In this document: in pieces, positions 1 through 64,000 of the stretch | How positions within the stretch are numbered: position 1 is the first letter of the stretch | Layout: each line of letters opens with the position of its first letter | Origin: an uncultured Flavobacterium sp. | GTDB lineage: Bacteria; Bacteroidota; Bacteroidia; Flavobacteriales; Flavobacteriaceae | Assembly (NCBI GenBank): GCA_963511475.1 | Contig: CAUPJC010000001.1 | Span: forward strand, 184,436 to 248,435 | Direction of reading: 5' to 3' | Length of the DNA: 64,000 nt | Notes under the pieces: generated by a model | Told to the model about the DNA's origin: nothing | Seen by the model: the letters and a program-made list of their open reading frames with translations, nothing else | Database searches by the model: none | Made by a program: the position numbers and the translations under genes

Positions 1-2
1 TT

Positions 3-2897
3 AGAATAAACAAGGTTTTAAGGGAATTAAATATTTCGTTAGAAAGAGCTGTGGATTATCTGAAAGATAAGGGGATTGCTATTGAGTCAAATCCGAACAC
101 AAAAATTTCTGAACAAGAATTTAATATCCTACAAAGTCAGTTTGCGGGCGACAAGGGGAATAAAGAAGCTTCTAAGGAAGTTAGTGAAGAGAAAAGAAAA
201 GAAAAAGAAGCTTTACGTATAGAACGAGAAAAAGAAGTCGAAGACAAACGCAAAATAGAAGAAGAACGTTTGAAACAACAAGAAGTTATTAAGGCCAGAG
301 CTACGTTGTCTGGACCAGTTCAAGTTGGTAAAATTGATCTTAATCCGAAAAAGCCTGTTCCTGCTCCGGCTCCTGTTGTTGCTGAAAAAGTAATTACTCC
401 TGCAGATGTAACTTCAAATGAAGTACCTGTTTCTAAAGAAGAAGTACAGAAAGTAGCTGTTGAGCCTGTTGAGAAAAAAGAGGCGCCAGTTGAAAAAGTT
501 ATAAAAGAAGTTCCTGCTGTTCAAGAAAAAGAGGTTAACGATAAACCTAAATTCAAGGAAGTTAAGAATATTGAAAAGCAACCAGAAGCTGTAATAGAGA
601 AAAAGACAGAAAGTGCTGCTAATGAAACTCCAGTTGAGGAATCGATTACAACACAGTATCAAAAACTTTCGGGTGCAACTCTAACTGGTCAGGTAATTGA
701 TTTATCTCAATTCAATAAGCCAAAGAAGAAAAAAGAAGATCCAAAAATTACGCCTAATAAGCCTGGTGCTCCTGGAGTCGCTGGTGCTAATAATGCGAAT
801 AAAAATAAACGTAAGAGAATTGCTCCAAAACCTGGGGCTCCAAAACCTCCTGCAACCCCTGGTGTTCCTGGAGCACCAAATCCAAATAAAATTACTCCGA
901 ATACCGGAGGAGGAGGTTTTAATGCTAACAGAAGCGCTAGACCTGGATTTGTAAAAGGAAACCGACCTGCAATTGTTGCAAAGGTTGAGCCAACAGAGGA
1001 AGAAGTTAAAAATCAAATCCGTGAAACTTTAGAGAAACTTCAAGGTAAAGGAGGTAAATCTAAAGCAGCGAAATATAGAAGAGATAAAAGAGATACGCAC
1101 CGTCAAAAATCTGATGATGAGCAAAGAGCTATTGACGAAGGAAGTAAAACTATTAAAGTTACTGAATTTGTTACAGTAGGTGAAATTGCTATCATGATGG
1201 ATGTGCAAATTACAAAAGTGATTGGAACTTGTATGTCTTTAGGTATCATGGTTACTCAAAATCAGCGTTTGGATGCGGAAACACTGACAATAGTTGCTGA
1301 TGAGTTTGGATATGAAGTAGAATTCATTACTGTTGATATTGAAGAAGCTATTCAAGTTATTGAAGATAAAGAAGAAGATCTTGTTGCTAGAGCGCCAATC
1401 GTTACTGTAATGGGACACGTTGATCACGGTAAAACATCTTTACTGGATTACATCCGTAAAGAAAATGTTATTGCAGGTGAATCGGGTGGAATTACACAGC
1501 ACATTGGAGCTTACGGAGTAACATTAGATAATGGTCAAAAAATTGCATTCCTTGATACGCCTGGTCACGAAGCGTTTACCGCAATGCGTGCTCGTGGAGC
1601 TCAAGTAACAGATATTGCTATTATTGTGGTTGCTGCAGATGATGATATCATGCCGCAGACTAAAGAGGCTATTTCTCACGCTCAAGCGGCAGGAGTGCCA
1701 ATTATATTTGCAATCAATAAAATTGATAAGCCAAATGCTAACGTTGAAAAAATTAAAGAGCGTTTAGCAGGTATGAATCTTTTGGTGGAAGACTGGGGAG
1801 GAAAAATACAATCTCATGATATTTCTGCAAAAGTAGGTACTGGAGTTAAAGATTTATTAGAAAAAGTATTGTTAGAAGCTGAAATTTTAGATTTGAAAGC
1901 GAATCCAAATAAAGCAGCTCAAGGTACTGTTGTAGAGGCTTTCTTAGATAAAGGAAAAGGATATGTTTCTACAATATTAGTACAGCATGGAACTCTAAAA
2001 ATTGGAGATTATATGCTTGCTGGAAAACATCATGGTAAAATTAAAGCCATGCATGATGAAAGAGGGAATATTGTTACTATAGCAGGTCCTTCAACTCCAG
2101 TTTCAGTTTTAGGTCTAGATGGAGCACCTACAGCTGGTGATAAGTTTAATATTTTTGAAGACGAAAAAGAAGCAAAACAAATTGCTGCTAAACGTTCTCA
2201 ATTAATGCGTGAACAATCTGTACGTACACAAAGACATATTACATTAGACGAAATTGGACGAAGAATTGCTTTAGGTCAATTTAAAGAATTAAATATTATC
2301 CTTAAAGGAGACGTTGATGGTTCTGTTGAAGCATTATCTGACTCGTTCTCTAAATTGTCTACCGAAGAAATTCAAATCAATATTATCCATAAAGGAGTTG
2401 GAGCAATTACAGAATCTGATGTTATGTTAGCTTCTGCTTCAGATGCAATTATTATTGGATTTAATGTTCGTCCTGCAGGTAATGCTAGACAGCTGGCTGA
2501 TAAAGAGGAAATTGATATCCGTTACTACTCTATCATTTACGCAGCTATTGATGACTTGAAAGATGCAATGGAAGGAATGTTAGCTCCTGAAATGAAAGAA
2601 GAAATTCTTGGTACTGCTGAAATTAGAGAGATATTCAAAATTTCTAAAGTTGGTTCTATCGCTGGTTGTATGGTTATGGATGGTAAAATTGCCAAAAATG
2701 CTAAAATCAGAATCATTAGAGAAGGTGTTGTAGTATTTACTGGAGAGCTTCTTGCATTGAAACGTTTCAAAGATGATGTAAAAGAAGTTGCTAAAGGATA
2801 TGATTGTGGTATTCAGATAAAAGGTTACAACGACATCGAAGAAAGAGATGTAATCGAAGCTTACCATGAAGTTGCTATCAAAAAGAAATTGAAATAA
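3..2897 (+). CDS. infB: Translation initiation factor IF-2 (5' end outside window)
   Basis: GTPase motifs [17 protein letters not shown] and the IF-2 C-terminus. The frame is open from base 3 ([19 protein letters not shown]), so the GTG at 51 is not the true start. Confidence 0.98.
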
Positions 2898-2917
2898 TAA
2901 TCAGTTTATATAATTTT

Positions 2918-2944
2918 AAAATCCCAATTCGTTGGGATTTTTTT
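2918..2944 (+). terminator. Intrinsic terminator of infB
   Basis: Stem AAAATCCCAA / TTGGGATTTT with TTCG loop, followed by a T run. Confidence 0.9.
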
Positions 2945-2945
2945 G

Positions 2946-3100
2946 TTTATAGCCGTAGCTCGATTATTAATTTTTTTGGAGCAGAAAGATTAGGCGTTTT
3001 AGGTAGTATCGTCCCGCACACGAGGCTGAAAGCCGAACCCCGGCTCACAAGGATTTCCACTTCACACGAGCGAAGCTAACTGGCGAAGCAATCGAGCCTA
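2946..3100. repeat. GC-richer structured intergenic element, probable dispersed repeat or ncRNA remnant
   Basis: Short hairpins (AGCCG-AACCC-CGGCT at 3031-3045). Shares the 15-mer AACTGGCGAAGCAAT (3078-3092) with 17175-17189. Confidence 0.45.
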
Positions 3101-3189
3101 AAGATAAACATATTGCTTCTTTGTGATTATTTATAATTGCTGTCAAACTCAAGTTAAAGGTCTTAATAGTTTAAAATGATTTTTTTATA

Positions 3190-3948
3190 ATGAAAGAAAA
3201 ACGGATTGGAATACTGGGTGCAATGCCCGAAGAAATAAATGGAGTTGTTTCCCTGCTTAAAGATAGGAAGGAAGTGGTAAAGGGGATGAGAACCTATTAT
3301 ACAGGTACAATAAATGATATTGAAGCTGTAGTGGTATTTTCCCGTTGGGGAAAAGTAGCTTCTGCAACTACTGTAACTCATCTAATTGTTGAATTTGGAA
3401 TAACAGAATTAATGTTCACTGGAGTTGCAGGTGCTATAAGTCCGGATTTAAATATCGGTGACATTGTTATTGCAAATTGTTTAGTGCAGCATGATTTGGA
3501 TGCTCGTCCCATTATGAAGCGTTTTGAAATTCCGCTCTTGGGAATGACAGAGATCTTTTTGCCAAAACACATTTTAGACAATGTGATTGAGCAGATAAAT
3601 GAATTAGTAGGAAAGGAGAGTTTAGTTCAGCAGCTTTCTTCAAAACAGCAGGAATTATTCTTGTTGACTGAACAAAAAGTAGTTGTTGGACAGATTGCCA
3701 GCGGGGATAAATTTTTTTCCAGTACCCTTGAAAAAGAGAATCTTTTGGATATTCTTCCGGATGTTTTATGTGTGGAAATGGAAGGTGCTGCTGTAATGCA
3801 GGTCTGTTTTGAATATGATATTCCTTGTGTAATTATTCGTATTATTTCTGATACTGCAAATGAAAATTCTGTAGTGGATTTCAATCAGTTTATTGCGCAA
3901 GTTGCGTCTAAATTTAGTGTTGAAATAATTCAAAAACTGGTCAAATAA
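3190..3948 (+). CDS. mtnN: 5'-methylthioadenosine/S-adenosylhomocysteine nucleosidase
   Basis: Motifs IGILGAMPEE, GKV, FTGVAGA, VEMEGAA, RIISD. Confidence 0.93.
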   Translation: MKEKRIGILGAMPEEINGVVSLLKDRKEVVKGMRTYYTGTINDIEAVVVFSRWGKVASATTVTHLIVEFGITELMFTGVAGAISPDLNIGDIVIANCLVQHDLDARPIMKRFEIPLLGMTEIFLPKHILDNVIEQINELVGKESLVQQLSSKQQELFLLTEQKVVVGQIASGDKFFSSTLEKENLLDILPDVLCVEMEGAAVMQVCFEYDIPCVIIRIISDTANENSVVDFNQFIAQVASKFSVEIIQKLVK

Positions 3949-3981
3949 TAAATTTTAAGAATTATTTCAACACTTAAAGCT

Positions 3982-4371
3982 TTATTTGGTTGGCTTTATT
4001 AAAAATACGTTTTTGTATCTTTTTTTGATTTCAACAAGGTTGCGTTCTGCTTCCATTCTGGTTCTGAAATTTCCAACCCAAACTTTATAATTTGGCGTGT
4101 TAAATATAATAGTTCCATCTAGATCTTTGAATTCCTGCTTAAATTCGGATAAAGTTTTTTTAGCGGTTTCGCTTACACCATTGAAGATTTGAATTTTATA
4201 TCTGTCATTATAAGATAAATTTTGGTTGCATTTTCTTTTCTCTGATAGTAATTGTTCGAATTTTTGGTCTTGATTTAGTGTTAAATTCGAATTTTGAGCG
4301 CTTAATTTTGCTGTGATACAACTAAATAATAGAACTGCTAATAGTGGGTGTGCTGATCTTAAAAATCTCAT
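3982..4371 (-). CDS. SPOR domain-containing secreted protein
   Basis: Signal peptide, then YKIQIF...YKVWVGNFRTRMEAE, typical of SPOR. Confidence 0.85.
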   Translation of the reverse strand: MRFLRSAHPLLAVLLFSCITAKLSAQNSNLTLNQDQKFEQLLSEKRKCNQNLSYNDRYKIQIFNGVSETAKKTLSEFKQEFKDLDGTIIFNTPNYKVWVGNFRTRMEAERNLVEIKKRYKNVFLIKPTK

Positions 4372-4390
4372 AATCTGATTATTTATTTTA

Positions 4391-4398
4391 CAAAAATA
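4391..4398 (-). promoter_or_regulatory. Bacteroidota -7 element for the SPOR gene
   Basis: TATTTTTG on the minus strand, 19 nt before the ATG. Confidence 0.55.
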
Positions 4399-4473
4399 AC
4401 ATTTTAACAGGAAATGGAAATTGGATTTATTATTTAGATTTAATATAAATTATAATTAAGATTATTTTAAGGT

Positions 4474-4503
4474 TTTGAGAATAGTTCTTAAGTCGTATTT
4501 TTG
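4474..4503 (+). promoter_or_regulatory. Primary-sigma promoter of the act-cox operon
   Basis: TTTG (4474-4477), 18 nt, then TATTTTTG (4496-4503), matching -33/-7. Confidence 0.65.
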
Positions 4504-4590
4504 TCCAAATTTTTAAATAAGGAGGGTTTCGTCTTCTAATTTATTTGGATGATAAGCGAACAATTTTTAGTAGATAATCAATATATTAAT

Positions 4591-5922
4591 ATGAAAAAGG
4601 TGGGTAACCATAATTCGAATTCAAGGAAATTATTTTTAAGCTTAGCTTTAATGTTGAGTATTTCCGTAGCTTCATTTGCTCAGGATGCAGCTCCGGCAGC
4701 TACAGATGCAGCAATGGCTCCAGCAGCGAGTTCTGGAGGTGATGCAGTAAAAGGTAAAGAGCTTTTTAATACCAATTGTGCTGCATGTCACAAACTCGAT
4801 AGTAAGTCAACTGGGCCTGCTCTTAGAGGTATTTCTGCGAAACATGACATTGCATGGATTTATAAATGGGTTCATAATAGTGGCGATTTGATTAAATCTG
4901 GCGATGCAGCGGCTGTCAAAGTTTTTGAAGAGAATAACAAAGTTCCGATGACTTCATTTCCTCAGTTATCTGAAGGGGATATTGATAATATTATAGCTTA
5001 CACTTCTGAGCCAAAGGCTGAAGTTGCAACTGCTCCTGCAGGTACTCCTGCTGTAGGTGGTGCTGTTTCTCAAGAGGATGGTATTTCAAACAATGTTATT
5101 TTAGCTGCTTTGTCATTAGTAATGGCAATACTTGTTGTAATGCTGGTTTTAGTAAACAAAGTATTGAGAAAAGTTGCGGCTGCAAATGGTATTGAGGTTG
5201 CTAAAAAAGAACCAACATTGCCAATTTGGAAAGCATTTGTTAAAAATCAGTTTTTAGTATTGGTTTCAGCTATATTTTTATTGCTTGCTGGAGCTTATTT
5301 AGTTTATGGTTTCTTTATGCAGGTTGGTGTTGATCAAAATTATGAGCCAATTCAGCCAATACATTACTCTCACAAAATTCATGCTGGTGATAATGAAATC
5401 AATTGTAAATATTGTCACTCTTCGGCACGTGTTAGTAAACATTCTGGGATACCTTCTTTAAATGTTTGTATGAACTGTCATAAAAGTATTGGTGAAGTTG
5501 CTGAAAGTACTGCTACTCCTGAATACAGCAAGGCTTTTTATGACGAGCAGATTCAAAAACTTTATAAAGCAGTTGGATGGGATGCAACTACACAATCCTA
5601 CACAGGTAAAACAGAGCCTGTAAAATGGGTGCGCATTCACAATCTACCTGATTTTGTTTACTTCAATCACTCTCAGCACGTAACTGTTGCAGGTATAGAA
5701 TGTCAAACATGCCATGGTCCAGTTCAAGAATATGAAATTATGAAACAATTTTCTCCTTTAACAATGGGGTGGTGTATTAATTGCCATAGAAAAACCGATG
5801 TTAAAATGGAAGGGAATGAATATTATACTAAAATTCACGAAGAACTTTCTAAAAAGTATGGTGTTGATAAGTTAACTGCTGCGCAAATGGGTGGTTTAGA
5901 ATGTGGTAAATGCCATTATTAA
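4591..5922 (+). CDS. actA: Alternative complex III multiheme cytochrome c subunit ActA
   Basis: Six CxxCH motifs (CAACH, CKYCH, CMNCH, CQTCH, CINCH, CGKCH), two TM segments, first gene of the ACIII operon. Start set at MKKVGNH; the ORF track starts at 4549. Confidence 0.92.
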   Translation: MKKVGNHNSNSRKLFLSLALMLSISVASFAQDAAPAATDAAMAPAASSGGDAVKGKELFNTNCAACHKLDSKSTGPALRGISAKHDIAWIYKWVHNSGDLIKSGDAAAVKVFEENNKVPMTSFPQLSEGDIDNIIAYTSEPKAEVATAPAGTPAVGGAVSQEDGISNNVILAALSLVMAILVVMLVLVNKVLRKVAAANGIEVAKKEPTLPIWKAFVKNQFLVLVSAIFLLLAGAYLVYGFFMQVGVDQNYEPIQPIHYSHKIHAGDNEINCKYCHSSARVSKHSGIPSLNVCMNCHKSIGEVAESTATPEYSKAFYDEQIQKLYKAVGWDATTQSYTGKTEPVKWVRIHNLPDFVYFNHSQHVTVAGIECQTCHGPVQEYEIMKQFSPLTMGWCINCHRKTDVKMEGNEYYTKIHEELSKKYGVDKLTAAQMGGLECGKCHY

Positions 5923-6007
5923 AAATTTAATATTAATCGCTGTTTAAGTGATTGAAATTAAAGGATAGAACTAAAAAAAATTATTAAGATTAATATTTAT
6001 ATATAAT

Positions 6008-9000
6008 ATGTCATCAAACAAAAAATACTGGAAAAGTGTTGAAGAGCTAGACGGAAATAGTTCTATTGTTGAGGCGCTTAGAAATAACGAATTTGTTGAA
6101 GAGATTCCTACGGATGAGTTTTTAGGAAATGAAGCGGCTTTGTCTTCTTCTTCAACTACACGTCGTGACTTTTTAAAGTACGTTGGTTTTAGTACAGCTG
6201 CAGCTTCTCTTGCTGCCTGCGAAGGTCCTGTGCATTTATCAATTCCTTATGTATTGCAACCTGAACAAATTATTCCTGGAGTAGCGGATTATTATGCAAC
6301 TTCGGTTTTTGATGGTTTTGATTTTGCAAACCTTTTGGTGAAAACTCGTGAAGGTCGTCCAATTAAAATAGATAATAATACTATTGCTGGGGCTAAGTTT
6401 TCTGCTAATGCTAGAGTTCATGGTTCTATATTGTCATTGTATGATAATATGCGTTTGAAAGAGCCTAAGCTTGATGCTAAAAATGCTTCTTGGTCAGCTG
6501 TTGATTCAAAAATAAAATCTAGTATTGCTGATGCTAAAGCAAAAGGCGGACAAGTAGTATTTTTGACAAATACATTAGCAAGTCCTTCTACAGAAAGATT
6601 GATTGCTGATTTTATTGCTAAAAATCCTAATGCAAAACATGTTATATATGATGCTGTTTCTTCTTCAGAGGCTTTAGATGCTTTTGAAACTGTTTATGGA
6701 GAAAGAGCTTTAGTAGATTATGACTTTTCAAAAGCTTCAGTAATTGTTTCTGTCGGTGCTGATTTACTTGGAGACTGGCAAGGTGGCGGATACGATTCTG
6801 GTTATGCTAAAGGAAGAATTCCTTCTGGCGCTGTTGGAAAGAAAACAATATCAAAACACATACAATTAGAGTCTAATATGACTTTGTCTGGTGCAGCTGC
6901 TGATAAACGTGTTGCTATGTCAACTGCAAATCAAAAACAAGCATTAGTTCATATATATAATGTTATTACTGGTTCATCTGTAGCTGTTTCTTTAGATGCA
7001 GCATTTAAGGCAGATGTAACTAAAGCTGCTCAGCAATTGAAAGCTGCTGGTACTAAAGGGGTTTTGGTTTCAGGTATTCAAGATAAAAATGCTCAGTTAT
7101 TAGTTCTTGCTATCAACCAAGTTTTGGCAAGTGAAGCTTTTGTTACTTCTGGAACTAGACAAATCCGTAAGGGATCTAATGAAAAAGTAGCTCAGTTAGT
7201 AAAAGACATGAATGCTGGTATTGTTCACACTCTGATTATGAGCGGTGTTAATCCAGTTTATACTTTAGCTGATAGCAAATTATTTGTTGAAGGTTTGAAA
7301 AAAGTAAAAATATCAGTTGCATTGTCATTAAAAGAAGACGAAACTGCTTCTGTGACAACAATTGCTGCTCCAGTTCCTCATTACTTAGAGGCTTGGGGAG
7401 ATTTAACCTTAACAAAAGGGACATATAGTATTACGCAACCTACTATTCGTCCATTATTCGATACAAAACAATTTCAAGATATTTTATTGTCAATAAACGG
7501 AATTCCTGGAACTTATTATGATTATTTGAAAGCGTTTTCAGCTTCAGTAATTGCAGGTTCATCTTGGAATAAAGTTTTACATGACGGTGTTTATGTTGGT
7601 GCTGTTTCAACATCAGCTGCTGGTACTGCTGATTACAGTGGTGCTGCAAACGCATTGGCTCAAGCAAAATCTGCTGGTCTTGAATTAGTATTGTATACTA
7701 AAACTGGAATGGGAGATGGACAGCAAGCTAACAATCCATGGTTGCAAGAGTTTCCAGATCCATTAACTAGAGTTTCATGGGATAACTATGTTACTGTTTC
7801 TAATGCTGATTCTAAAAGATTAGGATTGTCAAATGAAATCGTAGCAAACGGTGGATTAAACGGTAGTTATGTTACTTTGACTGCTAATGGTGTAAAACTA
7901 GAAAATGTTCCTGTAATTGTTCAGCCAGGTCAAGCTGTTGGTACTGTAGGAATGGCTTTAGGGTATGGACGTAAAGCAGCACTAAAAGAAGAAATGCAGG
8001 TAGGTATTAATGCTTATGCTTTATATGCAGGATTCAATAATGTACAATCTGTTTCTATTGTGAAAGCAGACGGCGAACACGAATTTGCTTGTGTTCAAGG
8101 TCAGAAAACATTAATGGGTAGAGGAGATATTATTAAAGAAACTACTCTTAAAATTTTTAATTCAGAAGATGCTGAATTTTGGAATGTACAACCGAAGGTT
8201 TCTTTAGATCATAAAGAAGTTGATGCTACTTCAGTGGATTTATGGGGTTCATTTGACCGTTCAACCGGCCACCACTTTAATCTGTCTATTGATTTAAATG
8301 CTTGTACAGGCTGTGGTGCATGTGTTATTGCATGTCATGCTGAAAACAACGTGCCTGTTGTAGGAAAAGCTGAAGTAAGAAGAAGCCGTGATATGCACTG
8401 GTTGCGTATTGATAGATACTATTCTTCTGAAAGTACATTTGAAGGAGATAATGAGAGAAAAGAAAATATTGCTGGATTATCCAGTTCATTATCTACTTTC
8501 AATGAAATGGAAAAAGCGGGAGATAATCCGCAAGTTTCTTTCCAACCAGTAATGTGTCAACATTGTAATCACGCTCCTTGTGAGACAGTTTGTCCTGTTG
8601 CAGCAACTTCACACGGCCGTCAAGGTCAAAATCAAATGGCTTATAACAGATGTGTTGGTACTCGTTACTGTGCTAACAACTGTCCTTATAAAGTACGTCG
8701 TTTCAACTGGTTCTTATACAACAAAAACAGTGAATTCGATTATCATATGAATGATGATTTAGGACGTATGGTTTTAAATCCTGATGTTAATGTTCGTTCT
8801 CGTGGAGTAATGGAAAAATGTTCTATGTGTATTCAAATGACACAAGCAACAATTTTGAAAGCTAAAAATGAAGGAAGAGCAATAAAAGATGGTGAATTCC
8901 AAACTGCTTGTTCAAATGCTTGTTCTACTGGAGCAATGATATTTGGAGATGTAAATGATAAAGAGGCTGTGGTTACAAAACTTGCAGAGGATGAAAGAAG

Positions 9001-9070
9001 TTATCATTTATTGGAGCATGTTGGTACAAAACCAAATGTTGTTTACCACGTTAAAGTTAGAAATACCTAG
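6008..9070 (+). CDS. actB: ACIII subunit ActB (molybdopterin-oxidoreductase-like domain plus Fe-S domain, Tat substrate)
   Basis: Tat motif TRRDFLK, then SLAAC. Fe-S motifs CTGCGACVIAC, CQHCNHAPCETVC, CVGTRYCANNC, CSMC. Confidence 0.93.
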   Translation: MSSNKKYWKSVEELDGNSSIVEALRNNEFVEEIPTDEFLGNEAALSSSSTTRRDFLKYVGFSTAAASLAACEGPVHLSIPYVLQPEQIIPGVADYYATSVFDGFDFANLLVKTREGRPIKIDNNTIAGAKFSANARVHGSILSLYDNMRLKEPKLDAKNASWSAVDSKIKSSIADAKAKGGQVVFLTNTLASPSTERLIADFIAKNPNAKHVIYDAVSSSEALDAFETVYGERALVDYDFSKASVIVSVGADLLGDWQGGGYDSGYAKGRIPSGAVGKKTISKHIQLESNMTLSGAAADKRVAMSTANQKQALVHIYNVITGSSVAVSLDAAFKADVTKAAQQLKAAGTKGVLVSGIQDKNAQLLVLAINQVLASEAFVTSGTRQIRKGSNEKVAQLVKDMNAGIVHTLIMSGVNPVYTLADSKLFVEGLKKVKISVALSLKEDETASVTTIAAPVPHYLEAWGDLTLTKGTYSITQPTIRPLFDTKQFQDILLSINGIPGTYYDYLKAFSASVIAGSSWNKVLHDGVYVGAVSTSAAGTADYSGAANALAQAKSAGLELVLYTKTGMGDGQQANNPWLQEFPDPLTRVSWDNYVTVSNADSKRLGLSNEIVANGGLNGSYVTLTANGVKLENVPVIVQPGQAVGTVGMALGYGRKAALKEEMQVGINAYALYAGFNNVQSVSIVKADGEHEFACVQGQKTLMGRGDIIKETTLKIFNSEDAEFWNVQPKVSLDHKEVDATSVDLWGSFDRSTGHHFNLSIDLNACTGCGACVIACHAENNVPVVGKAEVRRSRDMHWLRIDRYYSSESTFEGDNERKENIAGLSSSLSTFNEMEKAGDNPQVSFQPVMCQHCNHAPCETVCPVAATSHGRQGQNQMAYNRCVGTRYCANNCPYKVRRFNWFLYNKNSEFDYHMNDDLGRMVLNPDVNVRSRGVMEKCSMCIQMTQATILKAKNEGRAIKDGEFQTACSNACSTGAMIFGDVNDKEAVVTKLAEDERSYHLLEHVGTKPNVVYHVKVRNT

Positions 9071-9106
9071 TACAAAAATTATTAATTAAGAATCAAATAA
9101 AGGATT

Positions 9107-10510
9107 ATGTCGTCTCACTACGAAGCAGCCATTAGAAAACCCTTAGTTATAGGTGATAAATCTTATCACGATATAACTGTAGACGTAGCCGCACCTATTG
9201 AAGGTAAAGCAAATAAACAATGGTGGATTGTATTTTCAATCGCATTAATAGCCTTCCTTTGGGGATTAGGCTGTATTATATACACAGTGTCTACAGGTAT
9301 TGGTACTTGGGGATTAAACAAAACAGTAGGTTGGGCTTGGGATATTACTAACTTCGTTTGGTGGGTTGGTATTGGTCACGCAGGAACACTTATTTCTGCA
9401 GTACTATTATTATTCCGTCAACGATGGAGAATGGCGATTAACCGTTCTGCAGAAGCAATGACCATTTTCTCTGTAATACAGGCAGGTTTATTTCCAATTA
9501 TCCACATGGGTCGTCCTTGGTTGGCTTATTGGGTATTACCTATTCCAAATCAATTTGGATCTCTTTGGGTAAACTTTAACTCACCATTACTTTGGGACGT
9601 ATTCGCAATCTCGACTTATCTTTCAGTTTCATTAGTTTTCTGGTGGACTGGTCTTTTGCCTGACTTTGCAATGTTACGTGATAGAGCTATTACACCTTTT
9701 AATAAAAGAGTTTATTCTATCTTAAGTTTTGGATGGAGCGGTAGAGCTAAAGATTGGCAGCGTTTCGAAGAAGTTTCATTGGTTCTTGCAGGTTTAGCGA
9801 CTCCTCTTGTACTTTCTGTGCATACCATTGTATCGATGGACTTTGCTACTTCTGTTATTCCAGGATGGCATACTACAATTTTTCCTCCATACTTTGTTGC
9901 TGGAGCGGTTTTCTCAGGATTTGCAATGGTAAATACTTTGCTTATCATTATGAGAAAAGTTATTAATCTTGAAGCTTACATTACTATTCAGCATATCGAA
10001 TTGATGAACATTGTAATCATGATTACAGGTTCTATCGTAGGGGTTGCTTATATTACTGAGTTGTTTATTGCTTGGTATTCTGGAGTAGAATATGAACAAT
10101 ACGCTTTCTTGAACAGAGCTACTGGACCTTACTGGTGGGCATACTGGGCTATGATGACTTGTAACGTTTTCTCTCCGCAATTCATGTGGTTCAAAAAATT
10201 AAGAACTAGTATTATGTTTTCTTTTGTTATTTCAATTGTAGTAAACATTGGAATGTGGTTTGAAAGATTTGTAATCATCGTGACTTCATTACATAGAGAT
10301 TATCTACCATCTTCATGGACTATGTTCTCTCCAACATTTGTTGATATTGGAATTTTTATCGGAACAATAGGTTTCTTCTTTGTGTTATTCTTATTGTATG
10401 CAAGAACATTCCCTGTAATTGCTCAAGCCGAGGTTAAAACAATATTAAAAGCTACAGGAGAAAAATATATAAAAGAAAGAGAAGCTAATAAACATTCACA
10501 TCATGAGTAA
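9107..10510 (+). CDS. actC: ACIII subunit ActC (NrfD/PsrC quinol-binding membrane protein)
   Basis: WDITNFVWWVGIGHAGTLISA, HMGRPW and HTIVSMDF motifs; polytopic. Confidence 0.93.
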   Translation: MSSHYEAAIRKPLVIGDKSYHDITVDVAAPIEGKANKQWWIVFSIALIAFLWGLGCIIYTVSTGIGTWGLNKTVGWAWDITNFVWWVGIGHAGTLISAVLLLFRQRWRMAINRSAEAMTIFSVIQAGLFPIIHMGRPWLAYWVLPIPNQFGSLWVNFNSPLLWDVFAISTYLSVSLVFWWTGLLPDFAMLRDRAITPFNKRVYSILSFGWSGRAKDWQRFEEVSLVLAGLATPLVLSVHTIVSMDFATSVIPGWHTTIFPPYFVAGAVFSGFAMVNTLLIIMRKVINLEAYITIQHIELMNIVIMITGSIVGVAYITELFIAWYSGVEYEQYAFLNRATGPYWWAYWAMMTCNVFSPQFMWFKKLRTSIMFSFVISIVVNIGMWFERFVIIVTSLHRDYLPSSWTMFSPTFVDIGIFIGTIGFFFVLFLLYARTFPVIAQAEVKTILKATGEKYIKEREANKHSHHE

Positions 10511-11027
10511 TAAAGTTATATACGCCATTTATAATGACGATGATATTTTGATGGATGCTGTAAAAAAGACACGTGCAGCTCATCACCATATTGAAGAAGT
10601 ATTTACGCCTTTTCCAGTTCACGGATTGGACAAAGCAATGGGTCTTGCACCTACACGTTTAGCGATATGTGCTTTTATCTATGGTTTGTGTGGTTTGTCC
10701 TTTGGAACTTGGATGATGAATTATATCATGATTCAAGATTGGCCTCAAGATATTGGTGGAAAACCAAGTTTTAGCTATATCGATAATATGCCGGCTTTCG
10801 TGCCTATTATGTTTGAAGAAACAGTTTTTTTTGCTGCTCACTTAATGGTTATTACTTTTTATATGAGAAGTAGATTGTGGCCATTTAAAGAAGCTGAAAA
10901 TCCTGATGTAAGAACTACTGATGATCACTTTTTGATGGAAGTAGCGATTAATAATAATGAAGAAGAACTAGTTTCTTTCTTTGAAGGAACAGGTGCGGTA
11001 GAAGTTAAAGTAATTGAAAAGCATTAA
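10503..11027 (+). CDS. actD: ACIII subunit ActD (DUF3341-like)
   Basis: PFPVHGLD motif, two TM segments, position in the operon. Confidence 0.88.
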   Translation: MSNKVIYAIYNDDDILMDAVKKTRAAHHHIEEVFTPFPVHGLDKAMGLAPTRLAICAFIYGLCGLSFGTWMMNYIMIQDWPQDIGGKPSFSYIDNMPAFVPIMFEETVFFAAHLMVITFYMRSRLWPFKEAENPDVRTTDDHFLMEVAINNNEEELVSFFEGTGAVEVKVIEKH

Positions 11028-11035
11028 TTGTAGAT

Positions 11036-11584
11036 ATGAAAAGTTTATATAAAATAACACTTGTACTGGGTTTAATGATAACGGTTTCATCTTGTTTTAA
11101 TAAGGATAAGCCGAATTATCAATATTTTCCAAATATGTATGAAGCTGTAAGTGCTGAAACTTATGCTACTGCTCCAGTTGATGTATTTAAAAATGGTCAA
11201 GAAGCGCAGCTTCCAGCTGTTGGTTCAATAAATAGAGGTTTTGAGCCATTCGAATACGAAAATTCTCCAGAAGGATATGCTTTGTCTAAGGCTAATTTAA
11301 AATCTCCTTTAGATTCATTAGATAGAGGTTCTGACAAAGGAAAAGAACTTTATGAAATATATTGCATTAGCTGTCACGGTGAGGCAGGTGATGGTAAAGG
11401 AAAATTAGTCGAAAGAGAAAAATTTCTTGGTGTTCCTAATTACAAAGACAGAGACATTACTGAAGGAAGTATTTTTTATGTGGAAACTTATGGTTTGAAT
11501 GCCATGGGTTCGCATGCTAATCAAATGAGTGCTCACGAACGTTGGTTAGTTGCTGACTATGTTCTTAAACTAAAAGCACAATAA
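11036..11584 (+). CDS. actE: ACIII monoheme cytochrome c lipoprotein ActE
   Basis: Lipobox VSSC, heme motif CISCH, axial Met region NAMGS. Confidence 0.9.
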   Translation: MKSLYKITLVLGLMITVSSCFNKDKPNYQYFPNMYEAVSAETYATAPVDVFKNGQEAQLPAVGSINRGFEPFEYENSPEGYALSKANLKSPLDSLDRGSDKGKELYEIYCISCHGEAGDGKGKLVEREKFLGVPNYKDRDITEGSIFYVETYGLNAMGSHANQMSAHERWLVADYVLKLKAQ

Positions 11585-11614
11585 TAATTGTTGAACAAAC
11601 TGATCGTAATAGAT

Positions 11615-12991
11615 ATGTATACATTTTCAAGTAAATTAAAAACTTTTTCTTTCGTCTTAATGGCTGTGGGCATTTTGGGAATTGGATATGGTTTTTTGAC
11701 TGCACCAAAAAATATTCAAGAAGTAGAAGCTCTTCTTGCTGCTGACTCTCATGGAGGTCACGGTGAAGGGAATCATGAAGCAGTTTCATCTGCACATGGT
11801 TCTGAAAGTGCTCATGAAGCTGTGGCACCAGAGCATGGTAAAGCAGAGGCTGGAAAGCATGATGTAAAAGCTGATACTGAACACCAAGAACATTTAGAGC
11901 ATGTGTTTCATCAATTAAGCAATAAGCCATGGGCGGCATTTTATGTAGCTTGTATTTTCTTTATGTTGCTTTCTTTGGGGACTTTGGCTTTTTACGCTAT
12001 TCAACAAGTTGCACAAGCAGGTTGGTCTCCAGTTTTGTTTAGAGTTATGCAGGGGATTACTGCTTACTTGCCAGTAGGTTCAGTGATATTTTTCATCTTT
12101 TTGGTACTTTGCGGACTACACTTAAACCATTTGTTTATTTGGTTAGATCCTGAAGTTGTAAAACACGACGAACTTATTCAGACAAAATCTGGTTTCTTGA
12201 ATTTTCCTTTCTGGATTGTTAGAGCGGCTATATTTTTAGCAGGATGGAATGCATATCGTTATTTTTCAAGAAAAAATTGTTTGGCTCAAGATGAATCAAA
12301 TGACAATAGTTTCTACAAAAAGAATTTTAACTATTCTGCTGGATTTTTAGTATTCTTCATCGTTACTGAATCTATTATGTCTTGGGATTGGATTATGTCT
12401 ATTGATCCACACTGGTTCAGTACTTTGTTTGGGTGGTATGTATTTGCAAGTTTCTTTGTAAGCGGTATTACTATGATTTGTATGGTAACTGTTTACTTAA
12501 AATCAAGAGGATATTTAGAGAATGTAAATTCAAGCCATATTCATGATTTAGCTAAATTTATGTTTGGTATCAGCGTATTTTGGACTTACTTATGGTTTTC
12601 TCAATTTATGTTGATTTGGTATGCTAATATTCCTGAAGAGATTACTTATTTTATAACAAGAATTCAAGAATATAACTTGCCTTTCTTTGGTGCAGTTGTT
12701 ATGAATTTCTTATTCCCAGTCTTAATTTTAATTAACACTGATTTCAAACGAATTACTTGGATTTTGGTTATGGCTGGTATTGTTATATTGTTAGGTCACT
12801 ATATTGACTTTTTTAATATGATTATGCCGGGTACTGTTGGAAGTAGTTGGTTTATTGGTGTTCCAGAAATTGCATCCGTTTTATTCTTCCTTGGATTATT
12901 TATTTTTGTTGTATTCTCAGCATTAACTAAAGCTCCTTTGTTAGCAAAAAGAAATCCTTTCATTGAAGAAAGTAAACATTTTCATTATTAA
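11615..12991 (+). CDS. actF: ACIII membrane subunit ActF
   Basis: Polytopic NrfD-like paralog (DWIMSIDPHWFSTLFGWY, HDLAKFMF, WYANIPEE). Start set at MYTFSS. Confidence 0.88.
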   Translation: MYTFSSKLKTFSFVLMAVGILGIGYGFLTAPKNIQEVEALLAADSHGGHGEGNHEAVSSAHGSESAHEAVAPEHGKAEAGKHDVKADTEHQEHLEHVFHQLSNKPWAAFYVACIFFMLLSLGTLAFYAIQQVAQAGWSPVLFRVMQGITAYLPVGSVIFFIFLVLCGLHLNHLFIWLDPEVVKHDELIQTKSGFLNFPFWIVRAAIFLAGWNAYRYFSRKNCLAQDESNDNSFYKKNFNYSAGFLVFFIVTESIMSWDWIMSIDPHWFSTLFGWYVFASFFVSGITMICMVTVYLKSRGYLENVNSSHIHDLAKFMFGISVFWTYLWFSQFMLIWYANIPEEITYFITRIQEYNLPFFGAVVMNFLFPVLILINTDFKRITWILVMAGIVILLGHYIDFFNMIMPGTVGSSWFIGVPEIASVLFFLGLFIFVVFSALTKAPLLAKRNPFIEESKHFHY

Positions 12992-13010
12992 TATTTAAAG
13001 AGATAAACAG

Positions 13011-14168
13011 ATGACAAGTTTGTTGGTAATTATAGTTTTAGTTTTATTGGCTGTTGCTGTTTGGCAATTGACGAAGATATTCGATTTAACGCAAGTTGCA
13101 TCGACTTCGGACAATTCGCAGGTTGCAAACGATGACGATAATAATGTACAGGGATATTTGATGTTTGGTTTTTTAGCCTTTATCTATATATTTACAATAT
13201 ACGGTGTTTATACATGGGGGCCTTTGGTTCTTCATACACCAGCATCAGATCACGGTGCCTTGATTGACAGTCTAATGAATATTACTTGGGTTTTGATTTT
13301 TGTAGTTCAGGCTATAACTCAGGTTTTATTGCATTACTTTGCTTTCAAATACAGAGGTAATAAGGATAAAAGAGCCTTGTATTTTGCAGACAACAATAAA
13401 TTGGAAGCAATTTGGAGTGTTATTCCAGCAGTTGTTTTAGCGGGATTAATTCTTTATGGTCTATATGCTTGGACAAACATTATGTTTATTGATGAAGAAG
13501 ACGACACGATAGTTGTTGAATTATATGCTCAACAATTTAAATGGACTGCTAGATATGCAGGTGCTGATAATGTTTTAGGTAAAGCAAATGTTAGATTAAT
13601 TGAAGGAGTTAATACTCTTGGAGTTGATTTGTCTGATCCTTATGCTCAAGATGATATTGTGGTTTCAGAATTACATATTCCTAAAGGAAAAAAAATACAC
13701 TTCAAAATGAGATCTCAAGACGTACTGCATTCAGCATACTTTCCTTATTTTAGAGCTCAGATGAACTGTGTACCAGGTATGGTTACTGAGTTTGCTTTTA
13801 CTCCAATTTATACAACTTCTGAATATCAAGCTTTACCTTATATGGTTGAAAAAGTTGCAAATATTAATGCAATCAGAGCTAAGAAAAGTGTAGAATTAGT
13901 TGCTAAAGGAGAGTCAGGATTAGATCCTTATACTTTTGAATATTTATTATTGTGTAATAAAATTTGTGGATCTTCTCACTATAATATGCAAATGAAAGTT
14001 GTAGTTGATACTCCTGAAGATTATAAAAAATGGTTGAGTGAAAAAACTGCTCTAGTTGCCGAAGTAAAAGCTTCTAAAGCTGAACCAGCTACGCCAGATG
14101 CTTCTTCAGCAAAAGATTCAGCTGTTGCTAAAGATACTGCAGCTGTTGTTAAAATAGCTATGAAATAA
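13011..14168 (+). CDS. coxB: Cytochrome c oxidase subunit II
   Basis: YAQQFKW, DVLHS, and CuA motif CNKICGSSHYNM. Confidence 0.95.
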   Translation: MTSLLVIIVLVLLAVAVWQLTKIFDLTQVASTSDNSQVANDDDNNVQGYLMFGFLAFIYIFTIYGVYTWGPLVLHTPASDHGALIDSLMNITWVLIFVVQAITQVLLHYFAFKYRGNKDKRALYFADNNKLEAIWSVIPAVVLAGLILYGLYAWTNIMFIDEEDDTIVVELYAQQFKWTARYAGADNVLGKANVRLIEGVNTLGVDLSDPYAQDDIVVSELHIPKGKKIHFKMRSQDVLHSAYFPYFRAQMNCVPGMVTEFAFTPIYTTSEYQALPYMVEKVANINAIRAKKSVELVAKGESGLDPYTFEYLLLCNKICGSSHYNMQMKVVVDTPEDYKKWLSEKTALVAEVKASKAEPATPDASSAKDSAVAKDTAAVVKIAMK

Positions 14169-14196
14169 TTATTAAGAAAATTTAAAGTATAAATAT

Positions 14197-15987
14197 ATGT
14201 CAGCAGAAGGTCACGATCACGATCACGAACACGAACACCACCATAAAGACACTTTCATTACTAAATATATTTTTAGTATTGATCATAAAATGATTGCTAA
14301 GCAATATTTGTTAACTGGTATCATAATGGGTGTTATCGGTATAAGTATGTCTTTGCTATTTAGAATGCAATTGGCTTGGCCAGAAGAGTCTTTCAAGATT
14401 TTTAATATTTTGTTAGGTGATAAATTTGCACCTAATGGTGTTATGGCAAATGATATTTATTTGGCCTTAGTTACTATACATGGTACCATAATGGTTTTCT
14501 TTGTATTAACTGCTGGTTTAAGCGGGACCTTTAGTAATTTATTGATACCGCTTCAGATTGGTGCTCGAGATATGGCTTCTGGTTTTATGAATATGATATC
14601 GTATTGGTTATTCTTTTTATCAAGTGTAATCATGATTTGTTCTCTTTTTGTCGAAGCTGGACCTGCCTCAGCAGGTTGGACAATTTACCCCCCTTTAAGT
14701 GCTTTGCCACAGGCTATTCCTGGATCAGGATTAGGTATGACTTTATGGTTAGTTTCTATGGCAATTTTCATAGCATCTTCATTAATGGGGTCTTTGAATT
14801 ATGTTGTTACGGTTATTAACTTAAGAACAAAAGGGATGTCAATGACAAGAATGCCTCTCACTATATGGGCTTTCTTTGTAACTGCAATTATTGGTATTAT
14901 ATCTTTTCCAGTATTATTATCAGCTGCATTGTTATTGATTTTTGATAGAAGTTTCGGTACATCTTTTTTCCTTTCTGATATCTATATAGCTGGTGAAGTG
15001 TTGCATTACCAAGGTGGTTCTCCAGTACTTTTCGAACACTTGTTTTGGTTCTTGGGTCACCCGGAAGTTTATATTGTAATCTTACCTGCTTTAGGTATTA
15101 CATCTGAAATTATTGCGACAAACTCTCGCAAACCAATTTTTGGTTACAGAGCGATGATTATGTCAATTATTGCAATTGCATTTTTATCAACGATTGTTTG
15201 GGGTCACCATATGTTTATTTCGGGTATGAATCCGTTCTTAGGATCTGTATTTACCTTTACAACATTATTGATTGCAATACCGTCTGCGGTTAAAGCTTTC
15301 AACTATATTACAACACTTTGGAAAGGAAATCTTCAAATGAATCCTGCGATGTTGTTTTCTATTGGTTTGGTTTCAACTTTCATTACAGGAGGTTTGACTG
15401 GAATTATTTTGGGAGACAGTACATTAGATATTAATGTTCACGATACTTATTTTGTTGTAGCTCACTTTCACTTGGTAATGGGTATATCTGCACTTTACGG
15501 AATGTTTGCTGGTGTTTACCACTGGTTTCCAAAAATGTTTGGTAGAATGTTGAATAAAAACTTAGGTTATGTTCACTTTTGGGTAACAGCAGTTTGTGCT
15601 TATGGTGTATTTTTCCCAATGCACTTTATTGGATTAGCTGGTTTACCAAGACGTTATTATACAAACACTAATTTTCCATTGTTTGATGATTTGCAGAACG
15701 TAAACGTATTGATTACAACTTTTGCTTTAATTGGTGGAGCATTTCAATTAGTCTTCTTATACAATTTCTTCGTTAGTATTTTTTATGGTAAAAAATCTGT
15801 TCAAAATCCATGGAAATCTAATACTTTAGAATGGACTACTCCAGTAGAGCATATCCACGGAAACTGGCCAGGAGAAATTCCGGAAGTTCACCGTTGGCCT
15901 TATGACTACAGTAATCCTGGACATGAAGAGGATTTTGTACCTCAAACTGTTCCAATGAAAGAAGGAGAAGTAGTTTTACATCACTAG
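14197..15987 (+). CDS. coxA: Cytochrome c oxidase subunit I (A1-type heme-copper oxidase)
   Basis: IHGTIM, WFLGHPEVY, WGHH, HDTYFVVAHFH, GLPRRY. Confidence 0.97.
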   Translation: MSAEGHDHDHEHEHHHKDTFITKYIFSIDHKMIAKQYLLTGIIMGVIGISMSLLFRMQLAWPEESFKIFNILLGDKFAPNGVMANDIYLALVTIHGTIMVFFVLTAGLSGTFSNLLIPLQIGARDMASGFMNMISYWLFFLSSVIMICSLFVEAGPASAGWTIYPPLSALPQAIPGSGLGMTLWLVSMAIFIASSLMGSLNYVVTVINLRTKGMSMTRMPLTIWAFFVTAIIGIISFPVLLSAALLLIFDRSFGTSFFLSDIYIAGEVLHYQGGSPVLFEHLFWFLGHPEVYIVILPALGITSEIIATNSRKPIFGYRAMIMSIIAIAFLSTIVWGHHMFISGMNPFLGSVFTFTTLLIAIPSAVKAFNYITTLWKGNLQMNPAMLFSIGLVSTFITGGLTGIILGDSTLDINVHDTYFVVAHFHLVMGISALYGMFAGVYHWFPKMFGRMLNKNLGYVHFWVTAVCAYGVFFPMHFIGLAGLPRRYYTNTNFPLFDDLQNVNVLITTFALIGGAFQLVFLYNFFVSIFYGKKSVQNPWKSNTLEWTTPVEHIHGNWPGEIPEVHRWPYDYSNPGHEEDFVPQTVPMKEGEVVLHH

Positions 15988-16005
15988 AATTTCAAAAAAA
16001 TATAT

Positions 16006-16038
16006 AAATGCCTTTCATTAATGAGAGGCATTTTTTTT
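16006..16038 (+). terminator. Intrinsic terminator of the act-cox operon
   Basis: AAATGCCTTTCA / TGAGAGGCATTT stem followed by a T run. Confidence 0.88.
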
Positions 16039-16070
16039 ATTGCAATGATTACTTTTTTTATCTTTATCGA

Positions 16071-17093
16071 ATGAATGAGAATTTAGATCCTACGAATAAT
16101 AATTTTGGCGCGGAAGAACTTGATTTTGAGAAAAGATTAAGGCCATTATCTTTTGATGATTTTGCGGGTCAAGATCAGGTGTTGGACAATCTTAAAGTTT
16201 TTGTCGCAGCAGCTAATCAGCGTAATGAAGCTTTGGATCATACGCTTTTTCATGGGCCTCCAGGTTTAGGTAAAACTACATTGGCTAATATTTTAGCAAA
16301 TGAACTTGGAGTTGGAATCAAAATTACCTCTGGACCTGTTTTGGATAAACCGGGAGATTTAGCTGGATTGCTGACAAATCTTGAAGAGCGTGATGTGTTG
16401 TTTATAGATGAGATACACCGTTTAAGTCCGATAGTTGAGGAGTATTTATATTCAGCGATGGAGGATTTCAAGATAGACATCATGATTGAGTCGGGGCCTA
16501 ATGCAAGAACAGTACAAATTAATCTGAACCCTTTTACGCTTATTGGAGCTACAACACGATCTGGTCTTTTGACTGCTCCAATGCGGGCTCGTTTCGGTAT
16601 TTCTTCAAGACTTCAATATTATACAACAGAGCTTTTGACAACTATTGTAGAACGCAGCTCCATGATTTTCAAAATGCCTATCACGATGGAAGCAGCAATT
16701 GAAATTGCTGGCAGAAGCAGAGGAACTCCTCGTATTGCTAATGCTTTGTTACGACGCGTACGTGATTTTGCCCAAATCAAAGGTAACGGAAGTATTGATA
16801 TTGAAATAGCTCGATATGCCTTAAAAGCACTTAATGTTGATGCTCACGGTTTGGATGAGATGGATAATAAAATTCTAAATACCATCATCGATAAGTTCAA
16901 AGGGGGGCCTGTTGGTCTGTCAACTTTGGCAACTGCTGTTTCCGAAAGTAGTGAAACCATCGAAGAAGTTTATGAGCCGTTTTTAATTCAGGAAGGTTTT
17001 ATTATGCGAACGCCAAGAGGTCGTGAAGTAACTGAGAAAGCTTATAAACATTTAGGAAAAATTAAAGCCAATATTCAAGGAGGCTTGTTCTAA
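16071..17093 (+). CDS. ruvB: Holliday junction branch migration helicase RuvB
   Basis: [33 protein letters not shown]. Start set at MNENLD because the ORF-track start lies inside the terminator. Confidence 0.97.
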
Positions 17094-17097
17094 TTGT

Positions 17098-17190
17098 AAG
17101 GAGCTGTTTCTAGTAACTATCTTTTTCTCCTTATAGGAATTCAGGAAAAGAATGCCGTTCCGTCAAGAGAAAGAAACTGGCGAAGCAATA
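17098..17190. repeat. Degenerate intergenic dispersed repeat or ncRNA-like element
   Basis: GGAGCTGTTTC...TATCTTTTT...AAAAGAATGCCGTTCC layout with an imperfect central hairpin. Shares a 15-mer with 3078-3092. From memory it resembles the Rfam Flavo-1 motif; not verified. Confidence 0.4.
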
Positions 17191-17236
17191 AGAGTCAGGA
17201 TTTTAGTTAAACAAGATTTTTTTTAAACACAAAGTT

Positions 17237-18157
17237 ATAAACAATAAGTCAAAATATACGCAATTTATAAAGTCCGAAGCCAAGCGCCTCGGTTTTTTGT
17301 CCTGTGGCATCTCAAAAGCAGGTTTTCTTGAGCAAGAAGCACCACGTTTAGAAAACTGGCTTAATAAAAATTATAATGGACAAATGGCTTACATGGCAAA
17401 TAACTTTGACAAGCGTTTGGATCCTACTTTATTGGTAGATGATGCAAAAAGTGTGGTTTCGCTTTTATTGAATTATTATCCTTCAGAAACTCAAAATCCT
17501 GATTCCTACAAAATCTCGAAGTATGCTTATGGGCAGGATTATCATTTTGTAATCAAAGAAAAACTTAATGAATTTCTGTTTTCAATTCAACAGAATATTG
17601 GCGAGGTTTCAGGCCGTGCCTTCGTTGATTCAGCACCAGTTTTGGATAAAGCTTGGGCTGCCAAAAGCGGTTTAGGATGGATTGGAAAAAACAGCAATCT
17701 GTTAACTCAAAAAGTAGGTTCTTTTTATTTCATAGCTGAACTTATTATTGATCTCGACTTAGAGTATGATCATGCCGTTACTGATCATTGCGGTTCCTGT
17801 ACAGCTTGTCTTGATGCTTGTCCAACAAATGCTATAGTTGCTCCGTATGTTGTTGACGGCAGCAAATGCATTTCATACTTCACTATTGAACTAAAGGAAA
17901 ATATCCCAACAGAGATGAAAGGCAAATTTGCAGATTGGGCTTTTGGGTGTGATGTCTGTCAGGATGTTTGTCCTTGGAACCGTTTTTCGAAACCACATGA
18001 TGAGCCATTGTTGAGAGCTAATCCCGAACTGCTTTCAATGTCCAAAAAAGATTGGATAGAAATTACCGAAGAAACCTTCAAAAAGGTGTTTAAAGATTCT
18101 CCTCTTAAAAGATCAAAATTCCATGGTTTAAAGAGAAATACTCTTTTTCTTGAATAA
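17237..18157 (+). CDS. queG: tRNA epoxyqueuosine(34) reductase QueG (start uncertain)
   Basis: [20 protein letters not shown], two 4Fe-4S motifs ([12 protein letters not shown]; CISY...[12 protein letters not shown]). Homologous-looking sequence extends upstream of the TTG at 17297. Confidence 0.93.
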
Positions 18158-18297
18158 TTAATAGTACTGATATTTTTTTTAATTACGAATTCGGATTTTA
18201 TTTCAAATGAAAATTTTGTTTTAGAAGATTAAATTTTAATTTTTTAATTTTTGTATATCTTTTTTTTCTAATTTTAAAGTTCTAAAATTTATTCATT

Positions 18298-18723
18298 ATG
18301 ACTGTAAATCAGATATTAACAACAAAAGGAGCAGAGGTATATTCTATTGTTTCGACTTTTACCGTATTCGAAGCTTTAAGAGTTATGGGAGAAAAAAATA
18401 TAGGTGCAATTCTTGTAATTGACAATGGAGTTTTAAAAGGAATTTTATCGGAAAGGGATTATGCAAGAAAAATTGTTTTAAAAGATAAGTCTTCTAAAAA
18501 AACGCCGGTGAGTGAAATCATGGAGAGTGAAGTAATAACTGTTAAGCCTTCAGATAATTTGGAATACTGCATGGGATTAATGAGTGGAAAAAGAATAAGA
18601 CATTTACCAGTGATTGAAAATGATGTTATAATTGGACTTGTCTCTATTGGAGATGTTGTAAAATCCATAATTGAAGTCCAAAAAGAAACAATTAAGCATC
18701 TGGATTCGTATATTTCACAGTAA
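18298..18723 (+). CDS. Stand-alone tandem CBS domain protein
   Basis: Two CBS repeats (GILSERDY; IRHLPV..GLVSIGDVV). Confidence 0.9.
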   Translation: MTVNQILTTKGAEVYSIVSTFTVFEALRVMGEKNIGAILVIDNGVLKGILSERDYARKIVLKDKSSKKTPVSEIMESEVITVKPSDNLEYCMGLMSGKRIRHLPVIENDVIIGLVSIGDVVKSIIEVQKETIKHLDSYISQ

Positions 18724-18743
18724 CAATTAAATAGGGATTTTAT

Positions 18744-18776
18744 AAAATAGCTACATTCTGTGTAGCTATTTTTTTT
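18744..18776 (+). terminator. Intrinsic terminator after the CBS gene
   Basis: AAAATAGCTACA / TGTAGCTATTTT perfect stem followed by a T run. Confidence 0.9.
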
Positions 18777-18841
18777 AGTTATAAATTACTCAAAATAAAT
18801 AAAAGAATGGTTTAAAAGCTTCTGTTTTGAAGCAAGAGGTT

Positions 18842-18849
18842 TATCTTTG
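18842..18849 (+). promoter_or_regulatory. -7 element upstream of maeB
   Basis: TATCTTTG, 21 nt before the ATG at 18871. Confidence 0.55.
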
Positions 18850-18870
18850 TTACTTGATAAAAAAATAAAA

Positions 18871-21156
18871 ATGGACAATAATAGTAAAAGAAGTGAAGCG
18901 TTATTGTATCACGCTAAACCTACTCCAGGAAAAATACAAGTAGTCCCTACCAAAAAATATGCAACACAAAGAGATTTATCTTTGGCTTACTCTCCAGGGG
19001 TTGCAGAACCGTGTTTGGAAATCGCTAAAGACATTAATAATGTTTATAAATATACAGCAAAAGGAAATTTAGTAGCTGTAATCTCAAACGGAACAGCTGT
19101 TTTGGGCCTTGGTAATATTGGTCCGGAAGCATCAAAACCAGTAATGGAAGGAAAAGGGTTGCTGTTTAAAATATTTGCGGACATCGATGTGTTTGATATC
19201 GAAATTGGTACCGAAAATGTGGAAGAATTTATCCAGACAGTAAAAAATATTGCGCCAACATTTGGAGGTATTAATTTAGAGGATATCAAAGCTCCGGAAT
19301 CTTTTGAGATAGAACGCAGATTAGTTGAAGAACTTAATATTCCTGTGATGCACGATGATCAGCATGGAACCGCTATTATATCTTCAGCTGCTTTGATTAA
19401 TGCATTAGAATTGGCTGATAAAAAAGCCGAAGATGTAAAAATGGTTGTCTCGGGTGCAGGATCTGCAGCTATTGCATGTGCCGATTTGTATGTTTTATTG
19501 GGATTGAAAAAAGAGAATATTTTAATGTTCAATAGCAAAGGTCTTTTAACAAAGGACAATCCAAATTTGTCTAATTTACAGCTAAATTACGCTGTCGATG
19601 GTGCTTCTGTAAGTCTTGAAGAAGCATTAAAAGGAGCAGATGTTTTCTTGGGATTGTCAACTGCAGATGTTATGTCCGCTGAAATGTTATTGTCGATGGC
19701 AGACAATCCAATTGTTTTTGCCATGGCTAATCCAAATCCTGAAATTGCTTATGATCTTGCTATTTCTACCCGTAAGGATGTAATTATGGCAACAGGACGA
19801 TCAGATCATCCTAATCAAGTTAATAATGTTCTTGGATTTCCATACATTTTTAGAGGAGCGTTAGATGTTCGTGCTACAAAGATAAATGAGGAAATGAAAA
19901 TGGCCGCTGTAAAATCTCTTGCTGCTCTTGCAAAAGAGAATGTTCCTGAGCAGGTGAATATCGCTTATGGAGCTACAAAACTTGTTTTTGGAAGAGAGTA
20001 TATTATTCCAAAGCCTTTTGATCCAAGATTGATATCTGAGGTTGCTCCTGCTGTTGCAAAAGCGGCTATGGAATCGGGGGTTGCACTGAATCCAATAACA
20101 GATTGGGATAAGTACAAAGAGGAATTATTAGAACGTCTTGGGAACGATAATAAAATGATTCGTTTGATTACCAATAGAGCTAAAACGGATCCAAAAAGAG
20201 TTGTTTTTGCAGAAGCGGAACAATTAGATGTTTTAAAAGCAGCACAAATCGTTTATGAAGAGGGTATTGGTTTTCCTGTTTTATTAGGAAATAAAGAAAT
20301 TATACTAGAATTAAAAGCAGAATTAGGCTTTGATGCTGATTTGCAGATTATAGATCCAAAACTTGACGAAGAACAAGAAAGAAGAACTAGATATGCTACT
20401 GCGCTATGGGAGTCTAGAAAAAGAAACGGCGTTTCGCTTTATGATTCTGAAAAGTTCATGAGAGAGCGAAACTATTTTGCTGCTATGATGGTAAATACCG
20501 GAGAGGCAGATGCAATGGTTTCAGGACATTCCAGAAGTTATCCTTCGGTGGTTAAACCTTTGTTGCAAATAATTGGAAAAGCTCCTAATGTTTCATTGGT
20601 AGCTACTACTAATATAATGATGACAAGCAGGGGGCCAATGTTTTTATCGGATACTGCAATTAATGTAAATCCAACTGCAGAAGAATTGGCGAAAATTGCT
20701 GTTATGACCGCTAATGCGGCAAAAATGTTTGGTATTGAACCTGTAATTGCAATGGTGTCTTATTCTAATTTTGGTTCTTCTGGGAATCCAAGTGCTTCAA
20801 AAGTAAAAGAAGCGGTGGCTTATTTACATGAACATCACCCAGAGATTATTGTTGACGGAGAAGTTCAGGCTGATTTCGCTCTGAATCCTGATATGTTATC
20901 TGCTAAATTTCCCTTTTCTAAACTAGCAGGAAAAAAAGTAAATACTTTGGTTTTTCCAAATCTTGAGTCAGCTAACATTACTTATAAATTGATGAAAGAA
21001 CTAAATAAGGTTGGGTCAATAGGGCCAATTATGATGGGAATGAAACATCCAGTCCATGTTTTTCAGTTGGGAGCCAGCGTTGAAGAGATGGTAAATATGG
21101 CTGCAATTGCAGTTATTGATGCCCAAGAAAAAAGCATGAGATTACAAGGAAAATAG
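18871..21156 (+). CDS. maeB: NADP-dependent malic enzyme with C-terminal phosphotransacetylase-like domain
   Basis: AYSPGVA, NGTAVLGLG, INLEDI, MHDDQHGT, GAGSA, QVNNVLGFP, and a PTA-like C-terminal half. Confidence 0.95.
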   Translation: MDNNSKRSEALLYHAKPTPGKIQVVPTKKYATQRDLSLAYSPGVAEPCLEIAKDINNVYKYTAKGNLVAVISNGTAVLGLGNIGPEASKPVMEGKGLLFKIFADIDVFDIEIGTENVEEFIQTVKNIAPTFGGINLEDIKAPESFEIERRLVEELNIPVMHDDQHGTAIISSAALINALELADKKAEDVKMVVSGAGSAAIACADLYVLLGLKKENILMFNSKGLLTKDNPNLSNLQLNYAVDGASVSLEEALKGADVFLGLSTADVMSAEMLLSMADNPIVFAMANPNPEIAYDLAISTRKDVIMATGRSDHPNQVNNVLGFPYIFRGALDVRATKINEEMKMAAVKSLAALAKENVPEQVNIAYGATKLVFGREYIIPKPFDPRLISEVAPAVAKAAMESGVALNPITDWDKYKEELLERLGNDNKMIRLITNRAKTDPKRVVFAEAEQLDVLKAAQIVYEEGIGFPVLLGNKEIILELKAELGFDADLQIIDPKLDEEQERRTRYATALWESRKRNGVSLYDSEKFMRERNYFAAMMVNTGEADAMVSGHSRSYPSVVKPLLQIIGKAPNVSLVATTNIMMTSRGPMFLSDTAINVNPTAEELAKIAVMTANAAKMFGIEPVIAMVSYSNFGSSGNPSASKVKEAVAYLHEHHPEIIVDGEVQADFALNPDMLSAKFPFSKLAGKKVNTLVFPNLESANITYKLMKELNKVGSIGPIMMGMKHPVHVFQLGASVEEMVNMAAIAVIDAQEKSMRLQGK

Positions 21157-21251
21157 AAACAAAATACCCAAAGATTAAAATTTGAGATTTTAAGATTAAA
21201 ATGATCTGTGTTAGTTTATACCTAAAAGTATGGCCTAATATCTGCAGAACA

Positions 21252-21284
21252 TTTGTCTTTTAATCTCAAATTTCATTATATTTG
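21252..21284 (+). promoter_or_regulatory. Primary-sigma promoter of ruvA-sprA
   Basis: TTTG (21252-21255), 21 nt, then TATATTTG (21277-21284). Confidence 0.65.
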
Positions 21285-21301
21285 AATAGATAATTTATTT
21301 T

Positions 21302-21883
21302 ATGATAGCACATTTACAAGGAAAATTAGTAGAAAAAAACCCTACCGAAGTAGTGATTGATTGTAGCGGTGTCGGGTATCATGTAAATATTTCTCTGCAT
21401 ACTTATTCTTTATTGCCTAATACTGATTCTATTAAGCTGTTTACGTATGTCCAAATAAAGGAGGACGCACATACTTTGTTTGGTTTTGTTGAAAAATCTG
21501 AAAGAGAAATTTTCAAAATGTTATTGTCAGTTTCGGGTATTGGTGCTGGGATTGCCCGTACTATGCTTTCTTCTTTGGAACCCAAACAGATTATCAATGC
21601 AATTGCCTCAGGTGATGTGGTAACTATTCAAAAAATAAAAGGGATTGGCAGTAAAACAGCGCAAAGAGTAATCCTTGATTTAAAGGAGAAAGTGTTAAAA
21701 CTTTATGATTTGGATGAAGTTTCTATGTCACAAAGCAATACTAATAAAGATGAAGCGTTATCTGCACTAGAAGTTCTTGGTTTTGTTAGGAAGACTTCTG
21801 AAAAAATTATTGAAAAAATCATCAAAGAAGATCCAGAAGCGACTGTGGAAACTATAATTAAAAAAGCTTTAAAAAATTTATAA
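21302..21883 (+). CDS. ruvA: Holliday junction binding protein RuvA
   Basis: MIAHLQG, GVGY, LFGF, HhH motifs VSGIGA and IKGIGSKTAQR. Confidence 0.97.
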   Translation: MIAHLQGKLVEKNPTEVVIDCSGVGYHVNISLHTYSLLPNTDSIKLFTYVQIKEDAHTLFGFVEKSEREIFKMLLSVSGIGAGIARTMLSSLEPKQIINAIASGDVVTIQKIKGIGSKTAQRVILDLKEKVLKLYDLDEVSMSQSNTNKDEALSALEVLGFVRKTSEKIIEKIIKEDPEATVETIIKKALKNL

Positions 21884-21908
21884 GAGGTCATTTACCAGCC
21901 TAATCGAT

Positions 21909-24900
21909 ATGCATAAAATCTACTTTTTTTTGCTGATTTTTCTTTGTGGCTTTGTGTCTCAGGCTCAAGTGCAAGATGCTGTTCAGGATACTATAAAAAA
22001 AGGATATGATGTCGGCGAGATTCAAATGGCAAATCCTCAAAGTATATTATCTGCTTATACTTATGATCCTGTTACTAACACTTACGTATATACCAATTCG
22101 GTAGATGATTTTAATATAAATTATCCCATTGTTTTAACTCCAGCTGAGTACGAAAAATTGAGGCTGAAAGAATCAATGAGCCAATATTTTAATCAAAAAT
22201 TAGATGCTATTGATGGAAATAAAAAAGGGAGTGATGATGCTAAAAAAGATTTATTACCTAGATATTACATAAAATCTGGACTCTTTGAATCTATTTTCGG
22301 AAGTAATACTATTGATGTAAAACCAACAGGATCCATTGAAGTAGATTTAGGATTATTATATACCAAACAGGATAATCCAGCATTTTCACCTCGAAATCGT
22401 ACCAACACTTCCTTTGATTTTAATCAGCGGATAAGTATGAGTCTGCTGGGGAAAGTAGGAACCAGACTTCAAGTAAATGCTAATTTTGACACCCAATCCA
22501 CGTTTGCTTTTCAAAATTTATTGAAACTGGAATATACTCCTGCTGATGATGATATTGTCCGGAAAATTGAGGTTGGTAATGTAAGCATGCCTTTGAATAG
22601 TACTTTAATTCAAGGAGCTCAAAGTTTATTTGGGGTAAAAACCGAATTGCAGTTTGGTAAAACTACGGTAACAGGCGTTTTCTCTGAACAAAAATCTCAA
22701 GCCAAAAGTGTTACAGCACAAGGTGGAGGAACAATACAGGAATTTGAAATGTATGGTTTAGATTATGACAATGACAGACACTTTTTCTTGTCTCAATACT
22801 TTAGAGATAAATATGATGCCTCTTTAAAAAGCTATCCCTTGATTAGTTCTAGGGTTCAAATTACAAGGCTGGAAGTTTGGGTAACCAATAAACAGAATAG
22901 GGTAAATACGACAAGTAATAATTTAAGAAATATTATTGCGCTGCAGGATTTAGGTGAGGGTGAGTTAGCAGACGAGGAAGGTAATCCAATAATTGGAAAG
23001 CAAAATGAGATAGTAGTGTTAAACCCTATTCCTCCTGGTTTTTTTGTTGATCAGCCAGGATTAAAAAAAACGTATCCATCAGACAATAAAAATAATCTTT
23101 ATGACCCAGCTTTAATCAAGACTAATTCAGGTTATTTGACTAATGATATTCGTGAAATTGTAACTGCAAGTTCCGGATTTTCGCCATCAATAGATGTAAA
23201 TGAAGGACAGGATTATTCAAAATTAGAAAACGCCAGAAAGTTATTGCCAAATGAATATACTTTTAATGCGCAATTAGGTTATATCTCCTTACAGCAGCGA
23301 TTAGGTAATGACGAAATTTTAGCTGTTGCTTATCAGTATTCGATAGGTGATAAAGTGTATCAAGTAGGGGAATTTGGAAATGATGGTGTTGAGGCAACTG
23401 TTGTTGGAGGAAATCAATCTTCTAATCAGACGGTTATTTCTCAAACTTTAATTTTGAAAATGTTAAAAAGCAGTTTGACAAATGTTACCAATCCGGTTTG
23501 GAATCTGATGATGAAAAATATTTATCAGATACAGGGAGCTTATCAGCTGCAACAGGAAGATTTTAGATTAAATATTTTATACAAGAATCCATCGGCATTA
23601 AATTATATAACATCTGTTACAGGTCCTAAATTTCCGCCAAACCCAGATCCTAAAATCACGATTGATAATACTACTTTGTTAAAAGTCTTTGATGTAGACA
23701 AGCTGAATTATAATAATGATCCGCAGGCAGGAGGAGACGGTTTTTTTGATTTTATCCCGGGTATGACCGTTGATAGTCAAAACGGAAGATTGATTTTTAC
23801 AACTAAAGAACCTTTTGGGGAATTATTGTTTTCTAAATTGAGAACCGATAACCCCGCTGAAAATTATGACGATGTATCAACCTATAATGATAATCAAAAA
23901 AAATATGTAAACCCATATATGTATAGGGTTACGCAAGCCAAAGCAATACAATACCCAGAGCTGAATAAATTTCTTTTGCGCGGAAAGTATAAATCTGTTG
24001 CCAGTGATGGAATTCCAATTGGTGCTTTCAATGTCCCATTAGGTTCTGTAAGAGTTACGGCAGCAGGCAGGGTTCTTGTAGAGGGAGTAGATTATAGCGT
24101 TAATTATCAATTAGGAAAAGTTCAGATTCTTGATCCTTCATTACAGGCTTCGAGCACTCCAGTTGAAATTTCGTTAGAAAACAACTCTGTTTTTGGACAG
24201 CAGACCAGAAGGTTTTTTGGTGTGAATGTTGATCATTTAATTTCTGAGAATTTTATGGTTGGAGCAACTTTCTTGAATATGAAAGAGAAGCCATTTACTC
24301 AAAAATCCAGCTATGGTCAAGAATCTGTTAATAACAGTATTTTTGGACTGCACGGAAATTATTCTTCGGAGGTTCCATTTTTCACCCGTTTAGTTAATAA
24401 GCTGCCTAATATAGATACAGATGCTCCTTCGTCAATTGCAGTAAGCGGTGAGGTTGCTTATTTGATGCCAAATGCGTCTGATGGTGACAAGTTTCAAGGC
24501 GAATCTACTATATATGTTGATGATTTTGAAAGTTCTCAGTCGTCAATAGACTTACGTTCTCCATATGCTTGGACTTTATCTTCTACACCAGAGGATAATG
24601 ATAAAAGCACTTATAACTTTAATAGTAAAGTAGAAGGACTTGATTCTGGTTTTAAAAGAGCCAAATTGTCTTGGTATTCTATAGATCCTGTTTTTTATAC
24701 TTCAAAACCATCCGGAGTAACAAATGATGATTTGTCGCTGAATTCAACAAGAAGGGTTTATAGTGAAGAATTGTATCCATTGACGGATATTGTTCAAGGC
24801 CAATCCTTAGTAGTAAATACGCTGGATATGAGTTATTATCCAAAAGACCGCGGTCCTTATAATAATTCATCGAGTGTTTCTGATAATCCAAATGAAAATT

Positions 24901-27900
24901 TTGGAGGAATTGTGAGATCATTAAGTTCTACAAATTTTGAGCAAAGTAATGTAGAGTATATTCAGTTTTGGGTTATGGATCCTTATGTAGGCCAAGGAGG
25001 TACTCCAAAATCGAACATGGGAAAAATCTATTTTAATCTTGGAGAAATTTCAGAAGATGTTTTGAAAGATGACAGAAAAGTATATGAGAACGGCTTTGGT
25101 CCAGATCAGGTTCTGGTGAATCCCCAGCCAACATGGGGTAATGCGCCGGCTTCTCAGTCATTAATCTATGCTTTTGATAATAATGAAAGCAATCGTACCA
25201 ATCAGGATATTGGATTGGACGGACTTCCTTCAAGCCAGGAAGCAACAAAATACAACAATTATGCTGGAGAATCTGATCCTGCAGGAGATGATTATCTTTA
25301 TTATTTAAATACTACGGGAAGCGTTTTGGACCGCTACAAAAATTACAATGGTGTTGAAGGAAATTCAAATGTAAATATTAGTTCTCCTAATAGAGGCTCT
25401 TCAACAATCCCGGATGTAGAAGATGTAAACAGGGACAATACGATGAATACCATAAATGCTTATTATGAATACAGCATAGACATCAAGCCGGATATGGATG
25501 TAGGTCAAAAATATATTTCGGATGTGCGCAATACTGTAGTCGATTTGCCAAATGGAGGGACTACGCAGGCAAGATGGATTCAATTTAAAATTCCTATTTC
25601 AATACCAGACAACACTATTGGAACAATAACTGATTATAGGTCTATCCGATTTATGAGAATGTTCATGACTAATTTTACGGACCAAGTGACTTTGCGCTTC
25701 GGGTCATTGGATTTGATAAGGGGAGAATGGCGTCGATATGCAAATTCATTAAATCCTGATGATTTGAATGTAGATGATGATGATGTTATTTTCGAAACAT
25801 CTTCCATTAATCTTGAAGAAAATTCCAATAGATGTCCTATTAATTATATAAGTCCGCCAAGTGTTCAAAGAGAGCAATTGTACAATAATAATACGGTTAT
25901 CAATCAGGATGAGCAATCACTATCTATGCGAGTTTCAGGAGGTGGTTTAAAACCTCTGAAAAGTTTGTCGTCTTCGGAAAATAGCCGTGGTGCTTTCAAA
26001 AATTTCAATATTGATATGCGCCAGTATAAAAATCTTAAAATGTTTGTACATGCTGAATCTTTAAAAGATGAAATAGAATTGAATGATAATCAGATGGTTG
26101 CTTTCCTGCGTATTGGAGCTGATTATTCCACTGATTTTTATCAAGTAGAGATTCCTCTAAAAGTAACTAAGCCTGATGGTAATTGTAGTGTAAGTGCTGA
26201 CGTAGTGTGGCCGTCAGAAAATGAAATAGATTTGGCATTATCATCATTAACGAATTTAAAATTAAAATATCTTAAAAAAGATAAGTCTAGTTTGCCAGCA
26301 GATGGAATTTATTATGCCGATGATGATCCTGATGTAGAGGGAGGAGATGGAGATGATAAGTTACGTTTGGGTATAAAAGGTAACCCAAATTTAGGTTTGA
26401 TTCGTAATATTATGATCGGGCTTAAAAGTAATGAGCCTCATCAGGATATAAAGGGTGAAGTATGGTTCAATGAGCTTCGTTTGGCTGATATGGATAACAA
26501 AGGCGGCATAGCAGCTTTGTTAAATGTCGATACTAATTTTGCAGATTTAGCAACAGTTTCATTTACAGGAAACATAAAAAACTTTGGTTTTGGAACAATT
26601 GAACAGGGGCCAAATGAAAGAAGCAGAGAAGATATTCAGCAGTATAATGTTGTAACAAATATTAATTTAGGAAGGTTTTTGCCTAAAAAATGGGGAGTTA
26701 ATCTGCCGTTTAATTATTCGATAGGAGAAGAAATTATTACGCCTGAATATGATCCTTTTTATGAAGATATTAAGCTGAAACAAGTTTTGGATAATGCAGA
26801 GACTGAAGCAGAAAGAAAAGCTAAACTGACTCAGGCGATTGATTATACTAAGAGAAAAAGCATCAACTTAATTGGAGTGCGAAAAGAAAGAAGTGCAGAG
26901 AAAAAACCGATGCCTTATGATGTGGAAAATTTCACTTTTTCGCAGTATTACAATGAAGTAGCGCGCCATGATTTTGAAGTAGAAAAAAATATTGATCAGC
27001 AGTCCAGAACCACATTGGATTATGCTTTTGCTTTCCAGTCAAAGCCGGTAGAGCCTTTTCAAAAAACGAAGTTCATGAAGAAAAGCAGTTATTGGAAGTT
27101 TTTGAGTGATCTTAATTTTAACTACTTGCCTTCAAGCGTTACTTTTAGCACCAATGTAATCAGGCAGAATAATGAACAGCAGTTCAGGCAGGTTGAGGAT
27201 ATTGGAATTGGGTTTGAACCATTGTTTAGAAGAAATTTTGGATTTAATTACCAATATGGATTTAATTTTAATCTGACAAAATCTTTAAAAATAAATTATA
27301 CGGCAGCTTCTAGAAATTTAGTCAAAAATTATTTGGACGAATTTGATGAGCCAATTGATAATGTAACTATTTGGGATGGTTATCTGGATACAGGAACAGC
27401 CAATTTCCATATGCAACAGTTTATTTTAAATTATGAAATTCCGTTGAATAAGATTCCTGTTTTAGGTTTTATAAAGGCGAATTATTCTTATACAGGTGAT
27501 TACAGCTGGCAAAAATCTTCTACGGCGCTAAGTAATGTCCCTATAGGTGATGAGTTTATTAACTTAGGAAATACGGTGCAAAATGCTAAGTCGAGCAATT
27601 TGAATGCAACTTTCAATATGGAAACTCTGTACAAATATATAGGGATTGGCAAAGGTGTGTCTATAAGTGCACCTAAGCCTGTGGCACCTCCAAAACCAGG
27701 AGAAAAGATAGTGAAGAAAGATCCTTTAAAAAAGATTAACCAAAATCAATTTGTTGAAGGATTAAAAGGGGTGCTTACAAGTATAAAAACCATTCAGTTG
27801 ACATTTACAGAGAATCAAGGAACTGTTTTGCCAGGATATACACCAAGCGTTGGCTTTTTCGGGTCTTCGAAACCCACTTTAGGTTTTGTTTTTGGAAGTC

Positions 27901-29186
27901 AAAGTGATGTACGTTATGAAGCAGCCAAAAAAGGCTGGTTAACTACTTATCCTGAGTTTAATCAAAATTACACAACCGTAAATAGTCAAATATTTAAAGG
28001 GTCAGCTAATTTAGAGATAATTCCAGATCTTAAAATTGATTTATTGGCAGATCGTTCTTATTCTGAAAATTTTTCGGAACAGTATGATGTTGGTGAAGAT
28101 GGACGCTATAATCCAAGATCACCTTATACTTATGGGATATTTTCTATTTCGACAGTACTGATTGGGACTTCCTTTTCAACGAGTAATGAGACAAGATCTT
28201 CCGCTTTTGATATGTTTAGAAATAACAGGCTCGCTGTGGCAGATCGATTAGCTAATGAACGTTATGAGGGAGAGTCAATACCGCGATATGATGTTAATTC
28301 ATTACCTCCGGAAGATAATGCTGCGCCTATTGATAGCCCGGCAAATCCAAACAATCCATATAGAAAAACCACCCTTGCAAATAACGGCTATCCAGTTGGA
28401 TTTGGGAAAAATAGTCAAACCGTCTTATTGCCAGCCTTTTTGGCTGCATATACAGGAAATAGCGCGAATCATGTTTCGTTGGATATTTTTAGAAATTTTC
28501 CAATACCCAATTGGGCAATTAAATACAATGGATTAATGCGGTATGAATTTTTTAAGAAAACTTTTAAAAGATTCTCTTTGCAGCAAAATTACAGAGCATC
28601 TTATACAGTTAATTCTTTTAGATCTAATTTTAATTATACTAAAGATCCTAATGGACAAGATGACAGCGGTAATTTTTACAGCCCAACTATTATGTCTAAT
28701 GTTACTTTGGTAGAACAGTTTAATCCTCTCGTACGTGTTGATTTTGAATTAAAAAATTCGTTTAAACTGTTAACTCAGATCAATAAAGACAGAGCTTTGT
28801 CAATGAGTTTCGATAATAATTTACTAACCGAAGTGCATGGTATAGAATATGTAGTGGGGTTGGGATATAGAATAAAAGATGTGACTTTTTCTTCAAAACT
28901 GGCAGACAACCCAACGGGTGTTATAAAAAGTGATATTAATATAAAAGCTGATTTGACATATAGGGACAGTCAAACCATTGTTCGTTATTTAGATTATGAC
29001 AACAATCAATTGGGAGGCGGACAAAATATATGGACATTGAATACTACAGCCGATTATTCTTTGAGTAAAAATTTGACGATAATATTTTATTATAATCACT
29101 CTTTTTCTAAACCGGTTATTTCGACTTCATTTCCTTTAACGAATATTAGATCAGGATTTACTTTCCGTTATAATTTTGGAAATTAA
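21909..29186 (+). CDS. sprA: Type IX secretion system outer-membrane translocon SprA (Sov)
   Basis: 2425 aa with a signal peptide, SprA-type sequence (FGSNTIDVKPTG, RFMRMFM, VWFNELRL), beta-barrel C-terminus, and position after ruvA. Confidence 0.95.
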   Translation: MHKIYFFLLIFLCGFVSQAQVQDAVQDTIKKGYDVGEIQMANPQSILSAYTYDPVTNTYVYTNSVDDFNINYPIVLTPAEYEKLRLKESMSQYFNQKLDAIDGNKKGSDDAKKDLLPRYYIKSGLFESIFGSNTIDVKPTGSIEVDLGLLYTKQDNPAFSPRNRTNTSFDFNQRISMSLLGKVGTRLQVNANFDTQSTFAFQNLLKLEYTPADDDIVRKIEVGNVSMPLNSTLIQGAQSLFGVKTELQFGKTTVTGVFSEQKSQAKSVTAQGGGTIQEFEMYGLDYDNDRHFFLSQYFRDKYDASLKSYPLISSRVQITRLEVWVTNKQNRVNTTSNNLRNIIALQDLGEGELADEEGNPIIGKQNEIVVLNPIPPGFFVDQPGLKKTYPSDNKNNLYDPALIKTNSGYLTNDIREIVTASSGFSPSIDVNEGQDYSKLENARKLLPNEYTFNAQLGYISLQQRLGNDEILAVAYQYSIGDKVYQVGEFGNDGVEATVVGGNQSSNQTVISQTLILKMLKSSLTNVTNPVWNLMMKNIYQIQGAYQLQQEDFRLNILYKNPSALNYITSVTGPKFPPNPDPKITIDNTTLLKVFDVDKLNYNNDPQAGGDGFFDFIPGMTVDSQNGRLIFTTKEPFGELLFSKLRTDNPAENYDDVSTYNDNQKKYVNPYMYRVTQAKAIQYPELNKFLLRGKYKSVASDGIPIGAFNVPLGSVRVTAAGRVLVEGVDYSVNYQLGKVQILDPSLQASSTPVEISLENNSVFGQQTRRFFGVNVDHLISENFMVGATFLNMKEKPFTQKSSYGQESVNNSIFGLHGNYSSEVPFFTRLVNKLPNIDTDAPSSIAVSGEVAYLMPNASDGDKFQGESTIYVDDFESSQSSIDLRSPYAWTLSSTPEDNDKSTYNFNSKVEGLDSGFKRAKLSWYSIDPVFYTSKPSGVTNDDLSLNSTRRVYSEELYPLTDIVQGQSLVVNTLDMSYYPKDRGPYNNSSSVSDNPNENFGGIVRSLSSTNFEQSNVEYIQFWVMDPYVGQGGTPKSNMGKIYFNLGEISEDVLKDDRKVYENGFGPDQVLVNPQPTWGNAPASQSLIYAFDNNESNRTNQDIGLDGLPSSQEATKYNNYAGESDPAGDDYLYYLNTTGSVLDRYKNYNGVEGNSNVNISSPNRGSSTIPDVEDVNRDNTMNTINAYYEYSIDIKPDMDVGQKYISDVRNTVVDLPNGGTTQARWIQFKIPISIPDNTIGTITDYRSIRFMRMFMTNFTDQVTLRFGSLDLIRGEWRRYANSLNPDDLNVDDDDVIFETSSINLEENSNRCPINYISPPSVQREQLYNNNTVINQDEQSLSMRVSGGGLKPLKSLSSSENSRGAFKNFNIDMRQYKNLKMFVHAESLKDEIELNDNQMVAFLRIGADYSTDFYQVEIPLKVTKPDGNCSVSADVVWPSENEIDLALSSLTNLKLKYLKKDKSSLPADGIYYADDDPDVEGGDGDDKLRLGIKGNPNLGLIRNIMIGLKSNEPHQDIKGEVWFNELRLADMDNKGGIAALLNVDTNFADLATVSFTGNIKNFGFGTIEQGPNERSREDIQQYNVVTNINLGRFLPKKWGVNLPFNYSIGEEIITPEYDPFYEDIKLKQVLDNAETEAERKAKLTQAIDYTKRKSINLIGVRKERSAEKKPMPYDVENFTFSQYYNEVARHDFEVEKNIDQQSRTTLDYAFAFQSKPVEPFQKTKFMKKSSYWKFLSDLNFNYLPSSVTFSTNVIRQNNEQQFRQVEDIGIGFEPLFRRNFGFNYQYGFNFNLTKSLKINYTAASRNLVKNYLDEFDEPIDNVTIWDGYLDTGTANFHMQQFILNYEIPLNKIPVLGFIKANYSYTGDYSWQKSSTALSNVPIGDEFINLGNTVQNAKSSNLNATFNMETLYKYIGIGKGVSISAPKPVAPPKPGEKIVKKDPLKKINQNQFVEGLKGVLTSIKTIQLTFTENQGTVLPGYTPSVGFFGSSKPTLGFVFGSQSDVRYEAAKKGWLTTYPEFNQNYTTVNSQIFKGSANLEIIPDLKIDLLADRSYSENFSEQYDVGEDGRYNPRSPYTYGIFSISTVLIGTSFSTSNETRSSAFDMFRNNRLAVADRLANERYEGESIPRYDVNSLPPEDNAAPIDSPANPNNPYRKTTLANNGYPVGFGKNSQTVLLPAFLAAYTGNSANHVSLDIFRNFPIPNWAIKYNGLMRYEFFKKTFKRFSLQQNYRASYTVNSFRSNFNYTKDPNGQDDSGNFYSPTIMSNVTLVEQFNPLVRVDFELKNSFKLLTQINKDRALSMSFDNNLLTEVHGIEYVVGLGYRIKDVTFSSKLADNPTGVIKSDINIKADLTYRDSQTIVRYLDYDNNQLGGGQNIWTLNTTADYSLSKNLTIIFYYNHSFSKPVISTSFPLTNIRSGFTFRYNFGN

Positions 29187-29224
29187 TTTTTAAAATCAGA
29201 ACCATTTTTGTACATAAGATTGTT

Positions 29225-29232
29225 ACATTTGT
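29225..29232 (+). promoter_or_regulatory. -7 element upstream of gcvH
   Basis: TACATTTG. Confidence 0.5.
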
Positions 29233-29267
29233 GCAAAAAATAATTATTAATTATCAATTATAATTTT

Positions 29268-29648
29268 ATGAGCATACCAGCAAATTTAAAGTACACAAAA
29301 GATCACGAATGGGTTAGTCTTGAAGGCGATATTGCTACAGTAGGAATTACACATTTTGCACAAAAAGAATTAGGAGATATTGTATATGTTGAGGTTGAAA
29401 CATTGGATCAGACTTTAGATAAAGATGAAGTTTTTGGTACAGTTGAAGCCGTAAAAACAGTATCTGATTTATTTCTTCCATTATCTGGTGAAATTATTGC
29501 TTTCAATGATGCTTTGGAAAGTACTCCTGAAAGTGTAAATGCAGATCCTTATGGTGATGGATGGATGATTAAAATTAAAATTTCTAATCCTTCTGAAATA
29601 GAAGAGTTGCTTTCGGATGAAGCATATAAAGAACTTATAGGTGCCTAA
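29268..29648 (+). CDS. gcvH: Glycine cleavage system H protein
   Basis: YTKDHEW and lipoyl-lysine motif VEAVKTVSD. Confidence 0.97.
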
Positions 29649-30033
29649 ATATCTGTTGTTTTTAGTTGCTTTATTATGGACAGGAATCGTTACTTATCTT
29701 TGTTTGATTCAATCAAGCGATGTTCCGGTGATTAATATTCCAAATTTAGACAAATGTATTCATGCATTTTTTTATTTTGTGTTTACTTTTGTCTGGTTTT
29801 TATTTTTCCGTAAGCAGTTAAAATTTGAATCCTTTTTTAAACCTTTATTGATTTCGTTTGTGTTTTCGTTTGTATTCGGAATAGTAATAGAGGTATTGCA
29901 GGGATTAGTGACTACAACACGACAAGCAGATATTTGGGATGGTGTAGCTAATTTGTTTGGAGCAATGTTATCTGTTTTTACTATTGTAATTTGTATCAGA
30001 TATAATATTTTAAATTCAATATTAAAAAATTAA
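29641..30033 (+). CDS. VanZ family membrane protein
   Basis: DKxxH and IEVLQ...R.AD..D...N motifs, four TM segments, GTG start overlapping the gcvH end. Confidence 0.85.
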
Positions 30034-30055
30034 ATCCCACTTCGGTGGGTTTTTT
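30032..30055 (+). terminator. Intrinsic terminator after vanZ
   Basis: CCCAC-TTCG-GTGGG followed by a T run. Confidence 0.88.
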
Positions 30056-30098
30056 GTTTCTGTTGAGACTTATTTGATGTCATTCCATTCGAATAATG

Positions 30099-30106
30099 TA
30101 ATTTTG
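30099..30106 (+). promoter_or_regulatory. -7 element upstream of deoC-remB
   Basis: TAATTTTG, 25 nt before the ATG. Confidence 0.5.
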
Positions 30107-30131
30107 CCTTTTAATTTCTTAAATTTCGAAA

Positions 30132-30875
30132 ATGGATATTAAAAATTATTTAGATTCTACCTATTTGAAAACAAATAGTCAGGCGGGTCTAAGTGAAGTT
30201 GAAAATGAAGCTATTGCTCAGGGATTTATTCAAGAAGCTATAGACGAAGAATTTAAGCTCATAATGATTCGTCCTGAACGGGTTGCTTTGGCCAAAAAAA
30301 TGATTACCGAAGCTAATTCAAAAGTTTTAATCGGAACTGTTATTGATTTTCCGGAAGGAACATCTTCTGTAGAAAAAAAAATAGAGGAAGCTCTTGAATG
30401 CATTAAAAACGGTGCTGATGAGCTGGATTACGTTTGTAATTATGAGGCATTTAAAGCTGGGAAAATTGATTTGGTCAAAAATGAAATTTTAAAAGGAACT
30501 CAGCTGGGGCTTGATAATAATAAAGCCGTAAAATGGATTATTGAAGTTGCTGCACTCAATCATAAACAAATTGCGGATCTAACTGCATTGATTAAAAATG
30601 TGGTTATTACTAATTTTAAACCTGAAGTGTATAGCTCAGTTTTTGTAAAATCATCAACGGGTTTTTATAAAACGGAGAATAATTTACCTAATGGTGCTAC
30701 AGTTTCTTCTGTTAAAATTATGCTTGAAAACGCATCGCCTCTGCCTGTTAAAGCCGCTGGAGGAGTGAGGACTTATGATGAAGCTTTAGAAATGATTGAA
30801 CTTGGAGTAAAACGTATTGGAACATCTGGAGCCAAAGCTATTGCAAACGGTGAAGAAACCTCTTCAAAATATTGA
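30132..30875 (+). CDS. deoC: Deoxyribose-phosphate aldolase
   Basis: TVIDFPEG, GADELD, FVKSSTGF, VKAAGGVR, RIGTS. Confidence 0.93.
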   Translation: MDIKNYLDSTYLKTNSQAGLSEVENEAIAQGFIQEAIDEEFKLIMIRPERVALAKKMITEANSKVLIGTVIDFPEGTSSVEKKIEEALECIKNGADELDYVCNYEAFKAGKIDLVKNEILKGTQLGLDNNKAVKWIIEVAALNHKQIADLTALIKNVVITNFKPEVYSSVFVKSSTGFYKTENNLPNGATVSSVKIMLENASPLPVKAAGGVRTYDEALEMIELGVKRIGTSGAKAIANGEETSSKY

Positions 30876-30891
30876 TTTGATACAAAATAAA

Positions 30892-33006
30892 ATGATTAAA
30901 AAAGCCCTAACTTTTCTTTTAATTTATTCAGCTTTTGCTGTAAATGCACAAACTCCAAATAGTAAAACATCTGAAACTTTGGATGAACGGTTTCCTGTTT
31001 TTTTAAATTGTAAAAATTTAGAAGGAAAAGATTTGGAAAATTGCTTTTTTAACGAAGTACAGCAATTAGCTTATCATAATTTTAAAGTGCCTGAAAAATT
31101 AAAACAGAACCAATATAATGGTACTTTAAGAGTTCTTTTTGAAGTTAGTGACTCTGGGAAGTTTAAGGTGTTATTCGTAACTTCAAATAACGAAGAGCTA
31201 ATTGCAGAAACAAAAAGGGTTTTTGGTAACTTTCCAACTATTGATCCGCCAACTTATAATGGTAATCCAACCTATTCGAAGTTTAATCTAAATATTGCGA
31301 TTCCATTATTATCTCCAGAGGAAATCGCAGCAACAGCTAAAGTCAAAAAGGAAAATATCAATATAAATCAAGGTTTGACAGAATTAGACAGTATTGTTTA
31401 TAAGCGTTTTGATAATCCTCAATTTACTAGTCATTTAAATATTCCTTTTTCTCACAGTTATTATGCTGAATTTGATGAGGAATTGAATAAAGTTGGAAGT
31501 AACAATCATACAGCTTCAAAACCATACACTTATTCGGAGGTTGAAAAATATTATAATTTTAAAAAAGTCAATGCTGGTTTAATGAAGAATAAGACGAGCT
31601 GGTGGGGACGAAAAACGTGGAATGAAAATTTAGCCGAAATTCAAGGTGAAGACTATTGGTTTGCTTTGAATTTTTTATTTAATGTTCAAGGCGGAATTTC
31701 TAACCCGAGTAAAACTGATTACACTTATGTAAATACAAGAGCTCTTAATCTTAAAGGCGGGCTTGGGTCTCGATTGAATTTTACTACAACTTTTTATGAA
31801 AGCCAAGGACGCTTTGCAGATTATTATAATACTTATGCTAATTCTATAAAACCATCTGGAGGAAACCCTGCAATAATTCCAGGAATAGGTACTGCCAAAC
31901 AATTCAAAACCGATTCTTATGATTTTCCTTTAGCCGATGCTAATATTTCATATAATGCCGCCAAGTTTTTGGATCTGCAGCTGGGTTATGGCAAAAATTT
32001 TATCGGTGACGGATATCGTTCTTTGTTTTTAAGTGATGGAGCCAGTCCGTATCCTTTTTTTAAAATTAATGCAAATTTTTGGAAAATCAAATATACAGTT
32101 GATTATGTGTGGCTGAAGGATGTGCGTCCCGAAGTTACAGTAGACAAAACGTATGCTTCAAAATATGCTGTAAATCATTATTTGAGCTGGAATGTGTCTA
32201 ATAGACTGAATTTAGGTTTTTTTGAATCTGTTGTTTGGACAAATACTAATGGAAGAGGTTTTGATGCTAATTTTGTAAATCCAATTGTATTTTATCGTGC
32301 TGTTGAGTTTTCTTCTTCTTCTAAAAGCGGTAATGCTCTTTTGGGATTGACTTCAAAATATAAATGGAATAATCAGGTGAATCTTTATGCGCAGCTTCTT
32401 GTTGATGAGTTTTCTACTGGAGATATTTTTGCCGGAGAAGGAAGTTGGAAGAATAAATTAGGCTATCAATTTGGGGTGAAATATTTCAAAGCTTTTAATG
32501 TTAATGATTTGACATTACAGCTGGAGTTTAATCATGTGCGTCCTTATGTGTATTCGCATAGTGAACCAATTACAAATTATGCACATAACAACCAGAGTTT
32601 GGGTCATCAATGGGGAGGGAATTTTCAGGAATTGGTTTTGTTAGGATATTATAATAAAGACCGTTTTTATGCTAATTCGAAATTCACTATAGGTACCCGC
32701 GGTTTAGATTTTGCAGATTCAGGAGCTAAATCTAATTATGGGGGAAATATTTATAGAGACTATGATGATAATAGATATGCTGACACTGGCGTGAAAGTAG
32801 GGCAGGGAAATAAAACCAGTATTTTTATTGCTGATGTTCAAGTAGGGTATTTGGTAAACCCAGCTACTAATTTCAAGTTTTTTGGTAATTTTTTATTTAG
32901 AAATTTTGACCCGACAACAAATACTGCTACTGTTTTTAAAGAACAGACTACTTGGTTTACTGTTGGATTTAGATCGGATGTGTTTAATTGGTATTTTGAT
33001 TATTAA
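30892..33006 (+). CDS. remB: RemB-like outer membrane protein (TonB-C-like N-terminal domain plus beta-barrel)
   Basis: Signal peptide, FPVFLNC...NCF TonB-C-like domain, barrel-like remainder ending YFDY. Assignment from recollection of Flavobacterium RemB and synteny with sprA. Confidence 0.65.
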   Translation: MIKKALTFLLIYSAFAVNAQTPNSKTSETLDERFPVFLNCKNLEGKDLENCFFNEVQQLAYHNFKVPEKLKQNQYNGTLRVLFEVSDSGKFKVLFVTSNNEELIAETKRVFGNFPTIDPPTYNGNPTYSKFNLNIAIPLLSPEEIAATAKVKKENININQGLTELDSIVYKRFDNPQFTSHLNIPFSHSYYAEFDEELNKVGSNNHTASKPYTYSEVEKYYNFKKVNAGLMKNKTSWWGRKTWNENLAEIQGEDYWFALNFLFNVQGGISNPSKTDYTYVNTRALNLKGGLGSRLNFTTTFYESQGRFADYYNTYANSIKPSGGNPAIIPGIGTAKQFKTDSYDFPLADANISYNAAKFLDLQLGYGKNFIGDGYRSLFLSDGASPYPFFKINANFWKIKYTVDYVWLKDVRPEVTVDKTYASKYAVNHYLSWNVSNRLNLGFFESVVWTNTNGRGFDANFVNPIVFYRAVEFSSSSKSGNALLGLTSKYKWNNQVNLYAQLLVDEFSTGDIFAGEGSWKNKLGYQFGVKYFKAFNVNDLTLQLEFNHVRPYVYSHSEPITNYAHNNQSLGHQWGGNFQELVLLGYYNKDRFYANSKFTIGTRGLDFADSGAKSNYGGNIYRDYDDNRYADTGVKVGQGNKTSIFIADVQVGYLVNPATNFKFFGNFLFRNFDPTTNTATVFKEQTTWFTVGFRSDVFNWYFDY

Positions 33007-33153
33007 TTTTTCATCGGTTAAATATTTTGCTTTTTTGAGTTTGCTTTAACTGTAAATGAAATTAATCATTGCTAATTGTGCCGTAAAAACCGATTAAAAA
33101 AATAACTGTCATTGCAAATGTTTAATTGATACGCCGTTTTTGAATCTAATTTG

Positions 33154-33161
33154 TATATTTG
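33154..33161 (+). promoter_or_regulatory. -7 element of the ctaB-cox3 operon
   Basis: TATATTTG inside the ORF-track N-terminal extension, which supports the later start. Confidence 0.55.
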
Positions 33162-33195
33162 CAGCAGTTTTCAAAATACACCAATTTTATCTGCA

Positions 33196-34098
33196 TTGAG
33201 TACAACATCAAACCCTATTTCGTTCAAATCTGTTTATATTGATTTTAAGGCAATTACAAAAGCTGGTTTAGCTATTAGTGTTGTTTTTTCTTCAATTGCC
33301 GGATATGTTCTTGGTTTTAGCGATACGCATTCTTTTAGCTGGCTAGTTTTATTGAAACTAGCTGTAGGTGGCTATTGTATGGTTGGTGCTTCCAATGCTT
33401 ACAATCAGGTCATAGAAAAAGATTTAGATGCTTTGATGGACCGTACCAAGAATCGTCCTGTTGCATCTGGAAGAATGTCGCCCCGATTGGCACTTCTAGT
33501 AGCAAGCTTGCTTACGGCTTTGGGTGTAGCATTGCTCTACACTATAAATCCAAAATCGGCTATGTTTGGCGCAATTTCGATTTTTTTATATACAAGCATT
33601 TATACACCGCTTAAAACAGTAACACCGCTTTCGGTTTTTGTTGGTGCTTTTCCAGGGGCAATTCCTTTTATGTTAGGCTGGGTAGCTGCTACTAATGAGT
33701 TTGGAATAGAAGCAGGGACTTTGTTTTTAATTCAGTTTTTCTGGCAGTTTCCGCATTTTTGGGCAATCGGCTGGTTTTTGTATGAAGATTATGAAAAAGC
33801 AGGTTTCTTCATGCTGCCTACCGGGAAGAAAGACAAAGGAACTTCACTTCAGATCATTTTATACAGCGTTTGGTTAATTATTGCGTCACTGTTGCCAGCT
33901 TTAGGATACACAGGGCGTTTGTTTCTTTCTCCTGTTGCTGCGCTTTTAGTTTTGCTTCTTGGACTTTGGGTGCTGTTTTATGCAGTACGTCTGTATCAGA
34001 TAAAAACAGCAAAAGCAGCGCGGACATTGATGTTAGTGAGTGTTTCGTACATAACATTATTACAATTAGTATATATAGTAGATAAATTTTTAAGATAA
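33196..34098 (+). CDS. ctaB: Protoheme IX farnesyltransferase (heme o synthase)
   Basis: NQVIEKDLDALMDRTKNRP, YTPLK, WQFPHF, EDY..AG. Probable TTG start at 33196. Confidence 0.94.
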   Translation: MSTTSNPISFKSVYIDFKAITKAGLAISVVFSSIAGYVLGFSDTHSFSWLVLLKLAVGGYCMVGASNAYNQVIEKDLDALMDRTKNRPVASGRMSPRLALLVASLLTALGVALLYTINPKSAMFGAISIFLYTSIYTPLKTVTPLSVFVGAFPGAIPFMLGWVAATNEFGIEAGTLFLIQFFWQFPHFWAIGWFLYEDYEKAGFFMLPTGKKDKGTSLQIILYSVWLIIASLLPALGYTGRLFLSPVAALLVLLLGLWVLFYAVRLYQIKTAKAARTLMLVSVSYITLLQLVYIVDKFLR

Positions 34099-34100
34099 TT

Positions 34101-34688
34101 ATGGAAACGACAATGACAGCCGAAGATTATAAATCAAGAACGGCAAGATCGTATAAACTGATTTTACTGTTCGCTATGGTGAGCATGACAATGATGTTTG
34201 CAGGTCTCACGAGTGCCTATGTGGTAAGTCAGTCAAGAGCAGATTGGCTGAAGGATTTTCAATTACCTTCTGCTTTTTATTTTAGTACTATTGCTATTTT
34301 AGGATGCAGTATTACTTTTCACATGGCTAAAAAAGCGATTCAAAAAGACGATCAAAGCAAGACCTCTTTGTTGCTTTTGACTACGCTGGTTTTAGGGATT
34401 TCTTTTATAGTACTGCAGTTTGTTGGTTTTGGGCAAATAGTAGAAAATGGGTATTATTTCACAGGAAGTGCAAGTTCTATAACTACTACATTTTTGTACA
34501 TTGTAGTAATTATGCATTTACTGCACTTGGCAGGAGGTATGATATCATTGCTGATTATTATTTATAATCATTTTAAACAAAAATATAATTCAACACAAAC
34601 TCTTGGAATAGAACTAGGTGCAATGTATTGGCACTTTCTTGATTTCTTGTGGGTTTATTTATTTTTATTTTTATATTTCTTTAAATAA
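34101..34688 (+). CDS. Cytochrome c oxidase subunit III family protein, copy 1
   Basis: MMFAGLTSAY, HLLH and YWHFLDFLW motifs. Confidence 0.9.
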   Translation: METTMTAEDYKSRTARSYKLILLFAMVSMTMMFAGLTSAYVVSQSRADWLKDFQLPSAFYFSTIAILGCSITFHMAKKAIQKDDQSKTSLLLLTTLVLGISFIVLQFVGFGQIVENGYYFTGSASSITTTFLYIVVIMHLLHLAGGMISLLIIIYNHFKQKYNSTQTLGIELGAMYWHFLDFLWVYLFLFLYFFK

Positions 34689-34698
34689 GAAAAAAACG

Positions 34699-34706
34699 TA
34701 AATTTG
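34699..34706 (+). promoter_or_regulatory. Possible internal -7 element between the two subunit III genes
   Basis: TAAATTTG, 24 nt before the ATG at 34731; no clear -33. Confidence 0.4.
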
Positions 34707-34730
34707 GGAACTTTTTAACGAATAACTTTT

Positions 34731-35705
34731 ATGGGAGCGACAGTTACAACTGCAAATAATGAAAAAACTTGGGGTGGCGGAAATGAGCCAATGGGAGCCA
34801 GTTATGGTAAATTGATGATGTGGTTTTTTATCGTATCAGATGCCTTAACATTTTCTGGATTTTTAGCTGCTTACGGGTTTTCTAGATTTAAATTTATTGA
34901 AACTTGGCCTTTGGCTGATGAGGTGTTTACCCACTTTCCATTTTTACATGGTGTTTCTGCACCTATGTATTATGTGGCATTAATGACTTTTATTTTGATC
35001 TTTTCTTCTGTAACAATGGTTTTGGCTGTTGATGCAGGTCATCAGATGAAAAAAGATAAAGTAGCCCTTTATATGTTTTTAACAATCATTGGAGGTCTTA
35101 TTTTCGTTGGTTCTCAAGCTTGGGAATGGAAAAACTTTATCAAAGGAGAGTATGGTGCTGTTGAAACAACAGGAGGCAGTTTACTGCAGTTTGTTGATAA
35201 AGAAGGACACCGTGTTGCTTTGGCAGATTTTGCTGCTACACTTCCAGTTGAAAGAGAGCAGTTAACCAGAGATAAAGGAAAATGGTTCATGTCAGAATCT
35301 TCTATTCCAGCCTATACTGTAGCTGAGGTTCAAGCTGGTTTCAAAGCACATCCTGAAGTTTTAGTTAGAATTGAAACTATCAATAAGGAAAAGAAAAAAG
35401 TTGTTCTTACTAGAGAAGAATCGTTATTGCGTTTGGATCAGGCTAAATTGGTTATTGAAGGAGCTAACTTAACTCACAATGAATATGGAAGCAAGCTTTT
35501 TGCTGATTTCTTTTTCTTCATTACTGGTTTTCACGGTTTTCACGTATTTTCAGGTATAGTTATCAATATCGTCATCTTTTTTAATGTTCTAGTGGGAACC
35601 TATGAAAAGAGAGGAAGTTACGAAATGGTTGAAAAAGTGGGGCTGTACTGGCACTTTGTTGATTTAGTTTGGGTATTTGTATTCACATTCTTCTATTTAG
35701 TTTAA
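34731..35705 (+). CDS. Cytochrome c oxidase subunit III family protein, copy 2 (with soluble insertion)
   Basis: MMWFFIVSD, TGFHGFHV and YWHFVDLVW. Confidence 0.9.
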   Translation: MGATVTTANNEKTWGGGNEPMGASYGKLMMWFFIVSDALTFSGFLAAYGFSRFKFIETWPLADEVFTHFPFLHGVSAPMYYVALMTFILIFSSVTMVLAVDAGHQMKKDKVALYMFLTIIGGLIFVGSQAWEWKNFIKGEYGAVETTGGSLLQFVDKEGHRVALADFAATLPVEREQLTRDKGKWFMSESSIPAYTVAEVQAGFKAHPEVLVRIETINKEKKKVVLTREESLLRLDQAKLVIEGANLTHNEYGSKLFADFFFFITGFHGFHVFSGIVINIVIFFNVLVGTYEKRGSYEMVEKVGLYWHFVDLVWVFVFTFFYLV

Positions 35706-35723
35706 TTTTAGATTTAATTTATT

Positions 35724-36074
35724 ATGTCACACGAACATGTTTCTAACACAAAAAGAATTTGGACTGTTTTTGGTTTTCTTTCTTTAATCACAATTGTTGA
35801 GGTTGGTTTTGGTATCGTTAAGCCAGACTTTTTATACATGAACAACTTTTTAACAATGAGTTTATTAAACTGGTTATTTATTATACTAACATTAGTTAAA
35901 GCTTACTTAATTGTATGGGCATTTATGCACATGGAAGGAGAAAAAAGCTCATTGAAAAATGCAGTTGTTTGGCCTTTAATATTCCTAGTTTGCTATTTAC
36001 TTTTTATTCTTTTGACTGAGGGAGATTATGTATTTGAGGTTTTTAGAAATTCTACTATAAAATGGAATTTTTAG
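35724..36074 (+). CDS. Cytochrome c oxidase subunit IV family protein
   Basis: Three TM segments, LTLVKAY.IVWAFMHM motif. Confidence 0.8.
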   Translation: MSHEHVSNTKRIWTVFGFLSLITIVEVGFGIVKPDFLYMNNFLTMSLLNWLFIILTLVKAYLIVWAFMHMEGEKSSLKNAVVWPLIFLVCYLLFILLTEGDYVFEVFRNSTIKWNF

Positions 36075-36093
36075 CAAGATATTAATTCAATAT

Positions 36094-36125
36094 AAAAGGT
36101 ATCCGTCTTTGCGGATGCCTTTTTT
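36094..36125 (+). terminator. Intrinsic terminator after subunit IV
   Basis: AAAAGGTATCCGT / GCGGATGCCTTTT with G-U pairs that work on the plus strand, followed by a T run. Confidence 0.85.
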
Positions 36126-36157
36126 TATTTTAATACAATAAATTTTATAATAGTTAA

Positions 36158-36811
36158 ATGAAAAAAAATATTGTTCTTTTTGTGCTGTTTGTATTGCCTA
36201 TTGTAGCTTATCTTTTTTTTGCTTCAGGGGTTAATAGCTTTACTAAATTACCTGTAATTACCTCAAAAATTTCTGATTTTGGAGAATGGAAATCCTTAAA
36301 TGGAGAAAAAGTAACTTTGAATAATAAAATCACAATTCTTGGTTTCTCGGGTACTGAAATTCTTAAAAACAGAGGGAATTATTTCAATTTAAATCAAAAA
36401 ATTTACCAGCGCTATCACGATTTTAACGACTTACAGTTTGTTGTTTTGGCTCCTTTAGGAACCGAAGAGGATGTAAAAGCGGTACTAAGCGCTTTGGGTA
36501 GTTTTACAGACGTGAGCAACTGGCACTTTGTTTTTGCTACTCCTGAAGAAATTAAATTGTTTTATAGTCAGTTAAAACTAAAAGGAAGTCTTAATGCTGA
36601 TTTGGGAACTCCTAATGTTTATATTGTAGATAAAGAAAGAAATTTAAGAGGCAGAAAAGAAGAGAAAGACTACAAAGAGGGCTACAGTACTTTTCATCCA
36701 GCCGAATTAAGTAATGACATGCTTGACGATTTTAAAATTATTCTTTATGAATATCGGGCTGCTTTAAAAAAGAATCATAACGCAACAAAAAGATTAGATG
36801 TTAAAAAATAA
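36158..36811 (+). CDS. Membrane-anchored SCO/thioredoxin-fold protein lacking cysteines
   Basis: One TM segment. Visible similarity to the next SCO gene (NWHFV vs NWNFL; VYIVDKERNLRGR vs FALIDKKGNIRCR) but no Cys. Confidence 0.6.
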   Translation: MKKNIVLFVLFVLPIVAYLFFASGVNSFTKLPVITSKISDFGEWKSLNGEKVTLNNKITILGFSGTEILKNRGNYFNLNQKIYQRYHDFNDLQFVVLAPLGTEEDVKAVLSALGSFTDVSNWHFVFATPEEIKLFYSQLKLKGSLNADLGTPNVYIVDKERNLRGRKEEKDYKEGYSTFHPAELSNDMLDDFKIILYEYRAALKKNHNATKRLDVKK

Positions 36812-37484
36812 ATCTTACATAGGAATTTCTTTTATAATTTTGATTTTTGGAATATATGCTGTTCCAAAAATTGTTGATAGAGTGCAAAATAACGGTATTG
36901 TTCAAGGAGATCGTTTGGATAAAGTAAATAGTGCTGCTCAAGTTAATAAAAAACTGGAAACGATAGGAGCTGCTCCAAAATTCGAACTTGTAAATCACGA
37001 CAACGTAAAAATTTCAAATGAGTTTTACAAAGGAAAAGTTTATGTTTTAGAATTTTTCTTTGCTACCTGTCCGTCGATCTGCCCTAAAATGAATGCTAAT
37101 ATGGTAACGCTGCAGAATGCTTTTTTTGGAAATCCAAATTTTGGCATTGTTTCCATTACAATAGATCCGGCACATGATACTCCAGCTGTTTTAAAAGAGC
37201 ATGCCGAATTGCTGGGTGTTAAATCGGCTAATTGGAATTTCTTGACAGGAGATAAAGAGTACATCTATAATTTATCAAATAAAGGTTTCAATATTTATGT
37301 TGGTGAAAATAGTAAAGTACAGGGCGGTTTTGAACATTCTGGACTTTTTGCTTTGATTGACAAGAAGGGCAACATCAGATGCAGAAAGGATGAATATGGA
37401 AATCCTATTTTGTATTATGATGGTTTAGAGAAAAAAGGAGTTAGAGAAATTCAGCAGGACATTCAGGCTTTGCTGAAAGAATAA
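36798..37484 (+). CDS. SCO family copper chaperone
   Basis: FFATCPSICP (CxxxC), DPAHDTP, and conserved His in FEHSG. Confidence 0.93.
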   Translation: MLKNKSYIGISFIILIFGIYAVPKIVDRVQNNGIVQGDRLDKVNSAAQVNKKLETIGAAPKFELVNHDNVKISNEFYKGKVYVLEFFFATCPSICPKMNANMVTLQNAFFGNPNFGIVSITIDPAHDTPAVLKEHAELLGVKSANWNFLTGDKEYIYNLSNKGFNIYVGENSKVQGGFEHSGLFALIDKKGNIRCRKDEYGNPILYYDGLEKKGVREIQQDIQALLKE

Positions 37485-37506
37485 ATAAAAATAAGATTAG
37501 CAAATA

Positions 37507-38046
37507 ATGGAAAATAATACTGTAGAACAAAAATATAATAAATGGATTGTGCTGTTATCAATTGCAATTCCTGTTGTAGTAGCTGTTCTTTTTAAAGTGA
37601 AGTTAAAAGATTTTGGATTTGATGTTGAACCATTAACGTTTTTGCCTCCTATTTATGCAACGATAAATGGTATAACTGCAATACTTTTGGTTTTGGGAGT
37701 TATTGCGATTAAAAACGGTAATAGAAAACGTCATGAGCTGTTAATGAAGATGGCTATTGGATGTTCTGTCGCTTTTTTGGCAATGTATGTGGCTTATCAT
37801 ATGACTGCTGATTCCACCAAATACGGTGGTGAAGGGGTTTTGAAATATGTGTATTTCTTTATTCTGTTAACACATATTGTTTTATCAATTGCAATAATTC
37901 CATTAGTTTTAATCACTTATGTTCGTGCTTTAGCTGAGAAATTTGATAAGCATAAAAAAATTGCAAAAATTACTTTTCCAATTTGGTTATACGTTGCAGT
38001 AACTGGAGTAATTGTGTACTTAATGATTTCGCCTTATTATGTTTAA
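37507..38046 (+). CDS. DUF420 family membrane protein (CtaM-like)
   Basis: Four TM segments, H..LM, FL.MY..YH, HKKIAK.TFPIWLYV.VTG..VY. Confidence 0.85.
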   Translation: MENNTVEQKYNKWIVLLSIAIPVVVAVLFKVKLKDFGFDVEPLTFLPPIYATINGITAILLVLGVIAIKNGNRKRHELLMKMAIGCSVAFLAMYVAYHMTADSTKYGGEGVLKYVYFFILLTHIVLSIAIIPLVLITYVRALAEKFDKHKKIAKITFPIWLYVAVTGVIVYLMISPYYV

Positions 38047-38290
38047 AAAAGTAAATAACAAGATTCTAGATTCCAAAATAAAGACTGTCTTTTTTGGAAT
38101 TTGTTTTTTCTTTATTGGGATTTCATCCTATGCACAATGCGCCATGTGTCGCGCCGCTTTGTCTGGTGACGAAAATAAAGCTAAAGCGGCGGCTGTAAAT
38201 GATGGAATAGTATATCTTATGGTGATTCCTTATGTACTTGTTGGGGCACTGGGATATTACGTTTATAGAATGAAAAAGAAGAAACAGTAG
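38039..38290 (+). CDS. Small membrane protein with a CAMC motif
   Basis: Signal-like segment, YAQCAMCRAAL, TM helix, basic tail; overlaps the DUF420 stop. Confidence 0.75.
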   Translation: MFKKVNNKILDSKIKTVFFGICFFFIGISSYAQCAMCRAALSGDENKAKAAAVNDGIVYLMVIPYVLVGALGYYVYRMKKKKQ

Positions 38291-38328
38291 GGTTATTACA
38301 ATATCAAAAATCAATTGCAATTTCAATA

Positions 38329-38372
38329 AAAAAAGTCGGTGTCGAATATTATTATTCGACACCGACTTTTTT
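38329..38372. terminator. Bidirectional intrinsic terminator
   Basis: Perfect 20-bp stem AAAAAAGTCGGTGTCGAATA / TATTCGACACCGACTTTTTT with a 4-nt loop between convergent genes. Confidence 0.93.
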
Positions 38373-38406
38373 ATTACTGCCAACTAAAAACTGAAAACTG
38401 CGTACT

Positions 38407-39822
38407 TTATTTCAGTCCGTCAACCGAAACTTTAATTGCTCCGTTAACTTTTATAAAAGCAATAATTGCCTGATTCGTTAATTCAATTTTTTCAAACTGA
38501 ATGTCATCCATTTTTCCGTTAACGAAAACACCAGGCATTGGAGAATAGTTTTTTAAGTAAGCTGCCATGCTTTGTTTGGCTTCATCTAAATTTTGCTTGA
38601 TAGAATAACGGCAGCTTTCCTGCATTTTCTTCAGAATAATTCCTTGAGCCAGCCAGTTTGCAGTTTTCATCAGTCTGCTTTTGGTGTCCAAAACATAATC
38701 CAGTTTGTCAAAATAGATTTCCTTGGTAGTGTCATTGTATTGAGGAATTCCGTTCAGATAAATAGTTCCGTTAACGGCTCCCAAAAGATCTAAGGCGATT
38801 ACTATTTTGCCGTCTTTGTGCCAGATGGCTACGTTTTGAACTTTTACTTTTTTGCTTCCCGAACCAAATTCCTGCCCAGCAAAATTTGTTGTCATTACTC
38901 TCGAGGCTTCTTGATAAGTAGAAACCGCAGCTATATTGGCAGCAATCTGTTCTGGAATTTTATCAACAACTTTTAATACAATTTTGTTGGCATCAAATTT
39001 TGATTCTGGCTTTTTACCAATTAAGGTTTCCATATTGCATTTCATTCCCATATTGAGTAAAAAGGAATCATTTTTAAGTTTGGCATTAGTTGAATATACT
39101 TCCAAAGGAACAATTCTAAGCCAGCTTTTGTATTCTTGGCTCATTTCAAAAGGTGTGCTTATTTTTGAAATAGCATCAATAACATTTGGCTTGAAATCCA
39201 TGGATTCTTCAATAGCTGTATCAATGCTTTTTTCGATTTTGGATTTAAAAAGACTTACAGCAGGATTTATTAGGTAGGTAACCGGCATATTTTTTCCAAA
39301 AACAGTCATTGTCGGGCTCTCTACCCAATCCAGAGATTTTAAATTTGTTTTAGAGCTTAATTTCCAATTGTTTAAATTTACACTGCTTAATAGCGTGATT
39401 ATTCCGTTTAGATTGAATTCCTGATTTTTGTATAAATCAACCCCCATGGTTTTTGTTCCTATTCGGTATTTTACCCAAACTTTTAGAGGTAAAACAGTTC
39501 TTATTTTTTCGCCTTCTTTTCCATGGTCATTGACAATAGTGATTGGAGCCTGTTTCCAGACTTTAATTTCAATATTGTCATCTTCTATTCTGTTGTCTTC
39601 ATAGATTAAGCCGTTTAATAAGGTATTGGTTTGGTTTTCAATGTCTTTCAGTTTTATATTAACTGGCAGGTTGATGAACGAGGGAGTGCTTGTGTATGTT
39701 AATGGTACGGCGTCGTCTGGTTCGGGTTTTAAAGCTTCAATTTTTTGAGATGTTGAAGAACAGCCTGTAGTTACTGATAGAATTGATGTGAAAATAATTA
39801 GATATAAAAAAGATTTTAGCAT
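38407..39822 (-). CDS. DUF4403-like lipoprotein
   Basis: Lipobox VTTGC. Family by recollection. Start set at MLKSF because a -7 element lies in the ORF-track extension. Confidence 0.65.
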   Translation of the reverse strand: MLKSFLYLIIFTSILSVTTGCSSTSQKIEALKPEPDDAVPLTYTSTPSFINLPVNIKLKDIENQTNTLLNGLIYEDNRIEDDNIEIKVWKQAPITIVNDHGKEGEKIRTVLPLKVWVKYRIGTKTMGVDLYKNQEFNLNGIITLLSSVNLNNWKLSSKTNLKSLDWVESPTMTVFGKNMPVTYLINPAVSLFKSKIEKSIDTAIEESMDFKPNVIDAISKISTPFEMSQEYKSWLRIVPLEVYSTNAKLKNDSFLLNMGMKCNMETLIGKKPESKFDANKIVLKVVDKIPEQIAANIAAVSTYQEASRVMTTNFAGQEFGSGSKKVKVQNVAIWHKDGKIVIALDLLGAVNGTIYLNGIPQYNDTTKEIYFDKLDYVLDTKSRLMKTANWLAQGIILKKMQESCRYSIKQNLDEAKQSMAAYLKNYSPMPGVFVNGKMDDIQFEKIELTNQAIIAFIKVNGAIKVSVDGLK

Positions 39823-39842
39823 TTGTTCTGTTTTTTTGATAG

Positions 39843-39850
39843 CAAATGTA
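39843..39850 (-). promoter_or_regulatory. -7 element for the DUF4403-like gene
   Basis: TACATTTG on the minus strand, 20 nt before the ATG at 39822. Confidence 0.55.
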
Positions 39851-39879
39851 ACCAAACAAATATATTTTTTAAATGAAGG

Positions 39880-39909
39880 TGTAACATTTTTGTCGGAAAT
39901 AAGTCTTAT
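39880..39909 (+). promoter_or_regulatory. Candidate ECF-sigma promoter of the ABC exporter operon
   Basis: TGTAAC, 17 nt, GTCTTAT, matching the generic ECF AAC...GT layout. No TAnnTTTG on the plus strand nearby. Confidence 0.4.
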
Positions 39910-39993
39910 GTATTGAATTGATAAGCAGTTTCTTTTTTCTGTTGTTAATTTTTTTTAGAAGATACTATTATTGTTTTTAAAATATATGCAATC

Positions 39994-40695
39994 ATGATTG
40001 AAATTAAAGACTTACATAAATCATACAAAATGGGACATACAGAATTGCATGTTCTAAAAGGAATTAATTTCAATATTGAAGAAGGTGAATTGGTTGCTAT
40101 TATGGGGTCATCAGGTTCAGGAAAATCTACATTGCTGAATATTTTAGGAATTCTGGATGAGGCTGATTCAGGGCTTTATACTTTGGACAAAGTGCCTATC
40201 AAAAAATTAAATGAAACTCTTGCTTCAAAATACCGAAACCAATTTCTTGGTTTTGTTTTTCAATCTTTCAATTTAATTAATTACAAAAGCGCATTGGATA
40301 ATGTTGCTTTGCCTTTGTATTATCAAGGTCTAAAAAGGAAAGAACGCAATGAGATCGCTATGAAATATCTTGAAAAAGTAGGGTTGGCTTCTCATTCACA
40401 CCATTTACCAAATGAACTTTCCGGAGGACAAAAACAGCGTGTGGCAATTGCAAGAGCTTTAGCTTCAAACCCAAAAGTGCTATTGGCCGATGAGCCTACA
40501 GGAGCATTGGATACACTAACTTCCTATGAAGTAATGGAGCTGATACAAGGAATTAATGATGAAGGGAAAACTATTTTGATAGTAACTCATGAGCCGGATA
40601 TTGCCGCTATGTGCAAAAGAAATGTGGTCTTGAAAGACGGACTGATCATCGATGATAAAATGGTAGAACAAGTTAGAGCTTCTTCGTATGTTTAA
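39994..40695 (+). CDS. ABC transporter ATPase (MacB/LolD type)
   Basis: GSSGSGKST, LSGGQKQRV, LLADEPT, VTHE. Confidence 0.95.
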   Translation: MIEIKDLHKSYKMGHTELHVLKGINFNIEEGELVAIMGSSGSGKSTLLNILGILDEADSGLYTLDKVPIKKLNETLASKYRNQFLGFVFQSFNLINYKSALDNVALPLYYQGLKRKERNEIAMKYLEKVGLASHSHHLPNELSGGQKQRVAIARALASNPKVLLADEPTGALDTLTSYEVMELIQGINDEGKTILIVTHEPDIAAMCKRNVVLKDGLIIDDKMVEQVRASSYV

Positions 40696-41932
40696 TATAG
40701 AACGCTGGCAGGAAATATTTGAGGCAATCTCCAAGAATAAACTGAGAACCTTTCTCACGGGAGTTTCTGTGGCTTCGGGTATTTTTATTTTGGTAATTCT
40801 TCTTGGAGTTGGTAAAGGACTCCAAAACGGAATTGAAAAGCAATTTGAACGTGATGCTGCAGGAATTATAGAGGTTTGGTCTGGGGCAACTACAAAAGCC
40901 TATAAAGGAATGAATCCCGGTAGGCAAATACAGTTTAGAAATAGCGATTACGATATGTCTGTTCAAAAATATGGTGATAAATTTGATAAAAACACATCGA
41001 CTTACAATGCGTGGGGTATAACCATGAGTTATGGCAAAGAGTCTGGTAACTACCAATACCGAGGTGTAAATCCAGATTATCAGGGTATTGAAAATGCTAC
41101 GGTTGTTCAAGGCAGGTTCATAAATACAAATGACCTTGAAAATGACGAAAAAGTGGCTGTAATTGGAATGAAATTAAAGTTGGATTTATTCAAAGAAAAG
41201 AATCCCATAGGTGAGCAGATTGTAATCAATAATATTAACTTCAAAGTGGTTGGTATTTTTACCGATCCTGGAGGTGAAAGAGAAGAGGCAAGGGCATTTT
41301 TGCCTTTGACTACTGCACAAAAGGTGTATGGCGGAGGAGATAAAATCAACAATATGTTTTATACTCTTAAGAAGAAAGATACCTATGAAGAAGCTTTGGC
41401 TGAAGGAGAAAAATTTACATCAGGTCTAGCACAGCTTTTGAGAGCAAAAAATGGAGTAGCTCCTGATGATGAAAGCGCTATTGGAATTTTTAACACCACT
41501 GTTGAGGCCAAGAAATTTTATGATTTGAACCTCTATATTCGATTGTTTTTTTGGTGGGTGGGAATTTGTACCATTATCGCTGGTGTTGTTGGGGTAAGTA
41601 ATATTATGATGATTATTGTAAAAGAAAGAACAAAGGAAATTGGAATTCGAAAAGCATTAGGTGCTTCCCCAATTTCAATAATTGTGATGATTCTGCATGA
41701 GTCAATTTTCATTACTACCATTTCAGGTTTTCTTGGTTTGTTAACTGGATTGTCACTTTTGGAATTAATTGGTCCTCATGCCCAAAGTGAATATTTTGTG
41801 AATCCGCAAGTAGATTTTACGGTGGCGATATCAACTTTAATCGTTTTGGTAGTGGCAGGTGCTTTGGCAGGATTTATTCCGGCTTTTAGAGCAGCCAAAA
41901 TTAGACCTATTGTAGCACTTAGAGACGAATAA
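40688..41932 (+). CDS. ABC transporter permease (MacB/FtsX type) 1
   Basis: 1+3 TM topology, KERTKEIGIRKALGA. Confidence 0.93.
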   Translation: MFNIERWQEIFEAISKNKLRTFLTGVSVASGIFILVILLGVGKGLQNGIEKQFERDAAGIIEVWSGATTKAYKGMNPGRQIQFRNSDYDMSVQKYGDKFDKNTSTYNAWGITMSYGKESGNYQYRGVNPDYQGIENATVVQGRFINTNDLENDEKVAVIGMKLKLDLFKEKNPIGEQIVINNINFKVVGIFTDPGGEREEARAFLPLTTAQKVYGGGDKINNMFYTLKKKDTYEEALAEGEKFTSGLAQLLRAKNGVAPDDESAIGIFNTTVEAKKFYDLNLYIRLFFWWVGICTIIAGVVGVSNIMMIIVKERTKEIGIRKALGASPISIIVMILHESIFITTISGFLGLLTGLSLLELIGPHAQSEYFVNPQVDFTVAISTLIVLVVAGALAGFIPAFRAAKIRPIVALRDE

Positions 41933-41934
41933 TT

Positions 41935-43197
41935 ATGTTTGATAGAGAAAAATGGAATGAAATTTTAGAGGCATTAACTGCCAATACCTTCCGAACGATA
42001 CTAACGGCTTTTGGAGTGTTTTGGGGTATATTTATTTTGGTGATTTTATTGGCTGCATCAAATGGTCTTGAAAATGGTATCAGAAAAGGATTTGACGGTA
42101 TCGCTACAAATACCATGTTTATGTGGACTCAGACTACTTCAAAAGCTTATAAGGGATTGCCAAAAACGCGAAGTTATGATTTTAGAAACAGCGATGTCGA
42201 TGCCTTAAAACAAAAATTTCCGGATTTATTATATGTGTCTCCACGTAATCAATTGGGTGACTTTAATGGAGTGAGTAATGTAGTTAGAGGAATAAAAACA
42301 GGAGCTTATACTATTTATGGTGATTATCCAGAATTAGTAAAACAAGAGCAAATGGATATTGTCAAAGGACGTTTTGTGAATCATCAGGATATATTAGCAA
42401 GACGAAAAGTTGCAATTATCGGAAGTGGCGTTATCAAAGAATTGTATGTAAGTGCCGAAGAAGTCATAGGGACTTACATCAAAATAAACGGTGTCAATTT
42501 TATGGTGGTCGGGGTATACAAAAGTAAAGGCAATAATGGAAATGCAGAACAAGCACAAAAAAACATTTTCATTCCTTTTACCACTTTTCAGCAAGCGTTT
42601 AATTTTGGTGATAAAGTAGGCTGGATGGCTCTTACAGCAAATGATGACGCCTCAATTACCGAACTTAGACCTGGTGTTTTGGCATTCATGAGAGAAAGAC
42701 ACTCTATTCATCCTGATGATGAAAGAGCAGTTGGTAATTTTGATTTATTTGCCGAATTTCAAAAGGTGCAGGATTTGTTTAATGTTCTTACATTCATTGC
42801 CTATTTTGTTGGGACTTTGGTGCTGTTATCAGGTATTATCGGGATTTCAAACATTATGCTGATTGTTGTAAAAGAACGAACCAATGAAATAGGTATTAGA
42901 CGAGCGTTAGGAGCAACGCCTGGAGCAATTCGATCCCAGATATTATTAGAAGCAATTTTTCTAACTATAATTGCAGGTATGTTTGGTATTGCCATAGCAA
43001 CTGGCTTGTTAGCCCTACTAAATATGATTTTGTCAACAATGCCTTCAGAAGGGATGATGTTTGTTAATCCGAGCGTAGATTTAGTGGTGGTTTTTATCGC
43101 TTTGCTAATTTTAGTGGGCTCAGGATTATTGGCTGGGTTCATCCCGGCACAGACAGCCATAAATGTTAAACCTGTTGATGCTTTAAGAGCTGAATAA
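41935..43197 (+). CDS. ABC transporter permease (MacB/FtsX type) 2
   Basis: 1+3 TM topology, KERTNEIGIRRALGA. Confidence 0.93.
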   Translation: MFDREKWNEILEALTANTFRTILTAFGVFWGIFILVILLAASNGLENGIRKGFDGIATNTMFMWTQTTSKAYKGLPKTRSYDFRNSDVDALKQKFPDLLYVSPRNQLGDFNGVSNVVRGIKTGAYTIYGDYPELVKQEQMDIVKGRFVNHQDILARRKVAIIGSGVIKELYVSAEEVIGTYIKINGVNFMVVGVYKSKGNNGNAEQAQKNIFIPFTTFQQAFNFGDKVGWMALTANDDASITELRPGVLAFMRERHSIHPDDERAVGNFDLFAEFQKVQDLFNVLTFIAYFVGTLVLLSGIIGISNIMLIVVKERTNEIGIRRALGATPGAIRSQILLEAIFLTIIAGMFGIAIATGLLALLNMILSTMPSEGMMFVNPSVDLVVVFIALLILVGSGLLAGFIPAQTAINVKPVDALRAE

Positions 43198-43243
43198 TAA
43201 CTCAATCAAAAAACAATAATAATCGAATAAAAAACAATACAAA

Positions 43244-44362
43244 ATGAAAAAAGGAGTAACCATAACCATATTGATTTTAATTGCAATAGTTTTTTTCGGG
43301 GCGCTGTATTATTTATATGCCAAAAACCAGGAATCTCCTATCGTTTTTGAAACCGATAAAGTAGAAGTGAAAACTATTGTAAAAAGCACTCTCGCAACAG
43401 GAAATATTGTCCCAGACGAAGAGGTTTTAATCAAGCCAAATATTTCAGGAATCATTGAAGCCGTGTATATCAAAGCTGGAGAGTCCGTTAAAGCTGGTGA
43501 TATGATTGCCAAAATTAGAGTGGTTGCCAATGTCTCAAGTTTGAGCAATTCACAAAATCAAGTGAAAACAGCAAAAATTGAATTAGATAACCAAGAAAAA
43601 TTATACCAAAGACAAAAAACCTTGTTTGATAAAGGAGTGATTTCTGCCAACGATTTTGATGCAGCGCTATTGGCCTATAATCAAGCTAAACAGAACTATT
43701 ATGCGTCAACGCAAGGATTTGATATCGTAAAAACAGGAACGGCTTCTGGATTAGGAAATTATGCGAATACTTTAATTCGATCAACTGTAAACGGAATGGT
43801 ACTGGATGTCCCAGTAAAAGTGGGTAACCAAGTTATTGAAAGCAATAATTTCAATGAAGGAACTACTATTGCAAGTGTTGCAGATGTTGGAAGGATGATA
43901 TTCGTAGGTAAAGTTGATGAATCTGAAGTTGGGAAGATAAAATTAAATATGCCTATTGAAATTACTGTTGGAGCTATTGAAAATAAAAAGTTTACGGCTG
44001 TTTTGACAGATATTGCACCAAAAGGAAAAACTGAAAATGGAGCAATTCAATTTGAAATCAAAGCGACTCTAACCAATAGAGACAATACGTTTATTAGAGC
44101 TGGGTTAAGTGCCAATGCATCCATTATCCTTGAAAAAGCAGATAAAGTTCAGGCGTTAAAAGAATCATTAGTTCAATTTGATAAAAAGACTTTAAAACCA
44201 TACGTTGAAGTTCAAACGGCGCCTCAAAAGTTTCAAAGAAAAGACATAACACTTGGTGTAAGCGATGGAATTTATGTTGAAATAAAAAGCGGTCTTAAAT
44301 CTTCAGATAAAATTAAAGTTTGGAATCAAGGTTTGAAAACTGAGGAAGCAAAACCAAACTAA
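43244..44362 (+). CDS. Periplasmic adaptor (membrane fusion protein) 1
   Basis: N-terminal TM, ATGNIVP..EV.IKPNISG, lipoyl-like and hairpin segments. Confidence 0.92.
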   Translation: MKKGVTITILILIAIVFFGALYYLYAKNQESPIVFETDKVEVKTIVKSTLATGNIVPDEEVLIKPNISGIIEAVYIKAGESVKAGDMIAKIRVVANVSSLSNSQNQVKTAKIELDNQEKLYQRQKTLFDKGVISANDFDAALLAYNQAKQNYYASTQGFDIVKTGTASGLGNYANTLIRSTVNGMVLDVPVKVGNQVIESNNFNEGTTIASVADVGRMIFVGKVDESEVGKIKLNMPIEITVGAIENKKFTAVLTDIAPKGKTENGAIQFEIKATLTNRDNTFIRAGLSANASIILEKADKVQALKESLVQFDKKTLKPYVEVQTAPQKFQRKDITLGVSDGIYVEIKSGLKSSDKIKVWNQGLKTEEAKPN

Positions 44363-44439
44363 TCGCTGATAGAAGTTTTAGATAAACAAATTAAGTTCAA
44401 TATATACAGTGTGTTCGCTGTGTTTTTATTCCATAACAA

Positions 44440-45819
44440 ATGAAAAAAATAAATTATATAAGTATCGCTTTTGTCCTCCTGATAGGATTCGCTTCACAAG
44501 CGCAAACCAAGGTCTGGACTTTGGAAGAATGTGTGAGATATGCATTAGAAAACAATATCACAATACAAAATTCGGAATTAGATTTAAAAAATGCAGATAT
44601 TGATAAAAAAGATGCTTTTGGTAGCTATCTTCCAACTTTAAGCGGTAGTGCATCTCATTCTTGGAATATTGGTAGGAATGTGAATCCAGTTACAAATATC
44701 GCTACTACACAGACAACACAATATTCACAATTAGGAATTAATTCTGGTGTAGATATTTATAAAGGTCTGCAAAATCAAAATACATATCGAAGAGCAAAAT
44801 TGGCAATTATTGCATCACAATATCAATTGTTAAAAATACAGGAGGATGTTTCGCTGAATGTGGCAAATGCTTTCCTTCAAATTTTATCTTTTAAGGAAGA
44901 TTTAAAAGTAAAAAAAGAGCAATTATCGATTGATGAAAAGCGTTTAAAACGGTCTGAGGAAATGGTAAATGCTGGAACAATTCCAAGAGGTGACTTGTAT
45001 GATTTAAAGGCCACTATAGCAACAGATAAAAAAAACATAACAGTTTCTGAGAATAATTTACTGATATCAAAATTAAGTTTGGCACAGCTTTTACAATTAA
45101 AAGAGTTTGCAGATTTTGATGTTGTGGATAATACAAATATTAATGATGAAAATAATATTATGTCTCAAAAGCCAATTTATATTTATAATAAAGCGAAAGA
45201 AACAAGAACTGAATTAAAATTGGCGCAGACTAATCTTGAAATTGCAGAAAAAAATGTTGTTATTGCAAAAGGAGCTTATCAGCCAACGATCAGGGGTGTT
45301 TATTCATTTGGTACAAGCGCTAGTTATAGTCATATGCTTACTGGAGTTGATGGGGATAACAATCCAGTTTATAAATCTGCAGATCCAATATTTGATCAGT
45401 TTAGTGATAATAAAGGACATTATTTTGGTCTTCAGCTGAATGTGCCAATTTTTAATGGATTTTCTGTTAGAAATAATGTAGAACGTAATAAAGTAAGTTT
45501 AGAAAAGTCTAAAATAGATTTAGAACAAAAAAGTTTGGATTTGCAACGCAACGTTTATACAGCTTTTACAGACGCAAAAGGGGCTTTGAATACTTATGAG
45601 TCGGCTACAGTCGCTTTAGAAGCGAGACAGCAGTCTTATGACTACGCTAAGGAAAAGTATGATGTAGGATTGATGAATTCTTTTGATTTTACTCAGGCAC
45701 AAACATTGTTGACAAATGCTCAAACAGATGTTATAAGAACAAAATACGAATATATGTTCAGAATAAAGATACTTGAATTCTACTTTGGAATTCCAATAGT
45801 TCCAATTACTAAAAAATAG
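44440..45819 (+). CDS. TolC family outer membrane channel
   Basis: Signal peptide, WTLEECVRYALENN, duplicated OEP halves (YLPTL / YQPTI). Confidence 0.93.
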   Translation: MKKINYISIAFVLLIGFASQAQTKVWTLEECVRYALENNITIQNSELDLKNADIDKKDAFGSYLPTLSGSASHSWNIGRNVNPVTNIATTQTTQYSQLGINSGVDIYKGLQNQNTYRRAKLAIIASQYQLLKIQEDVSLNVANAFLQILSFKEDLKVKKEQLSIDEKRLKRSEEMVNAGTIPRGDLYDLKATIATDKKNITVSENNLLISKLSLAQLLQLKEFADFDVVDNTNINDENNIMSQKPIYIYNKAKETRTELKLAQTNLEIAEKNVVIAKGAYQPTIRGVYSFGTSASYSHMLTGVDGDNNPVYKSADPIFDQFSDNKGHYFGLQLNVPIFNGFSVRNNVERNKVSLEKSKIDLEQKSLDLQRNVYTAFTDAKGALNTYESATVALEARQQSYDYAKEKYDVGLMNSFDFTQAQTLLTNAQTDVIRTKYEYMFRIKILEFYFGIPIVPITKK

Positions 45820-45823
45820 CACC

Positions 45824-47119
45824 ATGTCAAAAAAAACAATTTATATATTATTAGGAGCAGTATTACTAGTTATTGGATTATTAATAGGTCTTTCAAAGTC
45901 TGGAGTAATTGGAAATAAAGAAAAAGGTAAAGAAGTAGAAATTGCTAATGCAGAAACTGGCACAATAATAGAAACCGTATCGGCTACTGGTAAAATTCAA
46001 CCTGAAATAGAGGTTAAGATTGCTTCGATGGTTTCAGGTGAGATTATTTCTTTGCCAATAAAAGAGGGTCAGGTTGTTAAAAAAGGAGATCTGTTAGTGA
46101 AAATAAATCCCGATTTATATACTTCTGGATTAAACAGAAGCGTGGCTAATCTGTCGGGTTCTAAAGCAGGTTTAAGCCAGTCTGATGCATCGTTTAATGA
46201 GGCTAAGGCAAATTATGAAAGAAATAAAATATTGTTTGAGAAAGGAATTATTTCTAAATCAGACTGGGACAAAGCTGTTTCATCTTTTGAAGTGGCAAAA
46301 GCGAATAAGCAATCAGCATATTATAATGTGCAAAGTGCATCGGCTACTGTGAATGAAGCTAAAGATAACTTAGGCAGGACAGTGATTTATGCTCCTGCAG
46401 ACGGTACAATTTCAGTTTTAAATGTTGAACTTGGTGAAAGAGTTTTAGGAACACAGCAAATGGCTGGTACCGAACTTTTGAGAGTAGCCAACTTAAATAA
46501 CATGGAAGTAGAAGTTGATGTTAATGAAAATGACATCGTAAAAATAAAAGTTGGAGATTTAGCAAATGTTGAAGTAGATGCTTATTTGAAAAAACAGTTT
46601 AAAGGTATTGTTACAAGTATTTCTAATTCTGCGAGTACGGCTTTAACAGCAGATCAAGTAACTAATTTTAAAGTAAAAGTTCGAATTCTTAAAGATTCGT
46701 ATAAGGATTTGATTGCTGGGAAGCCAGTTACGTATTCACCATTTCGTCCGGGAATGACAGCTACAGTTGATATTATTACTACTACAAGAGCGAATGTGGT
46801 TAAAGTTCCTATAAGTTCTGTTGTTGTGAAATCTGATACAACTGCTGTTAAAATTGGTGAAATGGTAGGTTCAGAATCTGATGTTAAAAAAGCAACTCCT
46901 AAAAGTGATAAAAAACTGGAATGTGTTTTTGTAAAAGTGGGAGATAAAGCCAAAATAAGAATCATAAAAACAGGAATCCAAGATGATACCAATATTGAAG
47001 TGTTATCAGGTCTTAAAAAAGGAGAAGTAGTAATTACTGGTCCTTACACTACAGTTTCCAAAGATTTGAATTCAGGGGATAAGGTATTTGTTCCAACGGA
47101 GGCGGATAAGAAAAAATAA
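45824..47119 (+). CDS. Periplasmic adaptor (membrane fusion protein) 2
   Basis: ATGKIQPEIEVKIASMVSG, IYAPADGTI, FRPGMTA. Confidence 0.92.
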   Translation: MSKKTIYILLGAVLLVIGLLIGLSKSGVIGNKEKGKEVEIANAETGTIIETVSATGKIQPEIEVKIASMVSGEIISLPIKEGQVVKKGDLLVKINPDLYTSGLNRSVANLSGSKAGLSQSDASFNEAKANYERNKILFEKGIISKSDWDKAVSSFEVAKANKQSAYYNVQSASATVNEAKDNLGRTVIYAPADGTISVLNVELGERVLGTQQMAGTELLRVANLNNMEVEVDVNENDIVKIKVGDLANVEVDAYLKKQFKGIVTSISNSASTALTADQVTNFKVKVRILKDSYKDLIAGKPVTYSPFRPGMTATVDIITTTRANVVKVPISSVVVKSDTTAVKIGEMVGSESDVKKATPKSDKKLECVFVKVGDKAKIRIIKTGIQDDTNIEVLSGLKKGEVVITGPYTTVSKDLNSGDKVFVPTEADKKK

Positions 47120-47150
47120 TTACAAACTGATTGCAATTTTTTTTCGGAGT

Positions 47151-47196
47151 AAAAAATAAAGCACGTCTTGAAGTTTTCAGGACGTGTTTCTTTTTT
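47151..47196 (+). terminator. Intrinsic terminator of the exporter operon
   Basis: GCACGTCTTGAA / TTCAGGACGTGT stem, with an A run before and a T-rich run after. Confidence 0.82.
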
Positions 47197-47221
47197 ATAA
47201 AGGATTTTTCAAAATTCGGTG

Positions 47222-47229
47222 TAAATTTG
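47222..47229 (+). promoter_or_regulatory. -7 element upstream of tsaB
   Basis: TAAATTTG. Confidence 0.5.
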
Positions 47230-47294
47230 CAATCGCGATAAGTTTTAGAATTTTAAATCTAAAATCATGAATAACCAATCTAAAACCAAAAAAA

Positions 47295-47963
47295 GTGTCT
47301 TATATCCTCAATATTGAAACGGCTACCAAAAATTGTTCTGTTGCTTTAGCTAAAGATGGAAAAACTGTATTGTGCAAAGAAATTGCCGAAGAAGGCTATT
47401 CTCATGCGGAACGATTACATGTTTTTATTGAAGAAATTATCAGTGAAGCAGGTATTCAATTAAAAGATTTAGCAGCGGTTGCTGTTAGTCAGGGGCCAGG
47501 TTCTTATACAGGATTACGGATTGGAGTTTCTGCAGCCAAAGGTTTGTGTTATGCGCTGAATGTTCCATTAATCGCAATCGATACGCTGCAGACATTGGCC
47601 TCAAAAGCTAAGATTGCAGAGGGATTGATTGTTCCAATGATTGATGCCCGCAGGATGGAAGTTTACAGCGCTGTTTTTTCGGCTGGCTTAGAGAAAAAAA
47701 GAGAGATTCTGGCTGAAATTATTGACGAAAATTCTTTTGAAGATTTTACAGAGAATCTGTATTTTGTTGGAGACTGTAATGAGAAAGGTAAAACTGTTTT
47801 GACAAAAAGCAATTTTATTTTTTTGGATGAAATTAAATATCCTTCAGCTAATGAAATGAGTGCTTTGAGTTTTGTGAAATACAAAAAAAGCGACACTGTT
47901 GATGTCGCCTATTTTGAACCTTATTATTTGAAAGACTTTTTAATTGGTGCTCCAAAAAAATAG
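47295..47963 (+). CDS. tsaB: tRNA threonylcarbamoyladenosine biosynthesis protein TsaB
   Basis: ILNIETAT, GPGSYTGLRIG, IDARRMEVY, EPYYLK; GTG start. Confidence 0.96.
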   Translation: MSYILNIETATKNCSVALAKDGKTVLCKEIAEEGYSHAERLHVFIEEIISEAGIQLKDLAAVAVSQGPGSYTGLRIGVSAAKGLCYALNVPLIAIDTLQTLASKAKIAEGLIVPMIDARRMEVYSAVFSAGLEKKREILAEIIDENSFEDFTENLYFVGDCNEKGKTVLTKSNFIFLDEIKYPSANEMSALSFVKYKKSDTVDVAYFEPYYLKDFLIGAPKK

Positions 47964-47972
47964 CAGCTATTG

Positions 47973-48797
47973 TTATTTGTTATTGGATTTTTCTGTTAAA
48001 TAAGGCTGAAAAATAATTCCAGCTGTGTCAAAAGCCAATTTGCAGTTTTCTAAAGTTTCTGATACTACCAAACCAAAGTCTTCGTTTTTTGCCCAAGGTC
48101 TTACCGCCAGCTGTACAGAATTGTCGGTTATATTCTTTACGGATACTTCTGCTTCTGGTGAAGTAAGTACTTTAGGGTTGTTTTTTAGAACGTCAGTTAT
48201 AATGTCTTTCGCTACTTTCAAATTGGTTTCATACGATATAGAAATAGTTAAATCGGCTCTGCGTGATCCTTGCATGGAATAGTTGATAATCGTCCCGTTT
48301 GATAAAGTTCCGTTAGGAATAAAAATGGTCTGATTATTTGAAGTAATTAATTTGGTTACAAAGATTTGAATTTCTAAAACTGTAGCTGATACTCCCTGCG
48401 CTTCGATTGTATCTCCTACTTTAAAAGGTTTGAAAAGGATAATAAGCATTCCTCCAGCAAAATTAGAAAGGGAACCCTGCAATGACAAACCAACTGCAAG
48501 TCCCATTGCCCCTAATATTGCTACAAATGAAGAGGTTCCAATTCCCAGTTTGTCAATAAAAGTGACAAACAATAATACTCTTAAAACCCAAAGCAGGATA
48601 TCAGCGAGAAACTTGCTGAGAGTAGCGTCTAAGTTTCTTTTGACCATTAATCTTCGGATGAGTCTATTGATTATTCGAATGGTATATAGACCAATAAATA
48701 GAATAATTAAAGCAGAAATAACTTTTGGAGAATATTCTAAGACTGTTGAAACTAATGTGTTTGCGTAGCTTTCGATGTAATTTGTGTCTAATAACAT
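47973..48797 (-). CDS. mscS: Small-conductance mechanosensitive channel
   Basis: GLAVGLSLQGSLSNFAGG, KPFKVGD, IPNG. Confidence 0.93.
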   Translation of the reverse strand: MLLDTNYIESYANTLVSTVLEYSPKVISALIILFIGLYTIRIINRLIRRLMVKRNLDATLSKFLADILLWVLRVLLFVTFIDKLGIGTSSFVAILGAMGLAVGLSLQGSLSNFAGGMLIILFKPFKVGDTIEAQGVSATVLEIQIFVTKLITSNNQTIFIPNGTLSNGTIINYSMQGSRRADLTISISYETNLKVAKDIITDVLKNNPKVLTSPEAEVSVKNITDNSVQLAVRPWAKNEDFGLVVSETLENCKLAFDTAGIIFQPYLTEKSNNK

Positions 48798-48809
48798 GTT
48801 GGAATTTAT

Positions 48810-48842
48810 AAAAAAAAACCTTCTTTATTTAAAGAAGGTTTT
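48810..48842 (-). terminator. Terminator-like hairpin in the mscS leader
   Basis: Perfect 12-bp stem AAAACCTTCTTT / AAAGAAGGTTTT with a U9 tail on the minus strand. Confidence 0.85.
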
Positions 48843-48853
48843 GAATTGAACGG

Positions 48854-48861
48854 CAAAAATA
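48854..48861 (-). promoter_or_regulatory. -7 element upstream of mscS
   Basis: TATTTTTG on the minus strand. Confidence 0.5.
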
Positions 48862-48920
48862 CTAATTTAATATTTTAAAAAAAAAGATAATTTTGAGCCT
48901 TCTTTTATGTAAAGAAGTGT

Positions 48921-49286
48921 TTATATTTCTGTAGTGCCAGAATCGTCTTTGTCAGATTTTTTATTTTCTGTTAGGCTGTCAATAACTTCGGAGCTTTTTG
49001 TTTTTGCTTCGTCTAATAGTGATTCTGCTTTTTCAATATAAGGAGAAGTTACTTCTTTTACTTTAGCTACTGCATCTTCTACAAAGGCTTCAGCTTTCTC
49101 AATGTGAGGAGTTGCCGTTTCTTTGATTTTATCAGCTGTTTCTTCTACAAAAGCTTCTGCTTTTTCCACATAAGGCTGAGCGTTTGTTTTGGTTTCTTCA
49201 ATAACAGTTTCGGCTTGGTCAATTAGTTCAGATGCTGTTTCTTTGGCCGAGCCAAATAGATTTTTAAAAAATGATGATACTCCCAT
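48921..49286 (-). CDS. Acidic amphipathic helical repeat protein (YtxH/apolipoprotein-like)
   Basis: Three 22-aa repeats, each starting with Pro (PYVEKAEAFVE, PHIEKAEAFVE, PYIEKAESLLD); 66-bp DNA period. Confidence 0.75.
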   Translation of the reverse strand: MGVSSFFKNLFGSAKETASELIDQAETVIEETKTNAQPYVEKAEAFVEETADKIKETATPHIEKAEAFVEDAVAKVKEVTSPYIEKAESLLDEAKTKSSEVIDSLTENKKSDKDDSGTTEI

Positions 49287-49311
49287 AGTTTTATAGATTT
49301 GGTTAAAAAAT

Positions 49312-49319
49312 CAAAATTA
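49312..49319 (-). promoter_or_regulatory. -7 element for the 22-mer repeat gene
   Basis: TAATTTTG on the minus strand, 25 nt before the ATG. Confidence 0.5.
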
Positions 49320-49431
49320 AGTTTTTTATTTAAATAATTGAAGAGGTGTTGTTTATTATTTTGTTTGAAGGGATAATATCAAGTTTTTTGTTAAAAGGAG
49401 TTGGTTTTTGCTAAACCAAAAAATAAAGCAT

Positions 49432-49463
49432 AAAAAAAGCGTCTCTATCTTGAAACGCTTTTT
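49432..49463 (-). terminator. Intrinsic terminator of nfu
   Basis: AAAAAGCGTCTC / GAAACGCTTTTT. The C/A mismatch becomes G-U on the minus strand. Confidence 0.8.
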
Positions 49464-49509
49464 AAAATTTGTTTTTTATTTAAAAAAAACTATTTCTATG
49501 GATTAATAA

Positions 49510-50403
49510 TTAAACTGCTTCTACCTTAATTCCTTCATCATTCAACATGCTTTTTAACATATTTTCGATACCGCTTTTTAAAGTGAAAGTTGATGATGGG
49601 CAACCATTACAAGCTCCCTGCATAATTACCTTTACAGTTTTTGTAGCATCATCATAAGAATCAAAAAGAATGTTTCCTCCATCTGCAGCAACGGCTGGTT
49701 TTACATATTCTTCTAAAATATTGATAATTTTTTGAGACGTTTCATCAAGGGAATCAAATGATTCATCTTTTGCTTTTTCGTCTTTAACAATGGTTTGAAT
49801 TAAGTTTTCGTCAAGAACAGTTCCGCCGTTTTCAATAAACTGTTTGATAAAGGTTCTTAATTCTAATGTAATATCCTGCCATTCATTAATGTCGTATTTT
49901 GTAACCGAAATATAATTTTCGTCAATAAATATTTCTTTTACATACGGAAATTTGAATAGTTCGGTTGCCAATGGTGATGCTGTGCTTTGATCGATATTTT
50001 TAAATTCTACAGCATTTTTGGTTATCATTTTATTGACAACGAATTTTAGCGCCGCAGGATTTGGAGTCGATTCTCCATAAACGGTGATTGCTTGTTTTTT
50101 TGGTTTGTTCTCATCAGCAATAATTATAAGTCCGCCCTTATTAACATAAGCTTCAATTTGTTCAGCAACGGCATCTTTTACATCATCCCATTCTACGATG
50201 CTGAATCTTTCGATAGCAATAAAATTTCCCGAAATGTAAACCGTTTTTACAAATGGTAAATAGAAAAGCTGCTGTGCCAGCGGAGAGGCTTTTGCTTCGT
50301 CTATATTTTTAAATTCAAAGCTTTCATTTTGAGTGATAAAGTCTTGAAATTCAAATTTTATTATAGTAGGGTTTTGTGTGTCTTTTATAGTAACTTTAGT
50401 CAT
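49510..50403 (-). CDS. NifU/Nfu family Fe-S biogenesis protein (two Nfu_N domains plus NifU_C)
   Basis: TQNPTIIKF and TPNPAALKF repeats; PAVAADGGNI, GACNGCPSS. Confidence 0.92.
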   Translation of the reverse strand: MTKVTIKDTQNPTIIKFEFQDFITQNESFEFKNIDEAKASPLAQQLFYLPFVKTVYISGNFIAIERFSIVEWDDVKDAVAEQIEAYVNKGGLIIIADENKPKKQAITVYGESTPNPAALKFVVNKMITKNAVEFKNIDQSTASPLATELFKFPYVKEIFIDENYISVTKYDINEWQDITLELRTFIKQFIENGGTVLDENLIQTIVKDEKAKDESFDSLDETSQKIINILEEYVKPAVAADGGNILFDSYDDATKTVKVIMQGACNGCPSSTFTLKSGIENMLKSMLNDEGIKVEAV

Positions 50404-50421
50404 GAGTTTTGTTATTTTTTG

Positions 50422-50461
50422 CAAATTTACTAAAGTTATTTTCCACGATTAACTATATTTG
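50422..50461. promoter_or_regulatory. Back-to-back -7 elements for nfu (minus) and porP/sprF (plus)
   Basis: TAAATTTG on minus at 50422-50429; TATATTTG on plus at 50454-50461. Confidence 0.5.
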
Positions 50462-50527
50462 ATTTTTTAATGAATAAATTAACAAAAGTTTTTTCCTGCA
50501 TAATTAATTTTATAAACCATATCATAA

Positions 50528-51523
50528 ATGTATACTAGAATAAGGTTAGTAATTGCTCTCTTTTTTATCAGTTTAAGTGCTTTTTCGCAGGAAGGAATAC
50601 CAGTATATTCAGATTATTTGTCAGATAATTATTATTTGATTTTCCCATCAATGGCAGGGGCTTCAAATTGCAGTAAATTAAGACTTACCGCAAGAAAACA
50701 ATGGTTTGACCAGGAAAATGCACCAGCCCTTCAAACCTTGAGCTATAATGGCAAAGTAGGAGAGAGATCGGGAGTAGGAGCCATACTTTTTAATGATGTA
50801 AACGGATATCATTCCCAATTTGGCTTCAAGGCTACTTATGCACATCATATTATGTTTTCAAGAGATGAAGTAGATTTGAATCAGTTGTCTTTTGGTGTTA
50901 ATGTTGGTGTTAATCAAAGTCAGTTAGACGAAACTGATTTTCAGAATTCTGGCGAATATGATCCGGCTTTGGGAAATATAGAACAGAATGCTTCTTATTT
51001 TAATTTAGATATTGGAGCATCATATAACCTTTTTGATTTTAGTTTGAATGCAGTTGTGAAAAATGTTTTAGAAACCCGTCAGACTCTTTATTCAGAATAT
51101 GAAAGCGATAATTTAAGAAAATTTATTATTAGCGGCGGTTATGTTTTTGGTAATCCTGATAAGGTTTTATGGGAGCCTTCTTTACTGTATCAATATGTAG
51201 ATAAAACCAAGGAGAGCTCATTGGATATGAATTTAAAAGTCTACAAAAGTTTAGAAATGGGGCAATTATGGGGAGGTTTGTCTTATAGAAATAGTTTTGA
51301 TGGTGCCGAATTCACAAATGGAGGAGGTACTAATAGCCAGAAACTGCAATATATTACTCCTATCGTTGGGTTTAATTATAAAAACTTTATGTTTGCTTAC
51401 ACTTATACTCATTTGTTAGGAGAAATACAGTACGGAAATTCAGGATTTCACCAGCTTACTTTAGGGTTTAACTTTTTATGCAGACCTAAAAAATACGAAT
51501 GTAACTGTCCTGCAGTTAATTAA
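50528..51523 (+). CDS. PorP/SprF family type IX secretion outer membrane protein
   Basis: Signal peptide, Y.DY...YYLI.P.MAG, R.QW...APA.QTLS, FAYTY, HQLTLGF. Confidence 0.85.
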   Translation: MYTRIRLVIALFFISLSAFSQEGIPVYSDYLSDNYYLIFPSMAGASNCSKLRLTARKQWFDQENAPALQTLSYNGKVGERSGVGAILFNDVNGYHSQFGFKATYAHHIMFSRDEVDLNQLSFGVNVGVNQSQLDETDFQNSGEYDPALGNIEQNASYFNLDIGASYNLFDFSLNAVVKNVLETRQTLYSEYESDNLRKFIISGGYVFGNPDKVLWEPSLLYQYVDKTKESSLDMNLKVYKSLEMGQLWGGLSYRNSFDGAEFTNGGGTNSQKLQYITPIVGFNYKNFMFAYTYTHLLGEIQYGNSGFHQLTLGFNFLCRPKKYECNCPAVN

Positions 51524-51537
51524 TTATAATTTTTGTA

Positions 51538-52050
51538 ATGATAATAAAATCTGTTAACGGAAAAATACCAATTATACCCGAAGATTGTTATGTGGCTGAG
51601 AATGCTACTGTAGTTGGTGATGTTACTTTTGGTGCTGAATGTAGTGTTTGGTTTAATGCTGTGATTCGTGGCGATGTAAATTTTATCAGGATGGGGAATA
51701 AGGTTAATATTCAGGATGGAGCAATTGTTCATTGCACTTATCAAAAACATCCTACTATTATAGGTAATAATGTTTCCGTTGGACATAATGCAATTGTTCA
51801 TGGCTGTACGATTCACGACAATGTATTGGTTGGCATGGGAGCAATAATAATGGATAATTGTGTCGTGGGAAGCAATTCAATTGTGGCTGCAGGAGCAGTA
51901 GTTACTCAAAACACTATAATTGAGCCAGGTTCTATTTATGCTGGAGTCCCTGCCAAAAAAGTTAAGGATATTGATCAATCCAATTTTGCCGGAGAGATTG
52001 AGCGTATATCAAATAATTACGTGATGTATTCGAGTTGGTTCAAAGAGTAA
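51538..52050 (+). CDS. Gamma carbonic anhydrase family protein
   Basis: Hexapeptide repeats, IRGD, NIQDG, Zn ligands in VHC and GHNAIVHG. Confidence 0.93.
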   Translation: MIIKSVNGKIPIIPEDCYVAENATVVGDVTFGAECSVWFNAVIRGDVNFIRMGNKVNIQDGAIVHCTYQKHPTIIGNNVSVGHNAIVHGCTIHDNVLVGMGAIIMDNCVVGSNSIVAAGAVVTQNTIIEPGSIYAGVPAKKVKDIDQSNFAGEIERISNNYVMYSSWFKE

Positions 52051-52071
52051 ATTAGCACTCTATTTTTACAA

Positions 52072-52785
52072 CTAAATATTTATTTTCTCAAAGAAAGAAG
52101 TTTTATAACTTTCACTAATTGGCAGTCTTTTATCAGTTATTAACACTTTGTTTTTTTGGATAGATTTTACATGTTTAATATTGATAATATAGGAACGGTG
52201 AATTCTTGCAAAACCTTTGGAAGATAACAAGTTTTCCAGTTTTATTAAACTTATCAGGGTTAATGTATACTTACTGTCTGTGGTGTATATTTTGACGTAG
52301 TCTTTTAATCCTTCGATAAATAAAATATCAGAAAAATTAATTTTTACATTTTCATATTCTGCACGTACAAACATAAAATCATGTTCAATTTCTGGAGCAT
52401 TTACTGTTTGATTTGGTGTCGGTATTCTTTTTGGAACAAAAATCTGCTGGGCACGCATTACCGCTTTTAAAAACCGGTTAAAAGGAATTGGCTTTACTAA
52501 ATAATCTACCGCGCCAAGGTTAAAACCTTCCACAGCATAATTAGAATAAGCAGTAGTAAATATAATTAATGGTTTTTTCTCGATAGCATTGATAAAATCA
52601 ATTCCGGAAAAATGTGGCATTTCGATATCTAAAAAGATTAAATCAATCTCAGACTGATTAATTATGGATATTGCATCAATAGCATTGGTAAAGGTAGTCA
52701 CCAGTTCGAGTGAATCTATTCTGCTAACAAATTCTACCAATAAATCTACTGCTAATGGCTCGTCGTCTATAATAACACATTTCAT
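52072..52785 (-). CDS. LytTR family response regulator
   Basis: Receiver IIDDEPLA / FLDIEMP / KP and LytTR FARIHRSYIIN. Confidence 0.96.
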   Translation of the reverse strand: MKCVIIDDEPLAVDLLVEFVSRIDSLELVTTFTNAIDAISIINQSEIDLIFLDIEMPHFSGIDFINAIEKKPLIIFTTAYSNYAVEGFNLGAVDYLVKPIPFNRFLKAVMRAQQIFVPKRIPTPNQTVNAPEIEHDFMFVRAEYENVKINFSDILFIEGLKDYVKIYTTDSKYTLTLISLIKLENLLSSKGFARIHRSYIINIKHVKSIQKNKVLITDKRLPISESYKTSFFEKINI

Positions 52786-52794
52786 ATTCCTTAA

Positions 52795-53910
52795 TTATGA
52801 TGTTGGTACAAATGTATTTCTTTGTGGCTGTATTTGATCTAACTGCAGAATCAAATGAGCGGTAAATTTCGAATCTGTTGATATCAGATTTAGCTGATGC
52901 CTGTTTGGATAAAGCAAAGCAAGTCTGTTTTTGATGTTTGCCAATCCAATTCCTGAATTTTCAGGGTCTTTTTTGTTGTTCTCGATTTTATTTTCAATCC
53001 AAAAAGAGAACCCATTTTCTTCAAGTGTTATTACAATTTTTACATAAGCAGTTCCTTTGTAATCGGTTCCATATTTGAATGCATTTTCTATAAACGAAAT
53101 TAGCAGCATGGGTTCTATATACCTGTCTTTGGTATTGCCATGGATGTTTATAGAGATATTTTCAATATTATTAAGTCTTAATTTTTGTAATTCAATATAG
53201 TTTTTAATGTAGTCAATTTCCTTTTCGAGCAAAACATATTTATTATCAGTTTCATAAAGCATGTACCGCATCATTTCGGACAAAGTAACGATGGCATCAG
53301 GCACGAGATCAGATTTTTTATGTGCTAAGGAGTAAATGCTGTTTAGCGAATTGAATAAAAAATGAGGATTTGTCTGTGTTCTCAAATAGTTTAATTCAGT
53401 TGCCGTTCTTTGGCTTTCAGCGATCAGTTTATTTTGCTGGTCATCATATAATTCTGATAGCGTTTTGATGATGGTACTGATGGCAATGATTAATACATAA
53501 AAGACTGATGGCACCATTTTAAAGAAAAACGACTGGTCTCTCTTGGGCATTCTGTGATTGATATTTTCATTGTATGGTATTCCAGGGAAATTTCCTCTAT
53601 TTTGGAATCTGATTTCTCTAAATTCCGGCATGAAAAATTCGTGCCTGATAAGCATGAAAATTATTATTAGAATCAGTAAGATGCTTATATAATAGGCATA
53701 TTTTTTTTGCAAAAGAAAATGAGTGATCAGATAAGTATAATTAAGATAAAAAAGAAATATTCCAGTTATCCATTGAATATAAAAGTCAGTACTGATGCGA
53801 AATGGACTTTCGTAAAACTGAATAAGGGAAATGCCAATAAAAAAACACCAAATGATAATATGAATCAGTATTTTATTGGAACCGTTATTTTTTATTGACG
53901 AGAAGTTCAT
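52795..53910 (-). CDS. LytS/YehU-type sensor histidine kinase
   Basis: Four TM segments, LRTQTNPHFLFNSLN, LLEKEI, FIENAFKYG, GIGLANIKNRL. Confidence 0.95.
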   Translation of the reverse strand: MNFSSIKNNGSNKILIHIIIWCFFIGISLIQFYESPFRISTDFYIQWITGIFLFYLNYTYLITHFLLQKKYAYYISILLILIIIFMLIRHEFFMPEFREIRFQNRGNFPGIPYNENINHRMPKRDQSFFFKMVPSVFYVLIIAISTIIKTLSELYDDQQNKLIAESQRTATELNYLRTQTNPHFLFNSLNSIYSLAHKKSDLVPDAIVTLSEMMRYMLYETDNKYVLLEKEIDYIKNYIELQKLRLNNIENISINIHGNTKDRYIEPMLLISFIENAFKYGTDYKGTAYVKIVITLEENGFSFWIENKIENNKKDPENSGIGLANIKNRLALLYPNRHQLNLISTDSKFTAHLILQLDQIQPQRNTFVPTS

Positions 53911-54276
53911 TTACATTTTTATTTTTAATAAAATTAAATCATTTTTGGTAATAGTCGGTGAATTATTAGAGTTCAATTTTTGGAGTACCAATTGTCCCAC
54001 AGCCATAGCTTCTTTTTCAGTTTTAAAACTTTTAAATTCGCTGATTACAGGTATAATAGTTTGTTTAATGATTGTTTTGTTATAGTTTTTAATTACATAT
54101 CCCCAGCCATTAGCTGTTTTAATGGATTGAATTTTTAAGTCTTGTTCTTTTCTGCAGAAAATAAACAGGACTAATCCAATTATAAATATAATCAGGCTTA
54201 AATTTAATATATATGACAAATTCCTCTGGGGTTTTTTCCAGAAGAATTTGTTGGAGGTATTAATTATCATCGTCAT
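53911..54276 (-). CDS. DUF4907-like small membrane-anchored protein
   Basis: One TM segment, then GWGY.I...IKQ..IP......F....A..VG.LV..KL. Start overlaps the Kelch gene end; stop abuts the kinase ATG. Confidence 0.75.
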   Translation of the reverse strand: MTMIINTSNKFFWKKPQRNLSYILNLSLIIFIIGLVLFIFCRKEQDLKIQSIKTANGWGYVIKNYNKTIIKQTIIPVISEFKSFKTEKEAMAVGQLVLQKLNSNNSPTITKNDLILLKIKM

Positions 54277-55258
54277 TTTGTTCCTCATTTGGTTTAAATT
54301 CCCATACGTCATCGAAGTAGGAAGTTCCTGATTTTCCTAAGGCGATAAAGCCTCTTTCGCCATTTATGGTAATCCCTATAGCATCAGATCTGCCTGATCC
54401 TTCTAAAGCTGTTTTAGAAGTCCAAATGTCTGTATTCGGATTGTACTCCCAAATGGTATTTCCGCTTGATCCGCAGGCAATATAACCCAAACCATTTATG
54501 GCAAAACTGGATGCATTGGCTCTTACAATGGAGTAGGTGTCATGATCGTCTTCGTCATCATCTAAATCTCTTTTTCTGGTCCAAACATCGGTATTTGGAT
54601 CAAATGCCCAAAAATCGACTTGATTGACACCGCTGTTTATCCCAGTCCCTAAATAGGCAATATCGTTAATCACAAATACAGTGGCATTTCTTCTTTTGTT
54701 ACCGCTAAAACCATTTACCTGTGTCCAGGTATTGTCTGTGTCATTATATTGGTAAAAATCTTTTAGATAATTACCATCGTATCCTGTTCCCAAAAAAGCT
54801 TTGCCTCCCACTTGAAAACCTACGGCACTGTAACGGGCTGTTCCTGCAAAATCTGCTTTTTGAGACCAAGTATTTGTGTTTGGACTGTATTGGTAAAAGT
54901 CTTTTAATTTATTGGTTCCGTCATAGCCGAGCCCAATATATCCTTTTCCGTTTAATTCAAAGCCACTTCCAGAACTTCTCGCAATCCCTGTGAAATCTGC
55001 TTTTTGTTCCCAATAGTCGCCCTCAGAATTGTAAGCCCATAAGTCTTTTAGGTACTCATCTCCTGTATAACCCGTTGTTACATAAGCAAAAGTGCCAATA
55101 ACAAAACTCGTCGCACTTGATCGGGCAGGACCATCAAATGCTGATTTTTTTATCCAGTTACCAAGTGTATCATCATCGTCATCATCATTATTGCATCCAA
55201 TGAAAATTAAGCTGATAAGTAATGTGGTAATAAATATACCTTTTTGTAAATGTTTCAT
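54260..55258 (-). CDS. Kelch-repeat (six-bladed propeller) surface lipoprotein
   Basis: Lipobox IFIGC followed by NNDDDDDD. Six repeats of about 48 aa of the form W..K..F.G..R......G. Confidence 0.88.
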   Translation of the reverse strand: MKHLQKGIFITTLLISLIFIGCNNDDDDDDTLGNWIKKSAFDGPARSSATSFVIGTFAYVTTGYTGDEYLKDLWAYNSEGDYWEQKADFTGIARSSGSGFELNGKGYIGLGYDGTNKLKDFYQYSPNTNTWSQKADFAGTARYSAVGFQVGGKAFLGTGYDGNYLKDFYQYNDTDNTWTQVNGFSGNKRRNATVFVINDIAYLGTGINSGVNQVDFWAFDPNTDVWTRKRDLDDDEDDHDTYSIVRANASSFAINGLGYIACGSSGNTIWEYNPNTDIWTSKTALEGSGRSDAIGITINGERGFIALGKSGTSYFDDVWEFKPNEEQNDDDN

Positions 55259-55274
55259 AATGTGCATGTGTTTA

Positions 55275-56138
55275 TTAAAGTTTGTATTTGATGGTAATGG
55301 AAAAGACGCTTCCATTTTTTAAGGGCTTATTTATTTCTGCTGTTTTATTTTCATCCGAAAATTTGAATTCTTTATTGGCCGAATACCCTCCTCTGAAATT
55401 AACAAACCAAGAGGTGTCAATGTTCCTTTCGTATTGTAATGTTGTTTCCATTTGCGAAAAGCCAACTTTCGTTATAATGCTTTTATCATCTGCGATAATG
55501 GAAGGATTCAGATTGTAAATGCTTCCGCTAAAGTCATTACTAAGTCTGAATTTATCACGGATAGAACTGGCATAAGAAAGTTCAGAATTTGGGAATCCTA
55601 ATTTTAAATATGTTTTTTTACTTAACTGATGATTGATTGCGAAAGTTGGAAGTATCTGCGGTTTTCCAAAAACGGTCATTCTTTTTATTCCTAAATCAAT
55701 ACTGCTGTTTTTGTTTAGGGTCTGATTAATTTCTATTCCTCCCAAAATTGTTACATCACCAATACTGATTGTATTTTGAAAATTAACAATCGGTTCGAAG
55801 GTTAAATTCAATTTTGTGTTTTTAGAAAACGGATGTGAAAACTCAAAAGCATTGTTAAAACTATTAAAATGTGTATTGTTGTAATTTGAGTTATAATCTG
55901 CTAACAGATAAGTTTCTATTTCATCAGTAATTGTTGTGCTTTTATATTTAAATGTATTTGTCAATTTATTGGCAGTACTGATGTCTTTAAAGAATTGCAT
56001 TCCAATTTCAGTTTGTTTTATAGAACCGTTATCTATTGGTTCTGTTTTAGTATTAAATTCAAAAGCGTATCCATTTTGTGCATAAACACTAAATAGCGGG
56101 ATTAGAATCAGTATCGCAGTAAAGTTGTGTATTCTCAT
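55275..56138 (-). CDS. Small outer membrane beta-barrel (DUF6268-like)
   Basis: Signal peptide AYA/VYA, alternating hydrophobic strands, LGFPNSELSY, terminal strand SVFSITIKYKL. Confidence 0.65.
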   Translation of the reverse strand: MRIHNFTAILILIPLFSVYAQNGYAFEFNTKTEPIDNGSIKQTEIGMQFFKDISTANKLTNTFKYKSTTITDEIETYLLADYNSNYNNTHFNSFNNAFEFSHPFSKNTKLNLTFEPIVNFQNTISIGDVTILGGIEINQTLNKNSSIDLGIKRMTVFGKPQILPTFAINHQLSKKTYLKLGFPNSELSYASSIRDKFRLSNDFSGSIYNLNPSIIADDKSIITKVGFSQMETTLQYERNIDTSWFVNFRGGYSANKEFKFSDENKTAEINKPLKNGSVFSITIKYKL

Positions 56139-56154
56139 TATTTAATTATTGGTT

Positions 56155-56353
56155 CAAAAGTAGCTGTGTTGTTAATTAATAAAAAAGAATATATATGCAT
56201 TGCCTGTTTTCATAGACAAACTGGCTATTACTCATGCTGAATCTCTTTTTGAAACTGAATAGCAGAATGTAGACTGTTTTTTTGCTTTTATAGACAGATT
56301 GATCCAAGTGGTATATGTTATTAGGACTGCTGGACTGCGGACTTATATATTTG
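56155..56353. promoter_or_regulatory. Divergent promoter region with mirrored 21-bp-spaced repeats
   Basis: -7 elements TACTTTTG (minus, 56155-56162) and TATATTTG (plus, 56346-56353). Repeats TAGACTG/TAGACAG (plus, 56270 and 56291) and TAGCCAG/CAGGCAA (minus, 56227 and 56206). Confidence 0.55.
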
Positions 56354-56368
56354 CCCAAAAAAATAGGT

Positions 56369-57691
56369 ATGTACAAGTTTTTGTTTTTAATTTTTTCAGG
56401 ACTGCTGATTATTTCCTGCGATTCTGATGTTGATGCAGGAGAGTTTGTTGTAGGGTCAGATTATTTGGCTCTAAAAAATAAAGTGATTTTAATAGACACT
56501 CTTACTGTGGATGTTTCAACTGTAAAGCTTGACTCTTTAGTTACTTCAGGCGGAAGCAGAATATTGGTTGGGAATTATGATGATCCTCTTTTTGGCAAGG
56601 TGAAATCAGACAGTTATTTTCAGGTTTCTACATCTTCTTATAATCTTTACAGTCAAAATTCAGATACAGATGCAACAGGATATGTTTTTGATTCCATTGC
56701 AATGATTTTGCGGTATGACGATTATTATTATGCAGATACTACAAAGGTTCAGACTCTAAATATTCATCGGGTACTGAAGAATTTTAAGCCCAATGTAAAT
56801 GATGCTAGTTTTTATAATAATTCGAGTTTAGGATATGATGATACCAGTCTGGGGACTATAACATATGAACCAAAGCCATTAGGAAAGGACAGTATTAATA
56901 TAAAAATGGACAATCAGTTCGGTATAGAACTTTTTAACAAGTTTAAGAATAATGAAATCGAAAATGCAACAGATTTTACAGATTATTTAAAGGGTTTTGT
57001 ATTAAAACCGTCTTCCGTTTCATCTTCCAGTGTAATTGGTTTTAACTTGTCCAGCGTACTTCGTTTGTATTATTCAAAAGGGAAAGGAGATACTGGAGAT
57101 GTCTATGAAATGGATTTTACAATATCTGATACCAATAAACAGTTCAATGCAGTTTCATCTGACAGAACGGGAACTTTAATCCAAGACTTACCGTTGTCCA
57201 AAATGAGTTTGTCTAGTGTCTATACTGGTAATAAAGGGTTTATTCAATCGGGTGCAGGAATAGCCTGCAGGGTAGATTTTCCAAGTATCAAGCAATTAAA
57301 ATATCTTGCAGAAAAAGGAGCTATTGTAGACGCAAAGCTGATAATAAGACCTATCAAAAACTCATATTCGGAGATGTTTCCATTGCCCGAAAATCTAAGT
57401 GTTTATGTAGTCGATAAATTGAACCGGTATAAATCAACATTGACAAATTCTGAAGGTGAAACTGTGGTTGCCACTCTCAGTCAAACAGCTGATGAATTTG
57501 ATGAAAATGTTGCTTATGAATTGTCTTTAGGTTCTTTTCTGCAAAAAGAAATGCTAAAAGAATCAGATTCTAAAAGCGGTCTGCTTTTCACCTTTACCAA
57601 TTTGTCAAAAATTGTAGATAGGGTTGTTTTTGGAGATCAAACCGAAAAGGAGAATAAAATGAAATTACAAATTTATTATATAACATATTAA
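56369..57691 (+). CDS. DUF4270-like surface lipoprotein (BamH-family candidate)
   Basis: Lipobox IISC followed by acidic DSDVD; IDTLTV, G.Y.DP.FG.V.SDSYFQ, FDSI...L, KL.IYY C-terminus. Confidence 0.75.
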   Translation: MYKFLFLIFSGLLIISCDSDVDAGEFVVGSDYLALKNKVILIDTLTVDVSTVKLDSLVTSGGSRILVGNYDDPLFGKVKSDSYFQVSTSSYNLYSQNSDTDATGYVFDSIAMILRYDDYYYADTTKVQTLNIHRVLKNFKPNVNDASFYNNSSLGYDDTSLGTITYEPKPLGKDSINIKMDNQFGIELFNKFKNNEIENATDFTDYLKGFVLKPSSVSSSSVIGFNLSSVLRLYYSKGKGDTGDVYEMDFTISDTNKQFNAVSSDRTGTLIQDLPLSKMSLSSVYTGNKGFIQSGAGIACRVDFPSIKQLKYLAEKGAIVDAKLIIRPIKNSYSEMFPLPENLSVYVVDKLNRYKSTLTNSEGETVVATLSQTADEFDENVAYELSLGSFLQKEMLKESDSKSGLLFTFTNLSKIVDRVVFGDQTEKENKMKLQIYYITY

Positions 57692-58927
57692 ATGAAAGCA
57701 AGTTTGCAGTTTTTAGTTTTAGTGTTTCTTTCTTCTTGGTCATATTCACAAAGTATTGCTACATCGCCTTATTCTCTTTATGGATTAGGAAGTTTGTACG
57801 AATCCAATTTTGGATTGACAGCAGGTTTAGGTACTGCTGGAATAGCGCTCCCGTCTGATGATTTTATCAATAATAAAAATCCAGCTTCTTTAGTTAATAT
57901 TCCTGCTAATAATTTCTTTTTTGAGATTGGCGGTACTGGAATTCAATCCTCTTTTGAAGATAATAGCAAAAAAGAAAACCGGAATAATTTTCAGTTTTCT
58001 CATTTTGCTTTTGCTTTTCCAATTAATAAAAAATCGGCTTTTAGTTTAGCGTTGATGCCTTATTCAAGTTCTTCTTTTAAAATATCTGGATTAAAAATTC
58101 CAATAATAGACGGCAATAATGAATACTATTATTTGGATGTAATCGGGACTGGCGGACTGAATAATTTGGATTTGTCGTATGCCTATAAATTAAGCGATAA
58201 ATTATCTTTAGGTTTCTCTGCTTCAGTTCTTTTTGGGAACACTACAGACGAAAGAACTTATAGCATTGGCAATTCAATTACAAGTATAGATAAAAAAGTT
58301 AATTATAACGGTATTCGGCCTGGTTTAAGTTCGCAATTTAAAATGAACCAGTCTCTAACTTTTGGAATGAATGTAAAATCTCCAACCCGTGTAAATGCAT
58401 CCAAAATTCAGTCAGTTACGGTTTTAAATGATTCAGGCACATCTTCCTTAGAGACCGATGAAAGATCAGATACGGATGATTTTTATCTGCCTTTAAACAT
58501 CGGTCTTGGGGTCAATAAATCATTTAAGAATAAATTGAATGTTACTTTTGATTATGAAAAAAGTTTTTGGGACGCTACAAACCAATCTGATCTGTATGGT
58601 GATTTTGCTGATCAGGAAAAATTTTCATTTGGGTTTTCATACCAAAAAACAAAAATATCACGAAATTATTTTGATAGAATAAAGTATGTAGCTGGTCTGC
58701 ATTATGATACAGGCTATCTAGAAGTGGACAGCAAAAAAATAATTGATAAAAATTTTTCTGTAGGAGCTTCACTTCCTTTAGATCATTTATCCTCTGCTTT
58801 ATTTATTTCTTATACTTATGGAAGTAAAGGACAGGTAACTAACTTATTAATTCAGGAGAATTATCATAAATTGACATTGAATCTTAATTTAGACGGCGTT
58901 TGGTTTGTTCGAAGAAAAACAGAATAG
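57692..58927 (+). CDS. FadL/OmpP1-like outer membrane beta-barrel (BamG-family candidate)
   Basis: Signal peptide, SPYSLYGLG, NNKNPASL, G.GGLN, terminal WFVRRKTE. Start abuts the upstream stop (TAAATG). Confidence 0.75.
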   Translation: MKASLQFLVLVFLSSWSYSQSIATSPYSLYGLGSLYESNFGLTAGLGTAGIALPSDDFINNKNPASLVNIPANNFFFEIGGTGIQSSFEDNSKKENRNNFQFSHFAFAFPINKKSAFSLALMPYSSSSFKISGLKIPIIDGNNEYYYLDVIGTGGLNNLDLSYAYKLSDKLSLGFSASVLFGNTTDERTYSIGNSITSIDKKVNYNGIRPGLSSQFKMNQSLTFGMNVKSPTRVNASKIQSVTVLNDSGTSSLETDERSDTDDFYLPLNIGLGVNKSFKNKLNVTFDYEKSFWDATNQSDLYGDFADQEKFSFGFSYQKTKISRNYFDRIKYVAGLHYDTGYLEVDSKKIIDKNFSVGASLPLDHLSSALFISYTYGSKGQVTNLLIQENYHKLTLNLNLDGVWFVRRKTE

Positions 58928-58928
58928 T

Positions 58929-59705
58929 TTAAAAATTCTTTTCTTCGACTCTATATTTATTCTCTAAGATTTCGCTTAAAACTTTTGGATTGGTATTGGT
59001 AAAAAAAAGCGGATTTCTATTTTGAATACTCGAAAAACCTGTTTTTTCTCTGAGTATATTTTGCGTTTGCTTTGCCACTGCCTCACCCGAGTCAATAATC
59101 TGAATATGTTCAGGAAGAATTTTTTTTATCTGCGGAATTAAATAAGGGTAATGACTGCAGCCCAATACTAAATAATCAATGTTTGCTTCAATCATCGGAG
59201 TCAGGTAGGAATGCAGTAATTCAGTCATTTCAGGAGAATCGATTTTTCCGTCTTCGATCAATTGAACTAAGCCATGGCCTATCTGTTCGATGATTTTTGT
59301 ATCTTGAAACTTCTCGGTTGTTTTATTAAAAAGTTCACTGTTAAGCGTTCCTTTAGTAGCCAATATTCCTATTGTCTGAGTTTTAGAGTTTGTTGCTGCG
59401 GGCTTTATTGCTGGTTCTATGCCAATAAACGGAATGCTGTATTTTGCTCTTAATTCCTGAATAGCATTTGTTGTTGCAGTATTGCAGGCTACGACAATTA
59501 ATTTGCATCCCATTTCGATTAATAAATCCGTGTTTTTCATGCTTAGCGCAATGATTTCATTTTTTGATTTCTGTCCATAAGGAGCATTCTTGCTGTCTGC
59601 GAGATAAATGGTTTGTTCGTTAGGCAATAATTCATGAATGGCTTTCCAAATAGAGGTTCCTCCTATTCCAGAGTCAAAAACACCAATAGGGTTGTCGTTT
59701 GTCAT
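58929..59705 (-). CDS. murI: Glutamate racemase
   Basis: IGVFDSGIGG, VVACNTAT, LVLGCSHYP. Confidence 0.97.
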   Translation of the reverse strand: MTNDNPIGVFDSGIGGTSIWKAIHELLPNEQTIYLADSKNAPYGQKSKNEIIALSMKNTDLLIEMGCKLIVVACNTATTNAIQELRAKYSIPFIGIEPAIKPAATNSKTQTIGILATKGTLNSELFNKTTEKFQDTKIIEQIGHGLVQLIEDGKIDSPEMTELLHSYLTPMIEANIDYLVLGCSHYPYLIPQIKKILPEHIQIIDSGEAVAKQTQNILREKTGFSSIQNRNPLFFTNTNPKVLSEILENKYRVEEKNF

Positions 59706-59816
59706 GATTTTAAGTTTAAACTAGAGTGTTTTTATTTTATGAGATGCTTTTTTTCTTTAGTAAGTTACTGTTGAAAGTAAGATTTCTAAGTTTAAATATA
59801 CTATATTTTATAGCGT

Positions 59817-59859
59817 AAAAAAAAACTGCTCACTCTAAATTATTTTTAGAATGAGCAGT
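59817..59859 (-). terminator. Intrinsic terminator of the bamA-skp-skp operon
   Basis: 15-bp stem ACTGCTCACTCTAAA / TTTAGAATGAGCAGT with one G-U on the minus strand and a U9 tail. Confidence 0.88.
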
Positions 59860-59878
59860 ATTTAAATATTTGTTTAGA

Positions 59879-60379
59879 TTAAAAACCTAAATCTTTTTTT
59901 ACGTCAACAGTAATGTTTGTTCCGTCAGCAAGTAAAAGAGTAGAACTGTCAAGTACATATTGGAATCCTTTTGCTTTACCAATTTTTGAAATAGAAGCTT
60001 TCACTTTTTCCATAATTGGTTTCATGATTTCAGATTCTTTATTTTGTAATTCTTTTTGAGCATTGTCTCTAAAGTCTACAATTCTTTTTTGCATATCCTG
60101 AACTTCTTTTTGACGTTCTTGATTTACAGCTTCAGTAACAGTTGCAGATTCAGCTTCGTATTTCTTTAATTTTGCTTGGTACTCTTCAACCATTTTTTTG
60201 TAGTCAGTGTCATAAGTTGTACCTAGTGTTTGTAATTGCTTGTTAGCATCTAATATAGCAGGCATTTTACCCATAATATCAGCTACATCAACATGAGCCA
60301 CTTTAGTTTGAGCGTTTGAAATTTGTGTAGCTCCTATAAATAGTATTGCAGCAATTAGTAAAGTTTTGAATTGTTTCAT
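59879..60379 (-). CDS. skp: OmpH/Skp periplasmic chaperone
   Basis: Signal peptide, KVAHVD, coiled coil, GFQYVLD...LL.ADG.NIT.DV. Confidence 0.93.
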   Translation of the reverse strand: MKQFKTLLIAAILFIGATQISNAQTKVAHVDVADIMGKMPAILDANKQLQTLGTTYDTDYKKMVEEYQAKLKKYEAESATVTEAVNQERQKEVQDMQKRIVDFRDNAQKELQNKESEIMKPIMEKVKASISKIGKAKGFQYVLDSSTLLLADGTNITVDVKKDLGF

Positions 60380-60422
60380 TGTGATAAAAATATTTAGTAA
60401 TTAATTAGTATTTATGTTCTTT

Positions 60423-61424
60423 TTATTTTACTTCATTTGCTTTTTTAAGCGCTTCTTTCTCTTGTATTTCTTTTAATCTTTTTTCTTCGAGTGCTTTTTT
60501 GTTAGCTTCTCTTTCTTCTAAGATTTTTTTTCTTTTTTCCTCTAAGGCTTTCTTGCGTTCCTCTTGGGCACTCGGTTTAACTTCTTCAGCTGCAGTTTTA
60601 GCAGTTTCTGAATTTACAGATGGAGCAGCTGTTTGTGTTTCTGTGTTTGACGGAGCAACAACTGTGCCATTCTTTTTTGCTTCTCTTTCAGCTAACAGCT
60701 GTTTTCTTTTTTCCTCGTATTTTTTTTTAGCCTCTTCTTGAGCTACTTTTTTATCAGCAACTAATTTTTCTCGTGCAGTTTGTTTGTCTAATAAAGCTTT
60801 TTCTCTTGCAGCTAGTTCAGGATTTTCATCTATTGCATCCTCTTTTTCTTCTTTAGCCTGTTCTTCTTTTAACTGTTTCTTTGTTAGCTGTTCTCTTTTT
60901 TCGGTTCGGTTTAATACTCGAATTACCTGATCACTGATGTCAAATCTTTTTGCTGCAAAAAGTATTGTCAAGTCTGAAGATTTGTCAAATATAAAATCGT
61001 ATTTCTTAGCTTCAGCAATATCCTGCACAGCTGTGAAAACTTGATCTTGAATAGGTTTTACCAAACCTGCTTTATATATCATCAGATCACCATTTGGCCC
61101 AAATCTTTTTTGCTGGTAATCTAATTTTTCTGTTTCAAGAAATTTTATTTCCGTTTCTCTCTCTTCAATCAATTCGGACGTCAATAAAGGTCTCTCAGCT
61201 TTTAAGGCCTCAGTTAGTTTATTGATTTCTATTTTTTTTGCTTCAATTTCCTGCTTCCATTTCTGGGCTTTTTGTTCCAGCTGTGCTTTAGCATCGGTAT
61301 AGTTGGGTACATTTTCTAATATGTATTCCATGTCAATGTAACCTACTTTATTTCCTCTGGTTTGTGCGTTAATTGCTGTTGAAACAATTGCGGATAAAAT
61401 TATAAATAAAAATTCTTTTCTCAT
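60423..61424 (-). CDS. OmpH/Skp chaperone with long charged C-terminal extension
   Basis: KVGYIDMEYIL...YDFIFDKS...DISDQV domain, followed by a Lys/Glu/Ala-rich tail of about 160 aa. Confidence 0.9.
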   Translation of the reverse strand: MRKEFLFIILSAIVSTAINAQTRGNKVGYIDMEYILENVPNYTDAKAQLEQKAQKWKQEIEAKKIEINKLTEALKAERPLLTSELIEERETEIKFLETEKLDYQQKRFGPNGDLMIYKAGLVKPIQDQVFTAVQDIAEAKKYDFIFDKSSDLTILFAAKRFDISDQVIRVLNRTEKREQLTKKQLKEEQAKEEKEDAIDENPELAAREKALLDKQTAREKLVADKKVAQEEAKKKYEEKRKQLLAEREAKKNGTVVAPSNTETQTAAPSVNSETAKTAAEEVKPSAQEERKKALEEKRKKILEEREANKKALEEKRLKEIQEKEALKKANEVK

Positions 61425-61459
61425 AATTTTTAATTTTAGAAATTTCAAACCAAATTTAC

Positions 61460-64000
61460 TTAAAATTGTTGGCCTATTATGAAATGCGTTTGCCAGCCAC
61501 TAGGCGTGACAGAGCCGTCAACAGGGTCAAATCCATAACCAAAGTCAATACCTAATAATCCAAATGCAGGCATGAATACTCTTAATCCAACTCCTGATGA
61601 TCTAGCTAAATTGAATGGCTGATAATCTGATAATGTTTTATAAGATTGTCCAGCTTCTGCAAAAGCCAAAGCATAAATAGAAGCTGATGCTTTCAATGTA
61701 ATAGGATAACGCAATTCTAATGAGAATTTATTGTAAATTGTTGCACCATATGCGTCTCCATTGCCGTCTGCTGGTGTTAAAGATGCATTTTCGTAACCTC
61801 TCAATCCTATGTTTTGTCTTCCGTCGATAGAACTTCCAGCCATACCATCTCCTCCTAAGTAGTATCTTTCAAAAGGAATAACGCCTCGGTCTTGATTGTA
61901 TGCTCCTAAAAATCCAAACTGCACTAAACTACGTAATACTAACTTTTTATATAAAGTAGTAAACCAGTCTCCAGTAAATTGAACCTTATAGTATTCCAGC
62001 CATTTGTATTTTTCCTGATCTACTTTTCCAGGATCGGCAACGGCATCTTGATAATTGCCTGGTTCTACTTTATTTGCTATAGTTCCGGACGAAGGCAGTT
62101 TGTCTAAATAATCACCAGAATTTACCACTTTATCATTATTATCTACATAAGAATTACCAGAGTAAATATACTTGTATTTTTTTTGATCGCCTAATGTTGC
62201 ATAATCGATTCCATTAAATAATGAATATGGAAGTGTGAATTCACCAGTTATTCCAAATTCAGCACCATACGTTGGGAATATTGGATTTAGTCCTTTGTTG
62301 TTACGTGTTAAACCAATATTGTAAGATAAATTTTTAGAACTTCCATTTGCAAATGTAAATAATCCATAATAGTAATTATGCAAATCGTATTGCTGGAATC
62401 TAAGCGATTGCGAAAGAGTGAAAAAATCATCTGGAACTGTAAGCCTTTTTGCTATACCTACAGATAATGACAAAATGTTAATGTATTTCGATTTATCAAT
62501 TCTTTGCGTTTGATAGTTAGAGCTGTATTGTTGGCTAAAAGCAAATGAACTGCTAAATGAAACTGGTTTTTTTCCTCCAAACCAAGGTTCTGAGAAAGAT
62601 AAACTGTAGGTTTTGTAATAGGAACTAGCCTGTAAACGCAATGCTACTTTTTGTCCGTCTCCCATTGGAAGAGGATGGTAGGCGTCTTTATTGAATATGT
62701 TTCTAGTTGAAAAGTTATTGAAAGACAATCCCAAAGTTCCTACGAAACCGCCTCCGCCATATCCTCCTTGTAGTTCTATCTGGCTAGCGCCTTTTTCTAC
62801 AACATTGTATTCAATATCGACTGTACCTGCACCAGAATCAACATTTTTGAATTTAGGCTCTATTTTTTCAGGGTCAAAAAAGCCTAATTGACCAATTTCT
62901 CGAATAGTTCTTACTAATTCTGCTTTATTGTATTTTTCTCCTGGTTTTGTTCTTAGCTCTCGATAAATAACTTCATCATTAGTCTTATCATTTCCAACTA
63001 CTGTAATTTTGTTAAAATAAGCAATTGGGCCTTCAGTAATTCGGATCTCAAAATCGATTTTATTATCAGTAGTTTTGGTTTCTACAGCATTGATATTAGA
63101 GAATAAATATCCGGTGTTTTGATATAAATTGGTCATGTCCTCACCGTCTGGTTTTGACTTGTCTGCTATTCTTTCCTGCAATAGTACTCCATTATATACA
63201 TCTCCTGTATTAATACCAAGCATGCTTCTTAAGCCTTCATCGGAATATACTGTATTGCCAATAAATTTAATATTGCCAAAATAATATTTAAGTCCTTCTT
63301 CGACTTTGATTTTAATGTAAATTGCATTTTTTTCTTCATTATAAGCCACAGAGTCACTTATAATACGTGCATCACGATACCCTATTTTTTTATAGTCATT
63401 AACTATTTTTTCTAAGTCTTCTTGGTATTTATCTTCAATGTACTTTGAACGCTTTAATATGTTAATTGGGTTTTTAACTTTTGTGTTTTTCATTGAACTC
63501 AAAAGTTTTTTGCTTGGAATTTCTTTATTCCCTTCAAAATCAATGTTGTATATTTTTATTTTTTCACCAACATCTACTTTTACAAGCATGTTTACCTGAT
63601 TGCTTGTTAAGGTATCTTTTTTTGTTGTTATGTAAACTTTTGCATTGAAAAAACCATCTTTCTTGTATTTTTTTTCAATGTAATTTTTGGTAGTTGTAAT
63701 TAAATTTTCGGTTACAATCTTACCGTTAGTAAGACCATTATCTTTAATAAAGGTTTCGGTTTTGCTTTTAGACACACCAACGAATTTTACTTCATTTATT
63801 TTAGGTAATTCTTTGATATTTAAGTCCAGAAAGATGCTGTCATTTTCTATTCTGTTTATGTAAAATGAAATCTCATCAAAAAGACCAAGCTTACCTAGTT
63901 TTTTTATAGAACTGCTGATTTGCTCGCCAGGAATTGTAATTTCCTGTCCTTTCTCTAAGCCGGCAAATGTAACAACGGTCTGCGGATTGAAACTAATTTC
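61460..64000 (-). CDS. bamA: Outer membrane protein assembly factor BamA (5' end outside window)
   Basis: POTRA repeats, GGYGGGG first strand, LRGY loop motif, terminal THFIIGQQF. The frame is open to the window edge (EISFNPQTVV...). Confidence 0.96.
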   Translation of the reverse strand, partial: EISFNPQTVVTFAGLEKGQEITIPGEQISSSIKKLGKLGLFDEISFYINRIENDSIFLDLNIKELPKINEVKFVGVSKSKTETFIKDNGLTNGKIVTENLITTTKNYIEKKYKKDGFFNAKVYITTKKDTLTSNQVNMLVKVDVGEKIKIYNIDFEGNKEIPSKKLLSSMKNTKVKNPINILKRSKYIEDKYQEDLEKIVNDYKKIGYRDARIISDSVAYNEEKNAIYIKIKVEEGLKYYFGNIKFIGNTVYSDEGLRSMLGINTGDVYNGVLLQERIADKSKPDGEDMTNLYQNTGYLFSNINAVETKTTDNKIDFEIRITEGPIAYFNKITVVGNDKTNDEVIYRELRTKPGEKYNKAELVRTIREIGQLGFFDPEKIEPKFKNVDSGAGTVDIEYNVVEKGASQIELQGGYGGGGFVGTLGLSFNNFSTRNIFNKDAYHPLPMGDGQKVALRLQASSYYKTYSLSFSEPWFGGKKPVSFSSSFAFSQQYSSNYQTQRIDKSKYINILSLSVGIAKRLTVPDDFFTLSQSLRFQQYDLHNYYYGLFTFANGSSKNLSYNIGLTRNNKGLNPIFPTYGAEFGITGEFTLPYSLFNGIDYATLGDQKKYKYIYSGNSYVDNNDKVVNSGDYLDKLPSSGTIANKVEPGNYQDAVADPGKVDQEKYKWLEYYKVQFTGDWFTTLYKKLVLRSLVQFGFLGAYNQDRGVIPFERYYLGGDGMAGSSIDGRQNIGLRGYENASLTPADGNGDAYGATIYNKFSLELRYPITLKASASIYALAFAEAGQSYKTLSDYQPFNLARSSGVGLRVFMPAFGLLGIDFGYGFDPVDGSVTPSGWQTHFIIGQQF

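Follow-up and report, generated by a model that had tools for sequence, protein, structure and literature searches.

The seven genes at 52072-58927 of the window (the whole 64,000-nt stretch of Flavobacterium DNA that was analysed) are, judging from their sequences, best read as a single conserved functional neighbourhood around a paralogous BAM sub-module. On balance, they probably form an outer-membrane module in which BamG2 and BamH2 are joined by a surface Kelch protein and DUF4907, and whose conditional expression is triggered by a two-component system of its own; this explanation is held with moderate confidence, and we infer both the physical complex and the regulation of the BamG2-BamH2-Kelch module. 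This study adds the phylum-wide linkage of BamG2-BamH2 with these neighbors, plus a shared control region; the literature search found no paper describing Kelch, DUF4907 or LytTR linkage to BamG2-BamH2. The recurrent neighbors of BamH2 and BamG2 provide a concrete way to test the role of spare BAM copies.

An ORF check of the window recovered all seven open reading frames at the coordinates given in an earlier note on this DNA, and the gaps listed there (16, -17, 0 and 9 nt for the left arm, 0 nt for the right) were reproduced exactly with the listed starts. The left arm lies on the minus strand and begins with a DUF6268 outer-membrane beta-barrel (55275-56138), followed by a Kelch beta-propeller lipoprotein (54260-55258, start MKHLQKG), a DUF4907 protein (53911-54276, with the longest ORF extending to 54312 and the start ambiguous), a His_kinase-type kinase of the LytS/YehU kind according to Pfam (52795-53910, 371 aa), and a response regulator comprised of a receiver domain and a LytTR DNA-binding domain (52072-52785, 237 aa). 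The right arm, on the plus strand, encodes BamH2, a DUF4270/BamH-family lipoprotein (56369-57691, 440 aa, start MYKFLF), and BamG2, a BamG-family barrel resembling FadL (57692-58927, 411 aa). The arms diverge from a shared spacer of 230 nt, as previously measured. In Pfam, the families of all seven proteins scored above curated cut-offs, save for a weak FadL (Toluene_X) match. Both noted lipoboxes, ...LIFIGC-NNDDDDDD (Kelch) and ...LLIISC-DSDVDAG (DUF4270), are present in the translations, and the acidic patch behind the lipid Cys is found in both lipoproteins and in many orthologues.

The right arm can be assigned as the orthologue of bamH2-bamG2 of F. johnsoniae (Fjoh_1685-1686), paralogues of BamH and BamG. 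BamG2 scored 374.8 bits against the NCBIfam BamG equivalog (cut-off 250) and matched solved BamG chains over its full length (9hiv_F, 1.2e-33; 9hjm_F, 2.5e-32; 9n2d_B, 4.7e-23); its barrel is FadL-like with 14 strands, and its N-terminal SPY..YG.G segment aligns with that conserved in the solved chains. BamH2 reached 109.6 bits against Pfam PF14092 (cut-off 27), which the precomputed Pfam hits list under the name BamH, and a profile of cluster-linked DUF4270 proteins matched the P. gingivalis BamH chain 9hjm_G (E 2.6e-22); the F. johnsoniae BamH equivalog model, in contrast, gave BamH2 no more than 38 bits (cut-off 420). At the bamA locus, BamH2 is syntenic with Fjoh_1685 and BamG2 with Fjoh_1686. 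The interpretation in the earlier note is partly right: the two arms are a conserved unit, but the right arm that it regarded as part of an uncharacterised system is instead a pair that received the names BamH2 and BamG2 in 2025 (PMC12611786, PMC12578637). The label of outer-membrane channel is likewise doubtful for BamG2, since BamG-type barrels are described as non-transporting and their N-terminus as a plug in the lateral opening (PMC12611786, PMC12578637).

Published data on the pair come from two species. In F. johnsoniae, where bamG2 (Fjoh_1686) and bamH2 (Fjoh_1685) are co-transcribed, neither BamG2 nor BamH2 is expressed to an appreciable level in rich medium; in B. thetaiotaomicron (BT_1785-1786) they went undetected in proteomics, and both genes can be deleted in either species (PMC12611786, PMC12578637). 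Additionally, the stress phenotype of a B. thetaiotaomicron bamH bamH2 double mutant resembles that of the single bamH mutant, which its authors read as speaking against a compensating alternative BAM.

Such dispensable, barely expressed or undetected genes would also be expected of a substrate-induced surface capture or uptake system, in which FadL-like channels (together with DUF6268 in Flavobacterium) would serve DUF4270 and Kelch binders or enzymes under control of the two-component system. The FadL fold of BamG2, a weak similarity of the Kelch protein to NanM/YjhT mutarotases, and the usual Bacteroidota uptake format of a barrel paired with a surface lipoprotein (PMC12578637) are all compatible with uptake. 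However, the barrel scores above the BamG equivalog cut-off and keeps the N-terminal segment that in BamG/BamG2 is reported to fill the lateral opening for FadL transport, the DUF4270 profile finds a BAM subunit of known structure, and the Kelch protein scores 37-40 bits against NanM models, far under their cut-offs of 243-416. Furthermore, the sole BamG/BamH pair given for C. pinensis in a published table is encoded by adjacent genes, and all 14 Chitinophaga genomes examined have an adjacent pair inside the cluster; overall, uptake is considered unlikely.

The co-occurrence analysis links the Kelch and DUF4907 genes to an adjacent BamH/BamG-type pair throughout Bacteroidota, as far as gene order can tell. 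For DUF4907 loci outside Flavobacterium, counts were taken from the matches listed, most of which are 8-kb chunks, so that absences are uncertain. Among these matches, a Kelch gene flanks DUF4907 in 64 of 72 assessable loci, a divergent DUF4270/BamH-like gene comes next in 31 of 35, and a BamG-like barrel stands beside the DUF4270 gene in 23 of 27. The linkage occurs in Chitinophagales, Bacteroidales, Cytophagales, other Flavobacteriales and one Chlorobiota MAG; barrels from Muricauda, C. pinensis, a Bacteroidales MAG and the Chlorobiota MAG all score above the BamG cut-off, and each of the 14 Chitinophaga genomes examined carries regulator-kinase-DUF4907-Kelch divergent from DUF4270-BamG. Kelch, DUF4907, DUF4270 and the FadL-like barrel thus co-occur in the way that the earlier note's reading calls for, the LytTR system does so to a lesser extent, and DUF6268 does not; the core of the two arms is a conserved unit, as it had proposed.

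A very unlikely alternative is that the arms are independent neighbors, a self-regulated surface system on the left and a silent BAM paralogue on the right, held together by shared ancient gene order. All seven genes are syntenic in 80 Flavobacterium genomes at the bamA-skp-skp-murI locus, but so is the whole 15-gene stretch within the genus, and synteny alone is therefore uninformative there; components also separate in some lineages. Against independence, the divergent BamH-like/Kelch junction recurs with unrelated flanks in at least four orders and in a MAG of one other phylum, about 75 solo Bacteroidales BamG genes have none of the cluster neighbors beside them, and conserved regulator-type repeats lie between both arms. 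Synteny in the 80 Flavobacterium genomes, together with recurrence of the core in other orders where flanking genes differ between taxa, indicates that the arrangement is not due to chance.

Among 77 Flavobacterium loci, the control region (56139-56368) is almost always 226-232 nt long, and its conserved blocks stand out from diverged background columns in the Flavobacterium alignment. These blocks are a Bacteroidota-type -7 box TACTTTTG (56155-56162, minus strand), an A-rich/GATATATG block (56181-56199), ATAGAC (56212-56217), GTAGAC (56269-56274) paired with its direct repeat ATAGAC 21 bp on (56290-56295), GGTATATGTTAT (56310-56321), and a -7 box TATATTTG (56346-56353, plus strand). LytTR regulators typically bind direct repeats spaced 21 bp apart. 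The pattern RTAGAY-N15-RTAGAY occurs twice in the window (0.13 expected); among 34 regulator-containing loci of other taxa, a 21-bp repeat pair in the same orientation is present in 10 (0.36 expected) and one in the opposite orientation in none. Recurrence of these repeats in distant taxa makes the self-regulation proposed earlier plausible. In Chitinophaga, the spacers also have conserved blocks, yet a simple pair of repeats at 21 bp is absent from them.

The response regulator scored above cut-off for both Response_reg (74.5 bits) and LytTR (69 bits) in Pfam, its receiver motifs (DD at 7-8, D53, K) are readable in the translation, and its identity is 77-94% across 80 Flavobacterium loci. The kinase matched His_kinase PF06580 (88.5 bits, cut-off 25.2) and, under cut-off, HATPase_c_5 (19 bits); a Pfam search found no 5TM LytS sensor domain, and the N-terminus instead has about four membrane helices with a loop of roughly 45 aa, a region that can be aligned to its counterpart in the Muricauda and Chitinophaga cluster kinases. 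None of the NCBIfam named-system models reached its cut-off, BtsR being the best (127.6 bits vs. 246). Many, though not all, DUF4907-Kelch-BamH loci include the LytTR system: the regulator is present in at least 13 of 26 Chitinophagales, at least 6 of 20 Bacteroidales and at least 10 of 13 Flavobacterium chunks, counts that are lower bounds given the 8-kb chunks, and an orphan LytTR regulator adjoins a BamG-like gene at two loci (L147 and L133). In Cytophagales, BamH-like, Kelch and DUF4907 genes stay clustered, but the stretches examined show neither a regulator nor a BamG-like gene, suggesting that the two-component system is not obligatory.

The kinase also bears on a further alternative, an envelope-stress sensor comparable to RcsF-type systems, in which the Kelch lipoprotein, as a client of lipoprotein export and BAM, would report on both; if not exported to the surface, it would meet periplasmic DUF4907, which would signal to the kinase, and the regulator would in turn induce BamG2/BamH2 as a back-up. 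The small extracytoplasmic kinase loop, of a kind that elsewhere may go with accessory-protein sensing, the DUF4907 gene abutting the kinase gene on its upstream side (0-nt gap), the position of the Flavobacterium cluster at the bamA locus, and the linkage of the regulator to the BAM paralogue pair in several orders would all fit. This sensor is nonetheless rather improbable: Cytophagales retain Kelch-DUF4907-BamH with no kinase or regulator adjacent, DUF4907 also accompanies type IX-secreted Kelch proteins, and the literature searched holds no experimental hint of stress induction.

Several Kelch Pfam models match the Kelch protein above cut-off, and in a sequence comparison with the PDB it comes closest to six-bladed Kelch domains. 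With the poly-Asp patch (C-NNDDDDDD) right behind its lipid Cys, the protein is predicted to be surface-exposed; 63 of 80 cluster-linked Kelch genes elsewhere encode a lipobox-like Cys, with acidic runs next to it in many. DUF4907 (Pfam, 76.4 bits) has an N-terminal hydrophobic anchor followed by a small beta3-alpha2 domain (AF2 model, pLDDT 87), for which a Foldseek PDB search returned no match at E<0.2. The anchor includes a lipobox-like Cys that is missing in many distant members; its invariance among Flavobacterium orthologues makes the inner-membrane placement previously given to DUF4907 tentative. Additionally, DUF4907 trails Kelch even where no kinase is nearby, as in Cytophagales; its primary role is therefore with Kelch, and any accessory role for the kinase is at most secondary. 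Some DUF4907 genes adjoin Kelch arrays with type IX secretion tails and no BamH, suggesting that the DUF4907-Kelch pair can work without BamH.

A hairpin (54216-54251, minus strand), identified by a terminator-like scan and covariation, starts 9 nt past the Kelch stop codon, within the first codons of DUF4907. Its stem comprises 14 bp in the window, of which 12 are conserved; over the 55 Flavobacterium sequences compared, pairing holds in 96% of cells and 8 of 12 pairs display compensatory changes, values reached by none of 500 shuffles. The DUF6268 barrel (Pfam, 48 bits; AF2 model of an all-beta barrel with about 14 strands, pLDDT 84) had fold matches just to generic porin, OmpG and FadL at TM 0.4-0.5. 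Among the matches listed, it is at the cluster in Flavobacterium and Lutibacter only (2 of 83 loci outside Flavobacterium); its inclusion in the conserved set is thus not borne out, and it appears to be a lineage-specific addition.

Under the preferred reading of a conditionally expressed BamG2-BamH2 module, an envelope or surface signal would be sensed by the four-helix membrane kinase, leading to phosphorylation of the LytTR regulator, which would bind the 21-bp-spaced direct repeats and activate both divergent promoters, that of its own operon included. BamG2 would anchor BamH2 as BamG does BamH, the Kelch lipoprotein may be a further surface subunit in a position akin to that of the propeller BamI or the isomerase BamM on BamH elsewhere, and DUF4907 would act on the periplasmic side as the dedicated partner of the Kelch protein; the hairpin past the Kelch gene may set the ratio of structural to regulatory transcript. 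The outcome would be an alternative or auxiliary outer-membrane biogenesis unit, and its conditional expression, if true, would account for the low level of BamG2/BamH2 in rich medium and for the fact that laboratory cultures can do without them.

Compared with the BamG2-BamH2 pairs of F. johnsoniae and B. thetaiotaomicron, the pair described here belongs to the same families (BamG equivalog and PF14092/BamH), is adjacent and co-oriented with the same 0-nt gap, and carries the acidic export patch on the lipoprotein and the conserved N-terminal segment on the barrel; as in F. johnsoniae, it lies beside murI-skp-skp-bamA. The published pairs were treated in isolation and given no role, with their Kelch, DUF4907, DUF6268 and LytTR neighbors unmentioned (PMC12611786, PMC12578637). 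In the canopy or dome of the core BAM, the FadL-like barrel BamG anchors the DUF4270 surface lipoprotein BamH, which is further decorated by BamM in F. johnsoniae and by BamI/J/K in B. thetaiotaomicron and P. gingivalis, BamI being a six-bladed propeller on BamH (PMC12611786, PMC12578637). A Kelch propeller lipoprotein is encoded beside the BamH-type gene here as well, yet it is not homologous to BamI (DUF6242), and BamH2 reportedly lacks the hairpin through which BamH binds BamM. The likeness to the core BAM suggests how the proposed module might work, not that it is a member.

Among LytTR two-component systems, AgrCA, ComDE, LytSR and BtsSR activate adjacent promoters via paired direct repeats with a 12-nt spacer. 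The cluster kinase differs in having no 5TM LytS sensor domain, and no peptide pheromone gene is found at the cluster. Otherwise, the cluster resembles these systems in its regulator (receiver plus LytTR domain), its PF06580 kinase, its direct repeats, paired at a 21-bp spacing ahead of the promoter boxes, and the placement of the regulator genes within one of the putatively controlled operons.

Listing the open reading frames over 48000-64000 recovered all seven genes of the divergent cluster that the earlier note had outlined, with the same spacing. The left arm lies on the minus strand and runs, away from the spacer, through the DUF6268 (55275-56138), Kelch (54260-55258), DUF4907 (53911-54276), histidine kinase (52795-53910) and LytTR regulator (52072-52785) genes, with gaps of 16, -17, 0 and 9 nt given a Kelch start at MKHLQKG (55258) and a DUF4907 start at 54276. 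The right arm, on the plus strand, consists of a DUF4270 lipoprotein gene (56369-57691) and a FadL-like barrel gene (57692-58927) separated by 0 nt, and the divergent spacer between the arms (56139-56368) is 230 nt long. The acidic residues that had been described after both lipoboxes are likewise present (C-NNDDDDDD and C-DSDVDAG). The Response_reg plus LytTR, His_kinase, DUF4907, Kelch, DUF6268 and DUF4270 matches all exceed the curated Pfam cut-offs, and the window is from a Flavobacterium, with 98% identity of the Kelch protein in the closest genome, a MAG. The cluster is flanked on one side by a PorP/SprF type IX secretion membrane protein and a gamma carbonic anhydrase (50528-52050) and, downstream of the right arm, by murI, two skp/ompH genes and bamA (58929-63775), which places it at the bamA locus. 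The murI-skp-skp-bamA order recurs in every one of the 80 retrieved Flavobacterium loci, and the entire stretch including its flanks is syntenic across the genus.

In Flavobacterium this conservation of gene order extends over the whole neighbourhood, so linkage of the two arms could not be judged within that genus, and DUF4907, a large family with 2,520 representative clusters, was taken as the marker instead. Exact-protein look-ups found a Muricauda locus in which a BamG-like and a BamH-like gene are divergent from Kelch, DUF4907, His_kinase and LytTR genes between unrelated flanks, and found a BamH-like gene divergent from Kelch and DUF4907, with no regulator, in Dyadobacter and in a marine Cytophagales-like contig. 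Scanning DNA with a degenerate motif for the core of DUF4907 then returned at least 120 genome chunks of 8 kb each, and these were annotated with HMMs that had been derived from the window proteins and were iterated. The earlier note had proposed testing for co-occurrence of the seven families; outside Flavobacterium, and among the matches listed, co-occurrence held for the Kelch gene adjoining DUF4907 (64 of 72 assessable loci), for a divergent DUF4270 gene beyond Kelch (31 of 35) and for a BamG-like barrel beside the DUF4270 gene (23 of 27), and did not hold for a DUF6268 barrel near DUF4907 (2 of 83), with the LytTR regulator frequent rather than universal. Taxa with the cluster include Chitinophagales, Bacteroidales/Marinilabiliales, Cytophagales, other Flavobacteriales and one Chlorobiota-labelled MAG. 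The cluster is real, with a core that forms a conserved unit.

As a reverse control, a scan for the BamG N-terminal motif returned approximately 75 solo BamG genes from Bacteroidales, and none of these had DUF4270, Kelch or DUF4907 nearby. A rough neighbour-joining tree of BamG places the Kelch-linked barrels of Bacteroidales outside the clade of solo BamG genes. A Chitinophaga DUF4270 query retrieved 14 Chitinophaga genomes, and every one of them carries regulator, kinase, DUF4907 and Kelch genes divergent from a DUF4270-BamG pair; in the published table C. pinensis has a single BamG/BamH pair, the adjacent Cpin_1839/1840, and the same table lists adjacent pairs in several other FCB-group phyla. 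Since the Kelch-DUF4907 linkage spans taxa, the C. pinensis and FCB pairs are adjacent and all 14 Chitinophaga pairs lie in the cluster, we infer that an adjacent BamG/BamH pair with Kelch-DUF4907 is the older arrangement, and that the "2" copies of Flavobacterium and Bacteroides are those retaining it.

The barrel of the right arm scores 374.8 bits on the NCBIfam BamG equivalog NF053685 (cut-off 250, residues 20-409) and matches, end to end, the BamG chains of the three solved BAM complexes of Bacteroidota (9hiv_F, 1.2e-33; 9hjm_F, 2.5e-32; 9n2d_B, 4.7e-23), including a conserved SPY-x2-YG-x-G...FG segment at its mature N-terminus. On the same equivalog, barrels from the clusters of four other taxa reach 333-403 bits, also above the cut-off. 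The possibility that the window barrel is the primary, essential BamG, orthologous to Fjoh_1412, was ruled out by its score of only 85 bits against F. johnsoniae BamG (9n2d_B) and by its bamA-locus synteny with bamG2 (Fjoh_1686). The bamA-locus copies of more distant Flavobacterium, including F. pectinovorum and F. chilense, are 51-59% identical to the window barrel and syntenic with it. Compared with primary BamG proteins, the window BamG2 is nearer to those of B. thetaiotaomicron (120 bits) and P. gingivalis (116 bits) than to that of F. johnsoniae, which suggests that the primary BamG of Flavobacterium is the more diverged copy.

The lipoprotein of the right arm scores 109.6 bits on PF14092 (cut-off 27), formerly DUF4270, the family of BamH, and precomputed Pfam annotation labels this family "BamH". 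Searched as a single sequence against the PDB the window protein found no match, and only the family profile, built from 28 cluster-linked members, reached the P. gingivalis BamH chain (9hjm_G, E 2.6e-22). The protein carries a lipobox and acidic patch (LLIISC-DSDVDAG), and a lipobox-like Cys is present in 42 of 42 cluster-linked DUF4270 proteins. Its score on the F. johnsoniae BamH equivalog NF053686, 38.1 bits against a cut-off of 420 and over the N-terminal region only, fits the BamH2 paralogue and not BamH itself. With 85 bits to F. johnsoniae BamG and 38 bits to the BamH model, the window pair is assigned to the "2" paralogues. Both the BamH2/BamG2 identity of the right arm and its linkage to the left arm are shown.

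Within the left arm, the Kelch product is, by its sequence, a propeller lipoprotein. Its assignment as a NanM/YjhT mutarotase was rejected (37.1 bits against 45 for Pfam NANM, and 37-40 bits against 243-416 for the NCBIfam models), as was homology to BamI, the DUF6242 propeller lipoprotein of the Bacteroidia BAM, since the protein matches only Kelch-type models. DUF4907 matches its Pfam family with 76.4 bits against 25, and a confident model consists of an anchor helix and a small beta3-alpha2 domain; this model found no fold match in the PDB at E<0.2, and the fold therefore offers no functional lead. Among Flavobacterium members one Cys is invariant; its context is lipobox-like and basic residues come after it, and many distant members are without this Cys. 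Together with the modelled anchor helix, these features indicate that the domain is periplasmic, anchored either by lipid or by helix. DUF4907 comes after Kelch in loci without a kinase too, and it is also found with Kelch genes that bear type IX secretion tails, so it is read as a Kelch partner first. Among the L-numbered loci retrieved from other genomes, some DUF4907 genes stand beside arrays of two to five Kelch genes with no BamH-like gene (L087, 8001-12008; L099; L117; L131), with type IX secretion C-terminal domains on the L087 Kelch genes; the pairing of DUF4907 with Kelch therefore predates, or extends beyond, the link to BamH.

DUF6268 scores 48 bits against 22.8, and its model is a plain barrel of approximately 14 strands whose comparison with OmpG, CymA and FadL (TM 0.4-0.5) is uninformative. 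Among the matches listed, Flavobacterium and Lutibacter are the only genera with it in the cluster. In two loci that lack DUF6268, short ORFs with no annotation, of 64 aa (L081, 6771-6965) and 39 aa (L086, 6775-6894), were observed between the BamH-like gene and Kelch.

A hairpin of 12-14 bp lies on the minus strand at 54216-54251, 9 nt past the Kelch stop, and overlaps the first DUF4907 codons. In 55 Flavobacterium sequences, paired cells make up 96% of the total and 8 of the 12 pairs have compensatory changes, values attained by no shuffle; the apparent DUF4907 peptide motif FFW..QKN is a by-product of the hairpin stem. Located between structural and regulatory genes, the hairpin may be an attenuator or an RNA-stability element, and an Rfam search over 51500-59500 gave no match.

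The regulator and kinase score above cut-off for Response_reg (74.5 bits), LytTR (69 bits) and His_kinase (PF06580, 88.5 bits), and Pfam found no 5TM LytS sensor domain in the kinase. Assignment of the regulator as BtsR or LytR was rejected, with equivalog scores of 127.6 against a cut-off of 246 and 108.3 against 375. The regulator was present in at least 13 of 26 Chitinophagales chunks, at least 6 of 20 from Bacteroidales and at least 10 of 13 from Flavobacterium, counts that are lower bounds because the chunks are short, and in 0 of 11 Cytophagales chunks of 8 kb; it is therefore a frequent, not universal, neighbour of the DUF4907 cluster. An orphan LytTR regulator, with no kinase alongside, adjoins the BamG-like gene in some Bacteroidales, among them a MAG (L147, 1299-2030), and in the Chlorobiota-labelled MAG (L133, 1883-2611). 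Some Flavobacterium, including F. pectinovorum, have an extra 236-aa gene between kinase and regulator (L123, 920-1630), and a kinase-regulator gap of approximately 800 nt also occurs in L035, L038, L051, L056 and others. The product has a lipobox and acidic patch (C-SKSDNDDDG) and motifs that, by eye, resemble an intradiol-dioxygenase-like fold; the gene is absent from the window.

The spacer remains approximately 230 nt long in 77 Flavobacterium loci, although the adjacent DUF6268 protein drops to approximately 30-40% identity, and its conserved blocks were judged against diverged background columns. They include GTAGAC (56269) and ATAGAC (56290), exactly 21 bp apart, a third ATAGAC at 56212 and the block GTATATGTTAT. 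A conserved Bacteroidota-type -7 box (TAnnTTTG) was identified by eye on each side of the spacer, and a sigma-70 promoter scan gave no more matches than chance. The window has two copies of the pattern RTAGAY-N15-RTAGAY, where 0.13 would be expected. The second exact copy, at 52744-52770 on the minus strand, lies in the 5' end of the regulator gene over the IDDEPLAVD codons; this match is probably a coincidence of the coding sequence but could be an autoregulatory site.

LytTR regulators typically bind paired repeats at a spacing of approximately 21 bp. In other taxa, 10 of 34 regulator-containing spacers have the same oriented repeat as the window spacer, TTT(A/G)TC(G/T)AC in the Kelch direction, at 21 bp (0.36 expected); the opposite orientation never occurs, and three tandem sites sometimes do, as in the similar spacers of L147, L107 and L139, all at 21-bp spacing. 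The Chitinophaga spacers have other conserved blocks with no such pair, and a universal 21-bp repeat pair was rejected on this basis. By analogy with known LytTR systems, the regulator would control both arms.

Combined, the results most likely describe an outer-membrane module of BamGH type that is switched by the regulator and has Kelch as its surface partner; we infer its complex, signal and regulation. A bolder possibility, which we regard as rather improbable, is that the BAM machinery has two unrecognised accessory components throughout the phylum, the Kelch lipoprotein and DUF4907, acting with BamH. If so, they would in Chitinophaga be part of the housekeeping BAM machine, because C. 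pinensis has one adjacent BamG/BamH pair and every Chitinophaga examined has its pair in the cluster, and in Flavobacterium and Bacteroides they would have stayed with the BamG2/BamH2 copy; Cytophagales also retain a BamH-like gene beside Kelch-DUF4907. The linked LytTR system would then be a control circuit devoted to outer-membrane biogenesis, a role not so far assigned in the phylum. DUF4907 and the cluster-linked Kelch lipoproteins are nominated as candidate outer-membrane biogenesis factors in a phylum that includes major gut commensals, fish pathogens and human pathogens.

The earlier note had ranked the cluster as its best candidate for an uncharacterised system, which cannot be maintained for the right arm, identified as the already named BamH2/BamG2 by the NCBIfam BamG model, PF14092 and bamA-locus synteny. 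The extra BAM subunits BamG and BamH were established in Bacteroidota in 2025, and both papers noted a second, poorly expressed BamG2/BamH2 copy and gave it no role (PMC12611786, PMC12578637). The equivalent B. thetaiotaomicron pair, BT_1785-1786, is deletable and undetected in proteomics (PMC12611786, PMC12578637). Linkage to Kelch, DUF4907 and the LytTR system was not found in either paper, their supplements or the other literature searched, and searches by locus tags and family names returned nothing on the left arm. BamG2/BamH2 is no orphan duplicate: across orders it belongs to a conserved gene set of a Kelch surface lipoprotein, DUF4907 and, frequently, a LytTR two-component system, with repeats of the regulator type in the promoter region that the arms share, and the question of its role becomes directly testable in F. 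johnsoniae via the regulator. In that species the essential BamG (Fjoh_1412) and BamH (Fjoh_0823) are both encoded elsewhere in the genome, and the co-transcribed bamH2 (Fjoh_1685) and bamG2 (Fjoh_1686) at the bamA locus are deletable and not appreciably expressed in rich medium (PMC12611786, PMC12578637). The right arm of the window is the counterpart of this F. johnsoniae bamH2-bamG2, the same pair at the bamA locus.

What the first reader, a model, noticed from the sequence alone, without database searches (positions are those of the whole stretch)
56369..58927. Possible inducible second BamG/BamH canopy pair encoded next to bamA
Seen: a DUF4270-like lipoprotein and a FadL-like barrel (SPYSLYGLG start, WFVRRKTE end) lie one gene (murI) from skp-skp-bamA. 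Recalled, not verified here: the Flavobacterium BAM complex has extra subunits, a FadL-like barrel BamG and a surface lipoprotein BamH, and a paralogous pair exists. Inference: this pair may be a swap-in BAM canopy controlled by the adjacent two-component system, perhaps serving particular substrates such as the co-regulated barrel and Kelch protein. A signal-regulated BAM composition would be new.
Basis: partly seen in the sequence, partly recalled or inferred. Interest (0 to 1): 0.7.

Follow-up and report, generated by a model that had tools for sequence, protein, structure and literature searches.

The report
Regulator-linked spare BamG/BamH gene pair
These two genes are this Flavobacterium's copy of the already published but functionally unexplained BamH2/BamG2 spare subunits of the outer-membrane protein-insertion machine. 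Across genera they always travel with a two-component regulator and a Kelch surface lipoprotein rather than with bamA, which suggests an experimental way to switch them on.

Summary
Window 56369-57691 encodes a surface lipoprotein of Pfam PF14092 (DUF4270, now named BamH). Window 57692-58927 encodes a FadL-like barrel that passes NCBIfam's BamG model. murI, two skp genes and bamA follow.

The pair is not new as such. Its position and order match F. johnsoniae bamH2 (Fjoh_1685) and bamG2 (Fjoh_1686), published in 2025 as silent, deletable paralogues of essential BamH and BamG. Predicted folds match the solved BamH and BamG chains best.

What I add concerns linkage:
- bamA adjacency holds only within the genus Flavobacterium.
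- In 8 of 8 loci from other Flavobacteriaceae, the pair sits head-to-head with the operon (DUF6268 barrel)-Kelch lipoprotein-DUF4907-histidine kinase-LytTR regulator, in unrelated surroundings and without bamA.
- In 55 of 55 metagenome loci found through the Kelch gene, the pair is present.
- The shared 230-bp promoter region holds conserved Bacteroidota -7 boxes and 21-bp-phased repeats in front of both promoters.

Control by the adjacent two-component system is therefore well supported by comparative evidence, but it is not demonstrated. Docking on BamA as a swap-in canopy remains untested. No usable RNA data were found.

The parts
56369..57691 (+). bamH2 orthologue: surface lipoprotein of the BamH family (PF14092/DUF4270), 440 aa. 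It has a 16-residue signal peptide and lipobox Cys17, followed by the acidic export signal DSDVDA.
   Evidence: Pfam E 2.9e-31. The start and lipobox are conserved in 13 of 13 orthologues. The AF2 model (pLDDT 63.6) has the BamH chains 9n2d_C, 9his_G and 9hjm_G as its top three PDB fold matches (E 3e-14 to 4e-12, TM about 0.5), and the next hit has E 7e-3. The NCBIfam BamH_fj model matches only residues 5-94, at 38 bits against a cut-off of 420.
57692..58927 (+). bamG2 orthologue: FadL-fold outer-membrane barrel of the BamG family, 411 aa. Its ATG abuts the bamH2 stop codon, so the two form an operon.
   Evidence: NCBIfam BamG scores 374.8 bits against a cut-off of 250. PDB sequence hits to BamG chains. 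The AF2 model (pLDDT 80.8) has 9hiv_F, 9n2d_B and 9hjm_F as its top three fold matches (TM 0.76-0.80), against about 0.6 for FadL/TodX. The N-terminal SPYSLYGLG and C-terminal WFVRRK align with the BamG termini.
56139..56368 (.). Shared divergent promoter region between the DUF6268 operon and bamH2-bamG2.
   Evidence: A 13-genome alignment shows conserved blocks in otherwise diverged DNA. This region holds 3 of the 7 phased motif pairs, and the only phased triple, in the whole 64-kb window.
56346..56353 (+). Candidate Bacteroidota -7 promoter box TATATTTG for bamH2, 15 nt before the ATG.
   Evidence: It matches TAnnTTTG at a fixed distance in 13 of 13 Flavobacterium loci. It is also present 25-32 nt before the ATG in L018, L019 and L022.
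56155..56162 (-). Candidate -7 box for the DUF6268-Kelch-DUF4907-HK-RR operon (TACTTTTG on the minus strand).
   Evidence: Conserved in all 13 Flavobacterium loci, with variants in some such as CAAATGTA, CAAAATTA and CAAATCTA.
56269..56316 (+). Three 21-bp-phased repeats upstream of the bamH2 promoter: GTAGAC at 56269, ATAGAC at 56290 and GTATAT at 56311. These are candidate LytTR regulator sites.
   Evidence: The positions are conserved across Flavobacterium. L022, from another genus, has GTATAC at -81 and -60 from the bamH2 ATG. Phased pairs number 14 in 11 diverse regions, against 0.42 in shuffles (the motif was chosen post hoc).
56189..56217 (+). Second phased repeat pair, near the DUF6268-operon promoter: ATATAT at 56189/56191 and ATAGAC at 56212.
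   Evidence: ATAGAC at -156/-158 is present in 12 of 13 Flavobacterium loci; L017 instead has ATAGAC at -172. A near-identical TTTTATAGACAAACTGA occurs in L021. L022 has GTATAC at -170 and -149.
55275..56138 (-). DUF6268 outer-membrane barrel with a signal peptide, the first gene of the divergent operon.
   Evidence: Pfam PF19783 E 1.1e-12. It is present in most cassettes and absent in L018 and L105.
54260..55258 (-). Kelch beta-propeller lipoprotein. The lipobox Cys is followed by NNDDDDDD, a surface-export signal. This is the most conserved protein of the cassette.
   Evidence: Pfam Kelch families. Identity between genera is 48-51%, with a lipobox and acidic run in all sequences. There are weak mutarotase/NanM hits.
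54216..54251 (-). Conserved RNA hairpin just after the Kelch stop codon, a candidate internal attenuator or stabiliser between the structural and regulatory genes.
   Evidence: Found by the terminator-like scan. It folds at -16 to -26 kcal/mol, against -9 to -14 for shuffles, in 9 loci. Both arms change between loci while pairing is kept, and L017 has an unrelated sequence at the same place.
53911..54276 (-). DUF4907 small lipoprotein or membrane-anchored periplasmic protein, abutting the kinase gene. It is a candidate accessory to the kinase.
   Evidence: Pfam PF16250 E 1.4e-21. The alignment shows a conserved GWGY..IKQ..IP core, with a lipobox or TM anchor at the N-terminus. The start codon is uncertain.
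52795..53910 (-). Histidine kinase of the LytS/BtsS type (PF06580), with about four N-terminal membrane helices and no large periplasmic domain.
   Evidence: Pfam His_kinase E 3.4e-25. The topology is read from the sequence.
52072..52785 (-). Response regulator with a LytTR DNA-binding domain.
   Evidence: Pfam Response_reg plus LytTR. The best NCBIfam matches are BtsR and LytR, both below cut-off.
58929..59705 (-). murI (glutamate racemase), convergent with bamG2, with stop codons 1 nt apart. Listed as context only.
   Evidence: Pfam Asp_Glu_race.
59879..64000 (-). skp, a long skp-like gene, and bamA (61460 onward, 5' end beyond the window). Listed as context; this adjacency is specific to the genus Flavobacterium.
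   Evidence: Pfam OmpH twice. BamA has POTRA and Omp85 domains in the full contig. These genes are absent next to the pair in 8 of 8 other-genus loci and in L072 and L076.

Best explanation
The two genes are the orthologues of F. johnsoniae bamH2 and bamG2, a second and normally silent copy of the BamH surface lipoprotein and BamG barrel that extend the Bacteroidota BAM complex.

They belong to a conserved seven-gene cassette. On one side is bamH2-bamG2. On the other, divergently transcribed, is DUF6268 barrel - Kelch surface lipoprotein - DUF4907 - histidine kinase - LytTR response regulator.

The most likely mechanism is as follows.
1. The membrane-embedded kinase, possibly with the DUF4907 protein, senses an envelope or surface cue.
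2. It phosphorylates the LytTR regulator.
3. The regulator binds 21-bp-phased repeats in the shared 230-bp intergenic region and activates both promoters.
4. BamG2/BamH2 are therefore made together with the Kelch lipoprotein and the DUF6268 barrel.
5. BamG2 then probably takes the BamG position on BamA. It keeps the conserved N-terminal tail and C-terminus. It carries BamH2, a shorter canopy arm, to serve or partner the co-induced Kelch/DUF6268 proteins.

Shown here: identity, fold, orthology, the cassette linkage and the conserved promoter architecture.
Inferred: regulator binding, inducibility and BamA docking.
For: Identity:
- Pfam BamH/DUF4270, NCBIfam BamG above cut-off, and PDB sequence hits to BamG of three species.
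- Fold searches put the solved BamH and BamG chains first, with a clear gap to the next hits.

Orthology to BamH2/G2:
- The paper gives bamA = Fjoh_1690, bamG2 = Fjoh_1686 and bamH2 = Fjoh_1685.
- The same order, bamH2-bamG2-murI-skp-skp-bamA, is found in the window and in all 11 of the 12 Flavobacterium genomes whose contig reaches that side, including F. anhuiense.
- The barrel scores 492 bits to the Flavobacterium G2 representative and 85 bits to FjBamG, and it clusters apart from BtBamG, PgBamG and FjBamG.
- F. johnsoniae, F. anhuiense and F. crocinum each also carry a separate 409-aa BamG.

Cassette:
- 8 of 8 loci from other genera keep RR-HK-DUF4907-Kelch(-DUF6268) head-to-head with the pair, in unrelated flanks and without bamA.
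- 55 of 55 Kelch-seeded metagenome loci with enough flank have the pair, and 52 of 52 have HK and RR. Two loci (L072, L076) carry the cassette without either Flavobacterium flank.

Promoter region:
- The -7 boxes and sequence blocks are conserved.
- Phased repeats lie before both promoters, including four GTATAC copies at -170, -149, -81 and -60 in another genus.
- The only phased triple in the 64-kb window lies here.
- LytTR regulators such as AgrA and BtsR/YehT bind direct repeats with a period of about 21 bp (my own knowledge).

Silence on rich medium and dispensability of BamG2/H2 (PMC12611786, PMC12578637) fit a conditional system.
Against: - There is no expression data. The RNA runs found were uninformative.
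- The repeat motif was defined after looking at the data. It is not seen as phased pairs in three genera (L018-L020).
- The Flavobacterium loci are related to one another, so the counts overstate independence.
- In B. thetaiotaomicron, BamG2/H2 were not detected even in bamH mutants, and the double mutant behaved like the single one. The authors read this as evidence against an alternative BAM complex (PMC12578637).
- The F. johnsoniae bamA Q801K suppressor does not act through bamH2 (PMC12611786).
- The cassette moves independently of bamA, which fits a BAM-independent module equally well.
- The BamH2 profile finds no BamH chain by sequence, and the BamH2 model is only moderately confident.
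- I could not show a primary BamG/BamH in this particular organism. None lies in the window.
Confidence: 0.55

Rival explanations
1. Stand-alone surface module. BamG2/BamH2 do not join BAM. Together with the Kelch lipoprotein and the DUF6268 barrel they form their own regulator-controlled outer-membrane complex, for example one that captures or senses a hydrophobic or glycan ligand.
For: The cassette travels without bamA in 8 of 8 other genera. The barrel has a FadL fold. The Kelch protein has weak mutarotase/NanM similarity and is the most conserved member of the cassette. BamG2/H2 were never seen in BamA pull-downs (PMC12611786, PMC12578637), although they were not expressed under those conditions.
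Against: The barrel keeps the BamG-specific N-terminal extension SPYSxYGxG. In solved BamG this extension fills the lateral opening used for transport and touches BamA (PMC12611786, PMC12578637). The barrel passes the BamG equivalog model. Its fold is closer to BamG (TM 0.76-0.80) than to the transporters (about 0.6).
Confidence: 0.3
2. Coincidental neighbours. The pair is a drifting spare copy with no dedicated control, and the two-component system regulates only its own operon.
For: Within Flavobacterium the whole 20-kb region is collinear, so adjacency there proves little. No phenotype is known for deletions (papers).
Against: The head-to-head arrangement survives in unrelated genomic contexts in other genera. 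Both proteins are under clear purifying selection, with many invariant columns. Conserved phased repeats sit directly upstream of the bamH2 promoter.
Confidence: 0.08
3. This is the organism's only, essential BamG/BamH pair rather than a second one.
For: No other family member lies in the 64-kb window, and the rest of the genome was not available.
Against: The synteny matches bamH2/bamG2, not bamG (Fjoh_1412) or bamH (Fjoh_0823), which are unlinked genes. The barrel clusters apart from the characterised BamG subunits. Species carrying the same locus also have a separate 409-aa BamG. BamH2 fails the BamH_fj equivalog.
Confidence: 0.04

Closest known systems
F. johnsoniae BamH2 (Fjoh_1685) / BamG2 (Fjoh_1686), Liu et al., Nature 2025 (PMC12611786)
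   Same: Same gene order and position (bamH2-bamG2, then murI, two skp genes and bamA), same families and same sizes. BamH2 is about 80 residues shorter than BamH. Reported as not appreciably expressed on rich medium and deletable.
   Different: A different Flavobacterium species. The barrel is about 55% identical to the F. anhuiense orthologue in L013. The paper's main text does not mention the two-component, Kelch, DUF4907 or DUF6268 neighbours.
F. johnsoniae BamG (Fjoh_1412, PDB 9N2D chain B) and BamH (Fjoh_0823, chain C)
   Same: Same folds. The barrel shares the conserved N-terminal SPY..YG.G tail and the WF.K C-terminus. The lipoprotein shares the lipidated, acidic N-terminus, and its N-terminal ~90 residues are similar.
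   Different: Only about 21% identity for the barrel, and BamH2 has no sequence-detectable match to the BamH chain. bamG and bamH are unlinked, essential and expressed, whereas this pair is operonic and regulator-linked. BamH carries a hairpin for BamM that BamH2 lacks (paper).
B. thetaiotaomicron BamG2/BamH2 (Bt1785-Bt1786), Silale et al., Nat Microbiol 2025 (PMC12578637)
   Same: An operonic second BamG/BamH pair with an extended BamG-type N-terminus. It was undetected in proteomes, is deletable, and is predicted to form a BamGH-like unit.
   Different: Whether it belongs to the same clade, or has a LytTR/Kelch neighbourhood, could not be checked here.
LytS/BtsS-type kinase with LytTR regulator systems (E. 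coli BtsSR/YehUT, S. aureus LytSR, AgrCA)
   Same: A PF06580 kinase plus a receiver-LytTR regulator. Candidate direct repeats with a 21-bp period lie upstream of the target promoters.
   Different: The scores are below the equivalog cut-offs. The signal and targets are unknown, and binding has not been shown.
BtBamI, the beta-propeller surface lipoprotein that contacts BamH in the Bacteroides BAM dome
   Same: The cassette's Kelch protein is also a beta-propeller surface lipoprotein, and it is encoded next to a BamH-family gene.
   Different: No sequence similarity was detected, since the Kelch protein hits only Kelch proteins in the PDB. No structural comparison was possible, so this is an analogy only.

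Membership tests
BamG family (FadL-like BAM subunit of Bacteroidota) | Scores above the curated cut-off of the NCBIfam BamG equivalog NF053685. | tested here: met
   374.8 bits against a cut-off of 250, covering profile positions 2-397 of 397.
BamG family (FadL-like BAM subunit of Bacteroidota) | A FadL-type barrel whose fold is closer to solved BamG than to FadL/TodX transporters. | tested here: met
   The top three Foldseek hits are 9hiv_F, 9n2d_B and 9hjm_F, at TM 0.76-0.80. FadL, TodX and TbuX score 0.55-0.66. The model has pLDDT 80.8.
BamG family (FadL-like BAM subunit of Bacteroidota) | A conserved N-terminal extension (SPY..YG.G), which in BamG threads the lateral opening and touches BamA, and a conserved C-terminal tail. 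| tested here: met
   The sequence motifs align with Bt, Pg and Fj BamG and are invariant in the G2 clade. The threading itself was not modelled, because residues 1-34 have pLDDT below 50.
BamG family (FadL-like BAM subunit of Bacteroidota) | Physical association with BamA, and a requirement for BAM function. | not testable with these tools
   This needs pull-down, cryo-EM or depletion experiments. The published F. johnsoniae and B. thetaiotaomicron BamG2 are deletable.
Orthologue of the characterised essential BamG (Fjoh_1412 / Bt4367 clade) | Best similarity to, and clustering with, the characterised BamG subunits. | tested here: not met
   It scores 85 bits to FjBamG and 120 to BtBamG, against 492 bits to the Flavobacterium G2 representative. 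At least 150 50%-identity clusters score higher than either BamG. It falls in a separate clade of an NJ tree without bootstrap support.
BamH family (Pfam PF14092, formerly DUF4270) | Pfam model above the gathering threshold over its full length. | tested here: met
   109.6 bits against a cut-off of 27, covering profile positions 1-430 of 432. The collection's newer Pfam labels PF14092 'BamH'.
BamH family (Pfam PF14092, formerly DUF4270) | [quoted passage not shown] | tested here: met
   LIISC-DSDVDA, with an equivalent acidic signal after the Cys in all 13 orthologues. The rule is as stated in PMC12578637.
BamH family (Pfam PF14092, formerly DUF4270) | Fold like solved BamH. | tested here: met
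   The top three Foldseek hits are the BamH chains of three species, at E 3e-14 to 4e-12. TM is only 0.49-0.53, and the model confidence is moderate at pLDDT 63.6.
Equivalog of F. johnsoniae BamH (NCBIfam NF053686 BamH_fj) | Score above the curated cut-off. | tested here: not met
   38.1 bits against a cut-off of 420, with only residues 5-94 matching. No BamH chain is found by sequence or by a 13-sequence profile.
BamH2/BamG2 paralogue pair (Liu 2025; Silale 2025) | Adjacent bamH2-bamG2 in one operon, located beside murI-skp-skp-bamA as Fjoh_1685-1690. | tested here: met
   The gap between the two genes is 0 nt. The locus-tag order comes from the paper and its supplement. The same order is found in all 11 of the 12 Flavobacterium genomes whose contig reaches that side.
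BamH2/BamG2 paralogue pair (Liu 2025; Silale 2025) | Coexists with a primary BamG/BamH elsewhere in the same genome. | tested here: inconclusive
Related species with this locus have two BamG-family proteins.
LytTR two-component regulon | A PF06580 kinase plus a receiver-LytTR regulator. | tested here: met
   with BtsR and LytR as the best NCBIfam matches.
LytTR two-component regulon | Direct repeats with a period of about 21 bp upstream of the controlled promoter, bound by the regulator. | tested here: inconclusive
   Phased repeats are conserved and enriched. However, the motif was chosen post hoc, it is absent as phased pairs in three genera, and binding is untested.

The most novel reading that the evidence does not exclude
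A signal-switched BAM. A dedicated LytTR two-component system turns on an alternative canopy set, made of BamG2, BamH2 and a Kelch propeller lipoprotein playing a BamI-like role, together with a small barrel. This would change the composition of the essential outer-membrane insertion machine on demand, either to assemble a dedicated client complex or to remodel the envelope under stress.
Probability: 0.3. Interest if true: 0.85.

Novelty: new member of a known kind. Interest (0 to 1): 0.58.

Why it matters
Both 2025 structural papers on the Bacteroidota BAM complex reported a second BamG/BamH pair. Neither could say what it is for, because it is silent in culture and deleting it has no effect.

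The pair is locked, across genera, to a LytTR two-component system, a Kelch surface lipoprotein, DUF4907 and usually a DUF6268 barrel, and it shares a promoter region with them. This gives a concrete handle: activate or over-express the regulator to switch the pair on, then test BamA binding, client dependence and complementation.

If the pair does dock on BamA, this would be the first case of regulated subunit exchange in a BAM machine. If it does not, it defines a new regulator-controlled surface module built from BAM-derived parts.

Tried and rejected
- Sequence search of BamH2, alone and as a 13-sequence profile, against PDB chains found no BamH chain. Only the fold search linked them.
I redid it with database hits.
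- RNA evidence did not work out. Runs for the window were DNA metagenomes. The RNA-labelled runs for F. anhuiense gave flat contig depth, including a 17-kb contig, which probably reflects DNA. The wastewater cDNA runs were not pursued.
- The Kelch-seeded scan returned only orthologues at 63% identity or more. It therefore could not test whether Kelch cassettes exist without the pair in distant lineages.
- P0394 (Neptunitalea) was not on record.
- An unbiased k-mer enumeration timed out. I replaced it with a hypothesis-driven phased-repeat count.
- The sigma-70 promoter scan is not applicable to Bacteroidota and showed no enrichment.
- A LytTR system mutated in five of five F. johnsoniae lines co-evolved with Burkholderia (FJOH_RS09515/09520, PMC10197871) looked tempting. 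By locus-tag arithmetic it probably lies about 250 kb from the bamA locus. I could not map it, so I do not use it as evidence.
- Supplementary Table 3 of PMC12578637 is truncated, and it did not contain the marine genera.


Full report
**What is there.** The window comes from an uncultured freshwater Flavobacterium. Identical genes occur in Logan and JGI freshwater metagenome contigs, and the nearest genome is MAG CAUPKP01, whose barrel is 94% identical.

At the reported coordinates there are two abutting plus-strand genes. The first, 56369-57691, matches Pfam PF14092/DUF4270 over its full length (E 2.9e-31). The newer Pfam release used in the contig collection names this family 'BamH'.
- All 13 orthologues start with the same 16-residue signal peptide, ending in a lipobox Cys followed by acidic residues.
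- A conserved Bacteroidota -7 box lies between the two candidate starts.

The second gene, 57692-58927, gets only a sub-threshold FadL/Toluene_X hit in Pfam. It does, however, match the BamG chains of the three solved Bacteroidota BAM complexes by sequence (E 1.2e-33 to 4.7e-23; 1e-46 to 1e-37 with a profile). It also passes NCBIfam's BamG equivalog model (374.8 bits against a cut-off of 250). murI, two skp genes and bamA follow on the minus strand.

**Fold.**
- The barrel model has pLDDT 80.8. Its three best PDB fold matches are the three BamG chains (TM 0.76-0.80), ahead of FadL, TodX and TbuX at about 0.6.
- The lipoprotein model has pLDDT 63.6. Its three best matches are the three BamH chains (E 3e-14 to 4e-12, TM about 0.5). 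The next hit is the chondroitin-binding module that Liu et al. also noted for BamH.
- By sequence, BamH2 resembles F. johnsoniae BamH only in its first ~90 residues (NCBIfam BamH_fj, 38 bits against a cut-off of 420). This is the lipidated tail and first strands. According to both papers, this region is held by BamG and wedged against BamA.

**It is the published BamH2/BamG2.** Liu et al. (PMC12611786) name bamA Fjoh_1690, bamG Fjoh_1412 and bamH Fjoh_0823. Their strain table gives bamG2 = Fjoh_1686 and bamH2 = Fjoh_1685. That is exactly the order seen here: bamH2, bamG2, murI, skp, skp, bamA. The same order holds in all 11 of the 12 Flavobacterium genomes retrieved whose contig reaches that side, including F. 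anhuiense.

In a search of 1.8 billion representatives, the barrel scores 492 bits to the second Flavobacterium G2 lineage and 190-290 bits to a set of 30-38% identical proteins. At least 150 clusters score higher than either BtBamG (120 bits) or FjBamG (85 bits). In a rough NJ tree it sits apart from all three characterised BamG subunits. Silale et al.'s BLAST table shows that F. johnsoniae, F. anhuiense and F. crocinum each have two BamG-family proteins, a 409-aa type and a 411/412-aa type, while small-genome species have one.

'Second pair' is therefore right for the genus. I could not see the primary pair of this particular organism, and none is in the window. Both papers report the second pair as not expressed in culture and freely deletable. 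Silale et al. (PMC12578637) saw no sign of an alternative complex.

**What the pair is really linked to.** Within Flavobacterium, the whole 20-kb region from mscS to bamA is collinear. Adjacency to bamA or to the two-component system therefore proves nothing on its own.

I built a profile from the 30-38% identical relatives, found members in other genera and fetched their contigs. I examined eight loci:
- Pustulibacterium marinum
- Salegentibacter sp. F14
- the complete genome CP047028
- Flavobacteriales bacterium 33_180_T64
- four marine or other metagenome-derived contigs

In all eight, the BamH-like/BamG-like pair lies head-to-head with LytTR regulator - PF06580 kinase - DUF4907 - Kelch lipoprotein (- DUF6268 barrel). 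Everything else around it differs, and there is no murI, skp or bamA nearby. Small variations exist. DUF6268 is missing in two loci, the regulator is inverted in one, and the Kelch gene is broken in one.

I then seeded from the Kelch protein instead. It is 48-51% identical between genera, making it the best-conserved cassette member. Of the 80 metagenome loci returned:
- all 55 with enough flank had the pair;
- all 52 with enough flank on the other side had the kinase and regulator;
- two (L072, L076) carried the whole cassette without either Flavobacterium flank.

The conserved unit is thus a seven-gene cassette, and bamA proximity is a genus-level accident or a secondary association. Neither BAM paper mentions two-component, LytTR or Kelch genes in its main text. 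No paper in the searchable library discusses DUF4907.

**The shared promoter region.** The five minus-strand genes are tightly packed, with gaps of 0-16 nt or overlaps, and so form one operon. bamH2 and bamG2 abut. The two operons diverge from a 230-bp region. Aligning that region across 13 Flavobacterium genomes shows the following conserved islands in otherwise diverged DNA:
- Both -7 boxes of the Bacteroidota type are conserved: TATATTTG 15 nt before the bamH2 ATG, and TACTTTTG on the other strand.
- A TATAT(A/G)TT element lies 25-26 nt upstream of each -7 box.
- There are TAGA-type islands spaced 21 bp apart, at 56269/56290/56311 before bamH2 and at 56191/56212 towards the other promoter.

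A locus from another genus (L022) has four copies of GTATAC at -170, -149, -81 and -60 from its bamH2 start, the same two-pair layout. Using the degenerate motif [AG]TA[GT]A[CT], phased pairs number 14 in 11 diverse regions, against 0.42 in shuffles. In the whole 64-kb window there are seven such pairs. Three of them, and the only triple, are in this region.

There are caveats. I chose the motif after seeing the data, the Flavobacterium loci are not independent, and three genera show no phased pairs. LytTR regulators such as AgrA and BtsR/YehT are known to bind direct repeats with about this period (my own knowledge), and the regulator's best NCBIfam match is BtsR.

**Mechanism proposed.** The kinase has about four membrane helices and only a ~40-residue external loop, read from the sequence. 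The adjacent DUF4907 protein is a small lipoprotein or membrane-anchored periplasmic protein and is a plausible co-sensor.

On activation, the regulator would bind the phased repeats and fire both promoters, producing two barrel-plus-surface-lipoprotein pairs together. BamG2 keeps the N-terminal SPYSxYGxG extension and the C-terminal tail, which in solved BamG plug the lateral opening and contact BamA and BamD (papers). I therefore think docking on BamA is more likely than transport. According to Liu et al., BamH2 lacks the hairpin that binds BamM. The co-induced Kelch propeller lipoprotein could be its partner, by analogy with the propeller lipoprotein BamI that contacts BamH in Bacteroides. 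It could equally be a client, together with DUF6268.

My rough probabilities are 0.95 for identity and orthology, 0.65 for co-regulation by the two-component system, and 0.45 for BamA docking.

**Rivals.**
- A BAM-independent surface module built from BAM-derived parts. Its main support is that the cassette moves independently of bamA and that there is no evidence for a BamG2/H2-containing BAM.
- Coincidental neighbourhood. The cross-genus linkage argues against this.
- This being the only BamG/BamH pair of the organism. Clade, synteny and related genomes all argue against this.

**Verdict.** The gene pair is an orthologue of a published, named but functionally unexplained pair, so it is a new member of a known kind. 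The useful product is a testable handle on why Bacteroidota keep a second BamG/BamH.

Noticed in passing
window 54216-54251 (minus strand), and the same position in L007, L009, L011-L013, L015-L017: A strong hairpin sits directly after the Kelch stop codon. Both arms change between loci while pairing is kept, and L017 has an unrelated sequence at the same place. In several loci it is followed by a T-rich run. It may be an internal attenuator that separates the structural genes (DUF6268, Kelch) from the regulatory genes (DUF4907, kinase, regulator). In the window it overlaps the 5' end of the longest DUF4907 reading frame, so the DUF4907 start is uncertain.
   Followed up: partly
L020 7429-8414 (complete genome CP047028, GCA_009796865.1): The Kelch gene of the cassette is split into three short ORFs (145, 139 and 73 aa), while the BamH-like, BamG-like, DUF4907, kinase and regulator genes look intact. 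This is a possible natural knock-out of the Kelch component.
   Followed up: no
L104 2410-4170 (GCA_027490305.1): The LytTR regulator gene is inverted relative to the kinase in this cassette. In L018 and L105 no DUF6268 gene is called, leaving a 310-bp gap instead.
   Followed up: no
window 58925-58931: bamG2 and murI converge with their stop codons 1 nt apart. No terminator-like structure lies between them, so transcripts of either gene would run antisense into the other.
   Followed up: no
window 21909-29186 and 50528-51523: Type 9 secretion genes lie in the same window as bamA: a 2425-aa SprA (PF14349) and a PorP/SprF-family gene four genes upstream of the cassette. Liu et al. note that T9SS components are encoded at the bamA locus.
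   Followed up: no
window 4549-17093: A respiratory gene cluster that looks like alternative complex III plus a haem-copper oxidase: multihaem cytochrome c, an Fe-S protein, NrfD and cytochrome oxidase subunit I. It is ordinary housekeeping context.
   Followed up: no
L022 11313-14241: Two transposase genes (DDE_Tnp_1 and Transposase_mut) lie immediately downstream of the BamG-like gene in this metagenome contig. This is consistent with the cassette having moved.
   Followed up: no
F. johnsoniae FJOH_RS09515/09520 (literature, PMC10197871): A LytTR regulator and its kinase acquired mutations in all five F. johnsoniae lines co-evolved with Burkholderia thailandensis. By locus-tag arithmetic this is probably a different LytTR system from the one beside bamH2, but I could not map the tags.
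   Followed up: partly
PMC12578637 Supplementary Table 3: Small-genome Flavobacterium species (F. ammoniigenes, F. acetivorans, F. crassostreae) show a single BamG-family hit, while larger genomes show two. The second pair, and presumably the cassette, is therefore not universal in the genus.
   Followed up: partly
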